A DNA stretch of 58,117 nt, counting the filler, from Platydemus manokwari (taxonomy: Eukaryota), in assembly GCA_037951405.1 (NCBI GenBank). It is 5 parts of 5 records of this genome, joined end to end, with 100 filler letters (N's around TTAATTAATTAA, not from the genome) between each part and the next. Parts side by side here need not be neighbours in the genome. Positions count along the whole stretch, not along the records: positions 1 to 11,943 come from JBBMOY010380000.1; 4 more parts are not named here. One strand, written 5' to 3'. The notes beneath the pieces were generated by a model, which had not been told where the DNA came from, did no database searches, and worked only from the letters and a program-made list of their open reading frames with translations. Position numbers and translations under genes: made by a program. The stretch's first letter is position 1; every line of letters starts with the position of its first letter. Positions 1-58,117 of this stretch are shown here, one piece after another.

Positions 1-2953
1 GTCAAATTGAAACACATGAACATAATATTGTTGATATCAGAAACATATTAATTGTCTCGATTTATTGTCCAAAGTTTATGGCGATTGATCTTGATTTCCA
101 AGGCGAACTGTTGTCAGCATTTCTGTAGTTGAATTAGAATTATTGACAGTCTGATCCATACTCAAGGTTGTTCTATGGCGCATATTTTATAAGGCTAATA
201 CATATGGGAATCCTAACTGGGTTATATAGCAAAAGGAATTTTTACAATTTGGTTTTGATTTTGATTAACTTACAATTTATATTTTTTGGAATGTTTGTAC
301 AATTTTTTGGTTATATTTCGAGATGCAACCTAAATGGGGATTATGTGCTAGGTGGGGATCCCAACAATTCAACCATAAACCGGTAGCATTGTAAGCACTA
401 TACTCCAACATTAATTCTTACCATCTTTGGGAAAACTCAATTAACAGTTTATAACCTGTTTTATACTGAACAAAATTACTAAGTGTCTATTATCATGTTA
501 AAATTAATAATTTTTCATATATCCAGGTTTTAAATTTGATCCGCCTTCCTTTGAACGGAATCAAAAACAGTTCTGAAATGTGTCATAGGAAAATTTAATT
601 ATTCTGTGTTTTATTTTATTATTAGCAACATTTTTTATTTCTTTTATTATATTAATATTTGTGGTGATTGATAATAACATTAACTATGAAGTTTCATTGT
701 CTCATTTAAAGTAACACAATCGTATTACATTTTTCATTGCTATTTATTGTCATTTCAGTTGAGTTTCAGCAATTTTTAAATTTCACTTCGGTTGGATAAA
801 ACAAATAAAGAATTGAAGAGGCCACTAATGAAGTACTAACATTTGTAACTGATATTTTAATCTATTGTAATTATAATAATACTGCCCCTCCATTGTCTAT
901 ATTCAATAGATTGACTGCAATGGAAAAACCAAACAATAACGGATTATAATGTATCTGTTGTCTTTGAATTACATACTCACGAAAGATTAAAATAAAACTA
1001 ATGAATATAATAAAGTGAATAATTCAGTAAATATTATAAATCATCAACATCAGACAGAAAATAAGGCATGGAAAACCATTAAGAGAAATCACTCTAAACA
1101 TTTGGTGCTAATAGGAACAGTTATCTCCAGTGTAACAACCTTAATGGTGATGATCATAGGATACAGCTTGTACAAAAAATATTGTGTATGAGAAATTAGT
1201 TTATAACAATTAAAGGAAATAATGAATTTGCACAAAAATTATTATTCCAAAAGTTTTAATTATTTAACGGTATTAAGTATCAGCTGGAACATGAAAACTT
1301 GTGTAAAATAATATTTAGTGAAGCTAATTTTTGTAAATATCAATTGGAAATGAATAATATTATTACGATATAAATATGAAATTTAATTTTTGTAAATATA
1401 GAATGGACATAAATTATTGGATGATGATTAATGCGTGTAATGTAAATAAAATATTTCGTGTATTTAAAAAAATTTTGGCGAATAGGAAAAATAAAAGTAA
1501 CCAATAGGAATATTACCCTAAAAATTTCTTCCAATGAAAAAATATTGCATAAAGTAACAACTAATCAAAATTAAGCTCTGCAAACATATAATATCGACCC
1601 TAAAACTTGTAATGTTCATAATTCTGAACAGATTTTTCTATCAACGAACAGATAAGTAATTGATGTTATTTTTTATGTTAGTAATTATTTATCCCAAAGC
1701 AATGGAACCATCAACCACAATTATTCAATTTTTTCCGAGATAATTTTATGTAGGAATCAAGTAAGAGAAAAGGAAAACCTTTGACATAGCCTGAAGAATA
1801 TTCGAAAAAATAAGACTTGCTTAGCAAGCTGAAATATACAGCTCAACAATTGCGAACAATAGTAGATGTTCATTTTAAAGAACAAGGAGGTTTTGAGTTA
1901 GGGGATATAACCCCCAGATTGTCTTTTAACCCATCTATGATTAATATCCATTGCACCTAGTCAGATATCTCAGTCAAATGTGTGAACGAGACAATCGATT
2001 TGAAGAAGTTTTCACCCGTCTATATATAAGAAACAGATTGCTCAAAAAAGTTATTAAAATAACCTAGATTCCTTAATCGTCTGAAGGTATGTAATCACTC
2101 TCTATAAAAGAGATGAAATAATATTTCGAATTTAAAAATCTGACTAAACTAGAGAGATGTTATTCATCATAAAATAAAATTGAAATAGAATTTTGATTAG
2201 CTAGAAGTCCGGTTTACCAAGTCGACTAACTAACAATGCAATTAGTCTTATATTACTTAATGTGTTATAAATCATTATTTTAATGCACTCCGAAACTAAC
2301 TATGTAAACATTAAAATAACAATCGATTAATCTCTCAAATAAAATTCTGATACTCTGTTCAAATAAAATTCGTTTAACAGTTAATAAATTTTGCTTTATT
2401 TAATACATTAATTAATATTACATTACTGTATGAAAGATTTTTAAATTTTTATACAAATTACATTAAATCAATTTAATAAATAATGAATAAATTGTTCAAT
2501 AAATATAAGGTCAACTAACGTTAAATTATAATTTGAAGTAATTATAAAAATATGGTGCTTAAATTAAGAAAAAAGGCCCTTTGACCCAATTTAAAGTAAT
2601 GACTTTTCGTGAGATGTTTAATATTAAGAATTTAATTAAATAATCTATATAGATTTTTGCAATACACTCCACAATTATAAAATTTTATTTGATATTAACA
2701 GCTTGATATATCATATTTGGACTATTGATCATTTTTATATAGATTTTTCTTGGAATTATTTTTGAAAATAGTTTTGCTTATTTCTTAATATTTTAATTTT
2801 AGAAGTTCATCGCAGTGAACTTTATTTTTAGAAAAAAAGAGTAAAAATATATTTTAAAGAAAATCAAATCACAAATCATCATCGAAATTCCCAAATTGAT
2901 TACCTCGAAATTGAAAAATTCTTGGTAAAATTGTTATTTAAATATATATAGCG

Positions 2954-4265
2954 TGTAACAAACATAAACAGAAAATCAAACAAAATATAATTAAATAATT
3001 CTTAGTTTTTAATAAAAATTGTCACAGTATCTTGATATTATGGCTGCAAATACAATAATAAATTATACAAAGAAAAATAATAACATTAATTATACTAATA
3101 ATAACAATAATATTTAAAATAATCACAATAATAATAAAAATTAGAATAATAATTTTCTCTCGTTTTTTCCTTCATTCTATTAAATTAATAGGTTGGTTGT
3201 GTGATTTAATCTTATCTCTGGTCCTAAGGGGCTTCAATAACGGGTATGATGACCACGCTATTGGAAAATGAATATTAGTGTTATCTAAAGGTCTGAAAAT
3301 CCTTTGTCGATGACACCGTTGTAGGCCTGCAAAAGTTAAGTGATTATTCTCCCGACTTGGAGTAATGGTAAATAGATTATTATTACTGAATGATATAATC
3401 GTTATATTAACCACTATAGCGCGATATTGATAACCCAGCGTTGATTTATTAATGAATGACAACAATAATGGTTTAATAAAATTTATTAATAGAACAAAAC
3501 GGAACAATAAAGGCGAAATTTTAACAACAAAAATTTAGTTAAATGGCCGGCACGTTACCTCAGCAAGTAACCAGCATAAATCCAAAAGTGGACGAAGGAA
3601 AGCTGCACGACGGGATGGAGAAGATCGACAATGATATAAATTGTTACGCAAATTAAACATAAAATTTTACGTAAAAGGTTTTTTAATTTAATTAATGATA
3701 AATGAAAATTTCTACAAATAAACTCAATCTAACTCTTCAACAAAATTTCGTGGTTCTTGCAGATAATGCTTTCAATAAATTCCTAGCTCGATGTGCAATA
3801 AAATCCGATATTTCCAATAATGAAAATTCTGAAGTCCTAGCTTGGTGTGCAATAAATCCGGTATCTCCAATAATTTCGGTGCTTTCCTTCTTAAAAATTT
3901 CGCTAAAAATGTCTCTAAGTAGTTTTCTCCTTGGTGTGTTGTGGTATCTTGTCTGTGCTGGACTCAGTATTTATATCTACTGAGCCAGAGGCTTCTTGCT
4001 ATTTTTAGAAACATTTTTGTTACCGACGGTAATTCACATTCCGTCTGCATTTTTGAGATGTTTTAAATTATATCTTATTATATAATTATACTCTTATTAT
4101 TATTATCTTTTCCTTTTTCATTATTTACTTTATATTCATATATAATTATTCTTATACTTATTTTATTATTATTATTCTATTTTTATTATTTATTTTATTT
4201 TTAATGCTTTTATTTTATATTTTAATATTCTCTTCATTCATTGTCGTCACTCTCCATCACTCACA
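2954..4265 (-). repeat. putative 3' LTR
   Basis: Starts with TG after the PPT and contains a TATAAATA box and a ~40-bp imperfect internal duplication (3781-3821 / 3835-3874). Candidate end ...GTTACA at 2954. The 5' LTR is absent from the window, so the boundary is unverified. Confidence 0.5.
3963..3984 (-). promoter_or_regulatory. LTR TATA box inside a perfect 7-bp inverted repeat
   Basis: Minus strand CTCAGTA-GATATAAA-TACTGAG; TATAAATA at 3968-3975. Confidence 0.5.
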
Positions 4266-4283
4266 TCCTCCCTTCATTCCTTT
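4266..4283 (-). other. polypurine tract (PPT) of the gypsy element
   Basis: Minus strand AAAGGAATGAAGGGAGGA, immediately followed by TGTGAG (LTR start), downstream of the last ORF. Confidence 0.7.
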
Positions 4284-4727
4284 AAACCTTGCACAAATAA
4301 TAATACATTTTTTTGAAAATATAAGTTATTAAATAACAAAATTGATCATTACTAATTGTCACATACAACTGGACATAAAAACTTGTCATATACAAAAATT
4401 AATAACATCAATAAGTCAGTTGAAATAAAAACTTGTCATAACATCAATAAGTCAGTTGAACATTGGCATAAAATTGGGATAAACTGCCATTCTGCTCAGA
4501 ACTGATTTGGCTTTTGGATCGGAAAGGTCTGATTTGGGGTATTCTCATCCATAGTTAAAAGCTTATTTGTTTTGTACATGCATATACTGTACGTGCTATA
4601 TAAAGGGTATCTGAGCGGGTTACTTATAATTTATGATTACATGCATTTCTATATAATGTGTGTGCTATCTAGTGGGTTACTTTTAATTTATTAATTTATA
4701 ATTTCGTGCTGAGTGGGGATCCCAACA

Positions 4728-6854
4728 CTACTTTGGAGTTTTTAAAGCCTCGTCCTCGTGGCTTTTAAAGATATGTTGGGGCTTGCCACGGATTTTGGCC
4801 TCCTCCTGCTTCCCCCTTAGTATGATTGGGGGAATTCGAGCCCATGGAATGCTGCTGTCTATATCCACATCCGGTGTGGCATTCCATAGCTCTGTTATTG
4901 GTTGCTTTTCTTGGACTCCTTTTATTGCTTCTGTTGGGAATAACTCTTCCGTGAGTTTTTCGGGTGACGGTGCCGGTGTTTCCATTTCCATCTTCATCTC
5001 TATTTCGTCTTCCCAATCTATCTCTAACACATCTTCCTTGTCAACTTCTTTCTCCATTTTCCCCCTCTCTTTTGCCCATTCGTTATATTCTTTTATTGTG
5101 AGATTCATCTTCTCTGCCTCCTCTCGTATTTCTTTCATCTTTTTATGATCCTCTTGTAGCTCCCCTAGTCGCCCTTTCATCGTTTCTGCATTGTCCCACT
5201 TGTTTTTCATTTCATTAGTTCTTTCTTCAAATTCTTTCATTTTTTCTTGTATCTCCTCTACTTTCCTCCGCATTTCTTCCATTTCCCTTTTGGTTCTTTT
5301 CTCCCATTCCGATGGTTCATCCTCTTTTTCCATAGCTGCCTCATATTCACAGCTCCATCGCAACAACTCTTGCAGGTCTTCATCTTGGTACTCCTCTCAC
5401 TCTGCTATATCTATTCCAAGATCCAACTCTTCTGCTACTTCCTCCACTTGTTGCGTGATAGTTGTCCCTTCCATCGTTCTTTTTCGCTTAAGGGGATGCT
5501 TTTTTAGAGGGAAGTACTCCTCTCCCAGATGTTGTCTGATGGTATCTTCGTATGATCTTTTAGACTCCATCGTCTCTTTTTCTTTCACCTCCAAATCCAG
5601 GGGTATCAATCTCCATACCATTTGTGCTTTTTCTTTTGTCAGCAGAGTCCTCGGTGCAATGGCCACCGAATTTACCCAACTCATTATTGCCACCGCTTTC
5701 TCTTTCTCCTCATTTTCATATTGGTGGACTTTTTCCTCCCATCTCTTTTGTTGAAAGTCATCTTCGTGATCTCTCCATTCTCTCTCTATTGTTTTATATA
5801 TCTCCTTGACACTATCCAACGTGTCTTGGATTCCTTCTTTTTTCATCACTCTATGGATGATCTTAAAGTAAATGTCCTGTATCCTACTGGACACCGATAT
5901 TCTGGCTCTCTTTGGACCTCCTATTCGTGTTTCTTCAGCCAGTTTTTCGTTCACCATGGGAGCTCCATCCAAATCCCTAACTCCCATTACCTCTTCCAGC
6001 CTTACTCCTAGGGCATTTACCTTTTCCTTTAGTTTGTGGCCTACAATTATTTTTTCCTGCCACATCTCTCTCAATCTAACCTTCGCCCAAACTTCATCTA
6101 CCTGCCCTCGAGCATTTGTCTCCATTAATCCGCTCTGCTCGACATTGTATTCCTTAATCTCTGCTCGCGGGCAAATACATGTTTCAAACATGGTTTTCCC
6201 TTTATAATCCATCACACCTACTTATGTTGGGTGATGTTCCCCAAAGAAATCCACGGCGGTTTTTACGTCAATGAAAACTATCTTTGCTTGCTCTTCTATA
6301 GTTAGATTTCTTCGGACAAAACTTAAGTTCCTTTCCAGTGCTTGAAACGGCAAGGGCCTTTCCTTTTCAATGGGTATCACTGGGTACTCTTCTATCCCTG
6401 CCCCCTCTTCCACCATTCTTTGCTCTATGGCAAAAATGGCTGGCAGGTCAGAGCCGCTGATTATTGCGCTCTGATGACTTTTGAGAGTGGTAGTCTTCCA
6501 CTTTTCCTGGGTGAGTTTTAGACGAATCTTCAGTGAGGAGAGGGACTCCACCTCATAATCTTCGATACCCATCTTAATGGTTATCCTTGGGGTTGCCGCA
6601 TGGATCACTATCCTGTGTTTCAATTTAAATATTTAACAGTAGATCCCCAATCGGAACCTTCCCTGGGTTAGGGTATGTATTATAACTAATGTTCTATTTC
6701 TTTTTGTTGGGGATTTCAGTTTATTCGGAATTTCCTCTACTCGTGTGTATCGTCTCATGCCTATTGTGCTTGCAGTGCCTTTAACTATGGATTGCTGCAG
6801 TCCTCTGTAGAATCTGCTGGGGTAGGTTGATTTCTGGGTTTGTTTGATGTTCAT
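4728..6854 (-). pseudogene. ~709-codon accessory gene with a DEDDh (REX4/ISG20-like) exonuclease-fold domain and an acidic coiled coil
   Basis: ORFs 6633-6854, 6222-6623, 5397-6215 and 4728-5366 are all in one frame, separated by single stops (TAA 6633, TAA 6222, TGA 5397). Motif series: KIVFIDVKT / VGVMDYKGKTMFETCICP / IKEYNVEQSGL / KIIVGHKL / VRDL / VKEIY. Confidence 0.7.
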
Positions 6855-7281
6855 TTTCTGAATTACAAAGAATTAATATTGAATTTATTGGCAATAATTC
6901 GATGACAATGATGAGTGAGATGATGCTTACTTTGGAGTTTTTGGGCTGTGATCCCGTGAGCGATTCCAGTCCTTCCTGATTCCCAAGATCGCCACTGGGT
7001 CATCATTGTGATATTTGATTTATTATTTTAAATTTTATTCCCCCTTTTTTTGTCTTACTTTAATCCCCCTATCTGCTTACTTTTACTGTTTGTTGTGCCT
7101 TTTTATCTTTGCTTTATTTTATCCCGCTACCATTACTATTTGTGGTGCATTCTTTTTTTTATTATTTATTATGTCAGTTTTGATGATGACTTTTGATATA
7201 CATAACAGATATTTTTTATAAATAACATGAATATTGCTTATAAATATCAAATATAACTATTTACACGGCATGCTACTGCCT

Positions 7282-9328
7282 TTACAACTCCGTTTCCAAG
7301 ACCCCATCATACATGATGTTTGTGAGTCTATATCTCCTTCTTATTCTAACATCGCGGCTATCGTCATCGTGACTGCCAAAATTACTCCTCCTATTATCGT
7401 CATTATAGTCTCCAACAAAAATACTGCTTCTTCAGTGCAGTGACCGCCTCATGATGCCTTTTTGTGGTTGCTGTTTGTCTTTCGCTTGTCGTTATTGGTA
7501 TTAATTTTGTTGTTAACTGTTCCTGTCCCTGTTTACATATCATCTTCTTTTCGTGATGTACCTCATTATTGAACGTCACTCCCCCTATCTGTTCATAGAA
7601 GTAAACGTCTATTTCTATCGTTGATTGTTCTTCCGGCACCGTTGTCTGTCCTTGTGTGCCATTAGTTATTACTACCTTTGCATTGTTTATATAAACTTGT
7701 GCCGTTAAGCATTTCATTTTTATCCACCTTATTTCTATTCCTGATTCTATTGATTTTACGTACACCCTTCCTTCAATATCTGGTGTTTGCACTACCACCT
7801 CTCTGGCTACTTTTTCCATTGTTATCTGTAATTGAAAAGCTTCCTTGGCTTGGACCTTCCTTATCCTTATCTTATGATTATTGGATTTATCTCCTTGTAC
7901 TTGGTGTTCTATCATCCCCCTGTATATTTTTCTCCAGCATCTTTCTTTGTTTAAACTTATGTTCTGTGCGACTCTCAATCGAAAATCCCTTCTGGGCGTA
8001 TTTTGGTTTCTTACTACGATTGCTCCTGAATAGCTTTGTATGAAGAACTTGGCAAATTTCTCGTCATCCACCATATAATTAACAATCGACTGATGACAAT
8101 TTTGTTCACTTTCCGGTACCATTAGTAATAGCGCTGACACGGCCAAAGCCATTCTTGATGCTACTGGTTGCGCTGCTGCTCTTCTTAATGTATGCATTCC
8201 TACCCATCTTCTCCTGCGGCCTGATGCTCGTCTACTAACGGCTGCTATTGCTGTTACTATGATTAATATCATTATGATTACCAACACTGTTATTACTGCC
8301 CTTTTGGCATGTTCGCTTTGGTGATATTCCTGATGTGACTGTTTACTTTCGTTTTTCATCTTTTCTTCCCTATTTCGTGCAATTATCATTACTTTATCCT
8401 TATCTTCCTGGCATCTTCTCTTTTCATTATAGAACCTCTCTTCTCTCCCTCTGCATCTGCGATTATCCCTCAGCATCCTATAATATTCTAATTCATATTT
8501 AGGGTTGCTAATTCTCTTGCTTGGTTCTTCTTTTACTTCATAGTCCTCCATTGAGTTGTGCGCTACTTGTTGTGGCTTGGGGATTATTACAATTACTGTT
8601 ATTACTTTTTCCTGTCCTTTTTTATTTATTGTCAGTTCCACTTTATATATCACTTGCCATGTCTTATTAGTGAGTTCATTTTGTTGTATTAATTTGAACC
8701 TTCCACTTTTTATTTTATATTTGCCTACGCTTATTATTGTTTCATTTCTATTCTTTCTTCGCATTTTCATGTCCCTTCTTATACTGTTGCTCTCTAATAT
8801 TATCCCTTCCGTGGCATATGCTTTTCTTCTTTCCTCGTTGTTGGTCACCCATTTTTATCATAAATTGCTGAATCTCTATTTTTACTGGTAAATGCAATAA
8901 GTGTTTCTGATAGTCTCGTTATTTTTCCTATTATTATTGTCGTGTTTCCTTCCCTTGTCTCTGTCTTATTTTGCGTGTCGTTTTTCATTGTTCTCCCTTC
9001 AGTTGTTTGTCCCATGGCGCTGCCGATTATTGTTGTTATGAGGCAGTGTAGGAATACTACTCCGGCGATTTCCTTGATTCCACTCTTTCTGAACACCTTC
9101 TTCGCCATCCACTGTATCATCAGATGTCTTTATGTGTAGCGCGCGGTTTTTCCCACCGCTTGTATCACAGCCTGACTGGCTCTTAATATTTTCTTTTTCC
9201 CTTCTGTCATTGTTTCTCTCTCTTCAGCGTATCTCCCTACTTCCTCTGCTAACTTTTCCATTCTTACTCGTGATTCTCTTAGTTGTTCTTCTAAATGTCT
9301 TATCTTCTCTTCCTCCTATATTAATTCA
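7282..9328 (-). pseudogene. env-like membrane glycoprotein polyprotein downstream of integrase, apparently fused to it
   Basis: Reconstructed across TAG/TAA stops and slips in (TA)n and A5 runs. Order: coiled coil, hydrophobic signal (about 9010-9072), region with N-glycosylation sequons, TM (8237-8299), RRASGRRRR, second signal-like segment (about 8102-8152), second ectodomain, TM (about 7350-7425), tail RIRRRYRLTNIMYDGVLETEL*. Confidence 0.65.
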
Positions 9329-11943
9329 TTATATATATTCTTTTTCTAATTGTTCCAGCCATGACTGCTCTTCTTCATCTCCTTCTCCTTGATTCTCTAT
9401 TGCCATCATCATTTTCTGAGTTGCTTTCGGTTTTTGTCGAAGCTTATTCTTATATTCTAGCGCCGGTGTGTCCTCGGCCTTTTTACATCGGTTAATGTGC
9501 ACTACTGTTGGATCCGCATTCTTATTCTTGATAACATATAGATTTGTATCAATGACTTTTACCACTTTATATGGTCCTTTAAACGGTCGTTGCAACTTTG
9601 GCGTTAATCCCTTTTTCGCTTCCGGTGCATAGACTCTCACCTTGTCTCCTATTTTAAAGTTGTGCTCCTTTGCTTTTTGATCGTAGTAATCCTTATATTG
9701 CTCTTGTCTATATTTGTTATTCAACTGAGCCTTCTGGTATACTTTGCTCAAGCTTTCTTTCATTACTGTGACATATTCCTGCTCTTCCATTAATTATGAT
9801 GTTGTTGGTAAATAGGTTAAGTCTATAGGAAGAAACGTTTCCCTTAGGTACATTAAATATCCCGTTGTTTCATTTATTGCCGTATTATATGCAAATAGGC
9901 ATGGTCTTATGTATTCATCCCAATCATTTTGCTGATAGTTTACGAAGTTAGCTAACATATTTTGTAGTGTCTGGTTAAATCTTTCCACTAAACCGTCCAT
10001 TTGTGGATGATATGGAGATGTGTTTAGTTTCTTAATTTTAAATAACTCCGTGGTCTCTTGTATGATATTACTCAAAAAATCCTTTCCTCTGTCGGTTAAT
10101 AATTTACTCGGCGCTCCGTATTTAAATATTATTTCTTCAACCAGAATCTTTGCTAAGGTTTCCGCTTTATGATTCTCCGTTGCAAATGCTTCTGCTGTCC
10201 TGGTGAAATAATCACAAAACACTATTATGTACTTATTCCCCTTAATTGTTGTTGGTAGTGGCCCCATTACATCCATGGCACATAATTCCATTGGTCTTGT
10301 CGCCCGTGGTATCGGTTTCAAAGGAACCTTTTTCCTTCTCCCCGTATTTCTTGTGTTGCACATAACATGCATTGCTTACACCATTGTTCTACATCATTGC
10401 TCATATTTTCCCAATAATACTTCTGCCTTATCTTCCCCAAGGTTTTTTTCCTAGATAAATGTCCTCCTAATATTCCATCGAGGTATACTAATTACAGCTG
10501 TTGTTGCATCTCCGCTGGTACTACCGTTAGTAGATTTACTCCATCTTGATATTTCATAATTACGTCTGCTGTTATCTGGTATCCTGCTGCTATCATTTCA
10601 TTATTCATGATTGCTCCCTCCTTCTTCTTGTCCTCTAGTCTCTTTATTATATTCCTTATCTTTTTTAGGTGGCTATCTCTCATTTGAGCTTCCTTGATAT
10701 CTCTCTCCCCAGTTGTTTTCAACATGCTATTTACAAAAGCTTCTACCGCACTTATCTCCAATATTGATTTTTCCTCCCTTCTCTCTGGTATTCGCAATAA
10801 TGAATCTGCATTAGCATTTGATTTCCCTGATCTTTATACTATTTTTATGTTATGATCTTGTAGCTTAAGTGCCCATTTTATTAGCCTTCTCGAAGTGTCT
10901 CTATGCTTCATAAGGCTCTCTAATGGCTTGTGATCAGTTTTCAATATTATCTCCGTTCCATATATGTATTGTCTAAACTCTTTTAGCGCGAATATTATTG
11001 CTAAACATTCCCTTTCTATAGTTGAATAATTCTTTTCTGCTCCCTTCAGCGATCTACTGGCATACGCTATTGCGTGATCCGATTCTCCCTCATCTTGCTG
11101 TCCCAATACTGCTCTAAGTGCTCCCCCACTTGTATCGGTCATTATTATAAATGGTTTTTCCATATTTGGGTATCTTTAGTACCGGTGCTTGTGTTAGATT
11201 CCGTTTTAATGTTTTGAATGCTTGCTGTTGTACTTCCCCCCATTTTATCTTTAACATACTTTCTGTTTTATTTCGTTTTCCCTTTTCTTTAGATTTCTCC
11301 CTCTCAACTCCTTCCTCTTTATCCTTTTTATTTCTTATCTGTCTATACGCCTCTGCTGCTTTCTTCATTGAATCATAAATTGGCATCGCAATACGTGCAT
11401 AATTTTCCTGAAACCTCCTATAATAACCTGTCATTCCCAAGAATATTTTTGCATCGTTAATTGTCTTTGGTTCTGGAAACTTAGCTATTTTTTCTACCTT
11501 TGTTGGGTCTCGCGCTATTCCTTGCACCGATATTATGTGTCCCAGAAATGATACTGATGGTCTTGTCCATTCACACTTAGTAGGCTTTATTTTTAGTCCT
11601 GATTTTCTTAGTCTAAAAAACACTCTTCCTATATCTATTATATAATCATCAAAATTTTCTGAATAGACTAGTATGTCATCTATGTAAACCATAGCATGTG
11701 GTATATCTGTTAACACCGTGTTCATGAGTCGTTGAAACGTAGCTGGTGCCCCCGTTAATCCAAGAGGCATCTTTACATATTCGTATAATCCTTCTCCTAG
11801 ACAAAAGGCTGTTTTCTCTATGTCTCCCTCGGTAACTTTTACTTGATTATGACCTTTATTCATATTTAATTTGGTATAATATTTTGCTCCATTTAATTTG
11901 TCAAATATCTCTCTAATATTTGGCAGCGGAAAAACGTCCTGCT
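9329..11943 (-). pseudogene. pol: pol (RT, RNase H, integrase), disrupted by stops and frameshifts
   Basis: RT: DVFPLPNI..KLNGAKYYTKLN, MPLGLTGAPATFQR, VYIDDILV, FLGH, FLGMTGYYRRF. RNase H: TDTS, NYSTIERECLAI, TDHKPL. Integrase: GGHL..YYW, AMDVMGP, LTDRG, SPYHPQMDGLVERFNQTL, GPYKV. Frameshift near 11165 and in-frame stops at 10834, 10492 and 9794. The first RT catalytic Asp reads Asn. Confidence 0.95.
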
Positions 11944-12043
11944 NNNNNNNNNNNNNNNNNNNNNNNNNNNNNNNNNNNNNNNNNNNNTTAATTAATTAAN
12001 NNNNNNNNNNNNNNNNNNNNNNNNNNNNNNNNNNNNNNNNNNN
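11944..12043. other. artificial contig spacer (N run with TTAATTAATTAA)
   Basis: 100-nt linker with stops in all six frames; identical at four positions. Confidence 0.98.
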
Positions 12044-15000
12044 AGGGTCCGGAATGACTTTTATTATCATTTATATCTTTTTTGTTAATAATTTTCTATT
12101 AATTTTCTATTATTTTCTATATTATATTATATTATCAATACCTATATTATTATATTACCATTATACTATCAATGTATTGTATATATCATATATCAGATAT
12201 TCTCTACATTAATTATTTTATATTCCTTGTTTTCAATTCATGAGGAAATATTTTGGGATTTTGAGTTGATAATTCCAAGATTTTAAAAAAATTACTCGTT
12301 TCCTGTTTTATTTATTTATTCTTATAAAAATATCATTTCTGAGTGTTATCATCTCGAATATTTTCATTACACTTACTCCTTTTAGTGTCTCTGTTTTTGC
12401 TTTAAATTTATCCTTATCTTTAATCATTATGATTACAAGATTTCCTTATCTTTATGATTCTCATTTGTATTATATTTATTTATTTAAATCGTCTTAATCA
12501 TAAACAAATAAATAATTATTACCAAAATCCGGCACAAATCTTAAATTCGAACATTCTATTTCAGAATTTTTATTAGATTTGTAATAATTTAATTTTTTGA
12601 GAGAATTTTTCAAAATGAAAATTCCACTAAAATCATCATGAACTGCTCCATTTCCATTCAACTTTGCACTTTATACTTGAGATTCTCTTTTTGCTTTTAG
12701 CATATCTTGCTCAATATTAGCGATGTCTGCTTTTGTCTTTGAGTTTCTAATATAAAATAGGCTCTGACCATCTGTCTTAGATTATTCCCTGCCTCAAAGG
12801 CTTATGATCTTAAATTATCTAATGTCATAGCGAATGATCACACCGAATTGTTTATTTTTCCAGTTCCAGCTTATCGTGTTTCTTCTATGGCTCATGTAAA
12901 ACAGAGTGAAAAAAGAGTGAAAACAAATTTCGATTCAACTAATCAAAGTTACGACGTACACACACATAAAATTGTATTATCTCCATATTAAATAAAACAC
13001 AGTAAGTGATAAAATTTAACCTTTGTCCATCGACAGATATGTTCTGTAAAATAACGAATTAATATTGTGAATGAATTATTAAGATGCTGTACCGTTTCGA
13101 GGGAATTATAAAATGTAGATACCATGGATTTTAAAATATTAGAAGACTAGAATTTATAATATTTCTATAATTTTTAATTTTAAAATAAATACAATAATTT
13201 ATTATAAAAATATAAATTTGATAAACATTCGTACTGTTGGTACATTTATAAATATTATTACACCAATAAATAGATGAATATTAAGAAATTTAAATTTAAC
13301 AGATTATTTATTTTTTAATTTTTAAAATTTTCACTGAAACCCAGATATTATTTTATAATTTATATAATTAATTTATTATTCGATCATTTTTTATAATATA
13401 ATTTTTCTATTTAATGATTGTTCGTATTATTTTGTTGGGGTTTCAGAGAATTCAGTGCAAATATATAATGATGACGATGATTTCGACAATTTACGTTGTG
13501 CAGTTTTGACAATAATTTTGACAATTTACGTGTATAGGTGTTGACTCACATTTTGATGCATATATGTAGTAACTTTTATTTTTATTTTGCTGATAATTTT
13601 CAATTGATATTAAATTGTATCGATTAACTGGTATAAAATGTTGATGAGTTCATTGAGCTGTATCTATAGATCTCATATTTTATTGATGTATTTTTTATCA
13701 AATGTAACATTTTGTCTGTGCATGAAAAGCAATGGAGCGTTTTCGATACCTTTAGTTCTGAAAATAATTTCTCGGGAATTTTAATATAAAATTATTGCGC
13801 AATAACTATAATTAAATTGATATCCTTAAAAATTATGTTTTCATATATTATATGGCTGGATAAAATAAATCATTGGGCAATAACATTTGATATGTTTTGT
13901 AAAAATATGGGATATTTAGAATAATGAAACAAAATATATTATATTCAACACTACTAGGAAGGATATTTATCATGAACTCTTTGATATTCATTCGGTATAA
14001 GTATCTGCCATAGAAGCCTTCAAGATATTTAATTCGTTTTCCAGCCTCAGCTATTATATTAATTTATCAAAGTGAGTCAGACTAATAGTGTAAAATAATA
14101 ATCAGTACTATACTTTGTATCGTATATCGTCATATTATACAGTTTTATCTCACAAAAACCCTTCCGGGTATTGGTTCGGCTTCTTGAGTTGAAGTTTGCA
14201 ACCGTTGGTTATTTCCAGAATTGTAAGGTCATCGTTTGAGATGCAATTTTTATAGTGCAGTTTTAAAATAACAATTTGTAATTTTTAAAATTGGTGTGAA
14301 TCTGTATAACAATAAAACTTACTGTATTTAATAGTTGCTGAATTGATAGAATATATATAATATAGTTGTAAAATAAAAGGATTTTGAGACTGATAGTAAA
14401 AAAAATATAATATTCAAATCATTGATGCTAATTATACTATCATCAAAGTGTATTGATCTCGAGGTGAAAATAGGAAATAGTAAATTAAGGTTTTTATAGA
14501 TTGTAACTTGGGCTTGGTCAGAACTCATCAAGATGGTGTTTTCGCCGGCTATTCTGCTCTTCCATTCACCGTATGAATTGACGGTAATGCGAGCTTTTAC
14601 TTTTCGATCTCCTCACTATCTGATTAGAACACTACACTGTCAATGTTTTCCAACAAACTATAATATCAAAAATAGACGCCGAATTTAAATATTTTGCGAA
14701 AAGAGTTTATACAATGAGAGAATTCCTTATGGTTAAAGGATCTGTAGAATCCAATGGTTGAATATATAGGAGAATTATATAAATTATAATGCTAAAATAT
14801 GCAATGACGAGGTATATATGAAATGCAAAATGCAAACTCATCCATTTTGCAGCTCAAATCACTAAAATTATCAAACCGGAAAGTCAGTATTAGTTTATAA
14901 TGTAAAATGACAAGATTTTAATTTTACGTTGCTAAAATAAACCAATTTGATTGTGAGAATGCTTATATGAAGCCATTTATAGTCTATCTTCGGAACGAAC

Positions 15001-15779
15001 ACCTAAGTTCAAGATAAAAGTCAGTCCAGTTAGTACGAAGCAAGTCCGAACTACTTCGATATCAAACTTGAGTGAAGATCGAATGCTTTCATAAGAAAAG
15101 ACACAATATCAACATGTAGTCTATCGAACTAACTACAAATGACTATATATGCCAGAATTAAAATGGTCTATAGAAACAGTGCACTAGGAAAACATCAAAT
15201 TGGCACAAGGTTTCAGTGATAAATTGGACTACTTTTTTCATTCTGGTCTAAATACAGTAGCTGATACCGAGATGCAATCCCAATTCCTCGAAATAAAATG
15301 GTTATGCCGTTGAGAAGCTCAGAACCTAGGTTGTGCGCCGAAAATGGGATATTTGATAGTGTTCTATGAGAGGTACTAAAGTTACAGATGCAAAAAAATA
15401 TCAGTACAAATAATGAAGCATGATACGTGTACAAGAATGTGCCGAATTGATAAAGCGTGTATGTTATTAACCTTTATAAAAGTCCTATTAGCACAAGTTT
15501 TTGCATAATATTGTAGTTATTAAAACTTAGTTCAGGATGTATTTTTAGGAAAAATTTCTATAATAGAATCACGTCCAAATGAATTTCAAATACCACCAAC
15601 ATTTAAAGTACCATGATAATTTTATTTTTGCACGAAATCAAAGAAATAAAACCTATATTAAAGGAAACACCACAAAAGAAACACCACGACACCTCCCGCA
15701 CGAATAAAGTTAAATAAAAAACAAGTTGATGTAATCAATGATACAGAATGAAACATTACCATGATATCAAGGGATTTTA

Positions 15780-15960
15780 AGACACCAAAAAGAGTAGAAT
15801 GTAGGCAGAAAAAAATGAAAACATTAAGAGGTCAACACCGCAAATGGTAGGGAGAACTGTGGTAAATATTGAAATACCAAGGAAAATAATACACCACATT
15901 GTAGTTATGATAGGCGGCTGTCCGTTTATATTTTTGCTAGGAATGACAAATCAATGCAAA
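15780..15960 (+). mobile_element. retropepsin (LTR retrotransposon protease) remnant
   Basis: Frameshifted VNTANG ... VGRTVVNIEIP..HIVVMIGGCPFIFLLGM, matching the flap and the C-terminal ILGMD-type motif. Confidence 0.45.
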
Positions 15961-16736
15961 AATTTAATGAAGTTTAAATAAATAGTATGTTGACTATACC
16001 ACCGCGTTCAAAGGTACTAGCATATCTGAAACTGAAGAAGGATGATTATTATTTGAACCAAACGAAAAGTTCATACAAAAATATGAAAAACCAGATTGTA
16101 ATGAATTAGTATAGTTTGAAAATCAAAACATTCCGTTCGGCTAACTAATTTTGAAAATACAGTAGTAACGTTTAATCCAATGTGCCAATGACGTCAGAAA
16201 ACGTTTTATACTATCTTAGTGAAAACATGATAGCCTGTGACATAATTTAATGAGGATTAGAAAAACGATATCGAAATTAAACAAATCAAAACATCATTGG
16301 GAAAACGAGCTTATAACTTCGACCCAAAACAATTAATAAATAAATAAATGTCATACTTTTTCCAATTTATCTTGGTTAGAGTTAAATGTTGCACGGCTCA
16401 ATGTTTTGTTGTTGAGGAGTTAATTATTGGTCGTTTTTAATAATTATTATATTATAATAAGAATAATAATTATAATTTAATTTCTTATATTTAAACCATG
16501 AACTGAAAATCGATACATAAATTGGTTCTATGACATTAAATAAAGACAAGAACGTTTTTATAGAGTTAGTTTATCTAAAACCCTAAGAAAAAAAATTATC
16601 TCGCTAATTATTATTGATATTGATTACTTACGTTTAATGATTGTTAACTACTTGAAATTTGTCAGTAGATGTTTGTAAATAAATTATTTATTTTACCAAT
16701 TAAAATAATTAAATTTAAATATCGATAAATCAATAT

Positions 16737-18093
16737 TTAAAAAGCATCATATTTTGTAAATGTTCCTTTAGTGCCTAATATATCCTCCTTGTAATCAGCA
16801 TACTCTTTCAAATAATTTGATGTTTCTTTTGGTCGTTTGGATTCATCCACTGAAATATTCGACCACGGATTGTTATTCTTGTAATAGTTTCTAATCTTTT
16901 CATTCCATTTATCTAGAGATAATATTGATTTCATGTATAAAATAACAACCTCAATAACCTGCACAAGAACTCAAAGATCCTCCGAGTCCACCATATTCTG
17001 TTGGTAAAATCTTATCTAAACCCGGATTTTTCTCCACTGCTTTTTGAATATCATTCTTTACTCGAATTACCTGAAATTAATCGATAATGATTATAACAAA
17101 CTATTATTATTATTCTTGTTATTAAATATTTACATCAACTGAAATCATTTTAATAGCGAAATAATTTTCTTACTCGTTCTTTCATCTTATCTTTCAGAAA
17201 GAACAATACGATTGAAATCAAGAAATCAAATAATATTGATTCCTTACAATATATTAGACCTTTCAATCTCATTGGAAACGAATCCTATGGATAAATATAC
17301 ATTTGAGCTGTCTATAATATTAAAACCAACCTGCAATGCCCGCATAACATTCTTAATAAACTTGGGGTCATTCCATGCATCAATGTTTTTTTTCGGAACA
17401 TCTCCAATATCGATTAAAAACTTTACGCCATAAATTTGACTTTTTTCATCCTGGAGTGTTAAATCGATTCCCAAGAAAAGCAATGTTGTCATTTGAATTA
17501 AATTTACTTTGTCCGGATTCCAAGATTCTTAAAGCACAAATCAATTTTATATTGCTATGATGTGTTCCGCATCTCATTAATTTTATTATTATATCATAAA
17601 AATATTTTCAATAATGTATTACTTGCAACGAATAAGAAAATTAATTCTCCAGTATCAGTTCTACCGATTGGAAAAACGAATCTAAACCAAGATAATCAAT
17701 AATAATGATTTATTGATAATATATCTACTTTGATTTTAGAAATTCTTCAACAATCGAATCATCTAAATTCTTGTGATTGAAATATTCCGGAGATCCTCGT
17801 TTTGAACTGCGGACAGTACAAAAATTATCCAATCGTTGTTCAGCCTTTTTATGATCAAATTTAGCTACTCGTAAAAATTTTAGTAAGAAATTGGAATCTA
17901 TTAGATAAAATTATAAAACATCAATAAGTTGTAACATGAAACCAGTTGGACAATTGAGATGAGGCATCGATGTAACCCATCTTCTGAAACTCTCAACATG
18001 AGCATTGACTTGTGATGGATTCTCGTTCAAATTATCGATAGCAAACTGTTTTGCTTTTTCATCGAGTTTATCATATTGATAAAGGTCAGACAT
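16737..18093 (-). CDS. CRAL-TRIO (Sec14-like) lipid-binding protein, clavesin/alpha-tocopherol transfer protein-like, 7 exons
   Basis: Spliced through short GT-AG introns (e.g. 17898-17942, 17682-17728, 17528-17622). Motifs: DSNFLLKFLRVAKFD, SQIYGVKFLID, DSFPMRLKGLIY, FLKDKMKER, ILPTEYGG. The reading frame appears intact. Confidence 0.92.
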
Positions 18094-19244
18094 AAGAGAT
18101 TAAATAATAGTTAAAAAAAAAGATATTTTCAATAAATCAGATCAATTATATCAATGATAACACCACACTATCATTGAATGATATCTGAAATTTATCTATT
18201 ATCAGACAATTATTGAGCCATATCAAAAATTACTCATTGTCAATACAACATAATGAATTATCGATAATATATTAAATGACTTGATAATGTGCAAGTTTGG
18301 TTTTGCATTGGTTACAATAAATAAAAGTATCTATTCAGACAATATATTTCAGACTATATATATATAAAATATTAATTATAGTTAAACCCACCTAGAGCAT
18401 ATCCGTCGTAACTGCCTACAATAAAAAATTAATTTATAAATTATTAATATGCAATAAGATATCGCGGAATAACAACAACAAATAAATTGCCATCTATTTC
18501 TGTGCATGAAATTTATATTACAGAATAAAATAATCACTCGATTTAATTTAATAAATATATTCAAAGAGAATTTCTCTCACCAGTGAATCAATTTTATCGA
18601 TAAAATAATAATTTCAATGTCATTAGATTTAATAGCAGAGAATATCTCCGAGTGATTTACTGCTGTCTATATAATGCAACAGTCACAATTAACACAGCCA
18701 TTATTTCCACTACCACATAAGTCGCAGTTATCAATTATCGTGTAAGAGAGAGGCTATTATTCTCACAATTTAATCCACGCACAATAGAAGACCATTTAGT
18801 GCAGAAGGACGGGATTTTTTATGTGCCCAGTATCTTACTGGAAGATTCCAAACTAAGATCCATTCGTATAAAAAACTGATTCATTGTATTTATTGTATTG
18901 TTTATTTCTTATTTTCAAGTTCGTTGCCCAAAAATCTTGAAAGGTTTTTGCTCCAAGAGAAGTAGTTTTTTAACATTCTCTTTTTCCAGAAGTTGTTAAG
19001 GTCTGTAGCACGTGTAACGTGATATATATATTTGTAGTTTAAAGCCCATTTGTAATTTTATTTTTTTATTGTTAAACAGCTTTTTTGTTTATGTTATGAT
19101 TAATAAATATTTGGAATAACAAGTTTTAATTCTTAATCATTTAGGATCATAAATCAATATTTGTAATTAGTGTTATAAACATAGTTAATAGGTTAAATAG
19201 GTTTAAATAACTTGAGAATTATAATAAGATTAATCAAAATATAT

Positions 19245-19368
19245 CACTACTGACACGCGTATTTTCTTAACCTATTAAGGCTGTGTGAGGTGAAGTAACA
19301 TCAACATAAGGTAGATTACATCTGTGGCCTTAAACAAGAGCTCATAGAAACTTATTAAGACAGTAGTG
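19245..19368. mobile_element. small MITE-like or internally deleted TIR element
   Basis: Ends CACTACTG...CAGTAGTG. A related terminus (CACTACTGGCTTAATCAGTCCCTATGAG) starts at 23343, right at the contig break. Confidence 0.5.
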
Positions 19369-20412
19369 GTATCGAATAATATTAAGCTTAATAAAACAAT
19401 AAAATCAAGAAGTCCAAAACGTAATCATTTTAAAAATAGTAATCCACTGTCGAGTTTGTCAGTTGATTAATCAAAACGATCACAAGAATATTCAAAATAT
19501 TTGACAGAATATGGTGATTACATGGCTCAAACATTTTGTATAATTATTTATGGGGTATTATAATTGAATCGAGTACAACTCCCAAAAAACAAGAATAACG
19601 TAAAAATAAAATTATTTATTCACTTAAAAAATTGAAATGAAAATAAACATATCGTGACCATGAAATAAATGATAAAAAATTTAATTATGAGGCATTATTT
19701 TAGATTATCTGAATACCTCTCGTGCATTCACAAAAAGCATAGTCGAACACCTAGTTTTAGTTCGACCTCATATGTGGAGTTTCGTTTCAGAATTCATTTA
19801 GTTATTTACAACAAATTGAACCCATAAATAAAATCTATAATTTTCTTCAGGTGACTAATAAAATCAAATTTAAATAGAAATATCATTAAAAAGAATTAAC
19901 AAGCATTTATTTTTTAAAAATAGTGTTGGGCTGATAAGTTGTCTAAGTTTACGAAAGATCCTTTGTATAAATTTATAAATTTACAAAATAAAATAAAGGT
20001 TTACATTAAATAAATAATTTAATAACTAACACAAATTTTAAATTATATTAAATAAAAAGATAAATTAGAATTACATTTATGGAATAACATATTATTTAAT
20101 CTTATTATTAGATTTTCTAATCTGTAAATTTTAAAACTTTATTAAAAATATTTAAAATTAACTATTTATTTAATTTCCAATTTGTTTAAATTAGTAATTA
20201 TTATGTATTCAAATATGAAATACGATTAAATAGTTTATTTATCCAACAAAGATGATTAAATATCTAATAATCCAACAAAGGCTATTTATGCATCTAATAT
20301 GAGTGAATAGTAGAGTGAAAAGTAGAAATAAAGTGCTAATAAATACTTGATGAATTTTAGTTCAAAGTAATATGCGGTCGACAACTGTTTGCTATTCTTT
20401 TGTCAAATCTAA

Positions 20413-21222
20413 TTAAATAAAAATCTTCTTATCTGAATCATATATTCCATTGATCTCCAGTGATTTTGCAAATGTCGAAAAGTCTATCCATTTATCTGGC
20501 AGTTTTTGTGAATTTAAAACATAGCCAATTTGTGGTTCTCTATGAAAATATTTACCGTATTGACAGTTATCGGACACATCAAATATGGCTAATATACCAA
20601 TGTTTCCATCACAAAATTTATGTATGCAATTGATGTAAAATTTTCGATCCAATATTTCAATATTATCCAATCGTCTACCTTCAATGCTAAATGAATCGAA
20701 ATCGTATTTCATTAAAGCTGTCGCATTCCATGGAAATGAATTTATCAAATTTTCTTTTCTAAACCAACTCATCATTGTATCTCCATCATTGACATGAAAC
20801 ATTAACCAAGCCACAACAAAATCGCTATAATCTCTGATACTCACATTGATAAAGGTTGGACGGATGTTATTCCAATCGTCAAGGAGAATACTTCTAAAGT
20901 TTTCAGAATAATTTTTATTGCTATCTTCTATTGATTGATCAAAATAATTCGGCATCGTATAAAAATCATACGATTTCACTCCACTTCCTGACACAATTCG
21001 AAATAACGTAATTCTATTGGATAATTTTCTGTAAAATTTCCCTCCAACAAAATAAAGTTTGGAAAAATGCTCTGCAGTAGAGAATTTGCACGAATCGTTT
21101 GCCATAATAAAATATAATTTATTATATTTCAAAGCTTTGAATGCACATTGGAAATATTTCGAATCTTCGCAATGTCTCATCTCACTATAAATTAAAAAAA
21201 TGAAAATTTTGAAAATTTTCAT
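20413..21222 (-). CDS. uncharacterised, probably secreted protein (terminal exon); Cys-containing N-terminal part plus a conserved invertebrate domain
   Basis: Long ORF in AT-rich DNA with an acceptor ttatag at 21185. Motif series LFR..SG.G..Y / FRSILLDDW / VAWLMF / SWF...L.S.PW / FSIEG / RKFYI...C..N.G. I recall this pattern from uncharacterised invertebrate proteins but have not verified it. Confidence 0.65.
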   Translation of the reverse strand: MKIFKIFIFLIYSEMRHCEDSKYFQCAFKALKYNKLYFIMANDSCKFSTAEHFSKLYFVGGKFYRKLSNRITLFRIVSGSGVKSYDFYTMPNYFDQSIEDSNKNYSENFRSILLDDWNNIRPTFINVSIRDYSDFVVAWLMFHVNDGDTMMSWFRKENLINSFPWNATALMKYDFDSFSIEGRRLDNIEILDRKFYINCIHKFCDGNIGILAIFDVSDNCQYGKYFHREPQIGYVLNSQKLPDKWIDFSTFAKSLEINGIYDSDKKIFI

Positions 21223-23372
21223 GTTTGAATATCAATAAATACAGCGATTTTTCTAGTTGTTTAAATAATCAATTTCAGCGAATCAAATACGAGGCACAAT
21301 AAATAATGAGAACGCAAATGAAAACTCGATTTGTTCGATTGGATTAAAATATATTTAATGTTTAGGTCTCCTTGACAACAGAGGAATCCATGATATTCAT
21401 TGTTATTTTTTTGTTCGATTTTCATGATTATGGTTTTAAGACAAGTTTTTCAATAGCTTCGTGCTTATTGAATTCCAGTTTATGAATTTGAAATCATTTA
21501 AAATGTTTACTGTTTTTCACTATTATATAATTTATTATTTTCTATGGGTCTTATATTAATAAATCTCAACCAATCAAGTGATGATTTAAAAGGTTTTAAT
21601 TTCCTCGTATTTTATGCGGTTGTATTGATAACATTAATTTGATTCAATGCATAAAAGATATATTTTTAATCAAAGAATTATAAATCAGAAAATTCATAAT
21701 AATAATAATATCATTAATATTAATATTGTCGGGTGAATTTGAATAAATCTCTGTGAATTTACGAGTTAAACTATTAATTATGTTGAAAATTTCCACGCAA
21801 TTAATTTAAAATTTATCCTTAAGGTTTGTAGCGGTGACGTTAAAATTTGTGAGAATATCTGTCCATGATGTAGAATCGATCATTCTTTTCATTGGTTTTA
21901 GCTTTCAATTTATTTATCTACAGTTTCTGTTCCTCTTCAATATAATATAAATTATTTTTATTTTTTGAGTAAATGTAATATCAGCGCGTTTATCTGAAAT
22001 CCTATTATATTCTATCAATCAATTTATCATTACAGAGGGTTAAATTATTTATTCTCCTATAACCTTATCAATAATGGGTGTTTAATATAATAAATTAGAT
22101 TGCGTCACATTTGTTTATAGTCGATAATGGCCATATTCTTTAAATATTTCAACTGAACCTACAGTTTATTCCTATAATTATCGCTTGATATGATTGACAA
22201 AATATATAGAAGAGAATAAAATGAAAACCTCTTCAAAGACAATGATATAAAACCAATTATTCAATGATTGTCACCATCTTAATAAATGTATGTAGCCAGA
22301 TTTTAGATAATTTTCAACAATTATTTTTTATTATCGAGAAATTCATGTTTTATATTGAGAAGTTTAACAATGATATTATAAAATGATATTCCAGCCATTT
22401 TTATCAGATGCTCATTAGTAATAAGGTTGAATTATAAACATGGAAACCATTATTTGTTTGAATATTGTTTTGATAAAAAATGAGCTGAAATGAGGTTCAT
22501 TTGAAACAAAATTTATAGCTCGAATTATAAGTAGTTAATTATAAAAGTTAATAATCTATATATTAATCTACAAAACATTTATTGTAAAATCAAAAGACAA
22601 ATTAATATAAAAAGTAAATCAATAAAAAAGTTCCCGTGTTTTATAGTTGTCTTTCATTTATTTATTGATCTATATGAGCTTTTGATGAAACCAATTGGGT
22701 CGAAACTCGATACTTACTGCATGAAAATGTCCATCTCATAGGAAGATATTTCAGTGCCTGAAGTTTGGTTTTGCAGTGCATTAAGATGTCGACAATTACG
22801 TGATGATGAAGATAATGATATACAGAGAAATAAGCTATTGGTTTAAGGAAAGCTATTTACGAGGAATTTAAAGATAATTTTAAAATACTTTGTGTTCGTG
22901 ATTAAGAAGATCCTCAAAGAAAATAACGCAGAATTTGAAATTGTGGTTCGAAATATCTCGTTTCGAATTTCATTGAGTTATATTATGAAACATATATAAG
23001 TGAAGTGAATGTACATGACAGTAAAAATTAAAATATAATTAGATAATAAATAATAATTATTAAATATTTATAATGAGAAATAGAATAAGTTTGAAAAGAA
23101 GGGATGTTTATCGTAAATATAGGCATATAAGTGGCGAGATAACTCTTTATTTTCGTTATTTCAACGAGATGCTTAATTTTAGGGTATTCAACACTGAAAC
23201 TAGTGTAGTTTTAAGGAAGTAGCGTGTGCTGTAGTTGTAGAGTAATGTATTGATATTAATCGTACAAAGTCACAATTTAATATTATGTTACGTTCGGGCT
23301 TATTGAATTATTTGTTTTAATAAGCTTAATTTTACTTGATATCACTACTGGCTTAATCAGTCCCTATGAGTT

Positions 23373-23472
23373 NNNNNNNNNNNNNNNNNNNNNNNNNNNN
23401 NNNNNNNNNNNNNNNNTTAATTAATTAANNNNNNNNNNNNNNNNNNNNNNNNNNNNNNNNNNNNNNNNNNNN
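23373..23472. other. artificial contig spacer
   Basis: Same N/TTAATTAATTAA linker. Confidence 0.98.
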
Positions 23473-25379
23473 TTTCTTCTCCCTATAAGTTGAGAACTTC
23501 GAGGCGAAAAAAGAACATTAAACTAAGGTCTAATTACTATTTGAGGGTCAAACGGACTCTATAGACTGTTAAAGACATGGATAACGATCAGCCAAAATAA
23601 TTAATTAAATAATTAACAAATCGCCAATAACTTAAAATAAATACAAAACATAATAAAATTTGGATACCATTTATCAAATGAAGGAAAATGTTTGAATATG
23701 CTCATGTGTTCTTTCACTCAAGAACTGAGAAAGTTATAAGATGTATGAAAAATCATTTTGACATGAAATATATAATAAAGAAAAAAGGTTACCAATAAAT
23801 GAGAAATGTGCCAAAAATCGAAACGCATGAAAAACCAAAAATCCTACAAGCAGGCGAGCCCATTGATAAAATAAATAAACGCAAATGCAATATTGATGAT
23901 GCAGTATAACTAAAGAACGAAATACTGAAAAATATCAAGAAATATGTGAAGGCTTACATAAAGTGATTAGAATGAATCACGAAAGAATTTATTGGTGAAA
24001 ATGGTGCAGTGATAACAAGAAATGCGCATAAAGTCAAAGATTTTAACGATGGATTGCTATTTTTAGTTATATATACTCATCTACCTATCTATCAATCAAT
24101 ATTCCTACTTTTCTTTCTATTGACTCATTCAATTTGAGAAATATAAGACGACATTGACATGTGAGTGGACCTTTAAAAATAATTAAATCAAAAATAACGC
24201 AGAACAACTTTTAAAACAAAAGCTTCCTCACAGACTAAACTTGGAATTATTCTACAATGATCAATACAAGAATCACTAAGTAATTGTGAGAGATTGAAAC
24301 CTTGGAATTAAATTTCATGAACTTTTAAGAATCATCGTAATTAATAGCAATTTATTATTTTTTCCGTTATCACCAATCATTGGACTTATCTTATTTTTAA
24401 GTAAATAATTCGTTTTTCTCCACTTGGTCTCCATATCCTTCCAGTGGATACTTGACACACTGTACAATTTACGAATAATTATTTTATTACTTTTATTGTT
24501 GAAATGTTTTCATTGGTATTAAATAATTTTTATTATACCAGTATTCACTTTATCAATCACAAGTACTGTATTACCTTTATATTTAATCAGAAGTGTAGTG
24601 AATTAACCTTAGCACATATTACAATTAAATTTACAAAAAACCCGGTTAATAGTACATATTTGATCATGTTCGTGAGATTAATTTAAAAATAAGATAAGTT
24701 AATGCGAAAGACAGTTATTATCAATTGTATTTGATACTAAGGTTGTTTGAGAAACATTAACTGTTACTTCTTTTTTCCTAATGTACAGCTAAGGCGATTA
24801 GTAAAACTGTTTTATAAGTAGTACATGACGTGCATGATTACATCCATTTTTTCACAATTATGTCTTTGGAAGTATAGGTAGAACAAATTCAAGAAAAATA
24901 TCATTATCATTGAAAATTCGTTGAGTTAATAACTGAAAACCAATATGAATATTTTATTTATTGATTTTACGGGGATTTATAGATTTAAAAAACAAATTGT
25001 ACTCACCCGAAATTTAAAAAATCCAAAACCGCGTTCCCTAAACAATAATAATGATAATAACTTAATAAAAAATACAAACAAACAGCTCCACGCTTGGGTG
25101 TAACAAATCAATATGATATACTTGGAAATTTCCAATAGGATGATTTCCCAAAGATGTTTTCGTGATTATAAATGAAGACCCAACAAATAAAAATATAAAT
25201 AAAAATGAATTTATACAAGATTTTTAACAAAATAAGTTAGTAAGAGCTAGTTTTAAAATTAATAAGTGAAAATAAATAAATAAAAAATAATAAAATGAGA
25301 TAATTTCTAAATATAAATAATGAAATGAAATAGTAGTAAAAATAAAAAATAAAATAAATTAATTAAAAACATAAATTTG

Positions 25380-25950
25380 TTTATTTGAATTGAAATGTAG
25401 TTTTGGTCAACAGTTTACCAAGGTAAATATTGACTTGACATTTTATTAATGTCAAACCAATGTATGCAGAATTGCAGCATTGTTGTGCGAGCAGTCAAAT
25501 GAAGATTGTCATTAAAGGAAAAATAAACCAGAAATGACTTATTGAAAGTTAAGTAAATTTTATTCTTATTGTCTTTAAAAAGGTTATGTATTCGAAAAAT
25601 CTTTTACGAATACAAGTAGTATTAAATGGTATATAGTATTTATGACAGTTATCGTGCATACCAGGAATCTTTTATTGTATTGTAAAAGAATTTACGAGCG
25701 TTGTAGTAAGACCACAAGCAGATTCTCCGTTGATATTTTCATGATTGTGCACATACTCGTTCCGCTTTTGTTTAATTGACAGAATCTTATTTACAGGCTT
25801 GATCATTGCATATGGATTGTATTTTGCACAGTGTTATATCGAATATAATTTAGTGATCAACTTATTGCCTTTTGAAGTCAGATAAACAAATTAACTAGTA
25901 TTGTTGCTTTCAGCATCATTAGACCCAACATAAATATAAAATCGAAAATA
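25380..25950 (-). mobile_element. degenerate MULE (Mutator-like) transposase remnant
   Basis: FLYWCH-like segment (LTSKGNKL..HCAKY...YVHNHE) followed by MLQFCIHWFD, resembling the WFxDGTF motif; many stops. Confidence 0.4.
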
Positions 25951-27519
25951 CTCTTTAAAACCTAGCTATCTTTTCGAGTAAGAGAAAAGTCAGTTTGACG
26001 AAAATAACTTTTATTTATTAAATGATGGACAATCTTTTGGATTATTTTTATTTATTAACAAATCTGTGGATAACTACTGATTGAAAAATTGATAAATCAT
26101 TGGACAACAAAAAGTTACCTAAATACACGACGATTTTTGTGAACAACTTTATTTGACGAAACACTTGAAGATTTTCGGAGATGATTTCTAGGTCAAACTT
26201 CGCTTGAATTTAATTTATTTTTAAAATTATTTGTGTTGTAGAAAGTAGGCTTTACAAGCTGCTTTCGATCCAGTTTTTAGTGAATTGAATTTAATTATAT
26301 TGAGTAAATATGGCGCCACGAATGAAACTAATTTCATTGAAAGAAACTGAACTAAATCAATTTACCGATGTTGCACATCGTTCGAATATATTTTTATTGA
26401 AAGTTTTATGCTGGATTTTTTATAGTTTTCAATACTGATAAATTTCAAGGGACATTCCGAACTCACTCATGGGAAACAAATCGATCAGTGTAACAATATT
26501 GTATATATAGATTGAGGAGATATAAAAAATTATTTCAAAACACAATTTTTGCCCCTAAGAGCTTTTCACTGGTTAACCAACTGACTTCTGCCTGAAACGC
26601 GGCTCTGCTTAATATCTCGTCTTTAATTTCTTTTGATTCTCTCCTTTAGCTATGGAACATCATCGTTTTCGGTTTAATGGTTATTTAATTGATTGTGATT
26701 GTTGGTAATATCAAAGCTTTCTCTAAATAACTGTCGATTGATTTTTGGTCATTTGTGTCTTTATTTAGCAATAAGTTCGTTGTTCTGGATGCAATGACTG
26801 CATAAACGTTGTCACTAAAATCTAATTCAAATCAATTAAAAATTATAAATTAATTTAAGCCTAGTCACGCAAAAGTTTTGGATAAAATATTTAATAAAAT
26901 ACATTGTTAAGATTTTATGAACAACTCTTGCTCCAGATTGGATAATACAAATGTAAACTTTAAAGTGCTTCTTACGCTGAACTTTGGCTAAATCCAAAAC
27001 TAGTATAAAAATTGTCAACCAAATGTCAACAGTAGATGGTCGAACTAATAAATAAAAATCTATCATTGTTCATTTTATCGTCGAATCAAAAACTTAAGAA
27101 AATTACGAAGATTTATTCATTTTTTATCATAAAATTATAATTAAAAACAATCAAACGTATTGTTAACTGATACAGAATTGAAAATACAATACAATGAGAT
27201 TTTTTTTTATCATCAAATATGAAAGTGTTTCATTCTTCTTTATTCGGGAACATTTATCGTTTAAATCTTGACAATAATTTTTTACAGCAGTAATTGTCAA
27301 TAGATAATTAGAATTATTTACAGATCAATGAAAATCAATTCATATTATAAATGAAAATAATTTTCATTTTGGAATGTTAGTAGAATAAGAAGTTGTAACG
27401 TAATTTATATTTATCAGTCATGAACTATAGAAATGAGCACAACAAATATTTAAATGGTAATGCTTAAAGTTCCTATCACGATGTTTTCGAATAACTTCAA
27501 TTTACCATTGACATTTCTC

Positions 27520-28524
27520 TCAATGTGCTTTTGAAAAAGTAATATCGGAGATTGAAAATTGATTTTTTAGTTGATGGTTTTCAGGTTTAAAAATCTTCAA
27601 AACATAATTTTTGAATTTTTTAATCATAATTATATATACAAATGGATTCACCATAGCATTGAAGCCTAACGAAAAATTACAATAATAATAATATCTGGTT
27701 GCATTTTCGAAATTTAATTTCTCCATCATGTTTAAAATATAAACAATCGAATCTATACTGTACGTTACGATATAAAATGCGAAAATAATTATTGATGAAA
27801 TGGTGAATTTGACTGAGATATTCTTTTTGATTGCATCAGTATTATCATTTGATGCGATATCCCTTGAGTTTAGACTAAATATTATCTTAATATATAGGCA
27901 TATCATGATGAGAGCCGGTAGAAAATAACTAAATGTTAACCACAAATACGAATATGCTTTCCAGAAATTTGAAAATGCCTTCATCTCCCATTGAAATTGA
28001 CACAAATAACCAGGCTCATCTTGATTAAAGACCGTATTATTTTTCAATACCACCGATGTTTCCCAGAATGTTGGCATTGCCACCAAAACCGATATAATAA
28101 ATACAATTACAATACCCACTCGATAAGTATTTAGTTTGATATCGCGATATTTGAACGGAAATACCACCACAATGAATCTATCAATTGCAGTAAGTAAAAG
28201 AATATAGCCACTGAAAACAATAGAAAACCAAAAAAAATAATTAGTATGGAATATTCGACAATAAATTTGGTATGCATAGTAATTATTCCAATCAATTCGT
28301 GAAAGATGAGTAAACATTGCATTGATGACACTCAATAAAGTGATAATATCGATCACGGTTTGTAATCTGACTAAAATACTGCTTTTCTTAGAGCCAATTC
28401 TTTGCTTGTGTAAAAAACTGAAAAGAATGACATTACCAATCAATCCGATAATTACTAATATAATTCGGAATAAGAAAAATCCCAATGAATCATTGAAGTC
28501 TTCATTAATATATTTCATTATCAT
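27520..28524 (-). CDS. rhodopsin-like (class A) orphan or peptide GPCR, intronless
   Basis: Seven hydrophobic segments; IGN (TM1), C at the top of TM3, AIDRF, FLP..IM..LY (TM5), NPFVY (TM7). Likely ATG at 28524. Confidence 0.93.
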   Translation of the reverse strand: MIMKYINEDFNDSLGFFLFRIILVIIGLIGNVILFSFLHKQRIGSKKSSILVRLQTVIDIITLLSVINAMFTHLSRIDWNNYYAYQIYCRIFHTNYFFWFSIVFSGYILLLTAIDRFIVVVFPFKYRDIKLNTYRVGIVIVFIISVLVAMPTFWETSVVLKNNTVFNQDEPGYLCQFQWEMKAFSNFWKAYSYLWLTFSYFLPALIMICLYIKIIFSLNSRDIASNDNTDAIKKNISVKFTISSIIIFAFYIVTYSIDSIVYILNMMEKLNFENATRYYYYCNFSLGFNAMVNPFVYIIMIKKFKNYVLKIFKPENHQLKNQFSISDITFSKAH

Positions 28525-29049
28525 TTTTGATAATTGAATAATAATCACTGCTTCTTTCAAGTTTATTGGATAGAACGATAATTTCCTATTGGATATAATT
28601 TTATAAATAAAACCTGAACTATTTATCAAAGTTATGCCTCACTATTGTTGTTTCAATACTCAGAAACTGATAAGACAGACTTGTAAAGTATATAAGTACC
28701 GATGAATATAAGAGTGCAATTGGTTGATATTGATGAATAGGAAGAAATATTTTACTAAATCCTTTTGTGTATGTACGAATAATACTGTTGAAATTATTTA
28801 TTAGCATTAAGACAAATACATTTAATTGCTTAAGTGGTACATCAAAGATGAACAGGGGCTCTAGTAAAAATTAGCAAACATAATTTTTAACCAATGGGAT
28901 TACTGGCAAACAAGAGCTAACTGTTAAAAATCATTCCAATTATAATTATTGATTGAAAAATTAATATTCGAAGCACGGCAACAATATTTCTCATTTAGTA
29001 ATAAATTTTCAAATAAATAGACATGTAGAACCAGATCCGAAGCAAGTGA

Positions 29050-29460
29050 CTTTAATTTCCTTAAATTTCCTATTTATCACCTTTTTGGACGGTTTTGTAG
29101 GAAGGAAACCATTGTATGTTTAAAACCAGAGGAATTTCTTTAAAGTTGGCTAGATCACGCATAAAGCTTGGACTATGATGTTATATTTGTAAGTATAAAA
29201 GTTTCTCTATTATCGCCAGACATCTTTCGATTTGTAACATGACCTGGATCGATAAGAAATTCATTACACGAGTCCACTTAAGTTCTTTCAACATATATCA
29301 GCTTTCTGGGTTCATCTGACTCTTTCAATGAAGCTGTGATAAATAAATCGGAGCAATCAACTCTTCAGATTCAACATATGTGAAACTATATCCACTTAGA
29401 ATAAAGGTACGAGGTTTTTAAAGTGGAGTTTTGTGTTGTCATTTGATGGAATACTGAGTA
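29050..29460 (-). pseudogene. possible DNA/RNA non-specific endonuclease (EndoG/ENPP NUC-like) remnant
   Basis: IDPGHVT.....ETFILTNITS* at about 29173-29262 resembles DRGH...TFxLxNxxPQ; interrupted by stops. Confidence 0.4.
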
Positions 29461-30775
29461 TCGGATGATAATCAGAATTAATTAATTTGTTTTGAAATAA
29501 GGTTGGGAACCCTTAAAATTTAAAAATCTTAAGTTTAAATAAACTATTAATCATTTGTATATAAACAATAATGTTTTTATGATCAAATTTTTTTCGAAAA
29601 CCAAATTGGTTTCTATTTTTATTAGTAATATCATATTAACCAATTTCTTAATTATCAAAAACTAATTTATTAAGTAATAAATGCTGAAATAGCTTTAACA
29701 ACAAAATGCTAAATAAAAAGATATCCCGAATATGTACGTAACAAGTTAAGCAGATTATTTATTATTTATTATGGCATCCTAATAATATGAAGTAAGTTTT
29801 GGAAAAAAAAACATAAATCATGGCTTATAAAATTTTAAAAATGTAATTTGGTTTTAATTAAACATATAAGTTCCTCGAGGTAAGCACGCCCACTGGTATC
29901 TTATCTAACTACAAATTTCAAAAATATTAAATCCAAACATTAGGCTAAATATCAAAATACTGTGATTTACAATTAAATTTTGACAGGACTTAAATTAAAA
30001 ATGACTTCTTTAAAGTCTAGTGTTATTTTCTATCTTAAAAATAAAAAGATACATTTTACCGAGTGTAAACGCGTTCGCGTCAGAAGAATTAAGTTAAAAT
30101 ATCTTCGATAAAACATTTAAAATCAATTTGAAACTGATCATTTGATGTGCTGGAAAAATATTAAACTGAAATGAAACTTAGGCGAATATAATAATGTACT
30201 GTTTCAAACTGCTTCATAAAATTATTGTGTAGAAATTCGCTTATCACTTTTAGAACAAGGATAAATTAGCGTTAACATTATCATATTAATTCAAAAATAT
30301 TTTCAACATGAACATTCATCAAACTAATGGCAGCAATAAAACTATTTTCATTTCATATCTGTATTCATTGAAACCATTAATAAAAATCGATTCTAAATGT
30401 AGAGCAGTGTTCACTGATATAATTATAAAGTCGATTTAATAACTTCAAAACAAGTATTATCAAAATATGGTGCCAAAGTGATCGATGCGAAAGTAAAATT
30501 AAAATAAATACCGATTAAATGAATACCGACACAAATAAACTCAAATTGTAATTATTGAAGATATCTGCTAGCTATTGTTTACTGTGCTATTAGATTGCAG
30601 TCACTCGTTGAGGTTTATTTAGACTGTCAACCACAGTTGATCCGATTTAATTGCTAAGAGATGACATTAAATATATATATGTAGAATTATTAAAAATCGA
30701 TAATTCTTAAATTCTGTGAAAATAAAACAATTTTGAAAAGCTGAATCTATTAAAATATAAATCAAATCGATTGAG

Positions 30776-31387
30776 CTATACAATGATACACATTTTATTC
30801 AAGCATCCACGAACTTTTTTCCGATGTTTCCACCCCTCAATAACTGTTGTGATAGCACAATCGAAGATCTGTTTCAAACCTTCTTGTGTCAATGCGGAAC
30901 ATTCAAGATATTTCACTGCCGCTATTTTCTTTGCTACTTTTATTGCATCGGTGTGAGAGACGGTATTGGAGGATGACTGTTTTGCTAGATCTGATTTTGT
31001 TCCGACCAATACAATTGGTACTTTTGGACATTGTTGATTGACAATCGGACTCCAATATGTTTCGACATTCATAATGGAAGTCTTATTTATTAGAGAAAAG
31101 CAAATAATGAAAACATCCACATCTTGAAAAGCGAGATTGATTATTGATCGATATTCTTCTTGACCAGCTGTGTCAACGAGAAGCATATTATAACGGATAT
31201 CATCAACAACAAATGTGACAACATAATTATCGAAAACTGTTGGAACATAAGACGATGGAAAAGTTTGGGTTGTGTATGATATCAACATGCTGGTCTTTCC
31301 CACATCACCATCACCGACAATAACAACTTTTAAATCCTTTTCTTTTCCATTATAATCGCAGTTGGCATAACTATTGACGTGATTCAT
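30776..31387 (-). CDS. Rho-family small GTPase, Rac/Cdc42-like, intronless
   Basis: GDGDVGKT, YVPTVFDNY, DTAGQEEY, GTKSDL, ECSALTQ.GLK, polybasic tail and CaaX box CIIV. Confidence 0.96.
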   Translation of the reverse strand: MNHVNSYANCDYNGKEKDLKVVIVGDGDVGKTSMLISYTTQTFPSSYVPTVFDNYVVTFVVDDIRYNMLLVDTAGQEEYRSIINLAFQDVDVFIICFSLINKTSIMNVETYWSPIVNQQCPKVPIVLVGTKSDLAKQSSSNTVSHTDAIKVAKKIAAVKYLECSALTQEGLKQIFDCAITTVIEGWKHRKKVRGCLNKMCIIV

Positions 31388-33506
31388 AATGAGTTCAATG
31401 GAGCTGGTTATTGAGTAGATATATTGTATTTGTATCTAATTATAGATATGACATCATTAAAATCGACATATACACATTTAGAATTGTTCAGTGATATTAA
31501 TGTGTGCATTCTATTGTGTTTTGAATTGTTTCGCTGATATATATCTACGTGTTTTCTTACATCATCTATAATTGTTCTACATAGTAATCGATACGTTTTT
31601 CAAAAATAGTGAAATTCAATAAATTCTCAAAACACAGGATCGGTGCAAGTCCACATTCCATAATTATCGCAATCATTGGTTAGAAAATGATAAATTGAAA
31701 TTCACAAATTACGTGTTAAAATTAAAGGTTTTATTTTGGAATTTATTTATGCCGGTGTCAATTAAAAAAAACTAATTTTTGAAGTGACAGAAAATATGAA
31801 ATTTCAATTTTATTGATTCAATAATTTGTGATAAATATTAGATATAATTGATCAGAGAAATAACGATTTATGTTGATACTTATTTATTTGACAAAATTTT
31901 ATGATATAAGTTTCATCAAATATTTCATAGCAAGTTGGAAATATTTGTTATAAGATAATAACAGGATTTATTTCAAATCATTTCCAATGCAGCTTTGCAA
32001 TGTATAGAACGAAATCAATCAGATTTTAAATTTAGTGAATTATGCTATTGATTTTTAGAACTAGATCAGTTTCTATTAAATAATCAATGACTTATGGATA
32101 ACGTTTGTCCCAATAGAATCTAAAAATTCAGTCTTATCGGAAATCATTAATCACAATCATTATTCGATAAAAATCATTAAATATCGATATTAATATTTCG
32201 TAATCATTGATTAAACCAATCTTCATCGTTAAATGATGACCAAATACACTTCCAAACATAAGTATATTTGTGACGTGAATAACGTTCTGTATTATATTTA
32301 TCCGATAAAGAAAATCCTTATATTTTTTTAGTAATAAGAAAGATCATAAATACAAAGAATACGACGAAGAATATGATAAAGAATATGAAATGCTGTAGGT
32401 GTTATCAATAATTCATGAATATAATTAGATGCTATTATTAGGTTTACCATGAGTACTATTATTAATTTTCAGATTAGTATTATTATCATTATTGTTGTGA
32501 TAAATTATAATGGATCATCACTAACCAGTGGCACGCGATGATAAATGTGGGTTAAATACCGAAAGATTGAAATCTACCAGCAACTTCATTATGAAATGAC
32601 GGACAATTGGTTCTATCCGATGTTGATGTATAAAAAAAGCACAAACAAATCGTTATATTATTGAACTGTCTGTTAGAATTATTAATGATTTCATGAACAT
32701 CTCTCATTACCAATACAGATATTAGTAATACTAATGGTTGTTTTGATTTTTAACAACGGTTACTTATTTTCTTAATGAGATCAATAATAAGGTTGTTTGA
32801 AAGGTTATTTCCAATAATTCAGTGATTAACGTTATTCAATACAATGTTTATCTATTATTAATTTTTATATATGATCGATGGTATATCATGGCATGTCATA
32901 GTTAAAACAAGTTAATAAATCTTCTTTTATCGGTGTCTTTAAATAATATTCAATGATCAGTTGGTTTGAACTTCCAATTTGGACTGGTCATGTCTACTAA
33001 AATTTCATTTTCATTTCAAATAATAAAATCATTTGCAAATTCAGTCTAATTTTAGCACAACAGTTTAAAAAACAAATTATCGATTGAAAAATGTTCAATA
33101 TCAATAAGATAGAATTAATTAGGTAAATGATAATTTTAAAAATGTTTTTTCAATTGATACGGATCAATATCAAGGCCTATAATATTAGTCTGTTAATCAA
33201 TAATTGATAACCACGAATGCACAAAAATCATCATGGCTTGATGACAGTTAAAGCTTTTCCGAACGTTTTTATTATCAACATTTACGCAATAGTTGCTTAA
33301 ACAATACTCGTTATGCGATACGTCTTATCTAGATGAACAGTTAGATATTTCTTTCGATAATTTTTCACAATGCATATTCTTTTCATGAATGACACGAAAT
33401 TTTTTTGAAAAATATTTTCAAAAATCCTTTCAATGATTCTTGAAAGTAATTTTTGGGCATTTTAAATTTAAATTATGAATTCATTTATACTTATATTGAT
33501 GAATGT

Positions 33507-33770
33507 TAAATCTATAATTCGATAAAATTAAATCTGTAATTCGATAAAATTAAATCTGTTATTCGATAAAATAAATCTGTTATTCGATAAAATAAATCTG
33601 TAATTCGATAAAATAAATCTGTTATTCGATAAAATTAAATCTGTTATTCGATAAAATAAATCTGTTATTCGATAAAATAAATCTGTTATTCGATAAATTA
33701 AATCTGTAATTCGATAAAATAAATCTGTAATTCGATAAAATAAATCTGTAATTCGATAAAATAAATCTAT
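33507..33770. repeat. 21-22 bp minisatellite, about 12 copies
   Basis: Unit TAAATCTGT(A/T)ATTCGATAAAA(T), head to tail, with no spacers. Confidence 0.97.
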
Positions 33771-34169
33771 ATAAGTAAAAAATAAGTTTTGATTTAAAAT
33801 TTATTCTAACTAAAAAGCATATGTAAGGTTAGATAATTTACAGGAAATTATCATATATATACGGAATAGTCTAAGTAAAATTAGAATGTAAATATAACAG
33901 ATAAAAATAAATTCATTGAAATTCATATTTAACATTTCAACTCAATAAGTACTTAATTAATACATAACTCAAAAATCTAATAAATACATATCTTCTAGAG
34001 ACTAAATCACCATACACACTCATCGCGAAAACCTATGCAACAAACTTCGATTTATTTAGTTCAGATTTGTTCAATAAATTTACAGAATAAACCAGAACCA
34101 TAAATTACAAAATTTTTGTTCAATAAACATTACATATTGCATGAGTTAAATATAAGGTTTACGAGGTAA

Positions 34170-34360
34170 GGTTTGCCACAAGATGAATACACGTCTTCTT
34201 CCTAAATCCAGTATTTTCGGCAAATATTTTTTTGGCAAAAGTGGGATTATCCTTAGTACCAGTCACAGGTATTTGTGGACAACTTACCTTATTGGGTGCA
34301 GCACCTCATCATTCAATTCGGACAACAAATGCTTGCCTGATATGCCTGCATATAGTTTCT
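34170..34360 (-). mobile_element. possible Merlin/ISXO2-like transposase remnant
   Basis: ICRHIRQAFVVRIE..GAA / VVHKYL / IHLVAN resembles the GIxRxTKxCFxVxVxxR...PGT...HxxVNH pattern; highly decayed. Confidence 0.35.
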
Positions 34361-35158
34361 TTATAAGTGTATATAATATTTTCATATTTATTAATAATTT
34401 TCTGTTTGGAGTTAGATATATGGTGAGAGCTATCTGCAATATATTTGCTGTTAGTAGAATCTCAAACTATCTACAAGATTTTTAGATCTAAATATAAACC
34501 TATCAAGTACGATTCTAGAAGGAAAGAGTAAACAGCAAAACATTCCCCAAAAGAGATTCTTTTGATTTTTAATGATATTTATCAAAGTACAGTAAACTCG
34601 AGATATTGTCAGATATTATCGTTAGTCAATTAGTAACTGAGGAATATCAATTGAAATCTTAATTTGTGAGAGAATAATAATTGCATTGAAAACTCAATCT
34701 AGTCAAATACAATGACGCTCACATTACTGATATAATTAAGGAATAATGAGTAGAATCACTATAATGTTACTCTTCTGTGTTTTGTTAATCATAATTTGGA
34801 ATTGAGATTGAGCTTTTCGTTCATTCTTAATTGGAAATATTCTAATGAGATATTAAAACAGAACTCTATTGCTGAAAATGTTAAACATTTTCGATATTGA
34901 TCGTTTATTAATTTCGAAAATAATAACAAATCCCACTAAATAGATAAACAAATTATTTTCCAAATTTTCCAATTATTCAATTTTCTAATAATACTGAATT
35001 GTTTACTCGGGGTATTCACGGATTAATTGATTTTCTAAAGATTTTGTCCAATGCTATTAGGTGTATTAGTATGATTCCGGCTTTTTTTAAAAAAAACAAA
35101 AACATTTTTTAAAATATTTATTTAATGAAATTCAATCAAAATATTTTCCATTTGCAGA

Positions 35159-35258
35159 NNNNNNNNNNNNNNNNNNNNNNNNNNNNNNNNNNNNNNNNNN
35201 NNTTAATTAATTAANNNNNNNNNNNNNNNNNNNNNNNNNNNNNNNNNNNNNNNNNNNN
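35159..35258. other. artificial contig spacer
   Basis: Same N/TTAATTAATTAA linker. Confidence 0.98.
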
Positions 35259-35423
35259 AAATGCAATCAATTAATTGAGGAATATTATAAATATAATTTC
35301 TGGAACCATATGGAATAATAGTAATTAAAGACATATGTTATCCATATTTCCTTTTAATGGTTTTCCGTTATAATGTTTTATTTAATATTTATAATTTTCG
35401 TACTCAATCATTGTTAAAGGATC

Positions 35424-38277
35424 ATGAAATTTATAACATTTTCCATTGCGTTAATTTGTCTGGGAATAAACGAGATATTACCTGTTCACGGGACACATCA
35501 TTGGAAATCTTATGAAAGATATGATAACTACCAATTAGATGATCTGCATTTGATGCATGATTGGGAATGTTGGTATAAGGATTACTATTTAAAAGGTAAA
35601 TTTCCATGAGATAAAAACAATTTGACTTTAGTTTTCAGTTGATCGTTGTCCATCGGAAACTTTGAAATCGAAAGAAAAGATTCCATGTAAGCAATTTCGT
35701 AAATGCAAACGTCGTTGTCGATTGATTTCTGGTATTGAAAAGTGTCGAATTCTCTGTGCTAAGATGAAAAGCAAAATCTCGAAATTTATAAAGGTAATTT
35801 ATAAGGTGAATCAAGATGGAAAATGTCGAGATTCAATTATTTGTGTTTACAAAACCTTGTGTAATCTTGACTGGCCTTCACAGATATACCAAGGTTGCTA
35901 TTATACAAATGACTTTTACGAATGGTGGATAGATCATAAAAAACATTATGAAACTCCAACATTAGTCGATCGGGTCACATTGATTAAACGCAGCAAAATC
36001 TATGATTGTATGAACATTAATAATAATCCCCCTCCAGTAGATCCATTATTAGAAAATACGGTTAAAATCAAAACAACTCGTGGAAGAATGCTCCACCAAA
36101 TCGGTGAGTTATGGTTTCGTGTGAAATTCGTCAAAGATGATATGCTCTACTATATTGGTAAAATGTGGGTTTCTGTTAAATATAGTAAAAATCATCAATA
36201 CTTGAAAATCGGAGATAGATGGTTGAGAATCGTAATTTCAAAATATCAGTTGTACTGCCAGATTCACGATTCATGGATCCCTTTAAAAATATCATTTGGT
36301 GTAACTTATATCAAATTAGGTGAAAGATGGTTGGAATTTTTTATTAAAGGAAAGAAATTCTTTTACAAATTTGGTAGTAAATGGTTGGAAATACGCATTC
36401 TTGATCATGCCGTCTATCATCGGATGGACGAAATATGGTATGAAGTTCAAATAAAGAAAAATAGCGATTTGGTTAAGATAGGGCGTGGTTTTAGGAGAAT
36501 TATTATTGTTTACGATCAAACATTCATTAAATTAGGTAGCCGCTGGTTTGAAATGAAATTGAAAACTGAAAAATATTATATTAAATGGGATAAAATATGG
36601 ATTGAAATAGAATTTGATGAAGATTATATTTTTACATTTATCAATGAAGAACGATATCGACTGAGATTTACAGAATTTTCGATTTGTATACAAATCAGAG
36701 GAAAATGGATTCAGGTTGAAGCTAAGGATCAGAGTCTATTCTTTTACATTGATAAAGCATGGCTCAATCTTTTGGTGGAGAAAAATGATCTATTTGTTCG
36801 AGAGAATGGTGAGTTAACTAGAGTGAAATTCAATGATGAAGATGATCTTCTTTATAAATCGTATTATACTAATCAATCTCGATTTGCAAGAAAAATGCAA
36901 ATGGAACCTGATAAACGATTAGCCACGAATGATTTTTACAAAATCGAAAATTCTCGCAACTATAAACTCATCGGTGGTTATTGGTTTCCATTCAATTATA
37001 CAAATGGGGAATTTCTGTATTTGTTATCAGATGAATGGGTCAAAATGAAAGTCCAAGATGACAAGTGGTTTTATTATGATTTTGATCAATGGATCGAAAT
37101 GAGTATCATTGGTGAAACGGAATTCAATAAGATAAGCGGTCATTGGTTGGAAGTAAAAAGAGAAAAAGATGAATTGTTATATTTGGATTCAAATAGGTGG
37201 CACACAATAAAACTTATCGGCAGACTGGTTTGTTTAAAATTTAAAGGTGAATGGAAATTTTTAAATATCGTTAATGGACAAAAATTTATCCGCTTGGGTA
37301 ACCAGTTTGATCAGCTGCGATTCCATAATACCGATGAGAAAATATTTTATCTAAAGATGGGCAAGAGATGGTTTACTTTAATGTTCCAAGAGAACCAGTA
37401 TTTGATTCAAATCAACAAAGCTTGGATAAGAATTGAATTCTTTAGTCATCGATCATTGCAATTGGTGTTCAACGATGTATGGAGATCAGTGACATTCCGA
37501 GATGATAATGTTTATATAAGGAATGGCAACTGTTGGTTAGAAATGATTTACGAGGACAAGATCATTTTCTTGAAAATTGGTGACACTTATAAAGAAGCAG
37601 AAGTATCATCAAAAGGATACTTTCGCATACGTATAGATAAGAATTTCTATACACTAATCGAAAAAAATACTATTCGATTAAATAATAGACTCATAAAAAT
37701 TTCCTATATTGATGGTAAATTACACATGTATATCAATAATAATTGGCTACCATTGAGGATTACCAAGGATAAAATATTGGTGAAAATAGTTGATTCTTGG
37801 ATCGAAAGCCAAATCAATACCAACGGAGAGACTTTTACTGTGATATTGGACAAACAGAAAATGGAATTGACTTTCGAAAATGGAATATTATGTGAGCTCT
37901 ACTTACAACTGAATGTTCCAGTGAACATTCGATTTAGAAAATTATACTACAATTTTGATGGAAAATGGGTGAGAATTATTGCCAAAGACGATCAACGATA
38001 CTTGAAAATCAATAAAAAGTTGATCAGACTCGGTAAGGATTTTTTGAGACGGAAAATTAAAAAATACAAACTCCAATCAATGTTGAAATGTATGTCATTC
38101 ACATTGCGAAAAAGATATAGAAAAACTGATAAGACTGATAATTATGATCATTATTGGGATGAAGAGGAGACTGAGAACTCTCGACAAGAAAAAAATCCAC
38201 TCAAAAGTCTTAGACGAAAACAGGTCTATTTTATCCGGAAATATAAAAAATATTATAGAGAGAAAATATTCAATTAA
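35424..38277 (+). CDS. secreted ~936-aa protein: signal peptide, Cys-rich domain, about 34 x 18-aa Trp/aromatic repeats, basic tail (2 exons)
   Basis: A GT-AG intron at 35596-35638 (43 nt, phase 1) joins the MKFITFSIALICLG.. exon in frame to the 871-aa ORF; the repeat periodicity is visible in the translation. Confidence 0.88.
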
Positions 38278-38642
38278 GAATTGGAAAAATGAACATTGAT
38301 ATTCGAATATAAAAAACTTATGACGATTTATATTTAGATTTTAATAGTTCTTAATTATTTATTTAATTTTCATGGTTAAAGATAAGATTTTTCTTTTATT
38401 AACTGTTACATATTTTGACGGTGTGCGTATCAAAATAAAAATTATGTTTTGGTTAATATTTTCTTCTAACTTTTTTATTTGTACCGTTATTCATGTTTGT
38501 AAATACTAATTCCTAATACGAAAGAGGATACTTTCCAATAGCATTCATATAAGATATTTTAAAATGGGATACTTTTAAATAATTTTTATACTACTTGGAT
38601 TCTATTGATATTTAATAAATAAATCATGCATATATACACGAT

Positions 38643-39700
38643 ATTAATATTCTACTAGTGGATGAAAAGAACCAATATAAGTATCTTGGAGTTTCGTTTG
38701 GTTCCCAAAAGAGGAAAGATATTGATGACATTTCAAGGTGATTTGTAACACGGACTTACATCTGAGCCAAAAGTTAAATGCCTTTGAAGTGTTTATACAC
38801 TCCAGACTGCCGTTTCAACTTCAAAACTTAGATGTCAGTATTCTATCATTTACCTTTTCACACAAGGGACAAATGGGTGATAAGCCCAGGGATCTCGGGT
38901 TTGATAAAAAGATCAGATGGTTAGTTAAGAAAGTGATAAGAGTTAGCTTTTTCTATCATCCCATAATGATTTTTTGGATATCTGTAAGAAGTTGGGTGGT
39001 CTTGGACTTATGCTAGAAAAGATAGAGTATTATATTATATATATTATATATTATATTATATTATATATTGACAAAGTGCTAGGGTATGTTAGTTAATAGT
39101 GTTTTACTATCTAAGGTTTCAGTGTGAGTCTTGAACTCAATTTTGTTGTCACCACGGGTTTGGCACTTCATAGTCTTGGGCCGAAATAACCTTTACTGCT
39201 GAATTTCCAGTCTTCCCGTGTAATGCAGGGTAAAGATTTGAATTGCTGTTGATGCGGCACTTCAGTGAAATCGATGTCTTCGTACTCAACCATTGCATTG
39301 GTAACCCTTATAGGACGACGTTTAAGCATAATGCAGTGCTTTCAATTTTGGTTAAAAGACTTGTTACTTTAGGATATAATGTCGACGTCGACTGAGATGA
39401 AGACTTACTTACGTCCTGACTTAATAATCCGAACTTTGGGTAGTAAAAACATGAAAAAACATACCTACCTTGTAGATTTTAAGGTGCCACTTGATAAGGA
39501 AGAAAAATTTAGGAATAACTTGGAGAGAAATTACCGAAAGTATAAAGGCCTGGCAGTTCAAATGACTAGGTAATCCAGAACTTCAATGAGTGTTCATCTG
39601 TTAAACGTAGGATTTTTAGAATTATGGGATTCATAGAATGATAGAGTCTTGAGACGATAAGAGTTAGATAGTAAGATTTCACTAAACATTTAAGAAAATT
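38643..39700 (+). mobile_element. non-LTR retrotransposon remnant with a restriction-like endonuclease (R2/NeSL-type), 3' part
   Basis: YKYLGV, LSQKLNAFEVFIHSRLPFQL, FDKKIR..VKK, FFY....GGLGL, degenerate CCHC, HNAV, LRPDLI....YLVDFKVP, RKYK; internal deletion and a (TATAT)n tract. Confidence 0.8.
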
Positions 39701-40128
39701 ATTTTTAATTATTCTCCGTATTCTTGAGTTATTTTTAATGCAAATTATTCTTATTATATATTTTTTAAAATTTACATCAATCTATTTTTGAAATTAAAAA
39801 AACAGCATTATCAGTATATAACGTATCAATTTTAATTAAAATTCACAAGTACATATTCTAATCAAATAATGAAAGCATGTCTAGTGAATAAAAAAGTGTG
39901 ATATCAAATAAAATTTAGAGAAAATCTATGATGTGACTGAAACGGTATATCAAGGTCTATAAGCTAATTGATCGAATAATTAAATTTATTATATACAAAG
40001 GATTGAAACACATACTTTGAATATAAATACTGTTTATCAAATAAACTGAAAATTCAGGATTAACTATTAAAATTTTAAAATCGATTTAAAATGTTGGATT
40101 AATATAATCTGATAAATGCATATCATTA

Positions 40129-41073
40129 ATGAATACCATCAATTCTAATGATGAAAAATTGAAAATCATTATTAATAATGAATGGAAGCTATTAAAACGA
40201 ATTGGAAATGGATCTTTTGGTGAGATTTATTCATGTATAAATATCATCACTGGTCAAGAAGCGGCTGCAAAATTAGTAAAAAACAAAACCAAATTTATCC
40301 AACAACTTCAAATTGAACGAAAAGCTTTAGAATTGTTGAGAGATGGTGAAGGAATTGTTAAAGTATTTTTGGGGGAAAAAATTTGTATTGATAATCGATT
40401 TGTAGCATTGATCATGGATCATTTGGGGCCTAGTTTGGAAGATTTGAGAATCTATTGTGATGGGAAATTTTCATTGAAAACAACAATTATGTTGGCAGAT
40501 CAAATGATTCATCGAATCGAATATTTGCACAGTCGATATTTGATTCATCGAGACATCAAACCGGAAAATTTTCTCATGGGCATTGGCAAAGAATTTAACA
40601 TTGTGTACATCATTGATTTTGGATTAGCTAAACAATATATTCATCCAAAATCCAAGAAACATATACCATTTAGAGAATTTCGTAGCCTTATTGGAACAGC
40701 GAAATATTGTAGTATTAATGCACATTGCGGTTATGAGCAGAGTCGTCGTGATGATTTGGAATCGTTAGGCTATACTTTATTGTATTTTTTAAATGGATCT
40801 TTGCCTTGGGAGAATATAGAAAACTTAAACAAATTCGAACGATTCCATTTGATTCATCATGCTAAATTGAACATCAAATTGGAAAGATTCTGTGAAAACA
40901 TTCCAGTCGAATTTATGACTTATATAAGCTATTGTAAAGGTTTGAAATATCAACAACATCCAAATTATGATTACTTAAGACAGATTCTTAGGAATCTGTT
41001 TGAGAAATTTAATCTGAAATATGATTTTCAATTCGATTGGATTACTAAAAATTCATACAATCGAATTTTATAA
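40129..41073 (+). CDS. casein kinase 1 family Ser/Thr kinase, intronless, with almost no C-terminal tail
   Basis: IGNGSFGEIY, LGPSLEDL, FSLKT..MLADQM, HRDIKPENFL, IDFGLAK, GTAKYCSINAH, EQSRRDDLESLGY. Confidence 0.96.
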   Translation: MNTINSNDEKLKIIINNEWKLLKRIGNGSFGEIYSCINIITGQEAAAKLVKNKTKFIQQLQIERKALELLRDGEGIVKVFLGEKICIDNRFVALIMDHLGPSLEDLRIYCDGKFSLKTTIMLADQMIHRIEYLHSRYLIHRDIKPENFLMGIGKEFNIVYIIDFGLAKQYIHPKSKKHIPFREFRSLIGTAKYCSINAHCGYEQSRRDDLESLGYTLLYFLNGSLPWENIENLNKFERFHLIHHAKLNIKLERFCENIPVEFMTYISYCKGLKYQQHPNYDYLRQILRNLFEKFNLKYDFQFDWITKNSYNRIL

Positions 41074-43639
41074 AATCTATTTCATCCAGTTATAAATGTA
41101 AACGATTTTAATGCATTTTACTAAACTGAACATGTTTTTGACCACACCGTATAAACAATTAAACAAAAATTGTTCAAAAATGCTTTTCTAATTTATTACA
41201 TAATCATTATCACTTTAAGATAACGTTAAAATCATTTCTTTTATATAGATATTTTAACTATACGTATTCAAGCCTGAGTCCACTAGTTTTTCAATTTAAA
41301 TACGCCTGTTGAGTGTAGACTGATTTTCTTACCGACTGCACACCCCTGATTTTAACTATCATCACTGAATGGAATTTAATATTTTGAAATATTATTATAT
41401 TTTTTAAGATTCTTCGAATATACATTATCTGTATTTGATATCATTTGATAACGTCATTTATTCTATTTCTATTCGCAAATCAACCCAGTGACAATCAACA
41501 AAGAAATTACTTTACTGAAAGTAAATTGATGAGGCCGTTAAAATTAAATGAGTCACTGTTGTCAGAGATATGTCATTCTTTCGAAAACAACCTATTAGTC
41601 TAGCTCTCGCGTACACTTCAACTATTCGAATAATTTAATACAAAATTTATAATTCGCTATTGGCTCCCACCTTGTTTATCAACAGCACATTGATAATTAT
41701 CAAAAATATATCTTCGTCTCGACACTTCTACAACCTCACAAGCATCTAGCTGCTAAACTAATATTCCATAACAGACATTTTCGTTAAATATGGTCTATTT
41801 TACTCTACACGACCTTACTTCTACGTAAGAATCTAAAAATACATCTGAAAATCCAAGTTAAAATTGAAAAAAATAATAATTTTCATATCGGAAATATCTA
41901 TCATTTGAGTCATAATAATTGTCAGAATCAAAGAATTTGGAAATATTTACGAAAAATTTCAAAGAAAAAAGCAAGGTATTACTTTATCATTTTTTAATTT
42001 GAAATGATTGAAGGGACATATATTGTCGGTATATTGGGAACCATTTTAAAAAGTATTTGATATTATGCCTCTCCAAAAATATTTTTTTCTAAAACTTTTT
42101 AAATTCATTTAGAAATTTTTCGAATACCAAAACATCCAAATTGACTTCAGACACACAATTTACGTATACTCAGCATTTTTATAACAAAGTACAGACGTTC
42201 TGATATGCATATAGTGAGCTGACAGATGAGCAAACTTTACCATAGCATGCTTTTCCAATGATACACCCTCATTCAGATCAGAATTTGAATTTTTATGACC
42301 AGACTAGCAAACTGGATTTATAGTTTATCATAATCATTTATTAGAATTAGTGATGGTTAATGTAGACAGCACGACATTGGTTAGTCTAATCTGCAAGTTG
42401 ACTTTTCAATTTAGCTTTTAGTTAGTGAAACAAAATTTAATAGACTTATTTAATATTCTGATTTTCGGTCACTTTATGCAAGTCATATCATTCATAAAGG
42501 CACACGGGGGTATCAAAATACTCTGACAGGAACTTTTTAGTAATATAATCTGAAAAGCTGAAAAGTTTTTTACATGGAAAAATTGTCTCTTTATATTAAT
42601 AGAATCGCTGTTACAAAACTGCAACGGAGAAGATAACGATAATAGTTCAATTTCCATCACGTTGAAGGATTTTAACTTCTTGAAATTAGAGCTCCTTGGT
42701 ATGGCGTCAGCTCAGATAGTGTATTGTGCATTGCACCTAAATTGAGACCAGATGATTGCAATTTAAAGTAACTTTATGAAATAATCAATATTTATTTATT
42801 CTGTACAGATACTATTGTCTCATTGGTTCTATTTCATACTAAACTTGTTGGTGTCCTGCTCACTGATTTCTACCATAGAATTCCTGGAATATATTCTATA
42901 ATTCCATACACACGAGTTTTTATTTATTTTTTTCAAAAACAAAGTATGTCACATATTTTTCGTTACCATCATATTCTATATCATCTGCACAGTAAACCTA
43001 AGACAGGTGAAATGCAAGGAATGTAGCTGTAATCTGTCAGTCTTTTAACAGCAACCATATTAAAGAGTAAATTAAAGAGCATTTTTATCAGTAATGTTTC
43101 ATGTTATAGCAAACTATTTATAAAAGCCAGCAACATGTTCAACAGTGTGACGTTTCCCAACAAGCAATCAACATAAGGCTGTAAATACCAGATTCCAGTT
43201 AGAATGATTTATTTTTGTTAATGGTCCAACAACTCACATCAATAGTCTGGATATTTTATTTTTGATTACTTCCGGTTTCTCATTGCACATCTGATCAGCT
43301 ACAATGTTGATTGTACAGTGAATGAGCAAAAGTAAGTTTTGTTCTGATGATCTGTATTTCATCATCTTCTACAATCTCGTAATCCAGTGAGTAATGGCAA
43401 CTTTCATGATCGCATAAACTTTTTTGCATGCATTCTTGTTTCACTGGCAGGACTCAGTAGCTTTAAATACAAAATTCTTGCTTAACTTTTCAATCAAACA
43501 CTTAACTTCAAATTTTACCATTGTAATTAACTATCTAAATTACTGATCAAAAAATTTAAGCAATTAAAAATTTTAGCTATTAAACTATTAATTAATCCTT
43601 AATTCCCGCAACCCTAATAAGTAATAACAAATTTTCCAC

Positions 43640-44490
43640 CAAGCTTCACATTTAGAAAGAAATAAGCACTGGGGTTTAAAAAGTATTAAGTCTTTTTGCT
43701 TTTAAATTATTATTAGTTTGGAATTACAGTTTTAAAAAGGAAATCTATTGAATATTTTCTTTTGACATTACCACAATTCAAGGAGTCAAACAAAAAACCC
43801 TATACTTTATTGGATAACAAAATACAAGAAATGGTGCAAACACAATTATACAACCACATAGATGTGCCAATAAAATTCAGAAGAAATTGAAGTGACCCAA
43901 TTGGCATTCTTATCGCAATAAGAAAACAATTTGTTTTTATACAAGACATTTTTTAATCCAAATTATCATTCTCGGTTATCACTATTTTTTGCTATTTATT
44001 TTTTATCTCAGCTTTTGCATCATTTTATAATGGATTATTTAATATTTTCCAGTCCATATCACCATAATACAAATGGATTGATTGGCCGACAATTTAGAAC
44101 GATAAAAGACTATATAAATGCGACGGTGAAGGATAGGTAGCACACAAACTTGGTTTCAATATTACCAGAAATCGAATATACATTGAAGGCGATAGTCTAA
44201 AAAACGATTGATGTCAGTCCGGCAGAAGTTATATTTGGAAGGAAGATAGACAGATAACGTTGGTATGGCAACAACAGAGTAGATCGAGAAGAAATTTAAC
44301 GAAACATTGAGGATAAACAAAAAAGAGAAACAGTTGAAATAACAAAACGCAAATTTAAGATAGGTGACAAGATATTAGTAAAACAGGAAGTACGAAATTA
44401 AGATCAAGAAAGATATGATGGTCCGTACAAAGTAATAGGAAAAATTATGAAAGAGGTTACTAATTACAAGATAAAAATGGTAAACCGTAG
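43640..44490 (+). mobile_element. Ty3/gypsy integrase remnant
   Basis: FSSPYHHNTNGLIGRQFRTIKD, LPEIEY, SPAEVIFGR, FKIGDKILVK, YDGPYKVI; multiple stops. Confidence 0.85.
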
Positions 44491-45363
44491 GTTATAGACT
44501 TTATTTGTCATTCTCGTACTAATCAGTACGACTGACAAAATAACATAGATACAATCACAGCTAATACTCGTACTACTCAAAAACGTAGCCAAAACCTGGT
44601 TTCCAACTGGTAGTTTTGCCAAAAATAAACACTTTTCATGATTTCATCTTGCACAATATGAAATTGATTCATTTAAATAAATTGTTCTGGAACCTTCTAT
44701 TAATATGTATTTTTGGATTTAACTAAATTACTAATGATTTTATTTTAGAATTTTTCATAGAATATTTATTCAAAATTTTTGATTATTTTTAAAAACTTTA
44801 TTTTTTTACATACTCGACAATATGCTATTTAAAATTATAATCTATAGGATGAAAAACTGAATCTGATAGTGTCGGAATAATGTATTCTAAAAGTGTAGTG
44901 TCTTTAAGTGGAATTGGATTAATAGACCTCCATTCCTCACATGATCCAGTCAAATCCACCAAGAGGCCTGACCATTGACGAATATCCGTGAGTTTTGAAC
45001 CAAAATTTGTTCATAACTTTAATTTTAGTCATACAGTTAAAGATGAAAAAAGATAACTTAATATCAATTAATTAAATGAAATTAATAATAAACTGATCTT
45101 AATAGTCAAAATTTCAATAAAATAACAGTGATAACTAAAATTAAAAAATGAGATTAATTGAAAATTTATTATTATATAATTATCAATATAATCATTAATT
45201 TAATTGATTCTGGACATGTTTTTTTAATTAATCAGAAGTAATTAGCAAAATTTTTCTTATTAATATTAGAGTGGATTTGATAAAGTTCCGAAATTCTAAA
45301 TAGTGAGTCGATTTAAATTCTGTCATAGATTGCAGCTATATTTCTTTATTGGCTGTGAAAATA

Positions 45364-45573
45364 ATGTCTAATAAATCAAAATTACAGTTTGGGATAATAT
45401 TTAATAATCTCATCACAAACGATTATTATCGTTTTCAAATCAATAACAATAATGACGGTGATGAACCCGTGGAAGCTGAAACACCAGTAGAAGAAGAAGC
45501 GGTTCCTGAACCACCGAAAGTAGAAGCTCCGAAAGAGGAACCGAAAAAGGGTGGATGTTGTATTATTTCTTAA
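45364..45573 (+). CDS. small acidic/Pro-rich CaaX protein, or the last exon of a longer gene
   Basis: ..EPVEAETPVEEEAVPEPPKVEAPKEEPKKGGCCIIS*, a GC-richer coding-like patch ending in CaaX with an adjacent Cys; AATAAA at about 45642. Confidence 0.6.
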   Translation: MSNKSKLQFGIIFNNLITNDYYRFQINNNNDGDEPVEAETPVEEEAVPEPPKVEAPKEEPKKGGCCIIS

Positions 45574-46169
45574 CTATTATCTTAACAGTAGTAATTCATT
45601 TTTAATTTTTTTTTATCATGAAAAATTGAAATTTCCTTTAGAATAAAAAATATTAATAGCTTTTTATTTGATTAGAACATGTTATTATTTCTGATATTTG
45701 ATATTCTATATTGATTATCTTAAAAAAATGTTCCACAATTTGAAAAGAAATAATTTAAGAATTGTAATACGTTGAGGTGGGTTTAATATTTTCATGTATG
45801 CCAAGTAAAACTAGAGCTTGAGTTCTTGGAAATGTCTTTAGGAACATTGATATGAAAATCAAAAATAATTTTACAGCACAGACTAGCTTTATAAAACTAT
45901 AAAAATTGTAGACATCGTTTGGTCTAAATCAGTTAAATATTTGAGTCTTTAAATGAATTTATTATTATTTATGTTATTATTATATGAATTATAATAATTA
46001 TTGTCAAGTACTTATTATAAAATCCAATTATCTAAGGATTGTAGTTATGCATATTAGTTTGATGAAAATTCAAATAATAATATTAATATTATTTTTCTCA
46101 AATAAAAATTTTATAAGTTTTAAAGAAATGTTTAATTGCTATTGCTAGACATATCGTTTCACCCAGTAA

Positions 46170-47400
46170 AAGACTTAGAAGAGAGACAGTATGTTGATAT
46201 CAATTATTTTTTTCTGAAGCTCTGAACAGTTTGCATACGTTTTGTTCTTTCTTTACTTGTCTTATTTTTTCGATAATCAAAATGGCAAGAAATTTCTCAA
46301 GATCCTTGAGCATTTTAAAACAGTTGACTGAGATTAAAGTAAATATTTTAATAGGAAACGATAATATGATACCATCGAAATTAAGAAATCTATTTGGAAA
46401 TGAATCGCAAAAATATAAAACCAAGCCTTATTTAAAATTTTTAAACAATAATTATAAGAAGTAATCAACTATTAAACATATAATTACACATTATAATTCT
46501 GATATTAGTCGTAAATTAATTGCATCAAATAAAATTTCCAATTTAATGACTCAAAATTGGAAACCGTGTAACATCAGAGAAAAACTTATGTAAAATGCGG
46601 TGTCAGTTGTTAATTTAAACAATGATAAATAAAGAAGATAGATAAATTGTTTAAGTTACAAAAAGAACAACCTCTTAGAGAACGGAATATAAAGAAGTTA
46701 TTCTAATAAATTAATGAATAGTTCATGTCAAATAACGAAGCAATATAACGAGATTCGAAAGAAAATACCAACTTATACAGGAAGTGATTTTTATAAAAAA
46801 AAATCAATAAGATTCAGCAGATGAAACAATTTTTGTGAAACATCTCTTTACACAATATCATATATTGTGTTATTAGTGTGACAGCTTCAATAAGGGATTT
46901 TTGGGATTTTTTAAAAAAATGTAAACAAGATCTGGTTAAAATTCATTACGCTATTCACCGGTAGCATGTACTGACAAAACCTTTAGGACATCGAATCGCA
47001 TGGCAAATCAATAGTTATAAAACTTGTATATTATCTTAAATTAAATATTTGGTAAAATCGGCTCATTTATTAACTTTGAGAATTTTCATGAATACGAAGG
47101 TTTATGTGCTACAGTTTGAATTAGAAAAGCATGCCATAATTATACATGGAAGTAGTCTCGAAGAATTTTTGAAAAATAGTACAACTGGAAATAATATGTT
47201 TTCAGTAAAGAATGACATATTTTATTTATCAAATATATTTGAGAAGTTAAATTCTCTTGACAATAAATTATCTGGAAAGAATTCAAATCAGATATTTAAT
47301 TACAACACCATTGAATTTACTTAAACTTCATTGGGACAACTTAAACGCAGTGAATATTTTCAATTTTCCAACATTTCCCAATATTGTTTACATAGCGAGG
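46170..47400 (+). mobile_element. hAT (Buster/ZBED5-like) transposase remnant
   Basis: NDNMIPSKLRNL, LIASNKISNL..KP.NIREKL, IHYAIHR, DIFYLSNIFEKLNSLDNKLSGK. Confidence 0.75.
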
Positions 47401-47931
47401 ATCCCCAGAAACATATTGTTTGGTTGCGGTAGATGTTAATTTTGCTGTTCAAATAACTCAACACCGTGAGTCCCTTTATTATTTTATATGTATATATCAA
47501 CAACACTCGAAAAATTACCAAAAACTTTTATTGAAATAACACAATCAAATTAAATACAACAGTTTAACTCAATGCAGTTTAGCTCACACAAAGATTGTAT
47601 AAAAAACAAATTGAGTATGGTTATCTCACAGAGACCGTGAGAACCAAAAAAATTTCCTTATAATTTTATTATAGATATTATTATGTGTGCTCCAAAGGTG
47701 GATCCTTTAGAGTCAAAAAATGATTTGGGATTGATTTACAACTAATAGTTTATTATTACTTTTTCGTAACTATTTCTGGTATAGAAGAGTATTCAAAACA
47801 ATTTATTTGTCGATGAATTCAAAACCTTTGATTACTAAAGTTAACCGAATTTTTTGAGAGTGAATTGTGATGGAAATCCATCAGCTTATATAGATGCTGA
47901 GATTCGGTACTTTGTACCTAGGAATTTCCAT

Positions 47932-48031
47932 NNNNNNNNNNNNNNNNNNNNNNNNNNNNNNNNNNNNNNNNNNNNTTAATTAATTAANNNNNNNNNNNNN
48001 NNNNNNNNNNNNNNNNNNNNNNNNNNNNNNN
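47932..48031. other. artificial contig spacer
   Basis: Same N/TTAATTAATTAA linker. Confidence 0.98.
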
Positions 48032-48169
48032 GAGCAATTGGCAGAAAGATGGCTTCGAGTCATTGAAAATGATGGACTGTACTTCGAGGAATAATATGTT
48101 CAGCGTTACAACAATTTGTGTTAATAAAATACCTGCATAAAAACATGAATAACTTTTGACTCAACCTGG
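48032..48169 (+). mobile_element. mariner transposon 3' end (transposase C-terminus and TIR), followed by TA
   Basis: EQLAERWLRVIENDGLYFEE* (mariner C-terminal pattern); TIR ...ATAACTTTTGACTCAACCTGG|TA. Confidence 0.9.
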
Positions 48170-49475
48170 TACAATGTTGTTTTCATTTCATCAGCAAATA
48201 TGTACAATACTCTGAACATGAATACTTTTATTTCACTTTCAAAAATAAATGCTTTTTTTCGGATAAAACAATTAAATTATTGCACAGTGGTTCTTCGAAC
48301 TAGAGGAATGTTTCCGTGGTGTTTTTTTCCAGTAAAAACGTTTAAAACCACCCATATATTTTATATTAATTATTTATATCTGAATATTTTTAGAGTTTAT
48401 GCGAAATTATGAAAAATCGTACAAAGAGTGAGATTTGGTAATAAATGATAATTTTCCTACTGTATTAATAGTTAGAAATTACGAAAAGAACGCCATTGCC
48501 TCTAAGAATGTAAGATGATATTGTTCTAGTTTTATTTATTTTTAAATTTACGTCTTATTGACTGCGATGTTCAATTCTTGTTAGCTTCAATTAATAATTA
48601 TAATTGAAACCTTGAATATTCTCTTTGCCTTTAAATCTTTTATTTGCATCTATATCATACTTACATCCAGATTCATCAGTATTTCTAATTTCACCAGGTG
48701 CTTGTTCAGTTGTATTTCTTTAGATTAATCTGTCATTTAAAAATGAAGAAATCGAATAAACGTTGTCATGTTTATCCGACGAAATGCGGTATATCTTGTA
48801 TTTCGGATATTGAAATGAATCGCTTTGTATTTCAACTTAAAACTTTTATTATTCGATTTTTCGTAATATTTTTGGATTGAATTATGAAGTTTTATATTAA
48901 CCTGGTGACATTGTCAACATATATTGACCAAGCTAATGCTCTTAAATAGAGTTAACATGAGTATAGAAAGCCAAAATCTTATATTGAAGACAACATTAGA
49001 AAAGAGTTTAGTTTCTATTTATGAAGATAGTGAGGAAGTAATTGTGTATCTCAAGAAAGATTTTGAAGGTTTCTAAAACACTAGGAATTCGAATAATAAA
49101 CTCGAAACTTGTTTTTGTGAAGGTTGGTTTGTGAATAAATTTATGAAACATGTGTGTGGCAAAATGATTTAACAATCAATATGTAGCATTTTTGTTTTAA
49201 TAAGACACGAAATCAATAAGTTTGTTTGCTAATATTCTGTGAGAATTCACTCAAATTAATTTTAATTTCTCTAGTTTGTTTTCTAGTACTTTCAATACAC
49301 TATCCAGTTAATTAGATAATTCTTTACCGGAAGATAATGAAATATGATTGATGCATAGACTCGTCCTTTGGAATAAATAGCTCCTTGAAATAATTAGCAT
49401 AACTTTTATAGTTAGTGAGGCTGATTCTGATTATAATTATTATTTTATAATTGATTAATAAAGTAAGTAGACAAT

Positions 49476-50580
49476 ATGACGTCATAACTACATTCAATCA
49501 AAAATACTAGTTTTGAGTGTTCCAAACAAATCTAACTTTTCTCTTTCATTGTTTTGTTTCAGCCGAAATATAAATTTTCTATTTCCCTCTTTTTCGGACA
49601 TGTTCGTCATCATGTTTGCAAACCACTCTGCTTGGACAATCACCTTTGTATCTCCTGAATGACCTTTATTCCATGAAATTTATGTATCTTGAATTGCTCA
49701 AATAAGCTTTCGATTTACCAGCTCACCCCAGCAAAACAACCCCTATGCTTCAGAAATTCATTTTGTGGTGCTTGTTTTCCTTTGCAAGAATTATAAAATT
49801 TCGTGGCTAGTAACTTTATTGATTCTTGTAGTCTCTCTTTAATTCTGACACCATTATCAGTTTTCAACTATCTCGTGACATCAATTCATTTTCTTTTGCA
49901 TATGATTCTTTTCCGTATTTCCTGCACAATATTTTTGAAATTGTCCATTTGGTTCCTGTAATTTTCTGAAGTCCTCCGAATACTCTCGATATTTACAGGT
50001 TTAACCTAAATAATTTTTTCCAAATTAGATGTGAGATTTTTTCTTCTTTTACTTGTCAAGAGTCGAATTTAATTAAAGACTTCTTGAGTTTGTTGCTTTA
50101 CATGTCATACAAATAGTCTTGTGAATTGTTGATATCTTTTTTTCTAATACTTCTATGACTAGTTGGCGTTCACGCAGCTCATAGCTTCTGTATTTCACTT
50201 CTAAGTGCTGACAATTCATTAACTTTGTCATTCATCAATTTGACATTTGAAAAAGTTACGATAAACCAAGCCTTGATAGGGTCATTTGCAACACCCACTT
50301 TTTGTTACTAAGACCCTTCCACTCTCTTGGAATTAAATATCAATCACGAATGATAACTTCATCTGGATAAAAATTGCAAACATTTATAGTCATTTGTAAC
50401 TATTTCCTTGCCTCGTCGGACGAGTCATTGTAAAATCTTGGTCTTGGAACCAGAATCTTTGTCTTCCTTCTTGTCTTGATCGAATGAGCAATTAAATTTC
50501 GATGTGGTCACCAATAAGAAGCCAAATGACGTCATATTTTTATTCAATCAAAAACAAGAGTTCTGAATATTCAAACAAAT
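49476..50580 (-). mobile_element. small non-autonomous LTR-like element (short direct repeats around a gag-like remnant)
   Basis: ~55-bp imperfect direct repeats at 49476-49531 and 50526-50580. PBS-like TGGTGACCACATCG lies near the upstream repeat and PPT-like AAAAAGAGGGGA at about 49582-49593, with a decayed gag/knuckle-like sequence between. Confidence 0.5.
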
Positions 50581-53500
50581 AATTTAAGTCGATCATAGCG
50601 CCAACTATAAATGTATGTATACACTTTCTCAAGAGTACAGGCATTTGTATTAACTTATTATTACCAATTAACCGCTCGAAAACTTCGAAATATACCAAAC
50701 AGTAAGTATCTACAAATAACTCTAATTTTTTGAAAGTAAAAGCATTTGCGTTTTTTCATAGAACAAGGGACGTTTTTTGTGGTTGTATAATTCATTTGTT
50801 TTTAACTTTTTAATAAACTTTTAGTTGAAATTCTACAATAAAAGATTTGGCATTTCTTCTTAATGTTTGAATACTGAATACAAATACATCACATAGGTAT
50901 TTATTTGTTCTGTGAATATTTATATTTTCATCTTAAATTTGTTTTAAAAGGATTGACCGAAATTATTACACTTTATATCTGTGTTAATATTTAATTATAT
51001 TATAATTATTAACATTGATATTGATGTATTCAACATGTATCTGTCATAACAATAGATGTTGTTGATCATCATTAATTATTTTTGTTTTAGAATCATCAAA
51101 GACAGAAACGTCCCAACACAAATTATGTAATGGATATCATTTTAAGCGGGAATGGGCAAAATATTTCATTCTAAAACTCAATTAATCGTGATTAAAAATT
51201 TTCAAAAATAATATTCTTATCCTGAATTGAGTTGGATAAATTAATGATAACATTTTTCCCATTCTTGTATTGTTCCAACCTGTTGCCCAAATATTTAATT
51301 GTCATCATTAATAAGTTTTAATTAGTCTTATAAGTGAATGTGTTTTGCAGTTCAATCTGGTGGATAATTTACACATGTAGTCCACCTATGTGTCGAGGCT
51401 TTGTAGTTTCTGTCCAACCATCAGTAAAGGTAGAAACTCGAACCCATTCCTGTATGTTTAGTTCATTAATGGATTATAACTGTTGTTTCAATCAAAATGT
51501 GGTTACTCTTCAAGTTGCAGGAAATATTTATTAGAAGCATAACCTGTTTATTTTTGTGTTTCATCATTTGTAAAAGTCTTCCCATTCTTATCGATAATGT
51601 CGTATGACGCTTTTTTATGATCTTATTCATCACACTTTCAAAATTCTCTATCCTGTTTGAAACCTTTAATTACATATTAAAATTAAAGATATTTTAAATT
51701 TTATCAATCATATTCGTGTTTTATGAAAATTATTTTACTTTTGCTTCTAGCAAATAAACCTTCTAATCTTGTTTATCATCACTTTCAATGAATTGAACTG
51801 CAGCCTAGAGTTGTGAACATTGTACGCCAATCTTCTCGATTCCCGCATCAGTCTACTCATTAATTGCCTTCATCAAAAAAAGATAAAATTCACTGGCTAG
51901 TCCTAATATTCGGTCCTGCCGTTTCCAATAGATTACAGATAGATTTCTAGTCCAATCATGTTATTACAGCAAAAAGCGAAATTAATCAATTTTTATTAAG
52001 GGTTTTTCCACTGCGTCGTGAAGACCTTGTTTATGTGAAATAAATATTGATTGGAAATAAAATCTTCTCATCTGATAAAGCCTATCTGATTTAATCAGTC
52101 ACTTTTATTTTCTTCTGAATAAAGTAGAAAATAGTTAATATTAATTAAATTGCATGTCAAGTTCTCAAGTAAAAATTAGAGATTATTATACATATACATA
52201 CATAATATCCAATTTGAAAATATAATTTCTCAAGTTATTTGATTAACCTGAATTCAGTTGAACAACTTTATTGGATGATTTTATTATATTATAAAAGGCA
52301 ACAGGAGTTTGTAATTTCATAGAAATCATATTTGATTTTATAATTATTAGTTTAGGAAAATATTTACTCGCTTCTTTCGTAAGAGAGAGGTAAATTTTAT
52401 AATTATAAATTTTATAGTTACTGCAATTCTTTATTAAATAATTCAAATAGAACTTCATTTTCATCAAAAAATAATTTTTTAACTTTAATATTATTATTTT
52501 AAATTTCTGATAATTATCATTAATTCAGATGAAATTCTTTTGAAATACATCGCTATACAAATGATATTTCCTAATTTTTCTCCAATATTAGCTTAATAAT
52601 TACTACAACACTATATTTTTCAAATCATCATTTATTATAGTTTTTCAAAAATTGTTTTGAAACTTAAATCATTTTTTGTTGCTTTATTTCTTTATTTACT
52701 TTATCCAAATAAAATAATGATACACCATGTAAAGATATTTGAAAACCACTACAAGTATATTGTAATTCATTATTTAGTCAAAGAAAGTAGGTATAGATGA
52801 GTCGAGTGAAACGAACTATCCTCTTATTGTTTCAAATCCTAATGAAAATATTGGTTATAACGAAAATTATCTGAGTAAGGATGTTTTCTTGTTGAGATTA
52901 TGATGCTCTAAGTTTTTAAACATTATAAGATCTGATATTTTAGCGTTTAATGTATATCAAGAAAGTTCACCTTTTAACTCTTCCAGTCACACTTTGGGAA
53001 ATGACAAAGGTTAAACATAATATATAATTTAAATCTATTTTTTTAATAAATTTTATTATTTGTGTATTTGATTAGGATTTATATTCGTTGATGAGTTGAT
53101 TTATTTAATATATTTATGGATAAATAATTAAAACCCTTGCTTTAGGAAGATATTTTGTTAAGTTTTGATCGGTAGAATTCTGACTTTTAACAATAATTAT
53201 GTTACACTTAAATAAATAACTATTTAAAGAAGTTCATATATTCAAAACAATTTCAATAAAATAATAAATGGAATAAAAGATTACAACTTGTTGTGCCTTA
53301 AAGGTACAAAATCAATACCATAGTGGTGGCTGACTATATTCAAAAATTTTGGAAGTGATCAAAGATGGTTTTACAAAGATACAAATTTTCTTCATAACAA
53401 AGAATTTTATCAGAATTTATTTTAAAAATAAAAATTAGTCTTTATTGAATTGAGTGCATTTAAAAGTGTGATTAATAGTTTGAGTAGAGACTTGAGTCGA

Positions 53501-54233
53501 TTAATTTCGAATATTCAAAAGAATATCATTGAGTCCGATTTTATTCCGCACAAGGTTCTCTAGTAGTAGATGTTTTGTTTTGAAAAATGCATTAATCTAA
53601 TTACCAATCGTAATAGATTTCATGATTATTCCTTATAAAATTATTCCTTATGAAATTAAAGAAACAAATTTTAATTAATTTATGATTGATAAGTGATATT
53701 AATAACTAGAAATATATTTATTGTTTGAAAATTGATTAAAGAAAACTAAGTTATGTTAATCCATTGCGATGTGTCGCAACAAAATCTTGGGTGAAATGAA
53801 AACTAGTATCTTTTCTCGAAAAAACAATTACTTATAATTTCACAATTTCGCTATTTGATTGATAGAAACTTCTTCTTAACATACTTGGAACTTTCAAGTT
53901 GTAACTTTGGTTATCAAAGAATTCCATTTTGCAGTAGTATTTTTAGAAAACCTTGGACATCTACACATTTAACCAGGCTTGTGTTATCTTCTATATCAGA
54001 AGATTATTGATAGTTTGAAATTGGTATCCCACTTATTCATAAATTTATGTATTAATTCTATTAAAATGCCATTTAATATCGATGGCAAATAATTCGCTTC
54101 ATATATAGAGAATTTGTCGAGTTTCATTGATAGCTATCATATTTCAATTATTTCATTTCAGATCATAGTCTCAGAGTGAGTGATCACATAAACTATGCTG
54201 AAGTAAGATTAAAATTCAATTCTTATAATATAA

Positions 54234-56323
54234 TTGCCGTTTATTTCAAAGCCAATGCTGTCAAACAATATGATTGATCCGGTAAGACCGATTTACCAGT
54301 TTTCATCGAAAATGTTTGACATTAATTCGAAAAAAAGTGTCGATCATACTTATTGGCGACCTCCACTATTATTCAATAAACCGAACTCAATTACGACCAT
54401 TAGCTCATTTGAATTAGATAACAAGAACTCCTATTATGTTTACGCCTATCATTTGGAAAGTAAATTACCTTCGGAACATAGTTTCTCAGTACAACAAGTA
54501 GATATATTTAGTGATATTATCTCTTTCAATAGCTTTATTTTCTCACAAAGAAACCGATACAAGAGATCAAAGATACCAATATCAAACAAATCGTCAAAGC
54601 CGGTCAAAGTAAACTGAAAAGAAAATTTAAAATGATGAACGAAATTTCTGCTATTCTTGACAAAAAATTAGGCATCGCAGTCAAAATGGAAAAATCTATC
54701 CAAGCCGATAATCAAGAAAACCAGATGAAATTTTATGATTTATTTTTCTCGGATTGTGAAAGAAGCCAATGCCCTTTCAAGGAAATCAAATTGGAAAGCG
54801 TTTCCGATTCAAGTTCCAGTACTGGTACCGATATAATGATAAATCAAATCAAAAAAATTCCAAGCAAACAATTCAAAACCTCTTCAACATTGGAAACGAT
54901 CAATGATAATCTTCATTTCAAAGAATCTTCCAAATACAATTTCAGCTATGATCGATTTATCAATACAAAATATAAAAAATTGGCATTGAAAAGTTGGAAA
55001 ATCTTCAAATCAAAACTGGAACTGTCAAAGAAAAAGAAATCTAGTAAGACTGGCTCATTGACAAGAGAAATCGATCAACAGATCCAAGTCAATGACAATC
55101 TGAGACGAGAATATCTGAGCATCATTAAACTAGATTCGAAACGCTTAACAAAGATAATCACCAATGAAATAATCTATGGCTTTATTAAACATTTCTTGAA
55201 AGAAACACCAATTCCGAACAACGAAGAACGTCTCAAAGATCCTAATATCATCACCGTTCAAACGCTTTCAATAATTGAAGGAAAAACTTTGAACCTCGAT
55301 GAAAGACTCGATGATTTACTTGACTTAGGAACATTCCCAACTGAACTGAAACGAACCAAAACAATGACACCTTCGATTTCACCTGATCAAATATCGTCGA
55401 AAATGAAATCGGAAGAAATTATGTGTAAGAGTGATTTAATCGATCAAGAATATCGCGATATTTCACCGGAAAATGAGCCAAATAATTCGAAAGAATCCAA
55501 ATTGCAGAACTATAATCTGAGATCACCTTCCAGCAAATTTGATTCACAAAATGAGTCAAAATCGAAAATCAAAGTGACAAATTACGACATCATTTACAAT
55601 TCGAGTCTCAATGAAAATGAAGATGAATCGAACATGTTAATAAATAGTCCACTTAAAGATCGAGAAAACTGTCCATCTCGATCAGTTTCTCTGAACAGTG
55701 ATAAGAACGTCTATATATCTTGCTTTGATACGCCTTTAAGTGATTTCGATTCAATACAATCTAGAATCAGAAAACGGGCTGAACAAGTAAATGGCACTGA
55801 AATAAATTATCCGAGTGATTTTAAATCGAAATTCCTCTATCAATCGATCACAAACAAAGATTATATTGAACCTCCACCAGTAGATGATCAAATTACAAAT
55901 AAACTCATTTCATCTTATTCATCAGAATTGTCTCGAGAATCAAGCGATCAATTATTGTCACGTGCAATAAAATTGACCAATCAACCGGTAGGGTTCATTA
56001 ACGATAGACATTTTGTAAATCCACCAATGAGAAACATTCACAATAAAATGAATGAAGTTAAATTATTAAATATCATCGATATGACAAAGAAATTCGAATC
56101 ATCATTAAGTCGCTTGAAAAACATTGAGTTATGGGAAAGTCACGCTGAACCGATTTCAGACAATGATATGGAAAATATTAATTATAATGGATTCCCAAAA
56201 TTCGATGATATTAATAATTCTATTTATTCCTATCGGGATCATTTTGTGCACAGAGTAAATCCAAACAATGGGGAATTTATGGGTAGAGTTGAAAAAAAAT
56301 CCATTTTAAAAGCAACTATGTGA
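54234..56323 (+). CDS. uncharacterised multi-exon protein with a long Ser/Asn/Lys-rich C-terminal exon; further exons probably extend upstream to about 52700
   Basis: A phase-0 intron at 54498-54550 joins ORF 54234 to the 563-aa ORF in frame. Upstream coding-like patches include LRR-like LTYLELSSCNFG and LTRLVLSS (about 53830-54000). Confidence 0.7.
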
Positions 56324-56539
56324 TGAACTAACTAAGTAAACACGACTTAGTTATGAATTAAATAATAGAATCACGAAATGAATAAATGGATTTTTATTAG
56401 AACTCATTTATTTATATTTTTTTATTTAATTAATTTTGATTATTTTTATCCTTTCGATTTCAGTTTAAATTTTGTTTTATCTTTTTTTGAAAATTATTTC
56501 ATAATAAAATTATTAGGATCCGCTTTATTTTTAAAATTG

Positions 56540-57600
56540 GAAATCTTAAATACTTTGCCATGTGTGTTTCAGATTGGTTTTGGAAATTTTCCTTCACATT
56601 TTATTCGAAATGTTGATTGTGAGACATCCATTGTTATGTGAGATTATAGTTTAATTCGTTATTTATATATTGGACAATATTGGCAACAAAACACTTTCAC
56701 CCAATAGGTTAAGAAATTATCTACAAACCTTTATGGTTGTTAATTAACCACACTATATTATGTAATATCGTTCATCATCAAATGAAATTTAATTAAAGAA
56801 CTTAGTCTTTCCATAAAATTATCCATTAATTACAAAAAAATTTATATAAAAAATGTAAAATCGGTTCAGTAGATCAAAAGATCAAGAAATAAAATCAGTA
56901 TGGAAAATATATTGCTTTAAACCCGTCTTTGAATATGTTAAAATTGACATTAATTTAATTGCGATCCATATTAAACAATTTTAAACAAATAATATGTCGG
57001 TATATCAGTCATCAATCTTTCGAAAGTTCAAAGTTACAAAAGTTTTTATTTGAATTTTGAAATATAGGACTTTTCTTTCATCACAACTACATGATAACCA
57101 ACAAATTAACACAACTAAATTATTCACAAATCCACAATCAAGACAGATCTATAAAATATGAGTTAAGAGTTACAATTTGTAGAAATCCCAATTTTTCCAA
57201 CTCATCCAAATCAACAGATTTCCTTATATACCAATCGTAACCACTGATTTCTGTCATGGAATCTAATGAGTGAAACACAACGAATAGCATATATAACCAA
57301 TTCGAATTGTTGTAACTATAAATTATTAATTCTCAAAATAAATTTTATTGGTTTCTTAAATATTATCTAACTTCAAATGAAAACTTCTCATTTCCACCTT
57401 CATGAGAGGAAATATTCCTAATCTTAAATATTCACCCTAAAAATAAATTTATGGAAATGTTAATAAAGCTTGTGTAATACCTTGACACCTTCTGCATAAT
57501 ATTCGACTGACCAATTCTTTATATCTTGAATAGCAAAATCTGGTTTTGTTTGATAAGATTTGCATAAAATCATTATAGAATATGATTTATACTATACGAA
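56540..57600 (-). CDS. probable multi-exon gene of unknown function (partial)
   Basis: Short coding-like segments bounded by ag/gt: FLCKSYQTKPDFAIQDIKELVSRILCRRCQ, GEYLRLGIFPLMK, YNNSNWLYMLF..LDELEKLGFLQI. A full model was not resolved. Confidence 0.35.
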
Positions 57601-57971
57601 TAAATATTTTATTATTATTATTATTATCATTATAGTTATTATTTCTAAAATTGGAATCCAACATTTATATCATCATAGTACTTATTGAATTTGTGCTGAT
57701 TTAAATTTAAAAAAAAATAGTTTTGATACATAACTAGGTTTTGAATTATGACTTCTATAATAGTTAAATAAATTAGTTTTCTGCCTCTAAATTGAAATCT
57801 ACTTTTAATTATATTAAATCTTAATAGAAACAATGAAAAATATTAATATATTAATTTATAAAATAAATTCAAGATATTTGAATTGGAACATAAACCATTT
57901 AGTCCAATTTTTCTAATTTAACGTTAATCACATATTTTAAGGTATTTTTGGTTTTTATTGAAAATGTGTTA

Positions 57972-58117
57972 CCAGGTTGAGTCAAAAGTTATTCATGTTT
58001 TTATGCAGGTATTTTATTAACACAAATTGTTATAACCCTTAACATATTATTCCTCGAAGTACAGTCCATCATTTTCAATGACTCGAAGCCATCTTTCTGC
58101 CAATTGCTCGATCCCAT
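57972..58117 (-). mobile_element. mariner transposon 3' end, inverted near-identical copy of 48032-48169
   Basis: GIEQLAERWLRVIENDGLYFEE* on the minus strand; TA|CCAGGTTGAGTCAAAAGTTATTCATG. Confidence 0.9.

Follow-up and report, generated by a model that had tools for sequence, protein, structure and literature searches.

A broken accessory gene of a Gypsy element in Platydemus manokwari carries a predicted REX4/ISG20-type exonuclease domain lacking four of five catalytic residues

The window, i.e. the whole 58,117-nucleotide stretch of Platydemus manokwari DNA analysed here, consists of contigs of about 11–13 kb joined by 100-nt N linkers, each with a central 12-mer providing stops in six frames (11944-12043, 23373-23472, 35159-35258 and 47932-48031), so that adjoining pieces are possibly not neighbours in the genome. 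The first contig carries the following features:

9332..11941, (-), Gypsy pol remnant: RT, RNase H, integrase core and C-terminal domain (Pfam), with stops and frameshifts
7261..9315, (-), post-integrase ORF pieces: hydrophobic segments, a beta-rich stretch, a Thr-rich stalk and a TM segment
4728..6854, (-), accessory gene, broken copy: single frame of 708 codons with three in-frame stops
6405..6836, (-), predicted N-terminal double-stranded beta-helix domain (aa ~7-150), cupin/AlkB-type (fold model)
5769..6287, (-), predicted REX4/ISG20-type DEDDh domain, pseudo-nuclease (aa ~190-362; fold model, sequence matches and alignment)
4731..5759, (-), Glu/Lys-rich tail of the gene (42% E+K in aa 487-620)
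4799..4818, (-), purine tract, PPT candidate, within the last codons of the gene
4706..4727, (-), LTR-type start TGTTG, with 20 of 22 nt in common with window positions 345-366

Elsewhere on this AT-rich animal DNA, uninterrupted ORFs are located at 27520-28638, 30776-31435 and 40108-41073, which we take to be a rhodopsin-type GPCR, a Rho-like GTPase and a CK1-like kinase, respectively (subfamilies from motifs). An open frame of 881 codons at 35632-38277 (+) consists of short repeats of beta type with many Trp, Lys and Ile residues and falls into no Pfam family.

A previous reading of the sequence alone (hereafter the sequence-only reading) had described a single frame of about 709 codons with three stops and had quoted motif residues from it. 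Translation of 6854-4728 contains these residues and yields 708 codons, of which 74 (6635-6633), 211 (6224-6222) and 486 (5399-5397) are stops; the last of these may be either a lesion or the true end. The other five frames of the span contain 14–68 stops each, and 2000 base shuffles gave a mean of 46 stops with a minimum of 24. The Glu/Lys-rich tail is likely to form a coiled coil; it may represent fused small ORFs. A homologue search with the tail found none, and its match to a small downstream ORF of related elements was weak (E 0.8, with an echo at window aa 656-667). A 15-nt direct repeat occurs on either side of the gene (6942-6928 and 4743-4729, minus strand). Both copies read KTPK followed by a stop, an observation made post hoc and possibly due to chance.

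The gene is situated downstream of, and on the same strand as, the RT-RNase H-integrase region (11941-9332), an order typical of Ty3/Gypsy and present in both the window element and its relatives. The contig breaks within RT at the N linker 11944-12043, and the 5' half of the element and its 5' LTR are outside the contig. The post-integrase ORF pieces likely encode a type I membrane protein, with the TM segment past a frameshift near 7430. Neither an env or fusion-glycoprotein family in Pfam nor a profile of the ectodomains of five relatives matched this ORF, formerly labelled 'env-like'. The earlier placement of the gene inside the element holds as to its position downstream of a Gypsy pol, whereas the PPT candidate lies within the last codons of the gene and not after it. 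Summed contig depth rises from 80–112 in most gene bins to 431 in 4616-4887. At window positions 345-366 (-), a related family has another LTR-type start, whose downstream sequence is weakly similar to that at 4727.

Neither a Pfam search nor word-index protein searches gave a match for the window protein; with the family profile, the latter returned two rows. When stops were replaced by X, phmmer searches against the PDB identified ISG20L2 (7yw5, E 0.00096) and ISG20 (1wlj, E 0.0039). In Pfam, 21 of the 41 sequences in alignment A1 match RNase_T. A profile built from 22 complete relatives matches ISG20L2 at 1e-25, and an atlas search with relative P0008 pointed to RNase_T/REX4 at values under 0.9 and to REX4 clusters. 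A model of aa 1-375 built with a 57-row alignment reached a pLDDT of 88.2 and a pTM of 0.87, compared to a pLDDT of 36 for a single-sequence model. Foldseek with this model ranked ISG20 and ISG20L2 first (E 7e-8), and a VIA structural match of residues 191-363 to ISG20 yielded Z 14.5 and an rmsd of 2.4 over 156 aligned residues. Residues ~190-362 are thus predicted to adopt the DEDDh fold of the ISG20/ISG20L2/REX4 type, as the sequence-only reading had proposed. Its connection to the antiviral role of ISG20 was not retained, since the match is to the entire REX4/ISG20L2/ISG20 group and not to ISG20 alone. With cellular ISG20, ISG20L2 and REX4 the family shares the fold, the ExoI–III spacing and the PR, GH and RD motifs; among the matches seen, none of these cellular proteins has a beta-helix N-domain, and their catalytic residues are largely missing from the window protein.

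The ExoI Asp of the window protein is retained (6272-6270). The ExoI Glu site is Lys (6266-6264), the ExoII acid site is also Lys (6023-6021), and ExoIII lacks the His and has Thr at the Asp site (5822-5820, register uncertain by one residue). One of the five catalytic residues (four acids and the ExoIII His) is therefore present, subject to the same uncertainty in ExoIII. Earlier, the ExoII and ExoIII residues had been called not clearly present, which agrees with these substitutions. In complete relatives, ExoIII reads H-x4-D and does not carry the Tyr of the DEDDy type.

The matches also bear on the nature of the substrate. DEDDh folds include DNases, and a role at a DNA intermediate has been proposed for the DEDDh protein of KolobokD in the accessible part of its description (PMC9587614). 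It is conceivable, and in our view rather improbable, that members of the family trim or protect the ends of element cDNA or of single-stranded intermediates. The DNase folds epsilon, TREX1 and ExoX gave lower structural matches (Z 9.7–10.3), whereas the top matches in both sequence and structure are the RNases ISG20, ISG20L2, SDN1 and PAN2, along with REX4 clusters.

The fused N-terminal domain had not been part of the sequence-only reading. It is characterised by the family motifs FY, IPNxLK and IH and is mildly basic in both complete and disarmed members. Structural comparison of residues 1-149 with Ofd2, ALKBH6, ALKBH7 and P4H resulted in Z values of 8.4–8.9 (131–139 aligned), tied with those for cupins (8.4–8.9, 96–103 aligned). 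Many of its viral structural matches are replicases of clostero- and flexiviruses, which carry AlkB domains. When the N-domain family was searched for the HxD...H...R triad, HxD was not conserved in any column, and only 15 of 51 rows had HxD/E at any position. Comparison of a 51-row profile with a narrow set of 80 bacterial AlkB proteins gave a probability of 0.1, within the range of 30 shuffled controls, and an atlas search with this domain from P0020 returned no usable match. The packing of the two domains in the window protein is predicted from the model.

Using aa 187-364 as query against 1.84 billion representatives (E<=0.001), we obtained 65 matches, 60 of which were assigned to the family and 5 to host-type REX4-like proteins by motif reading. 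The family comprises about 60 clusters with proteins of up to 684 aa; look-ups of 20 clusters returned neither an informative name nor a taxon. In addition to the window protein and two cluster mates, alignment A2 contains 54 of the 60 members (six short fragments omitted). Scanning metagenome contigs with a pattern, which may bias the sampled loci, yielded 97 stretches in 95 loci; family ORFs were present in 31 of them, from three assemblies, two of which share elements. In viral contigs, a scan gave 20 pattern matches, none of which was confirmed. RT-RH-IN was found upstream on the same strand in all five distinct contigs with at least 5 kb of upstream sequence; these belong to one assembly and include none of the closest Asp-x-Lys relatives. 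Their RT, RNase H and integrase core are 41–66% identical to those of the window.

The open polyproteins of these relatives (L009:4413-11516, L025:2-8278, L028:2865-7637, L037:1-8904 and L041:3443-10102) are 1,591–2,968 aa in length. A Monjiviricetes-type fusion env precedes PR-RT in frame in L025 and L037, a second aspartyl protease follows the integrase in L009, L028 and L041, and ankyrin repeats follow it in L009 and L041. A type I membrane protein is likely encoded after the integrase in the relative polyproteins. Past the exonuclease gene, a small conserved ORF ends in an FPLWM..P.VVDID-like motif (L028:666-1001, L048:2884-3255, L074:3590-3961, L055:2688-2969, L055:3106-3357, L064:2068-2322 and L003:572-865). 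We know of no family to which it belongs. Short ORFs, likely coiled-coil, are found beside the exonuclease gene at L068:1773-2204, L068:2669-3058, L025:8448-9113 and L037:10854-11288, being duplicated in L068.

That the gene belongs to the host, or to a nested insertion independent of the element, would fit the lack of a visible 5' LTR and target-site duplication (the contig ends within RT) and the 15-nt repeat flanking the gene. We regard this as the least probable explanation of all, because the pol-then-gene order is the same in 5/5 long relative contigs and because sister contigs about 83–85% identical cover the gene in run X1, possibly the sample from which the window itself comes. The two observations together indicate that the gene is cargo of the element family, in line with the earlier description as a true accessory gene.

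Catalytic residues were counted in 67 non-redundant family rows (<90% identity), from which 17 near-duplicates and gappy rows had been removed beforehand. All five residues are present in 43 rows and none or one in 21, the remaining 3 being fragments; no complete row has two to four. The disarmed share may be inflated, since the search query is itself disarmed. Among the complete rows, 26 of 43 have Glu in ExoII (DEDD reads DEED). In the disarmed class, Arg, Lys or His occupies the ExoI Glu site in 14 of 20 rows, and the PR, DE and GIRD surface motifs are conserved. The net charge of the domain is +2.5 in disarmed compared to -1.5 in complete members (p 0.004, with rows that are not independent). 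The exonuclease domain of the window, at -6 by the same count, is unlike the disarmed-class mean.

The Asp-x-Lys motif is common to the window protein, P0005, P0071 and the fragment P0042, which are 28–31% identical to the window protein, and the latter groups with P0005 and P0071 with a support of 94/94. Naturally open-framed disarmed members include P0005 and L009:2779-4251; P0008 and L009:1148-2476 are complete members with open frames. As it is common to distant relatives, the Lys of the window is a trait of the lineage. The sequence-only reading had instead taken the AAA codon in ExoI to fit post-insertion decay. An active nuclease that decayed only after insertion would suit a copy with three stops in the gene as well as stops and frameshifts in pol; we consider it very improbable, given that four sites were lost together, that no complete row retains two to four residues and that Asp-x-Lys occurs in the open-framed relatives. 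The Lys codon also shows no difference among the 40 best of 339 copy differences, which is weak evidence.

It depends on the columns used how many losses are counted. In a tree of the exonuclease domain alone with motif columns kept, which included 4 host-type rows, the disarmed rows form one clade (98/90). The N-domain tree requires 5–7 changes of catalytic state, and a joint tree without motif columns 5–6, of which at least 3 are forced; here a single clade was rejected (p-AU 0.00025). Repeated loss within the family is more likely, with long branches as a caveat. The earlier idea of an ancestral pseudo-nuclease thus stands for the lineage of the window, in which the disarmed state is inherited, and fails for the family at large, 43/67 rows being complete.

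Disarmed genes are under purifying selection: three pairs of disarmed genes showed pN values of 0.30–0.37 compared to saturated pS values of 0.75–0.78. Third codon positions account for 22 of the 39 best-supported of 339 differences between the window copy and the X1 sister contigs (p 0.003). Five X1 contigs differ within the second stop codon of the gene. The copy in the window is dead, like the adjoining pol.

Taken together, the locus represents a broken Gypsy accessory gene for a protein predicted to join a beta-helix domain to a REX4/ISG20-type domain devoid of four of the five catalytic residues, and we consider it probable, by a modest margin, that the protein bound the 3' ends of RNA and left them uncut. 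Complete members, as descendants of the REX4/ISG20L2 group, would be 3'-5' RNases that trim such ends. In several lineages, other residues, mostly basic, would have taken the place of the acidic metal pocket, giving rise to an end-binding clamp. The likeliest use of such a clamp would be to shield element RNA, or to keep hold of host small RNAs, and so to counter 3' decay and silencing by the host, and the mildly basic N-domain could extend the binding surface. The pseudo-nuclease state is older than the insertion of the window copy. Exuperantia and Exd1 provide a precedent: according to the part of the study available to us, both have an exonuclease fold whose active site has been lost and bind RNA via these inactive domains, although they are host proteins of other DEDD subfamilies and not element-borne (bioRxiv 10.1101/2025.08.03.668247).

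Alternatively, the disarmed protein could act by protein contact, either as a scaffold or by regulating the complete paralogue or REX4-type partners of the host. L008/9, L036, L041 and L010, where a disarmed gene stands in tandem before a complete one, point in this direction, as do the surface motifs kept in the disarmed class and the long, variable tails. In the window element, no complete exonuclease paralogue was seen between pol and the LTR start, and a pocket that has repeatedly acquired basic residues would fit nucleic acid binding better, which makes protein contact unlikely, though by no means negligible. A bolder extension of RNA-end binding is that a giant Gypsy lineage has long carried a REX4/ISG20-type nuclease fused to a dead cupin/AlkB-type domain and has repeatedly turned it into an RNA-end clamp with a basic pocket, enzyme and clamp being kept next to each other in some cases, as a two-state counter-silencing device against piRNA or 3' decay pathways of the host. 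We put this forward as a tentative possibility, against which the chances are still considerable.

Malik reportedly noted an exonuclease-like ORF in a nematode element in 2000. The bdelloid LTR retrotransposons Juno and Vesta as well as Terminons harbour a DEDDy (RNase D-like) ORF3 (Rodriguez et al. 2017, PMC5408684), and DEDDy exonuclease ORFs of such elements were also published in PMC5718144, PMC6338049 and PMC6431247, as far as the accessible text goes. Like the window family, the bdelloid ORF3 encodes a DnaQ-fold 3'-5' exonuclease in a separate ORF past pol of an invertebrate LTR element, with DEDD reading DEED. In the available portions of PMC5408684, it was compared with RNase D, mut-7, WRN and Rrp6, its invariant residues are described as intact, and no function is said to have been demonstrated for exonucleases carried by retroelements. 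The window family is set apart from it, as far as that description allows, by the DEDDh type with H-x4-D, by ISG20L2/ISG20/REX4 as nearest proteins, by the beta-helix fusion and by the disarmed class. The giant Gypsy elements of planarians named Burro are resembled by the relatives, whose open polyproteins are 2,200–2,970 aa long (some ended by the contig), with a mononegavirus-type fusion env in frame before PR-RT (L025, L037) and ankyrin repeats (L009, L041); neither feature is visible in the window, where the 5' half of the element is missing. This likeness rests on the description of Burro, which names no exonuclease in the part available (PMC6431247). According to the accessible text, KolobokD likewise carries a DEDDh exonuclease as cargo of an invertebrate mobile element, but it is a DNA transposon and its exonuclease is similar to Exuperantia/TREX/ERI1 and not to REX4/ISG20 (PMC9587614). 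An AlkB-type m6A demethylase of an orchid Gypsy element is comparable as a beta-helix domain carried as Gypsy cargo; from the sections at hand, that protein is active and stand-alone, whereas the N-domain described here has no conserved HxD and no link to the bacterial AlkB profile (PMC9289625).

No mention of an exonuclease was found in the available portions of PMC13524379, PMC10309623, PMC5348765, PMC2774666 and PMC8532177. Searches of the accessible full-text literature brought up no LTR element whose exonuclease is of the REX4/ISG20 type, fused to a beta-helix domain or disarmed; an earlier description may exist in figures, Repbase or Dfam. Exonuclease cargo in LTR elements is known, while we found no printed counterpart of the REX4/ISG20 subfamily, of its fusion or of the repeated disarming in such elements.

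To our knowledge, little is known about transposon-encoded factors acting against silencing in animals. The family is a clear example of pseudo-enzymes arising repeatedly within mobile elements, and its natural pairs of complete and disarmed genes in one element, its open frames and its confidently predicted fold make the question testable by plain biochemistry.

What the first reader, a model, noticed from the sequence alone, without database searches (positions are those of the whole stretch)
7282..9790. Integrase runs into a two-subunit-like membrane glycoprotein polyprotein (candidate endogenous retrovirus with a new env)
Seen: after the GPY motif, repairing a (TA)n slip at about 9330 and two stops gives a continuous coiled coil (EQSWLEQLEKEYNELI*EEEKIRHLEEQLRESRVRMEKLAEEV...YT*RHLMIQW). 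It leads into signal 1, ectodomain 1 (A5 slip at about 8852), TM, RRASGRRRR, signal 2, ectodomain 2, TM and tail, with seven N-x-S/T sequons in the presumed luminal parts. Established: errantivirus env is normally a separate spliced ORF; pol-fused env is known from some nematode BEL/Pao elements; signal-ecto-TM-signal-ecto-TM is the layout of bunyavirus Gn/Gc precursors. Inference: an env-like acquisition of unknown origin. Both ectodomains are short and Cys-poor, unlike class II fusogens, so the fold may be new or not fusogenic.
Basis: partly seen in the sequence, partly recalled or inferred. Interest (0 to 1): 0.8.

Follow-up and report, generated by a model that had tools for sequence, protein, structure and literature searches.

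The report
Gypsy retrotransposon with pol-fused surface protein
This is a decayed copy of a jumping gene whose four close relatives carry, joined directly onto the integrase gene, a predicted cell-surface protein built from fibronectin-type domains rather than a known viral fusion protein; it likely works as an attachment protein, a kind of retrotransposon "envelope" that our literature searches did not find described.

Summary
The region is the 3' part of a decayed Ty3/Gypsy LTR retrotransposon on the minus strand. This copy alone cannot settle the fusion. Four close relatives, found with pol queries only (L001-L004; 58-64% integrase identity where measured against the window), all run from integrase without a stop into a signal peptide and ectodomain. 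In L003 and L004 the frame stays open through the TM and tail. The relatives' ectodomains are fibronectin type III (FN3)-like (ESM Atlas 0.95; PDB profile hits mostly FN3 proteins), Cys-poor and without furin sites. So this is not a bunyavirus-like class II or errantivirus F/gB envelope. For the window's own ectodomains FN3 is only inferred: one weak alignment to L001, a negative profile test, two failed folds. The window has two signal-ectodomain-TM units and an extra coiled coil; relatives have one unit. A third ORF (ISG20-like exonuclease, probably inactive) is shared with L003 and L004. Verdict: a new variant of env-position protein in a Gypsy lineage, most likely for attachment, not fusion.

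The parts
11117..11941 (-). Reverse transcriptase; the 5' part of the element is lost at an assembly gap (N runs 11944-12043)
   Evidence: PF00078 E 1.7e-23; N runs
10837..11175 (-). RNase H (frame break at its 5' side, stop at its 3' side)
   Evidence: PF17917 E 2.6e-38; tblastn of the L003 ORF changes frame here
9797..10491 (-). Integrase zinc-finger region and catalytic core (frame break near 10350, stop at 9796)
   Evidence: PF00665 E 7.6e-13; 60% identity to L001; frames
9332..9793 (-). Integrase C-terminal part with GPY module, then acidic linker
   Evidence: PF22938 E 2.9e-6; 53% identity to L001
9142..9315 (-). Charged, predicted coiled-coil insert; relatives lack an insert of this size
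   Evidence: 44% E/K/R; GPY-to-signal distance about 160 aa here against about 63-85 aa in relatives
9127..9141 (-). R-Y-x-x-R motif shared with all four close relatives, interrupted here by the stop at 9132
   Evidence: chance of such a match in the shuffled 90-aa piece 0.023
9010..9108 (-). Predicted signal peptide 1 (in-frame ATGs at 9120 and 9108)
   Evidence: hydropathy 2.03 at 9069; same position as the relatives' signals
8300..9009 (-). Ectodomain 1: Thr/Asn-rich piece, beta-rich domain, charged helical stalk; frame break near 8852; 6 sequons
   Evidence: low-confidence strands at aa 29-92; weak in-register alignment to L003 domain 2 (38 of 2000 shuffles)
8207..8299 (-). TM1 followed by the basic RRASGRRRR segment (predicted cytosolic)
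   Evidence: hydropathy 3.25
8102..8155 (-). Predicted signal peptide or signal-anchor 2
   Evidence: hydropathy 1.55 over 19 aa; a diverged contig spans 8147-8777 (record 5)
7445..8101 (-). Ectodomain 2: two predicted beta-sandwich (likely FN3-like) domains and a Thr-rich stalk; 4 Cys, 2 sequons
   Evidence: aligns to the L001 ectodomain (1 of 2000 shuffles BLOSUM62, 30 of 2000 BLOSUM45); profile tests negative; folds failed
7257..7427 (-). TM2 (other frame), stop at 7343, short tail
4728..6854 (-). ORF3 (one frame, stops at 6635, 6224, 5399): lineage-specific N-terminal part, ISG20-like DEDDh exonuclease fold, acidic coiled-coil C-terminus
   Evidence: ISG20L2 E 7.6e-4; similar to ORF3 of L003 and L004, z 11.7 and 20.8, 0 of 300 shuffles each
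4018..4283 (-). Polypurine tract (4283-4266) followed by a candidate 3' LTR (TG at 4265 to CA at 4018, 248 bp; its end is uncertain)
   Evidence: no second copy in the window

Best explanation
This is a decayed copy of a Ty3/Gypsy retrotransposon lineage whose pol frame continues past integrase into a predicted type I membrane protein, FN3-like in the relatives and likely so here, which would act as an attachment protein rather than a fusogen. Inferred mechanism: the internal signal after integrase takes the nascent Pol to the ER. Signal peptidase releases the surface protein, and the element's protease would free integrase from the signal stub. The stub would hold Pol at the membrane that carries the FN3 protein, so capsids leave in vesicles or particles that stick to neighbouring cells (plausibly germline) and are taken up by host routes. 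In the window's family a second signal-ectodomain-TM unit and a coiled-coil linker were added, giving two surface proteins from one precursor. ORF3 is a separate, probably non-catalytic exonuclease-fold protein. Shown: Gypsy pol; in-frame fusion in 4 relatives; FN3 likeness in relatives; shared ORF3. Inferred: fusion in the window's intact ancestor (about 0.8), FN3 fold of unit 2 (0.6) and unit 1 (0.45), topology, processing, attachment role (0.4-0.5).
For: Relatives were found with pol queries only. L001: 977-aa ORF RT-RH-IN-signal-FN3-like; after one in-frame stop the same frame goes on to a third domain and a TM. L002: 630-aa frame IN-signal-domain to the contig end. L003: 1187-aa frame RT to TM and tail; L004: 584-aa frame IN C-terminus to TM and tail. 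Window, L001, L002 and L003 form one clade on a 17-row integrase tree (95/90; L004 and L005 lack the core and were left out). FN3: Atlas first hit for the L003 ectodomain is FN3, 0.95 with 187 shared features; a 7-domain profile gives 37 PDB hits at E<=10, best E 0.0011, mostly FN3-containing proteins (CD45, fibronectin, neogenin, DCC, NCAM2, tenascin); 7 of 7 domains pass leave-one-out (0 of 200 shuffles each). Breaks in the extension (5-6 in 2072 nt) match the decay rate of pol (5 in 2610 nt; expected 4.0, P(>=6)=0.21). No R-x-K/R-R site and 2-6 Cys in the 4 ectodomains counted.
Against: The window's three beta-rich domains do not score on the relatives' profile (HMMER 208, 189 and 601 of 1000 shuffles; hhalign probability 0.1-0.3%; glocal z 0.5-0.6). 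The one good pairwise hit is 1 of 15 comparisons per matrix, and the reversed sequence scores 47 against 60. Both folds failed (pLDDT 41.6 and 31.0). The Atlas hits for window ectodomain 2 are only 0.75-0.77 (cadherin and fibulin Ig-like). Pfam fn3 stays below its cut-off in relatives (E 0.0059) and the Atlas recognition score for L003 is under its threshold (1941 against 2300). In-frame ATGs precede signal 1, so a separate message is possible. No unbroken copy of the window's own family was seen across 9330-9130. No evidence on expression, particles or binding.
Confidence: 0.6

Rival explanations
1. Same fused FN3-type protein, but it stays on the host cell surface and is not part of particles. 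It acts as a decoy receptor, adhesion modifier or exclusion factor that favours cells carrying the element.
For: FN3 type I proteins are typical adhesion and receptor modules (PDB hits). No fusogen features were found. The L004 tail has a PPxY motif that could control turnover.
Against: Joining to pol, kept across elements only about 60% identical in integrase, ties its synthesis to particle enzymes. A pure host modifier would more simply be a separate ORF, as ORF3 is (inference).
Confidence: 0.22
2. The surface protein is made mainly from its own spliced or internally started mRNA, as errantivirus and Tor env are, and the open frame with pol is secondary. In the window's family pol may really end at or before 9132.
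For: ATGs at 9120 and 9108 sit just before signal 1; L001 and L003 also have a Met between motif and signal (2 of 4). Tor env is spliced or internally promoted (PMC4402516, passages). The coiled-coil insert and second unit show the window's family has been rearranged.
Against: L002 and L004 have no Met there. No stop separates IN from the signal in 4 of 4 relatives. The window's stop at 9132 interrupts a motif conserved in all four.
Confidence: 0.12
3. A true fusogen of a new fold, or a highly reduced two-subunit class II-like Gn/Gc pair, making the element an infectious retrovirus-like agent.
For: Signal-ecto-TM-signal-ecto-TM layout and 8 sequons in the window; env position; no sequence homologs of the 483-aa ORF, so its fold is formally open.
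Against: Relatives have one unit made of FN3-like domains. The window's ectodomains are about 220-240 aa with 2 and 4 Cys. No viral glycoprotein family at E<=1 in Pfam. No furin site or internal fusion-peptide-like hydrophobic peak.
Confidence: 0.06

Closest known systems
Metazoan errantiviruses (env-carrying Ty3/Gypsy; Chary and Hayashi, PMC13524379)
   Same: Ty3/Gypsy pol followed by a signal-ectodomain-TM protein before the 3' LTR
   Different: Their Env is F-type or HSV/gB-type, with conserved Cys bridges and (F-type) a furin site and fusion peptide, in its own env ORF. Here it is in frame with pol, Cys-poor and FN3-like; 'fibronectin' and 'fused' occur 0 times in that paper's main text.
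Bdelloid Vesta/Juno/TelKA elements (Rodriguez et al., PMC5408684)
   Same: Gypsy-type elements with varied ORF3s, including short TM proteins and DnaQ-like 3'-5' exonucleases
   Different: Their extra ORFs are separate ORF3s and the exonucleases are DEDDy/RNase D-like with catalytic residues kept. Here a pol-fused FN3-like protein and an ISG20-like, apparently degenerate exonuclease ORF occur together.
Oikopleura Tor elements (PMC4402516)
   Same: Gypsy-type elements with a membrane glycoprotein gene downstream of pol
   Different: Tor Env is a third gene, furin-cleaved, with seven conserved Cys, from a spliced or internal-promoter mRNA.
Planarian Burro elements (PMC6431247) and nematode BEL/Pao Cer7/Cer13
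   Same: An envelope-like region inside the polyprotein frame
   Different: Burro's env is F-like and lies between gag and pol. The BEL/Pao case is a different superfamily with a phlebovirus-like glycoprotein (recalled; the Malik 2000 paper was not held).
Cellular FN3 type I membrane proteins (CD45, neogenin/DCC, NCAM2, Dscam)
   Same: Signal, tandem FN3 domains, stalk, TM, tail; best PDB matches of the relatives' profile
   Different: Here 2-3 highly diverged domains are encoded inside a retrotransposon pol frame; no specific donor gene was identified.

Membership tests
Ty3/Gypsy LTR retrotransposon | pol order RT-RNase H-integrase | tested here: met
   the integrase profile's best PDB hit is Ty3 Gag-Pol, E 5.4e-20
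Ty3/Gypsy LTR retrotransposon | GPY/F module at the integrase C-terminus | tested here: met
   PF22938 above cut-off; alignment
Ty3/Gypsy LTR retrotransposon | gag, protease, primer-binding site and two LTRs | tested here: inconclusive
   5' end lost at the gap 11944-12043; PPT and candidate 3' LTR found; a protease-like motif seen by eye upstream of RT in L001
Errantivirus env (F-type or gB-type) | env in its own ORF apart from pol | tested here: not met
   in frame with integrase in 4 of 4 close relatives; inferred for the window
Errantivirus env (F-type or gB-type) | homology to F or gB; conserved Cys bridges; furin site and fusion peptide (F) | tested here: not met
   no such Pfam match; 2-6 Cys and no R-x-K/R-R in 4 of 4 ectodomains counted
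Bunyavirus-type Gn/Gc (class II fusogen) | signal-ecto-TM-signal-ecto-TM precursor layout | tested here: met
   by hydropathy in the window only; relatives have one unit
Bunyavirus-type Gn/Gc (class II fusogen) | long (about 450 aa), Cys-rich Gc ectodomain (size and Cys content recalled) | tested here: not met
   ectodomain 2 is 219 aa with 4 Cys
Bunyavirus-type Gn/Gc (class II fusogen) | class II fold with a fusion loop | tested here: inconclusive
   models too poor (pLDDT 41.6 and 31.0); Foldseek PDB gave 0 hits at E<=0.001
Fibronectin type III domain (relatives L001-L004) | about 90-aa repeat with FN3 sequence signature | tested here: met
   Atlas 0.95; PDB profile hits; leave-one-out 7 of 7; Pfam fn3 below cut-off; no structure was predicted for them
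Fibronectin type III domain (window ectodomains) | FN3 signature or fold | tested here: inconclusive
   weak pairwise support, negative profile tests, failed folds
DEDDh exonuclease (ISG20/REX4-like), ORF3 | sequence homology | tested here: met
   ISG20L2 E 7.6e-4, ISG20 E 0.0032; PF00929 E 0.0033 in L003, below cut-off
DEDDh exonuclease (ISG20/REX4-like), ORF3 | acidic D-x-E catalytic pair in motif I (motif recalled) | tested here: not met
   by eye the pair is incomplete in 3 of 3 copies: window, L003, L004
Infectious endogenous retrovirus | enveloped particles and membrane fusion or cell entry | not testable with these tools
   needs experiments; no RNA holder was listed

The most novel reading that the evidence does not exclude
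An undescribed Ty3/Gypsy lineage that uses captured fibronectin type III adhesion modules, made as the C-terminal part of Pol and displayed on its particles or vesicles, to move between cells without a viral fusogen of its own: a third kind of Gypsy 'envelope' beside F-type and gB-type. The window's family has expanded it to a two-protein precursor.
Probability: 0.35. Interest if true: 0.88.

Novelty: new variant of a known kind. Interest (0 to 1): 0.7.

Why it matters
Env genes of invertebrate LTR elements are classed as captured viral fusogens (F-type or gB-type in the survey PMC13524379). A lineage that keeps a host-like FN3 surface protein in frame with integrase, across elements about 60% identical in integrase, points to another route by which retrotransposons gain a membrane stage: attachment without their own fusogen. 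It gives a defined protein with which to test how env-less Gypsy elements pass between cells. It also warns that 'env-like' calls made from signal, TM and sequon patterns can hide other folds.

Tried and rejected
No genome is held for the window, so copies could not be compared directly. Homolog searches with the 483-aa ORF found nothing: 0 of 7308 near-length candidates, 0 of 840 shorter ones, 0 hits among 1.84 billion representatives; longer proteins were not searched with it. No RNA holder listed, which says nothing about expression. Laying run X1 showed only the top rows of its tables, none at 9330, 9318, 9132 or 8852, so the state of other copies there is unknown; two single-contig joints (9122-9357, and 7694-8652 with a 24-letter side) were too weak to use; contig depth was not used as a copy number. 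Profiles of the relatives' domains did not detect the window's domains. Unit 1 against unit 2 showed no clear similarity (22 of 300 shuffles), so simple tandem duplication is not shown. A metagenome scan with the window's integrase tail alone, a viral-contig scan with A1, a phage search with the L003 ectodomain and an ORF3 search in the two assemblies behind L001 and L002 found nothing; one search found only the known loci. The 12 IMG/VR loci are a weak control: none has a hydrophobic extension, but only 2 of 12 have a GPY/F motif in the same ORF. Papers PMC4465651, PMC8905726, PMC8166898 and PMC2717909 (passages) were irrelevant. Five look-ups of earlier findings returned nothing. No complex prediction was sent.
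Full report
Setting. The window is AT-rich (GC mostly 21-34%, up to 42% inside the element) and carries a rhodopsin-family GPCR, a Ras-family GTPase and a protein kinase, so the host is most likely an invertebrate animal (inference). On the minus strand lie RT (11941-11117), RNase H (11175-10837), integrase core (10375-9797) and an integrase C-terminus with GPY module (9793-9332). This order, and Ty3 Gag-Pol as best PDB match of the integrase profile (E 5.4e-20), make it a Ty3/Gypsy element. Its 5' end is lost at an assembly gap (11944-12043). A polypurine tract at 4283-4266 followed by TG marks a candidate 3' LTR.

Check of the observation. There is also a third frame break before TM2 and a stop at 7343 just after it. 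Eight sequons are present against 4.0 expected (P=0.033). The copy is decayed throughout: pol has 5 breaks in 2610 nt, and the 5-6 breaks in the 2072-nt extension fit that rate (expected 4.0, P(>=6)=0.21). So this copy cannot decide by itself whether a stop after integrase is original.

Other copies. One public run holds 0.65 of the sampled words. Of its contigs, 1218 were laid, 917 of them under 95% alike, and all 30 bins were covered. Diverged contigs span 7386-7934 (97 other letters) and 8147-8777 (118 other letters, 22 gaps). The second runs from ectodomain 1 across TM1 into signal 2, so the two-unit arrangement is probably not unique to this copy. Contigs differ in length from the window at two pol frame breaks (near 10352 and 11176), and the only contig shown at 7437-7446 differs there at 5 places, next to the break before TM2. 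The printed tables were cut and show nothing at 9330, 9318, 9132 or 8852.

Relatives decide the fusion question. The 483-aa ORF has no sequence homologs. A search with the integrase tail among longer proteins gave 2 hits of 177 candidates: P0001 (47%) and P0002 (38%). Scans with pol queries then gave L001 and L002 (2 of 11 pattern hits) and L003-L005 (3 of 348). In all four close relatives the frame runs from GPY/F without a stop into a hydrophobic signal 63-85 aa later. L003 is open for 1187 aa from RT to a TM and tail; L004 for 584 aa from the integrase C-terminus to a TM and tail. L001 is itself decayed (one stop in RT, one in the ectodomain) but keeps the frame to a TM. L002 runs to its contig end. 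The two distant relatives, P0002 and L005, have no such extension. Window, L001, L002 and L003 form a clade (95/90) on a 17-row integrase tree; L004 and L005 were left out because their contigs start after the core. All four relatives carry an R-Y-x-x-R motif 12-41 aa before the signal; the window has it 24 aa before signal 1, with the 9132 stop inside it (chance 0.023). That stop therefore looks like a lesion. L001 and L002 lie in assemblies labelled as bacterial MAGs; they are probably stray eukaryotic contigs (inference).

What the ectodomain is. The relatives' ectodomains consist of about 90-aa repeats (seven whole domains aligned). A profile of them retrieves mostly FN3-containing proteins from the PDB (37 hits at E<=10, best 0.0011). 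The ESM Atlas places the L003 pair with FN3 at 0.95, 187 shared features, though its recognition score is below threshold. Pfam fn3 is hit below cut-off (E 0.0059; 1 of 7 domains). Each domain passes a leave-one-out test (7 of 7). For the window the evidence is weaker. Ectodomain 2 aligns with the L001 ectodomain over about 70 residues across a domain boundary (1 of 2000 shuffles with BLOSUM62, 30 of 2000 with BLOSUM45; 15 comparisons per matrix; reversed control 47 against 60; BLASTP E 0.017). Ectodomain 1 aligns weakly and in register with L003 domain 2 (38 of 2000). Against this, three profile methods find nothing, Atlas hits are only 0.75-0.77 to cadherin and fibulin Ig-like clusters, and both folds failed. 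FN3 is thus supported for the lineage and inferred for the window from position, beta-rich pattern and one alignment. Class II, F-type and gB-type features are missing: about 220-240-aa ectodomains, 2-6 Cys, no R-x-K/R-R site, no viral glycoprotein family in Pfam. RRASGRRRR follows TM1 and would be cytosolic, so it is a topology signal rather than a furin site (inference).

What is special in the window. It has two signal-ectodomain-TM units where the three relatives seen through to a TM have one, and about 80-100 extra residues of charged coiled coil between GPY and the motif. The two units are not clearly alike (22 of 300 shuffles), so the second may come from an old duplication or a capture from another family.

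ORF3. Its middle resembles ISG20L2 and ISG20 (E 7.6e-4 and 0.0032). L003 and L004 have the same ORF right after the membrane protein (615 and 753 aa; z 11.7 and 20.8; alignment). The motif I acidic pair is incomplete in all three by eye, so the domain is probably non-catalytic. The whole layout pol-surface protein, ORF3, LTR is a lineage trait.

Mechanism (inferred). An internal signal would take Pol to the ER, as internal signals do in alphavirus and flavivirus polyproteins (recalled). Signal peptidase would release one type I protein, or two in the window's family. The R-Y-x-x-R motif resembles the foamy virus Gag chromatin-binding sequence that docks on the nucleosome acidic patch (PMC6021111, passages); this suggests it marks the working end of integrase, a lead only. 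FN3 arrays bind partners and are not known as fusogens (established knowledge), so attachment of particles or vesicles to neighbouring cells is the favoured role. Rivals are a cell-surface modifier that is not on particles, a separately expressed ORF, and a true fusogen.

Literature. Seen: PMC5408684 parts 1-2 of 5; PMC13524379 abstract, first parts of sections 5 and 6 and a term search; PMC6338049 part 1 of 4; passages of PMC6431247, PMC4402516, PMC6021111 and of four irrelevant papers. Malik et al. 2000 was not held. Searches for FN3 or fibronectin with Gypsy/LTR terms (3, 5, 1 and 1 papers; three of these checked by passage, the rest judged from listings) and for in-frame env-like regions (0 papers) found no description of such a lineage. 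Repbase, GyDB and subscription journals could not be searched, no supplements were read (the element tables of PMC13524379 may bear on this), and the lineage was not placed among named Gypsy clades.

Verdict. Observation partly confirmed; interpretation partly supported. New variant of a known kind; interest 0.7.

Noticed in passing
window 35632-38277 (+): 881-aa stop-to-stop ORF made largely of short aromatic-rich, beta-hairpin-like repeats; no Pfam match below E 0.06. Unexplained.
   Followed up: no
window 4728-6854 (-): Third ORF of the element with an ISG20-like, probably inactive exonuclease domain, shared with L003 and L004.
   Followed up: yes
L004 about 1650-1700: The cytoplasmic tail of the fused membrane protein has a PPxY motif, like viral late domains or NEDD4-binding sites (motif meaning recalled); not seen in the L003 or window tails.
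   Followed up: no
L001 and L002 (records JBOFCV010000293.1, JAYSWT010000083.1): Gypsy retrotransposon contigs sit in assemblies labelled as bacterial MAGs, and P0001 is named as a Turicibacter protein; probably eukaryotic contamination.
   Followed up: partly
window 27520-28638 (-), 30776-31435 (-), 40108-41073 (+): Uninterrupted ORFs for a rhodopsin-family GPCR, a Ras-family (Rho-like by eye) GTPase and a casein kinase 1-like (by eye) kinase.
   Followed up: no
window 33505-33807: Tandem array with a period of about 21 bp.
   Followed up: no
window 48032-48171 and 57970-58109: 140-nt inverted repeat, 98% complementary, one arm directly beside an assembly gap; may be an assembly effect or transposon ends.
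   Followed up: no
window 11944-12043, 23373-23472, 35159-35258, 47932-48031: Four assembly gaps of the same build (44 N, 12 bases, 44 N), a scaffolding spacer.
   Followed up: no
window about 3700-4000: Beyond the candidate LTR end lies another stretch with an imperfect short direct repeat and much contig cover; the LTR may be longer, or a second repeat lies here.
   Followed up: no
window 20413-21231 (-) and 54533-56323 (+): ORFs of 272 and 596 aa without a significant Pfam match.
   Followed up: no

Follow-up and report, generated by a model that had tools for sequence, protein, structure and literature searches.

In a 58,117-nucleotide window of DNA from the flatworm Platydemus manokwari (assembly GCA_037951405.1), which joins five parts of the genome, the part from record JBBMOY010017792.1 carries a two-exon gene on the plus strand at positions 35424–38277. 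Exon 1 (35424–35595) begins with an ATG at 35424 and reaches a GT donor after 57 codons and one base. A predicted phase-1 intron of 43 nucleotides (35596–35638; GTAAAT...TTTTCAG), bounded by GT and AG, joins exon 1 in frame to exon 2 (35639–38277), which contributes 878 sense codons from position 35641 and ends in a TAA stop (38275–38277). If the intron were retained, a stop would be met five codons in, and a TAG 10 nucleotides upstream of the acceptor shuts the exon-2 frame. The predicted spliced product contains ∼935 residues. An earlier reading of the DNA (the sequence-only reading) had remarked that the mechanical ORF list omits the exon that carries the signal peptide, and exon 1 is indeed missing from that list.

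The product is arranged, from the N-terminus, as a signal peptide-like start, a Cys-rich basic N-domain, two repeat arrays of 14 and 20 units, and a Lys/Arg/Tyr-rich tail, and these coordinates and the listing of units reproduce the domain order and the two repeat blocks previously described. Exon 1 encodes K2 followed by 13 hydrophobic residues with the core FITFSIALICLGI, as read from the sequence and its hydropathy, and putative −3/−1 cleavage sites lie after G14 or G23 according to hydropathy and the cleavage rule. The N-terminal basic residue, a hydrophobic core within 8–15 residues and small −3/−1 residues are the classical features of a signal peptide, and the protein is probably secreted. 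The hydrophobic start is followed in exon 1 by 34 polar and aromatic residues, including one cysteine, and cleavage after G23 would leave 12 cysteines in the mature part. The N-domain (35641–36087; 149 residues, pI 9.5) is without a family match and contains 11 cysteines within residues 3–123, as expected from its earlier description as Cys-rich. The sole match of the N-domain is a weak alignment with fractalkine (phmmer against the PDB, E 0.27, 12 bits, 37 residues) that pairs the CX3C motif and a third cysteine with the N-domain; it was treated as chance. The C-terminal tail (38050–38274; 75 residues, pI 10.0) consists of 20% Lys, 12% Arg and 11% Tyr, in line with the Lys/Arg-rich tail noted before, and contains several dibasic sites. 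Its frame is open for 75 codons, which has a chance probability of ∼0.004 at the measured stop-codon frequency.

Repeat block 1 (36088–36843; residues 150–401 of exon 2) contains 14 units, each of exactly 18 residues. A non-repeat linker of 38 residues (36844–36957), which contains an NQS sequon and the basic motif R-F-A-R-K, leads to repeat block 2 (36958–38049; residues 440–803 of exon 2), whose 20 units are mostly 18 residues long (a few span 16–21) and become increasingly degenerate towards the end. The periodicity is strong: in the translation of exon 2, BLOSUM autocorrelation is highest at lag 18 (z 13.4), with harmonics at lags 36, 54, 72 and 90 (z 9.4, 8.1, 6.3 and 5.2) and a weaker half-period signal at lags 9 (z 4.3), 27 and 63. 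Spacings between successive tryptophans are exactly 18 in 14 of 29 cases and 36 in two more. A profile built from the units recovers 25 copies, the last of which is a weak partial match, and the count of 34 units combines profile copies with Trp-less degenerate units. The 18-residue repeat of the sequence-only reading is thus real, its estimate of ∼34 units in blocks of ∼14 and ∼20 agrees with the counted 14 and 20, and all five of its example units occur as written. The consensus reads phi, F/Y, phi, K, I and G/N/D at positions 1–6 and D/K/G, x, W, phi, E/R, phi, K/R and I/F at positions 7–14, with polar residues at positions 15–18; position 9 is occupied by tryptophan in 24 of the 34 units.

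The coding character of the frame is evident from its length and from the pattern of divergence between units. In DNA of 30% GC, the frame stays open over 879 codons (35641–38277). With a stop-codon frequency of 7.2% among the triplets of the piece, an open stretch of this length would arise by chance with a probability of ∼3e-29, which confirms the 2.6-kb open frame reported earlier. Nucleotide identity between units averages 38.5% (maximum, 65%), where 29% is expected from composition, and Tandem Repeats Finder detected no array at the repeat DNA; the strong divergence at the DNA level noted previously was therefore verified. Despite a mean amino-acid identity of 15%, the 18-residue register of block 1 contains no indel across its 14 units. 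Of the three codon positions, the second is the best conserved between units (0.46; shifted control, 0.345), and the third is close to random. These observations support constraint at the protein level, as the sequence-only reading had suggested.

The gene is a native, single-copy flatworm gene, as indicated by codon usage and read depth similar to those of a neighboring CK1 gene, by a predicted intron of spliceosomal type and by the flatworm affinity of that neighbor. Codon usage correlates with that of CK1 at r = 0.89, and read depth is 14.9 on the repeat-gene contig and 13.1 at CK1, as measured in a genomic DNA run, the only public run that holds the locus. Among named proteins, the CK1 neighbor is closest to flatworm CK1 proteins, with matches of 52–55% in Trichobilharzia, Paragonimus, Schistocephalus and Taenia, and one sequencing run contains a CK1 with 70% identity. 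Four points led to the rejection of horizontal transfer from bacteria: the gene has a predicted intron, uses codons as the host does, is read at matching depth and has no bacterial relative. An element adjoining the locus reaches a depth of 300–2000, whereas the locus itself is single-copy, and on this ground a transposon origin of the gene was also rejected.

Relatives were sought with the exon-2 translation or with exon 1 alone as the query. Hmmscan against Pfam yielded no family for the whole protein (E ≤ 1) or for five segments (E ≤ 10), and NCBIfam produced no match to the protein. PDB sequences gave no significant match to the single sequence or to the unit profile. No relative was observed in ESM Atlas for the whole protein or block 1, in a word-index homolog search for the whole protein or the N-domain, or in a metagenome contig scan. 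An exhaustive phmmer search of 1.84 billion cluster representatives returned no match at E ≤ 0.001, and no description of an 18-residue Trp repeat of this kind was found in the literature searched. The protein is an orphan, with no detectable relative among the species sampled; the statement is confined to these species because the source genome is absent from the protein libraries that were searched. The sequence-only reading did not recognize the family, and the Pfam search that it proposed, together with the NCBIfam, PDB, ESM Atlas and phmmer searches, revealed no characterized repeat family to which the protein could be assigned.

To model the repeat, AlphaFold2 was applied to the first seven of the 34 units (36088–36465) with an alignment of five rows, all of which are internal repeats of the same protein and which contains no conserved stretch of 7–10 columns. 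A six-unit alignment was poorer and was not used. The seven-unit model has a pLDDT of 90.3 and a pTM of 0.79, and the five models (pLDDT 79–90) each contain 14 strands in a 6-2-8-2 pattern. The full exon-2 protein, modeled without an alignment, reached a pLDDT of 30 with meander-like strands. In the predicted structure, each unit folds into a tight β-hairpin in which strands of six and eight residues alternate with two-residue turns, G/N/D after the first strand and D/N/K after the second, and successive hairpins are predicted to form one long, continuous antiparallel β-meander ribbon. The turn positions are rich in G/N/D, and the share of hydrophobic residues alternates from one position to the next in the manner required of an amphipathic sheet. 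Judged by the residues at each position, the ribbon would have one purely aliphatic face (positions 1, 3, 5, 10, 12 and 14), and the opposite face would display a periodic ladder of F/Y2, K4, W9, E/R11 and K/R13. By inference, one tryptophan recurs every two strands, at roughly 1 nm. Foldseek and two structural-aligner modes returned only noise-level rows from the PDB, ESM Atlas and BFVD. The best structural-aligner score against solved structures was Z 4.3 over 40 residues, and the seven-unit model is without a matching solved fold. In the combined AlphaFold and Foldseek analysis that had been proposed, a confident hairpin model was thus obtained without a significant fold match. The interpretation in the sequence-only reading holds for the repeat, the blocks, the domain order, the hairpin unit and the orphan status, and the model supports a hairpin with strands of six and eight residues; the proposed solenoid is replaced in the model by a continuous antiparallel meander.

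Taken as a whole, the locus is best explained, with somewhat better than even confidence, as a native orphan gene that encodes a predicted hairpin-meander ribbon and a candidate extracellular scaffold. It is highly improbable that the frame is non-functional, as an unexpressed, recently dead gene or a mis-modeled fragment. In its favor, no homolog and no annotated protein was found in any library searched, but the 879 open codons have a chance probability of only ∼3e-29, the amino-acid pattern and register are retained while third positions are near random, and upstream of the frame, at a distance of exactly one short intron that preserves the reading frame, is a start codon with a signal peptide. 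There is a small chance that the internal-repeat alignment misled the modeling and that the protein is, for example, a two-sided parallel β-solenoid with one 18-residue coil per unit, or mostly disordered. The alignment comprises five rows from a single protein, single-sequence AlphaFold2 gave a pLDDT of 30, and the half-period at lag 9 (z 4.3) is likewise compatible with an 18-residue coil of two strands. However, the G/N/D-rich two-residue turns at both strand ends favor tight hairpins, the five models agree at pLDDT 79–90, and the alternation of residues fits an amphipathic antiparallel sheet.

Two other readings are both improbable. As a far-diverged member of a described hairpin family (choline/glucan-binding, CROPs or MORN), it would be a multivalent ligand-binding solenoid or sheet. 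The Trp/Tyr hairpin unit is of similar length and resides in a secreted protein, and the top Foldseek rows are choline-binding proteins (Pce/CbpE, CbpF and CbpJ), the TcdA/TcdB CROPs and the glucan-binding repeats of alternansucrase, but these rows are non-significant (E 0.017–0.4, TM 0.13–0.21, rmsd 11–18 Å), and the structural aligner scored Cpl-1 at only Z 2.3–2.4. Moreover, no Pfam repeat family appeared even at E ≤ 10, the unit profile was empty in PDB sequences, and the period is 18 rather than 20–23. Both turns are two residues long, and the inter-hairpin loop that builds choline sites is therefore absent. A lipid carrier, in which the aliphatic face of a curled β-meander lines a groove or lumen for lipid or another hydrophobic cargo instead of belonging to a fibre or adhesive, draws on the six aliphatic positions per unit that all lie on one face, on a pTM of 0.79 that suggests a defined compact shape for seven units, and on the first 66 model residues, which align only to the meander barrels of lipocalins and FABPs (Z 2.4–2.6, rmsd ∼5 Å). 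Against a carrier, these structural alignments do not rise above noise, lipid-binding families gave no match, and a polyanion or glycan ligand is better suited to the strongly basic tail and to the Trp/Lys face.

For the preferred hairpin-meander scaffold, the aliphatic faces could not remain exposed and would therefore pair, block to block or molecule to molecule, into a two-layer ribbon or fibre, and anionic or glycan material would then attach to the aromatic-cationic face and to the basic tail. On the grounds of composition and geometry, such a ribbon or fibre may tentatively be regarded as a scaffold outside the cell that has a structural, adhesive or glycan-binding role in a secretory product, although this assignment is doubtful. 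A bolder version is unlikely: the protein would be the founding member of an undescribed extracellular repeat fold, in which tight 18-residue hairpins build very long amphipathic β-meander ribbons and the unequal blocks of 14 and 20 units dock by their aliphatic faces so that one block overhangs the other. The protein would then polymerize into a two-layer fibre with a regular Trp/Lys ladder, and such a fibre would assemble by itself and serve flatworm secretory granules as a structural or adhesive material.

Flatworm genomes commonly contain orphan repeat proteins. If expressed, the protein would enlarge the small set of β-hairpin repeat proteins by a new family and possibly by a new architecture as well; it would be an animal case whose 18-residue register is unusually strict and for which 1.84 billion sequence clusters contain no relatives. 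Ribbons of this type, long amphipathic β-meanders that bear a regular aromatic ladder, could act in nature as adhesives or self-assembling materials and could serve protein design as scaffolds. In flatworms, the protein is a candidate constituent of secretions (mucus, adhesive, rhabdite-like granules or eggshell) whose molecular make-up is poorly known.

Among known systems, the choline- and glucan-binding repeats and the CROPs (CW_binding_1) resemble the flatworm protein in their long arrays of aromatic-rich hairpins of ∼20 residues in secreted proteins. They differ in their period (20–23 residues versus 18) and in their bacterial or phage origin. In the choline- and glucan-binding repeats, a hairpin is followed by an 8–10-residue loop and three hairpins per turn build a superhelix, whereas the flatworm unit has tight turns on both sides and a predicted continuous sheet, which does not correspond to a hairpin-plus-loop superhelical solenoid of the CW_binding_1 type. 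No CW_binding_1 profile was matched in Pfam by the whole protein (E ≤ 1) or its segments (E ≤ 10). The earlier description of the repeat as reminiscent of but distinct from choline/glucan-binding repeats agrees with their place at the head of the non-significant Foldseek rows (E 0.017–0.3, TM ≤ 0.24).

Four-strand Kelch or β-propeller blades of ∼44–50 residues are not apparent, as the lag-36 signal is below that of lag 18 and Pfam gave no match; the Kelch rows in Foldseek lie at E 0.16–0.5 with TM ≤ 0.2. RHS/YD repeats, which build a spiral sheet that forms a shell, were matched in neither Pfam nor NCBIfam, and no YD-shell chain was present among the structural rows listed. MORN structures consist of tandem hairpins with conserved glycines and aromatic residues in one elongated antiparallel sheet. 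The predicted ribbon is similar in that its tandem hairpins would join into an elongated antiparallel sheet, but the MORN unit has 23 residues, carries a YxGxWxxGxxxGxG signature and is found in intracellular, membrane-associated proteins, whereas the flatworm unit has 18 residues. MORN was not matched in Pfam, no MORN chain occurred among the structural matches listed, and one viral MORN protein was found among the fold-search rows at E 0.52. The single-layer β-sheet of OspA/OspB and its peptide self-assembly mimics, which appear among the structural rows at noise level (Z 2.1–2.4), share an extended meander of tight hairpins. In OspA, the sheet is short and lacks repeats, both of its faces are hydrophilic, and globular domains cap it; the flatworm ribbon, in contrast, would have one fully aliphatic face and 28 and 40 strands in its two blocks. 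No member family of the β-hairpin repeat class, as that class is cited in PMC7778985 (Roche et al. 2018, J Struct Biol 201:130), was matched to the flatworm protein, which belongs to the class, as cited there, by the type of its unit. We rate the protein as a new family inside this known class of β-hairpin repeat proteins.

The repeat gene was analyzed within the piece of the window at 35259–47931, and the search and fold queries were exon 2 (35641–38274, + strand), parts of exon 2 or exon 1 alone. The mechanical ORF list contains one long frame at this locus (35662–38277, +), which extends open to 35632, directly after a TAG at 35629–35631. In this piece, which has a GC content of 30%, 7.2% of all triplets are stop codons, so that an open frame of 879 codons is expected by chance with a probability of ∼3e-29. 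The exon 1 frame starts at an ATG at 35424 (+) and comprises 57 codons up to a GT donor at 35596. Its N-terminus consists of MK and 13 subsequent hydrophobic residues, with small residues at −3/−1 after G14 or G23, in the classical signal peptide pattern. A 43-nt intron (GT donor 35596 to AG acceptor 35638, +, with TTTTC before the AG) separates the exons, whose frames join with phase 1 preserved. If unspliced, exon 1 would terminate five codons further on, and no start lies upstream in the exon 2 frame. Given this in-frame junction, the two-exon gene model with its predicted splicing is coherent. Among public runs, only one holds the locus, and it derives from genomic DNA; its 3419-nt contig matches the window exactly, also across the intron, at a depth of 14.9, and no paralogue is visible in that run at ≥80% identity. 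A GGTAAG donor-like site is located at ∼38031, and an alternative 3′ exon structure is possible.

The repeat-gene translation displays a BLOSUM autocorrelation peak at a lag of 18 residues (z 13.4 against 300 shuffles), with harmonics at 36, 54, 72 and 90 and a weaker half-period signal at lags 9, 27 and 63. Successive Trp residues are spaced by exactly 18 residues in 14 of 29 cases and by 36 in two. Block 1 (exon 2 residues 150–401) contains 14 units, all of exactly 18 residues, and is connected via a 38-residue linker to block 2 (residues 440–803), which contains 20 units, a few of them 16–21 residues long. The count of 14 and 20 includes degenerate Trp-less units; a Trp-anchored profile finds 25 copies, the last of which is weak and partial. 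In the consensus, positions 1 and 3 are hydrophobic, and positions 2, 4, 5, 6, 7 and 9 are F/Y, K, I, G/N/D, D/K/G and W, respectively, with any residue at position 8. The second half consists of hydrophobic residues at positions 10 and 12, E/R at 11, K/R at 13, I/F at 14 and polar, turn-forming residues at 15–18. The linker (36844–36957) contains an R-F-A-R-K motif and an NQS sequon, and the basic tail (38050–38274) contains several dibasic sites; proteolytic cleavage into separate blocks is conceivable from these motifs.

The units are highly diverged, with a mean amino acid identity of 15% in register versus 7.5% out of register and a mean DNA identity of 38.5% versus the 29% expected from composition, and Tandem Repeats Finder detected no tandem array at the locus. 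Identity between aligned units is highest at codon position 2 (0.46 versus 0.345 in a shifted control), followed by positions 1 (0.37 versus 0.30) and 3 (0.33 versus 0.28). The conserved Gly, Ile, Lys, Phe and Tyr residues are encoded by several synonymous codons, and block 1 holds its register through 14 units without any indel. Thus, the repeats are old, and their physicochemical pattern and unit length have been maintained. The sequence-only reading had proposed a secreted repeat protein under selection at the protein level; its repeat and its secretion signal are both borne out, and its argument from diverged DNA is now quantified.

The CK1 gene, a neighboring intronless ORF of 314 residues (40129–41073, +), encodes a casein-kinase-1-like protein kinase (Pfam Pkinase, E 1.5e-29). 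Its closest named relatives are flatworm CK1 or CK1 alpha proteins with 52–55% identity (Trichobilharzia, Paragonimus, Protopolystoma, Echinostoma, Schistocephalus, Mesocestoides and Taenia); a Macrostomum protein is 49% identical and a Logan contig protein from run SRR33002330 is 70% identical. These relatives identify the host as a flatworm. Relative synonymous codon usage is correlated between the repeat and CK1 genes (r = 0.89), and their contig depths are alike (14.9 and 13.1). Together with the short spliceosomal-type intron, these observations argue for a native flatworm gene and contradict contamination or recent transfer. The repeat and CK1 genes are separated by a high-copy element (38560–39710; summed contig depth 280–2070 versus ∼15 in the flanks) that is probably a degraded transposable element. 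It has many diverged copies and internal deletions in the genomic DNA run and carries short ORF fragments without a Pfam match (e.g. 39379–39573). An ORF fragment at 43931–44140 (+) also lacks a significant Pfam match; its sequence includes HHNTNGLIGRQFRTIK, similar on visual inspection to the end of a retroviral-type integrase core. A short ORF at 45349–45573 (+) without a Pfam match, possibly the terminal exon of a different gene, encodes a Glu/Pro/Lys-rich stretch and then a terminal GGCCIIS reminiscent of a CaaX-type lipidation signal.

Folding of the full exon 2 protein without an alignment yielded no usable model (mean pLDDT 30). The first seven units were modeled by AlphaFold2 using an alignment built from the repeat protein itself, whose five rows each span about seven units without overlap, with a mean pLDDT of 90.3 (79 to 90 across all five models) and a pTM of 0.79. 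The model contains 14 strands of alternating lengths 6 and 8 with two-residue turns in between, so that each unit is composed of 6 + 2 + 8 + 2 residues. The modeled turns occupy positions 6–7 (G/N/D, D/K/G) and 16–17 (K/D, D/N), whose residues suit the requirements of tight hairpins. Positions 1, 3, 5, 10, 12 and 14 form a wholly aliphatic face (hydrophobic fractions 0.74–0.91), and the opposite face presents F/Y2 and W9 together with K4, E/R11 and K/R13. The modeled strand boundaries suggest a recurring cross-strand ladder of Y2, E11, K4′ and W9′. The β-hairpin repeat anticipated from sequence is thus recovered, but the solenoid proposed with it is not what the model predicts.

A single-layered ribbon of 28 or 40 strands would be insoluble, since one of its faces exposes about six aliphatic side chains per unit. 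Cover for that face would have to come from packing of block 1 on block 2, from intermolecular pairing or from curling, and the outer face would then display one Trp per hairpin with Lys, Glu and Tyr alongside. With a pI of 9.5 for the protein as a whole and of 10 for its Lys/Arg/Tyr tail, this surface would suit anionic glycans or anionic surfaces. On the basis of the signal peptide and the 12-Cys N-domain, we tentatively prefer an extracellular structural, adhesive or glycan-binding scaffold. It is unlikely that the ribbon instead forms a groove for hydrophobic cargo, and we consider it similarly doubtful that the hairpin model, built from internal repeats, is a modeling artifact and the true structure different. 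That a frame open over this length is a non-functional ORF is highly improbable.

There is likewise little reason to expect that the protein is a divergent representative of an already known hairpin-repeat family. Pfam returned just two noise rows for the exon 2 protein (E ≤ 1) and nothing significant for five separately scanned repeat segments (E ≤ 10), and NCBIfam, the ESM Atlas feature search (whole exon 2 protein and block 1), the word-index homologue search (whole exon 2 protein and N-domain) and the metagenome contig scan yielded nothing significant. A two-unit profile had no match among PDB sequences at E ≤ 10, and exhaustive phmmer against 1,835,955,588 cluster representatives found 0 proteins at E ≤ 0.001. 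The family, unrecognized in the sequence-only reading, thus has no relatives in Pfam, NCBIfam, the PDB or these representatives. The query's own protein is also absent from the libraries, so the source genome lies outside them and the absence holds for the sampled species, which include many parasitic flatworms, Macrostomum and the Logan run with the 70% identical CK1. Against PDB sequences, phmmer gave just one 12-bit row, in which N-domain residues 31–67 of exon 2 (35731–35841) align with the chemokine domain of fractalkine (CX3CL1). This match, in which the CX3C motif and the third Cys coincide, is not significant (E 0.27). Flatworms commonly carry orphan repeat proteins, which weighs against special interest in this one; the notable points are its predicted architecture and its complete lack of relatives.

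The seven-unit model had no Foldseek match in the PDB at E ≤ 0.001. The first rows were choline-binding Pce/CbpE (E 0.017), CbpF and CbpJ, the CROP domains of TcdB and TcdA, and alternansucrase, followed by Kelch propellers, all with TM 0.13–0.24 and rmsd above 11 Å. An independent structural search of 48,161 chains reached a best Z of 3.5, below the background of Z 7–8 quoted by the tool for unmatched models, with each row covering just half the model; re-comparison with Foldseek's top 1000 reached at most Z 4.3, over 40 residues. The BFVD structure search returned nothing, and the best ESM Atlas row (TM 0.48) matched a segment of a bacterial protein of 847 residues. OspA and engineered single-layer sheets scored Z 2.1–2.4 against the model, and the Cpl-1 choline-binding module Z 2.4. 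From these comparisons, the aromatic β-hairpin unit is of a known kind, and the sequence family and predicted arrangement match nothing described. The predicted repeat protein is a new family inside the known class of β-hairpin repeat proteins.
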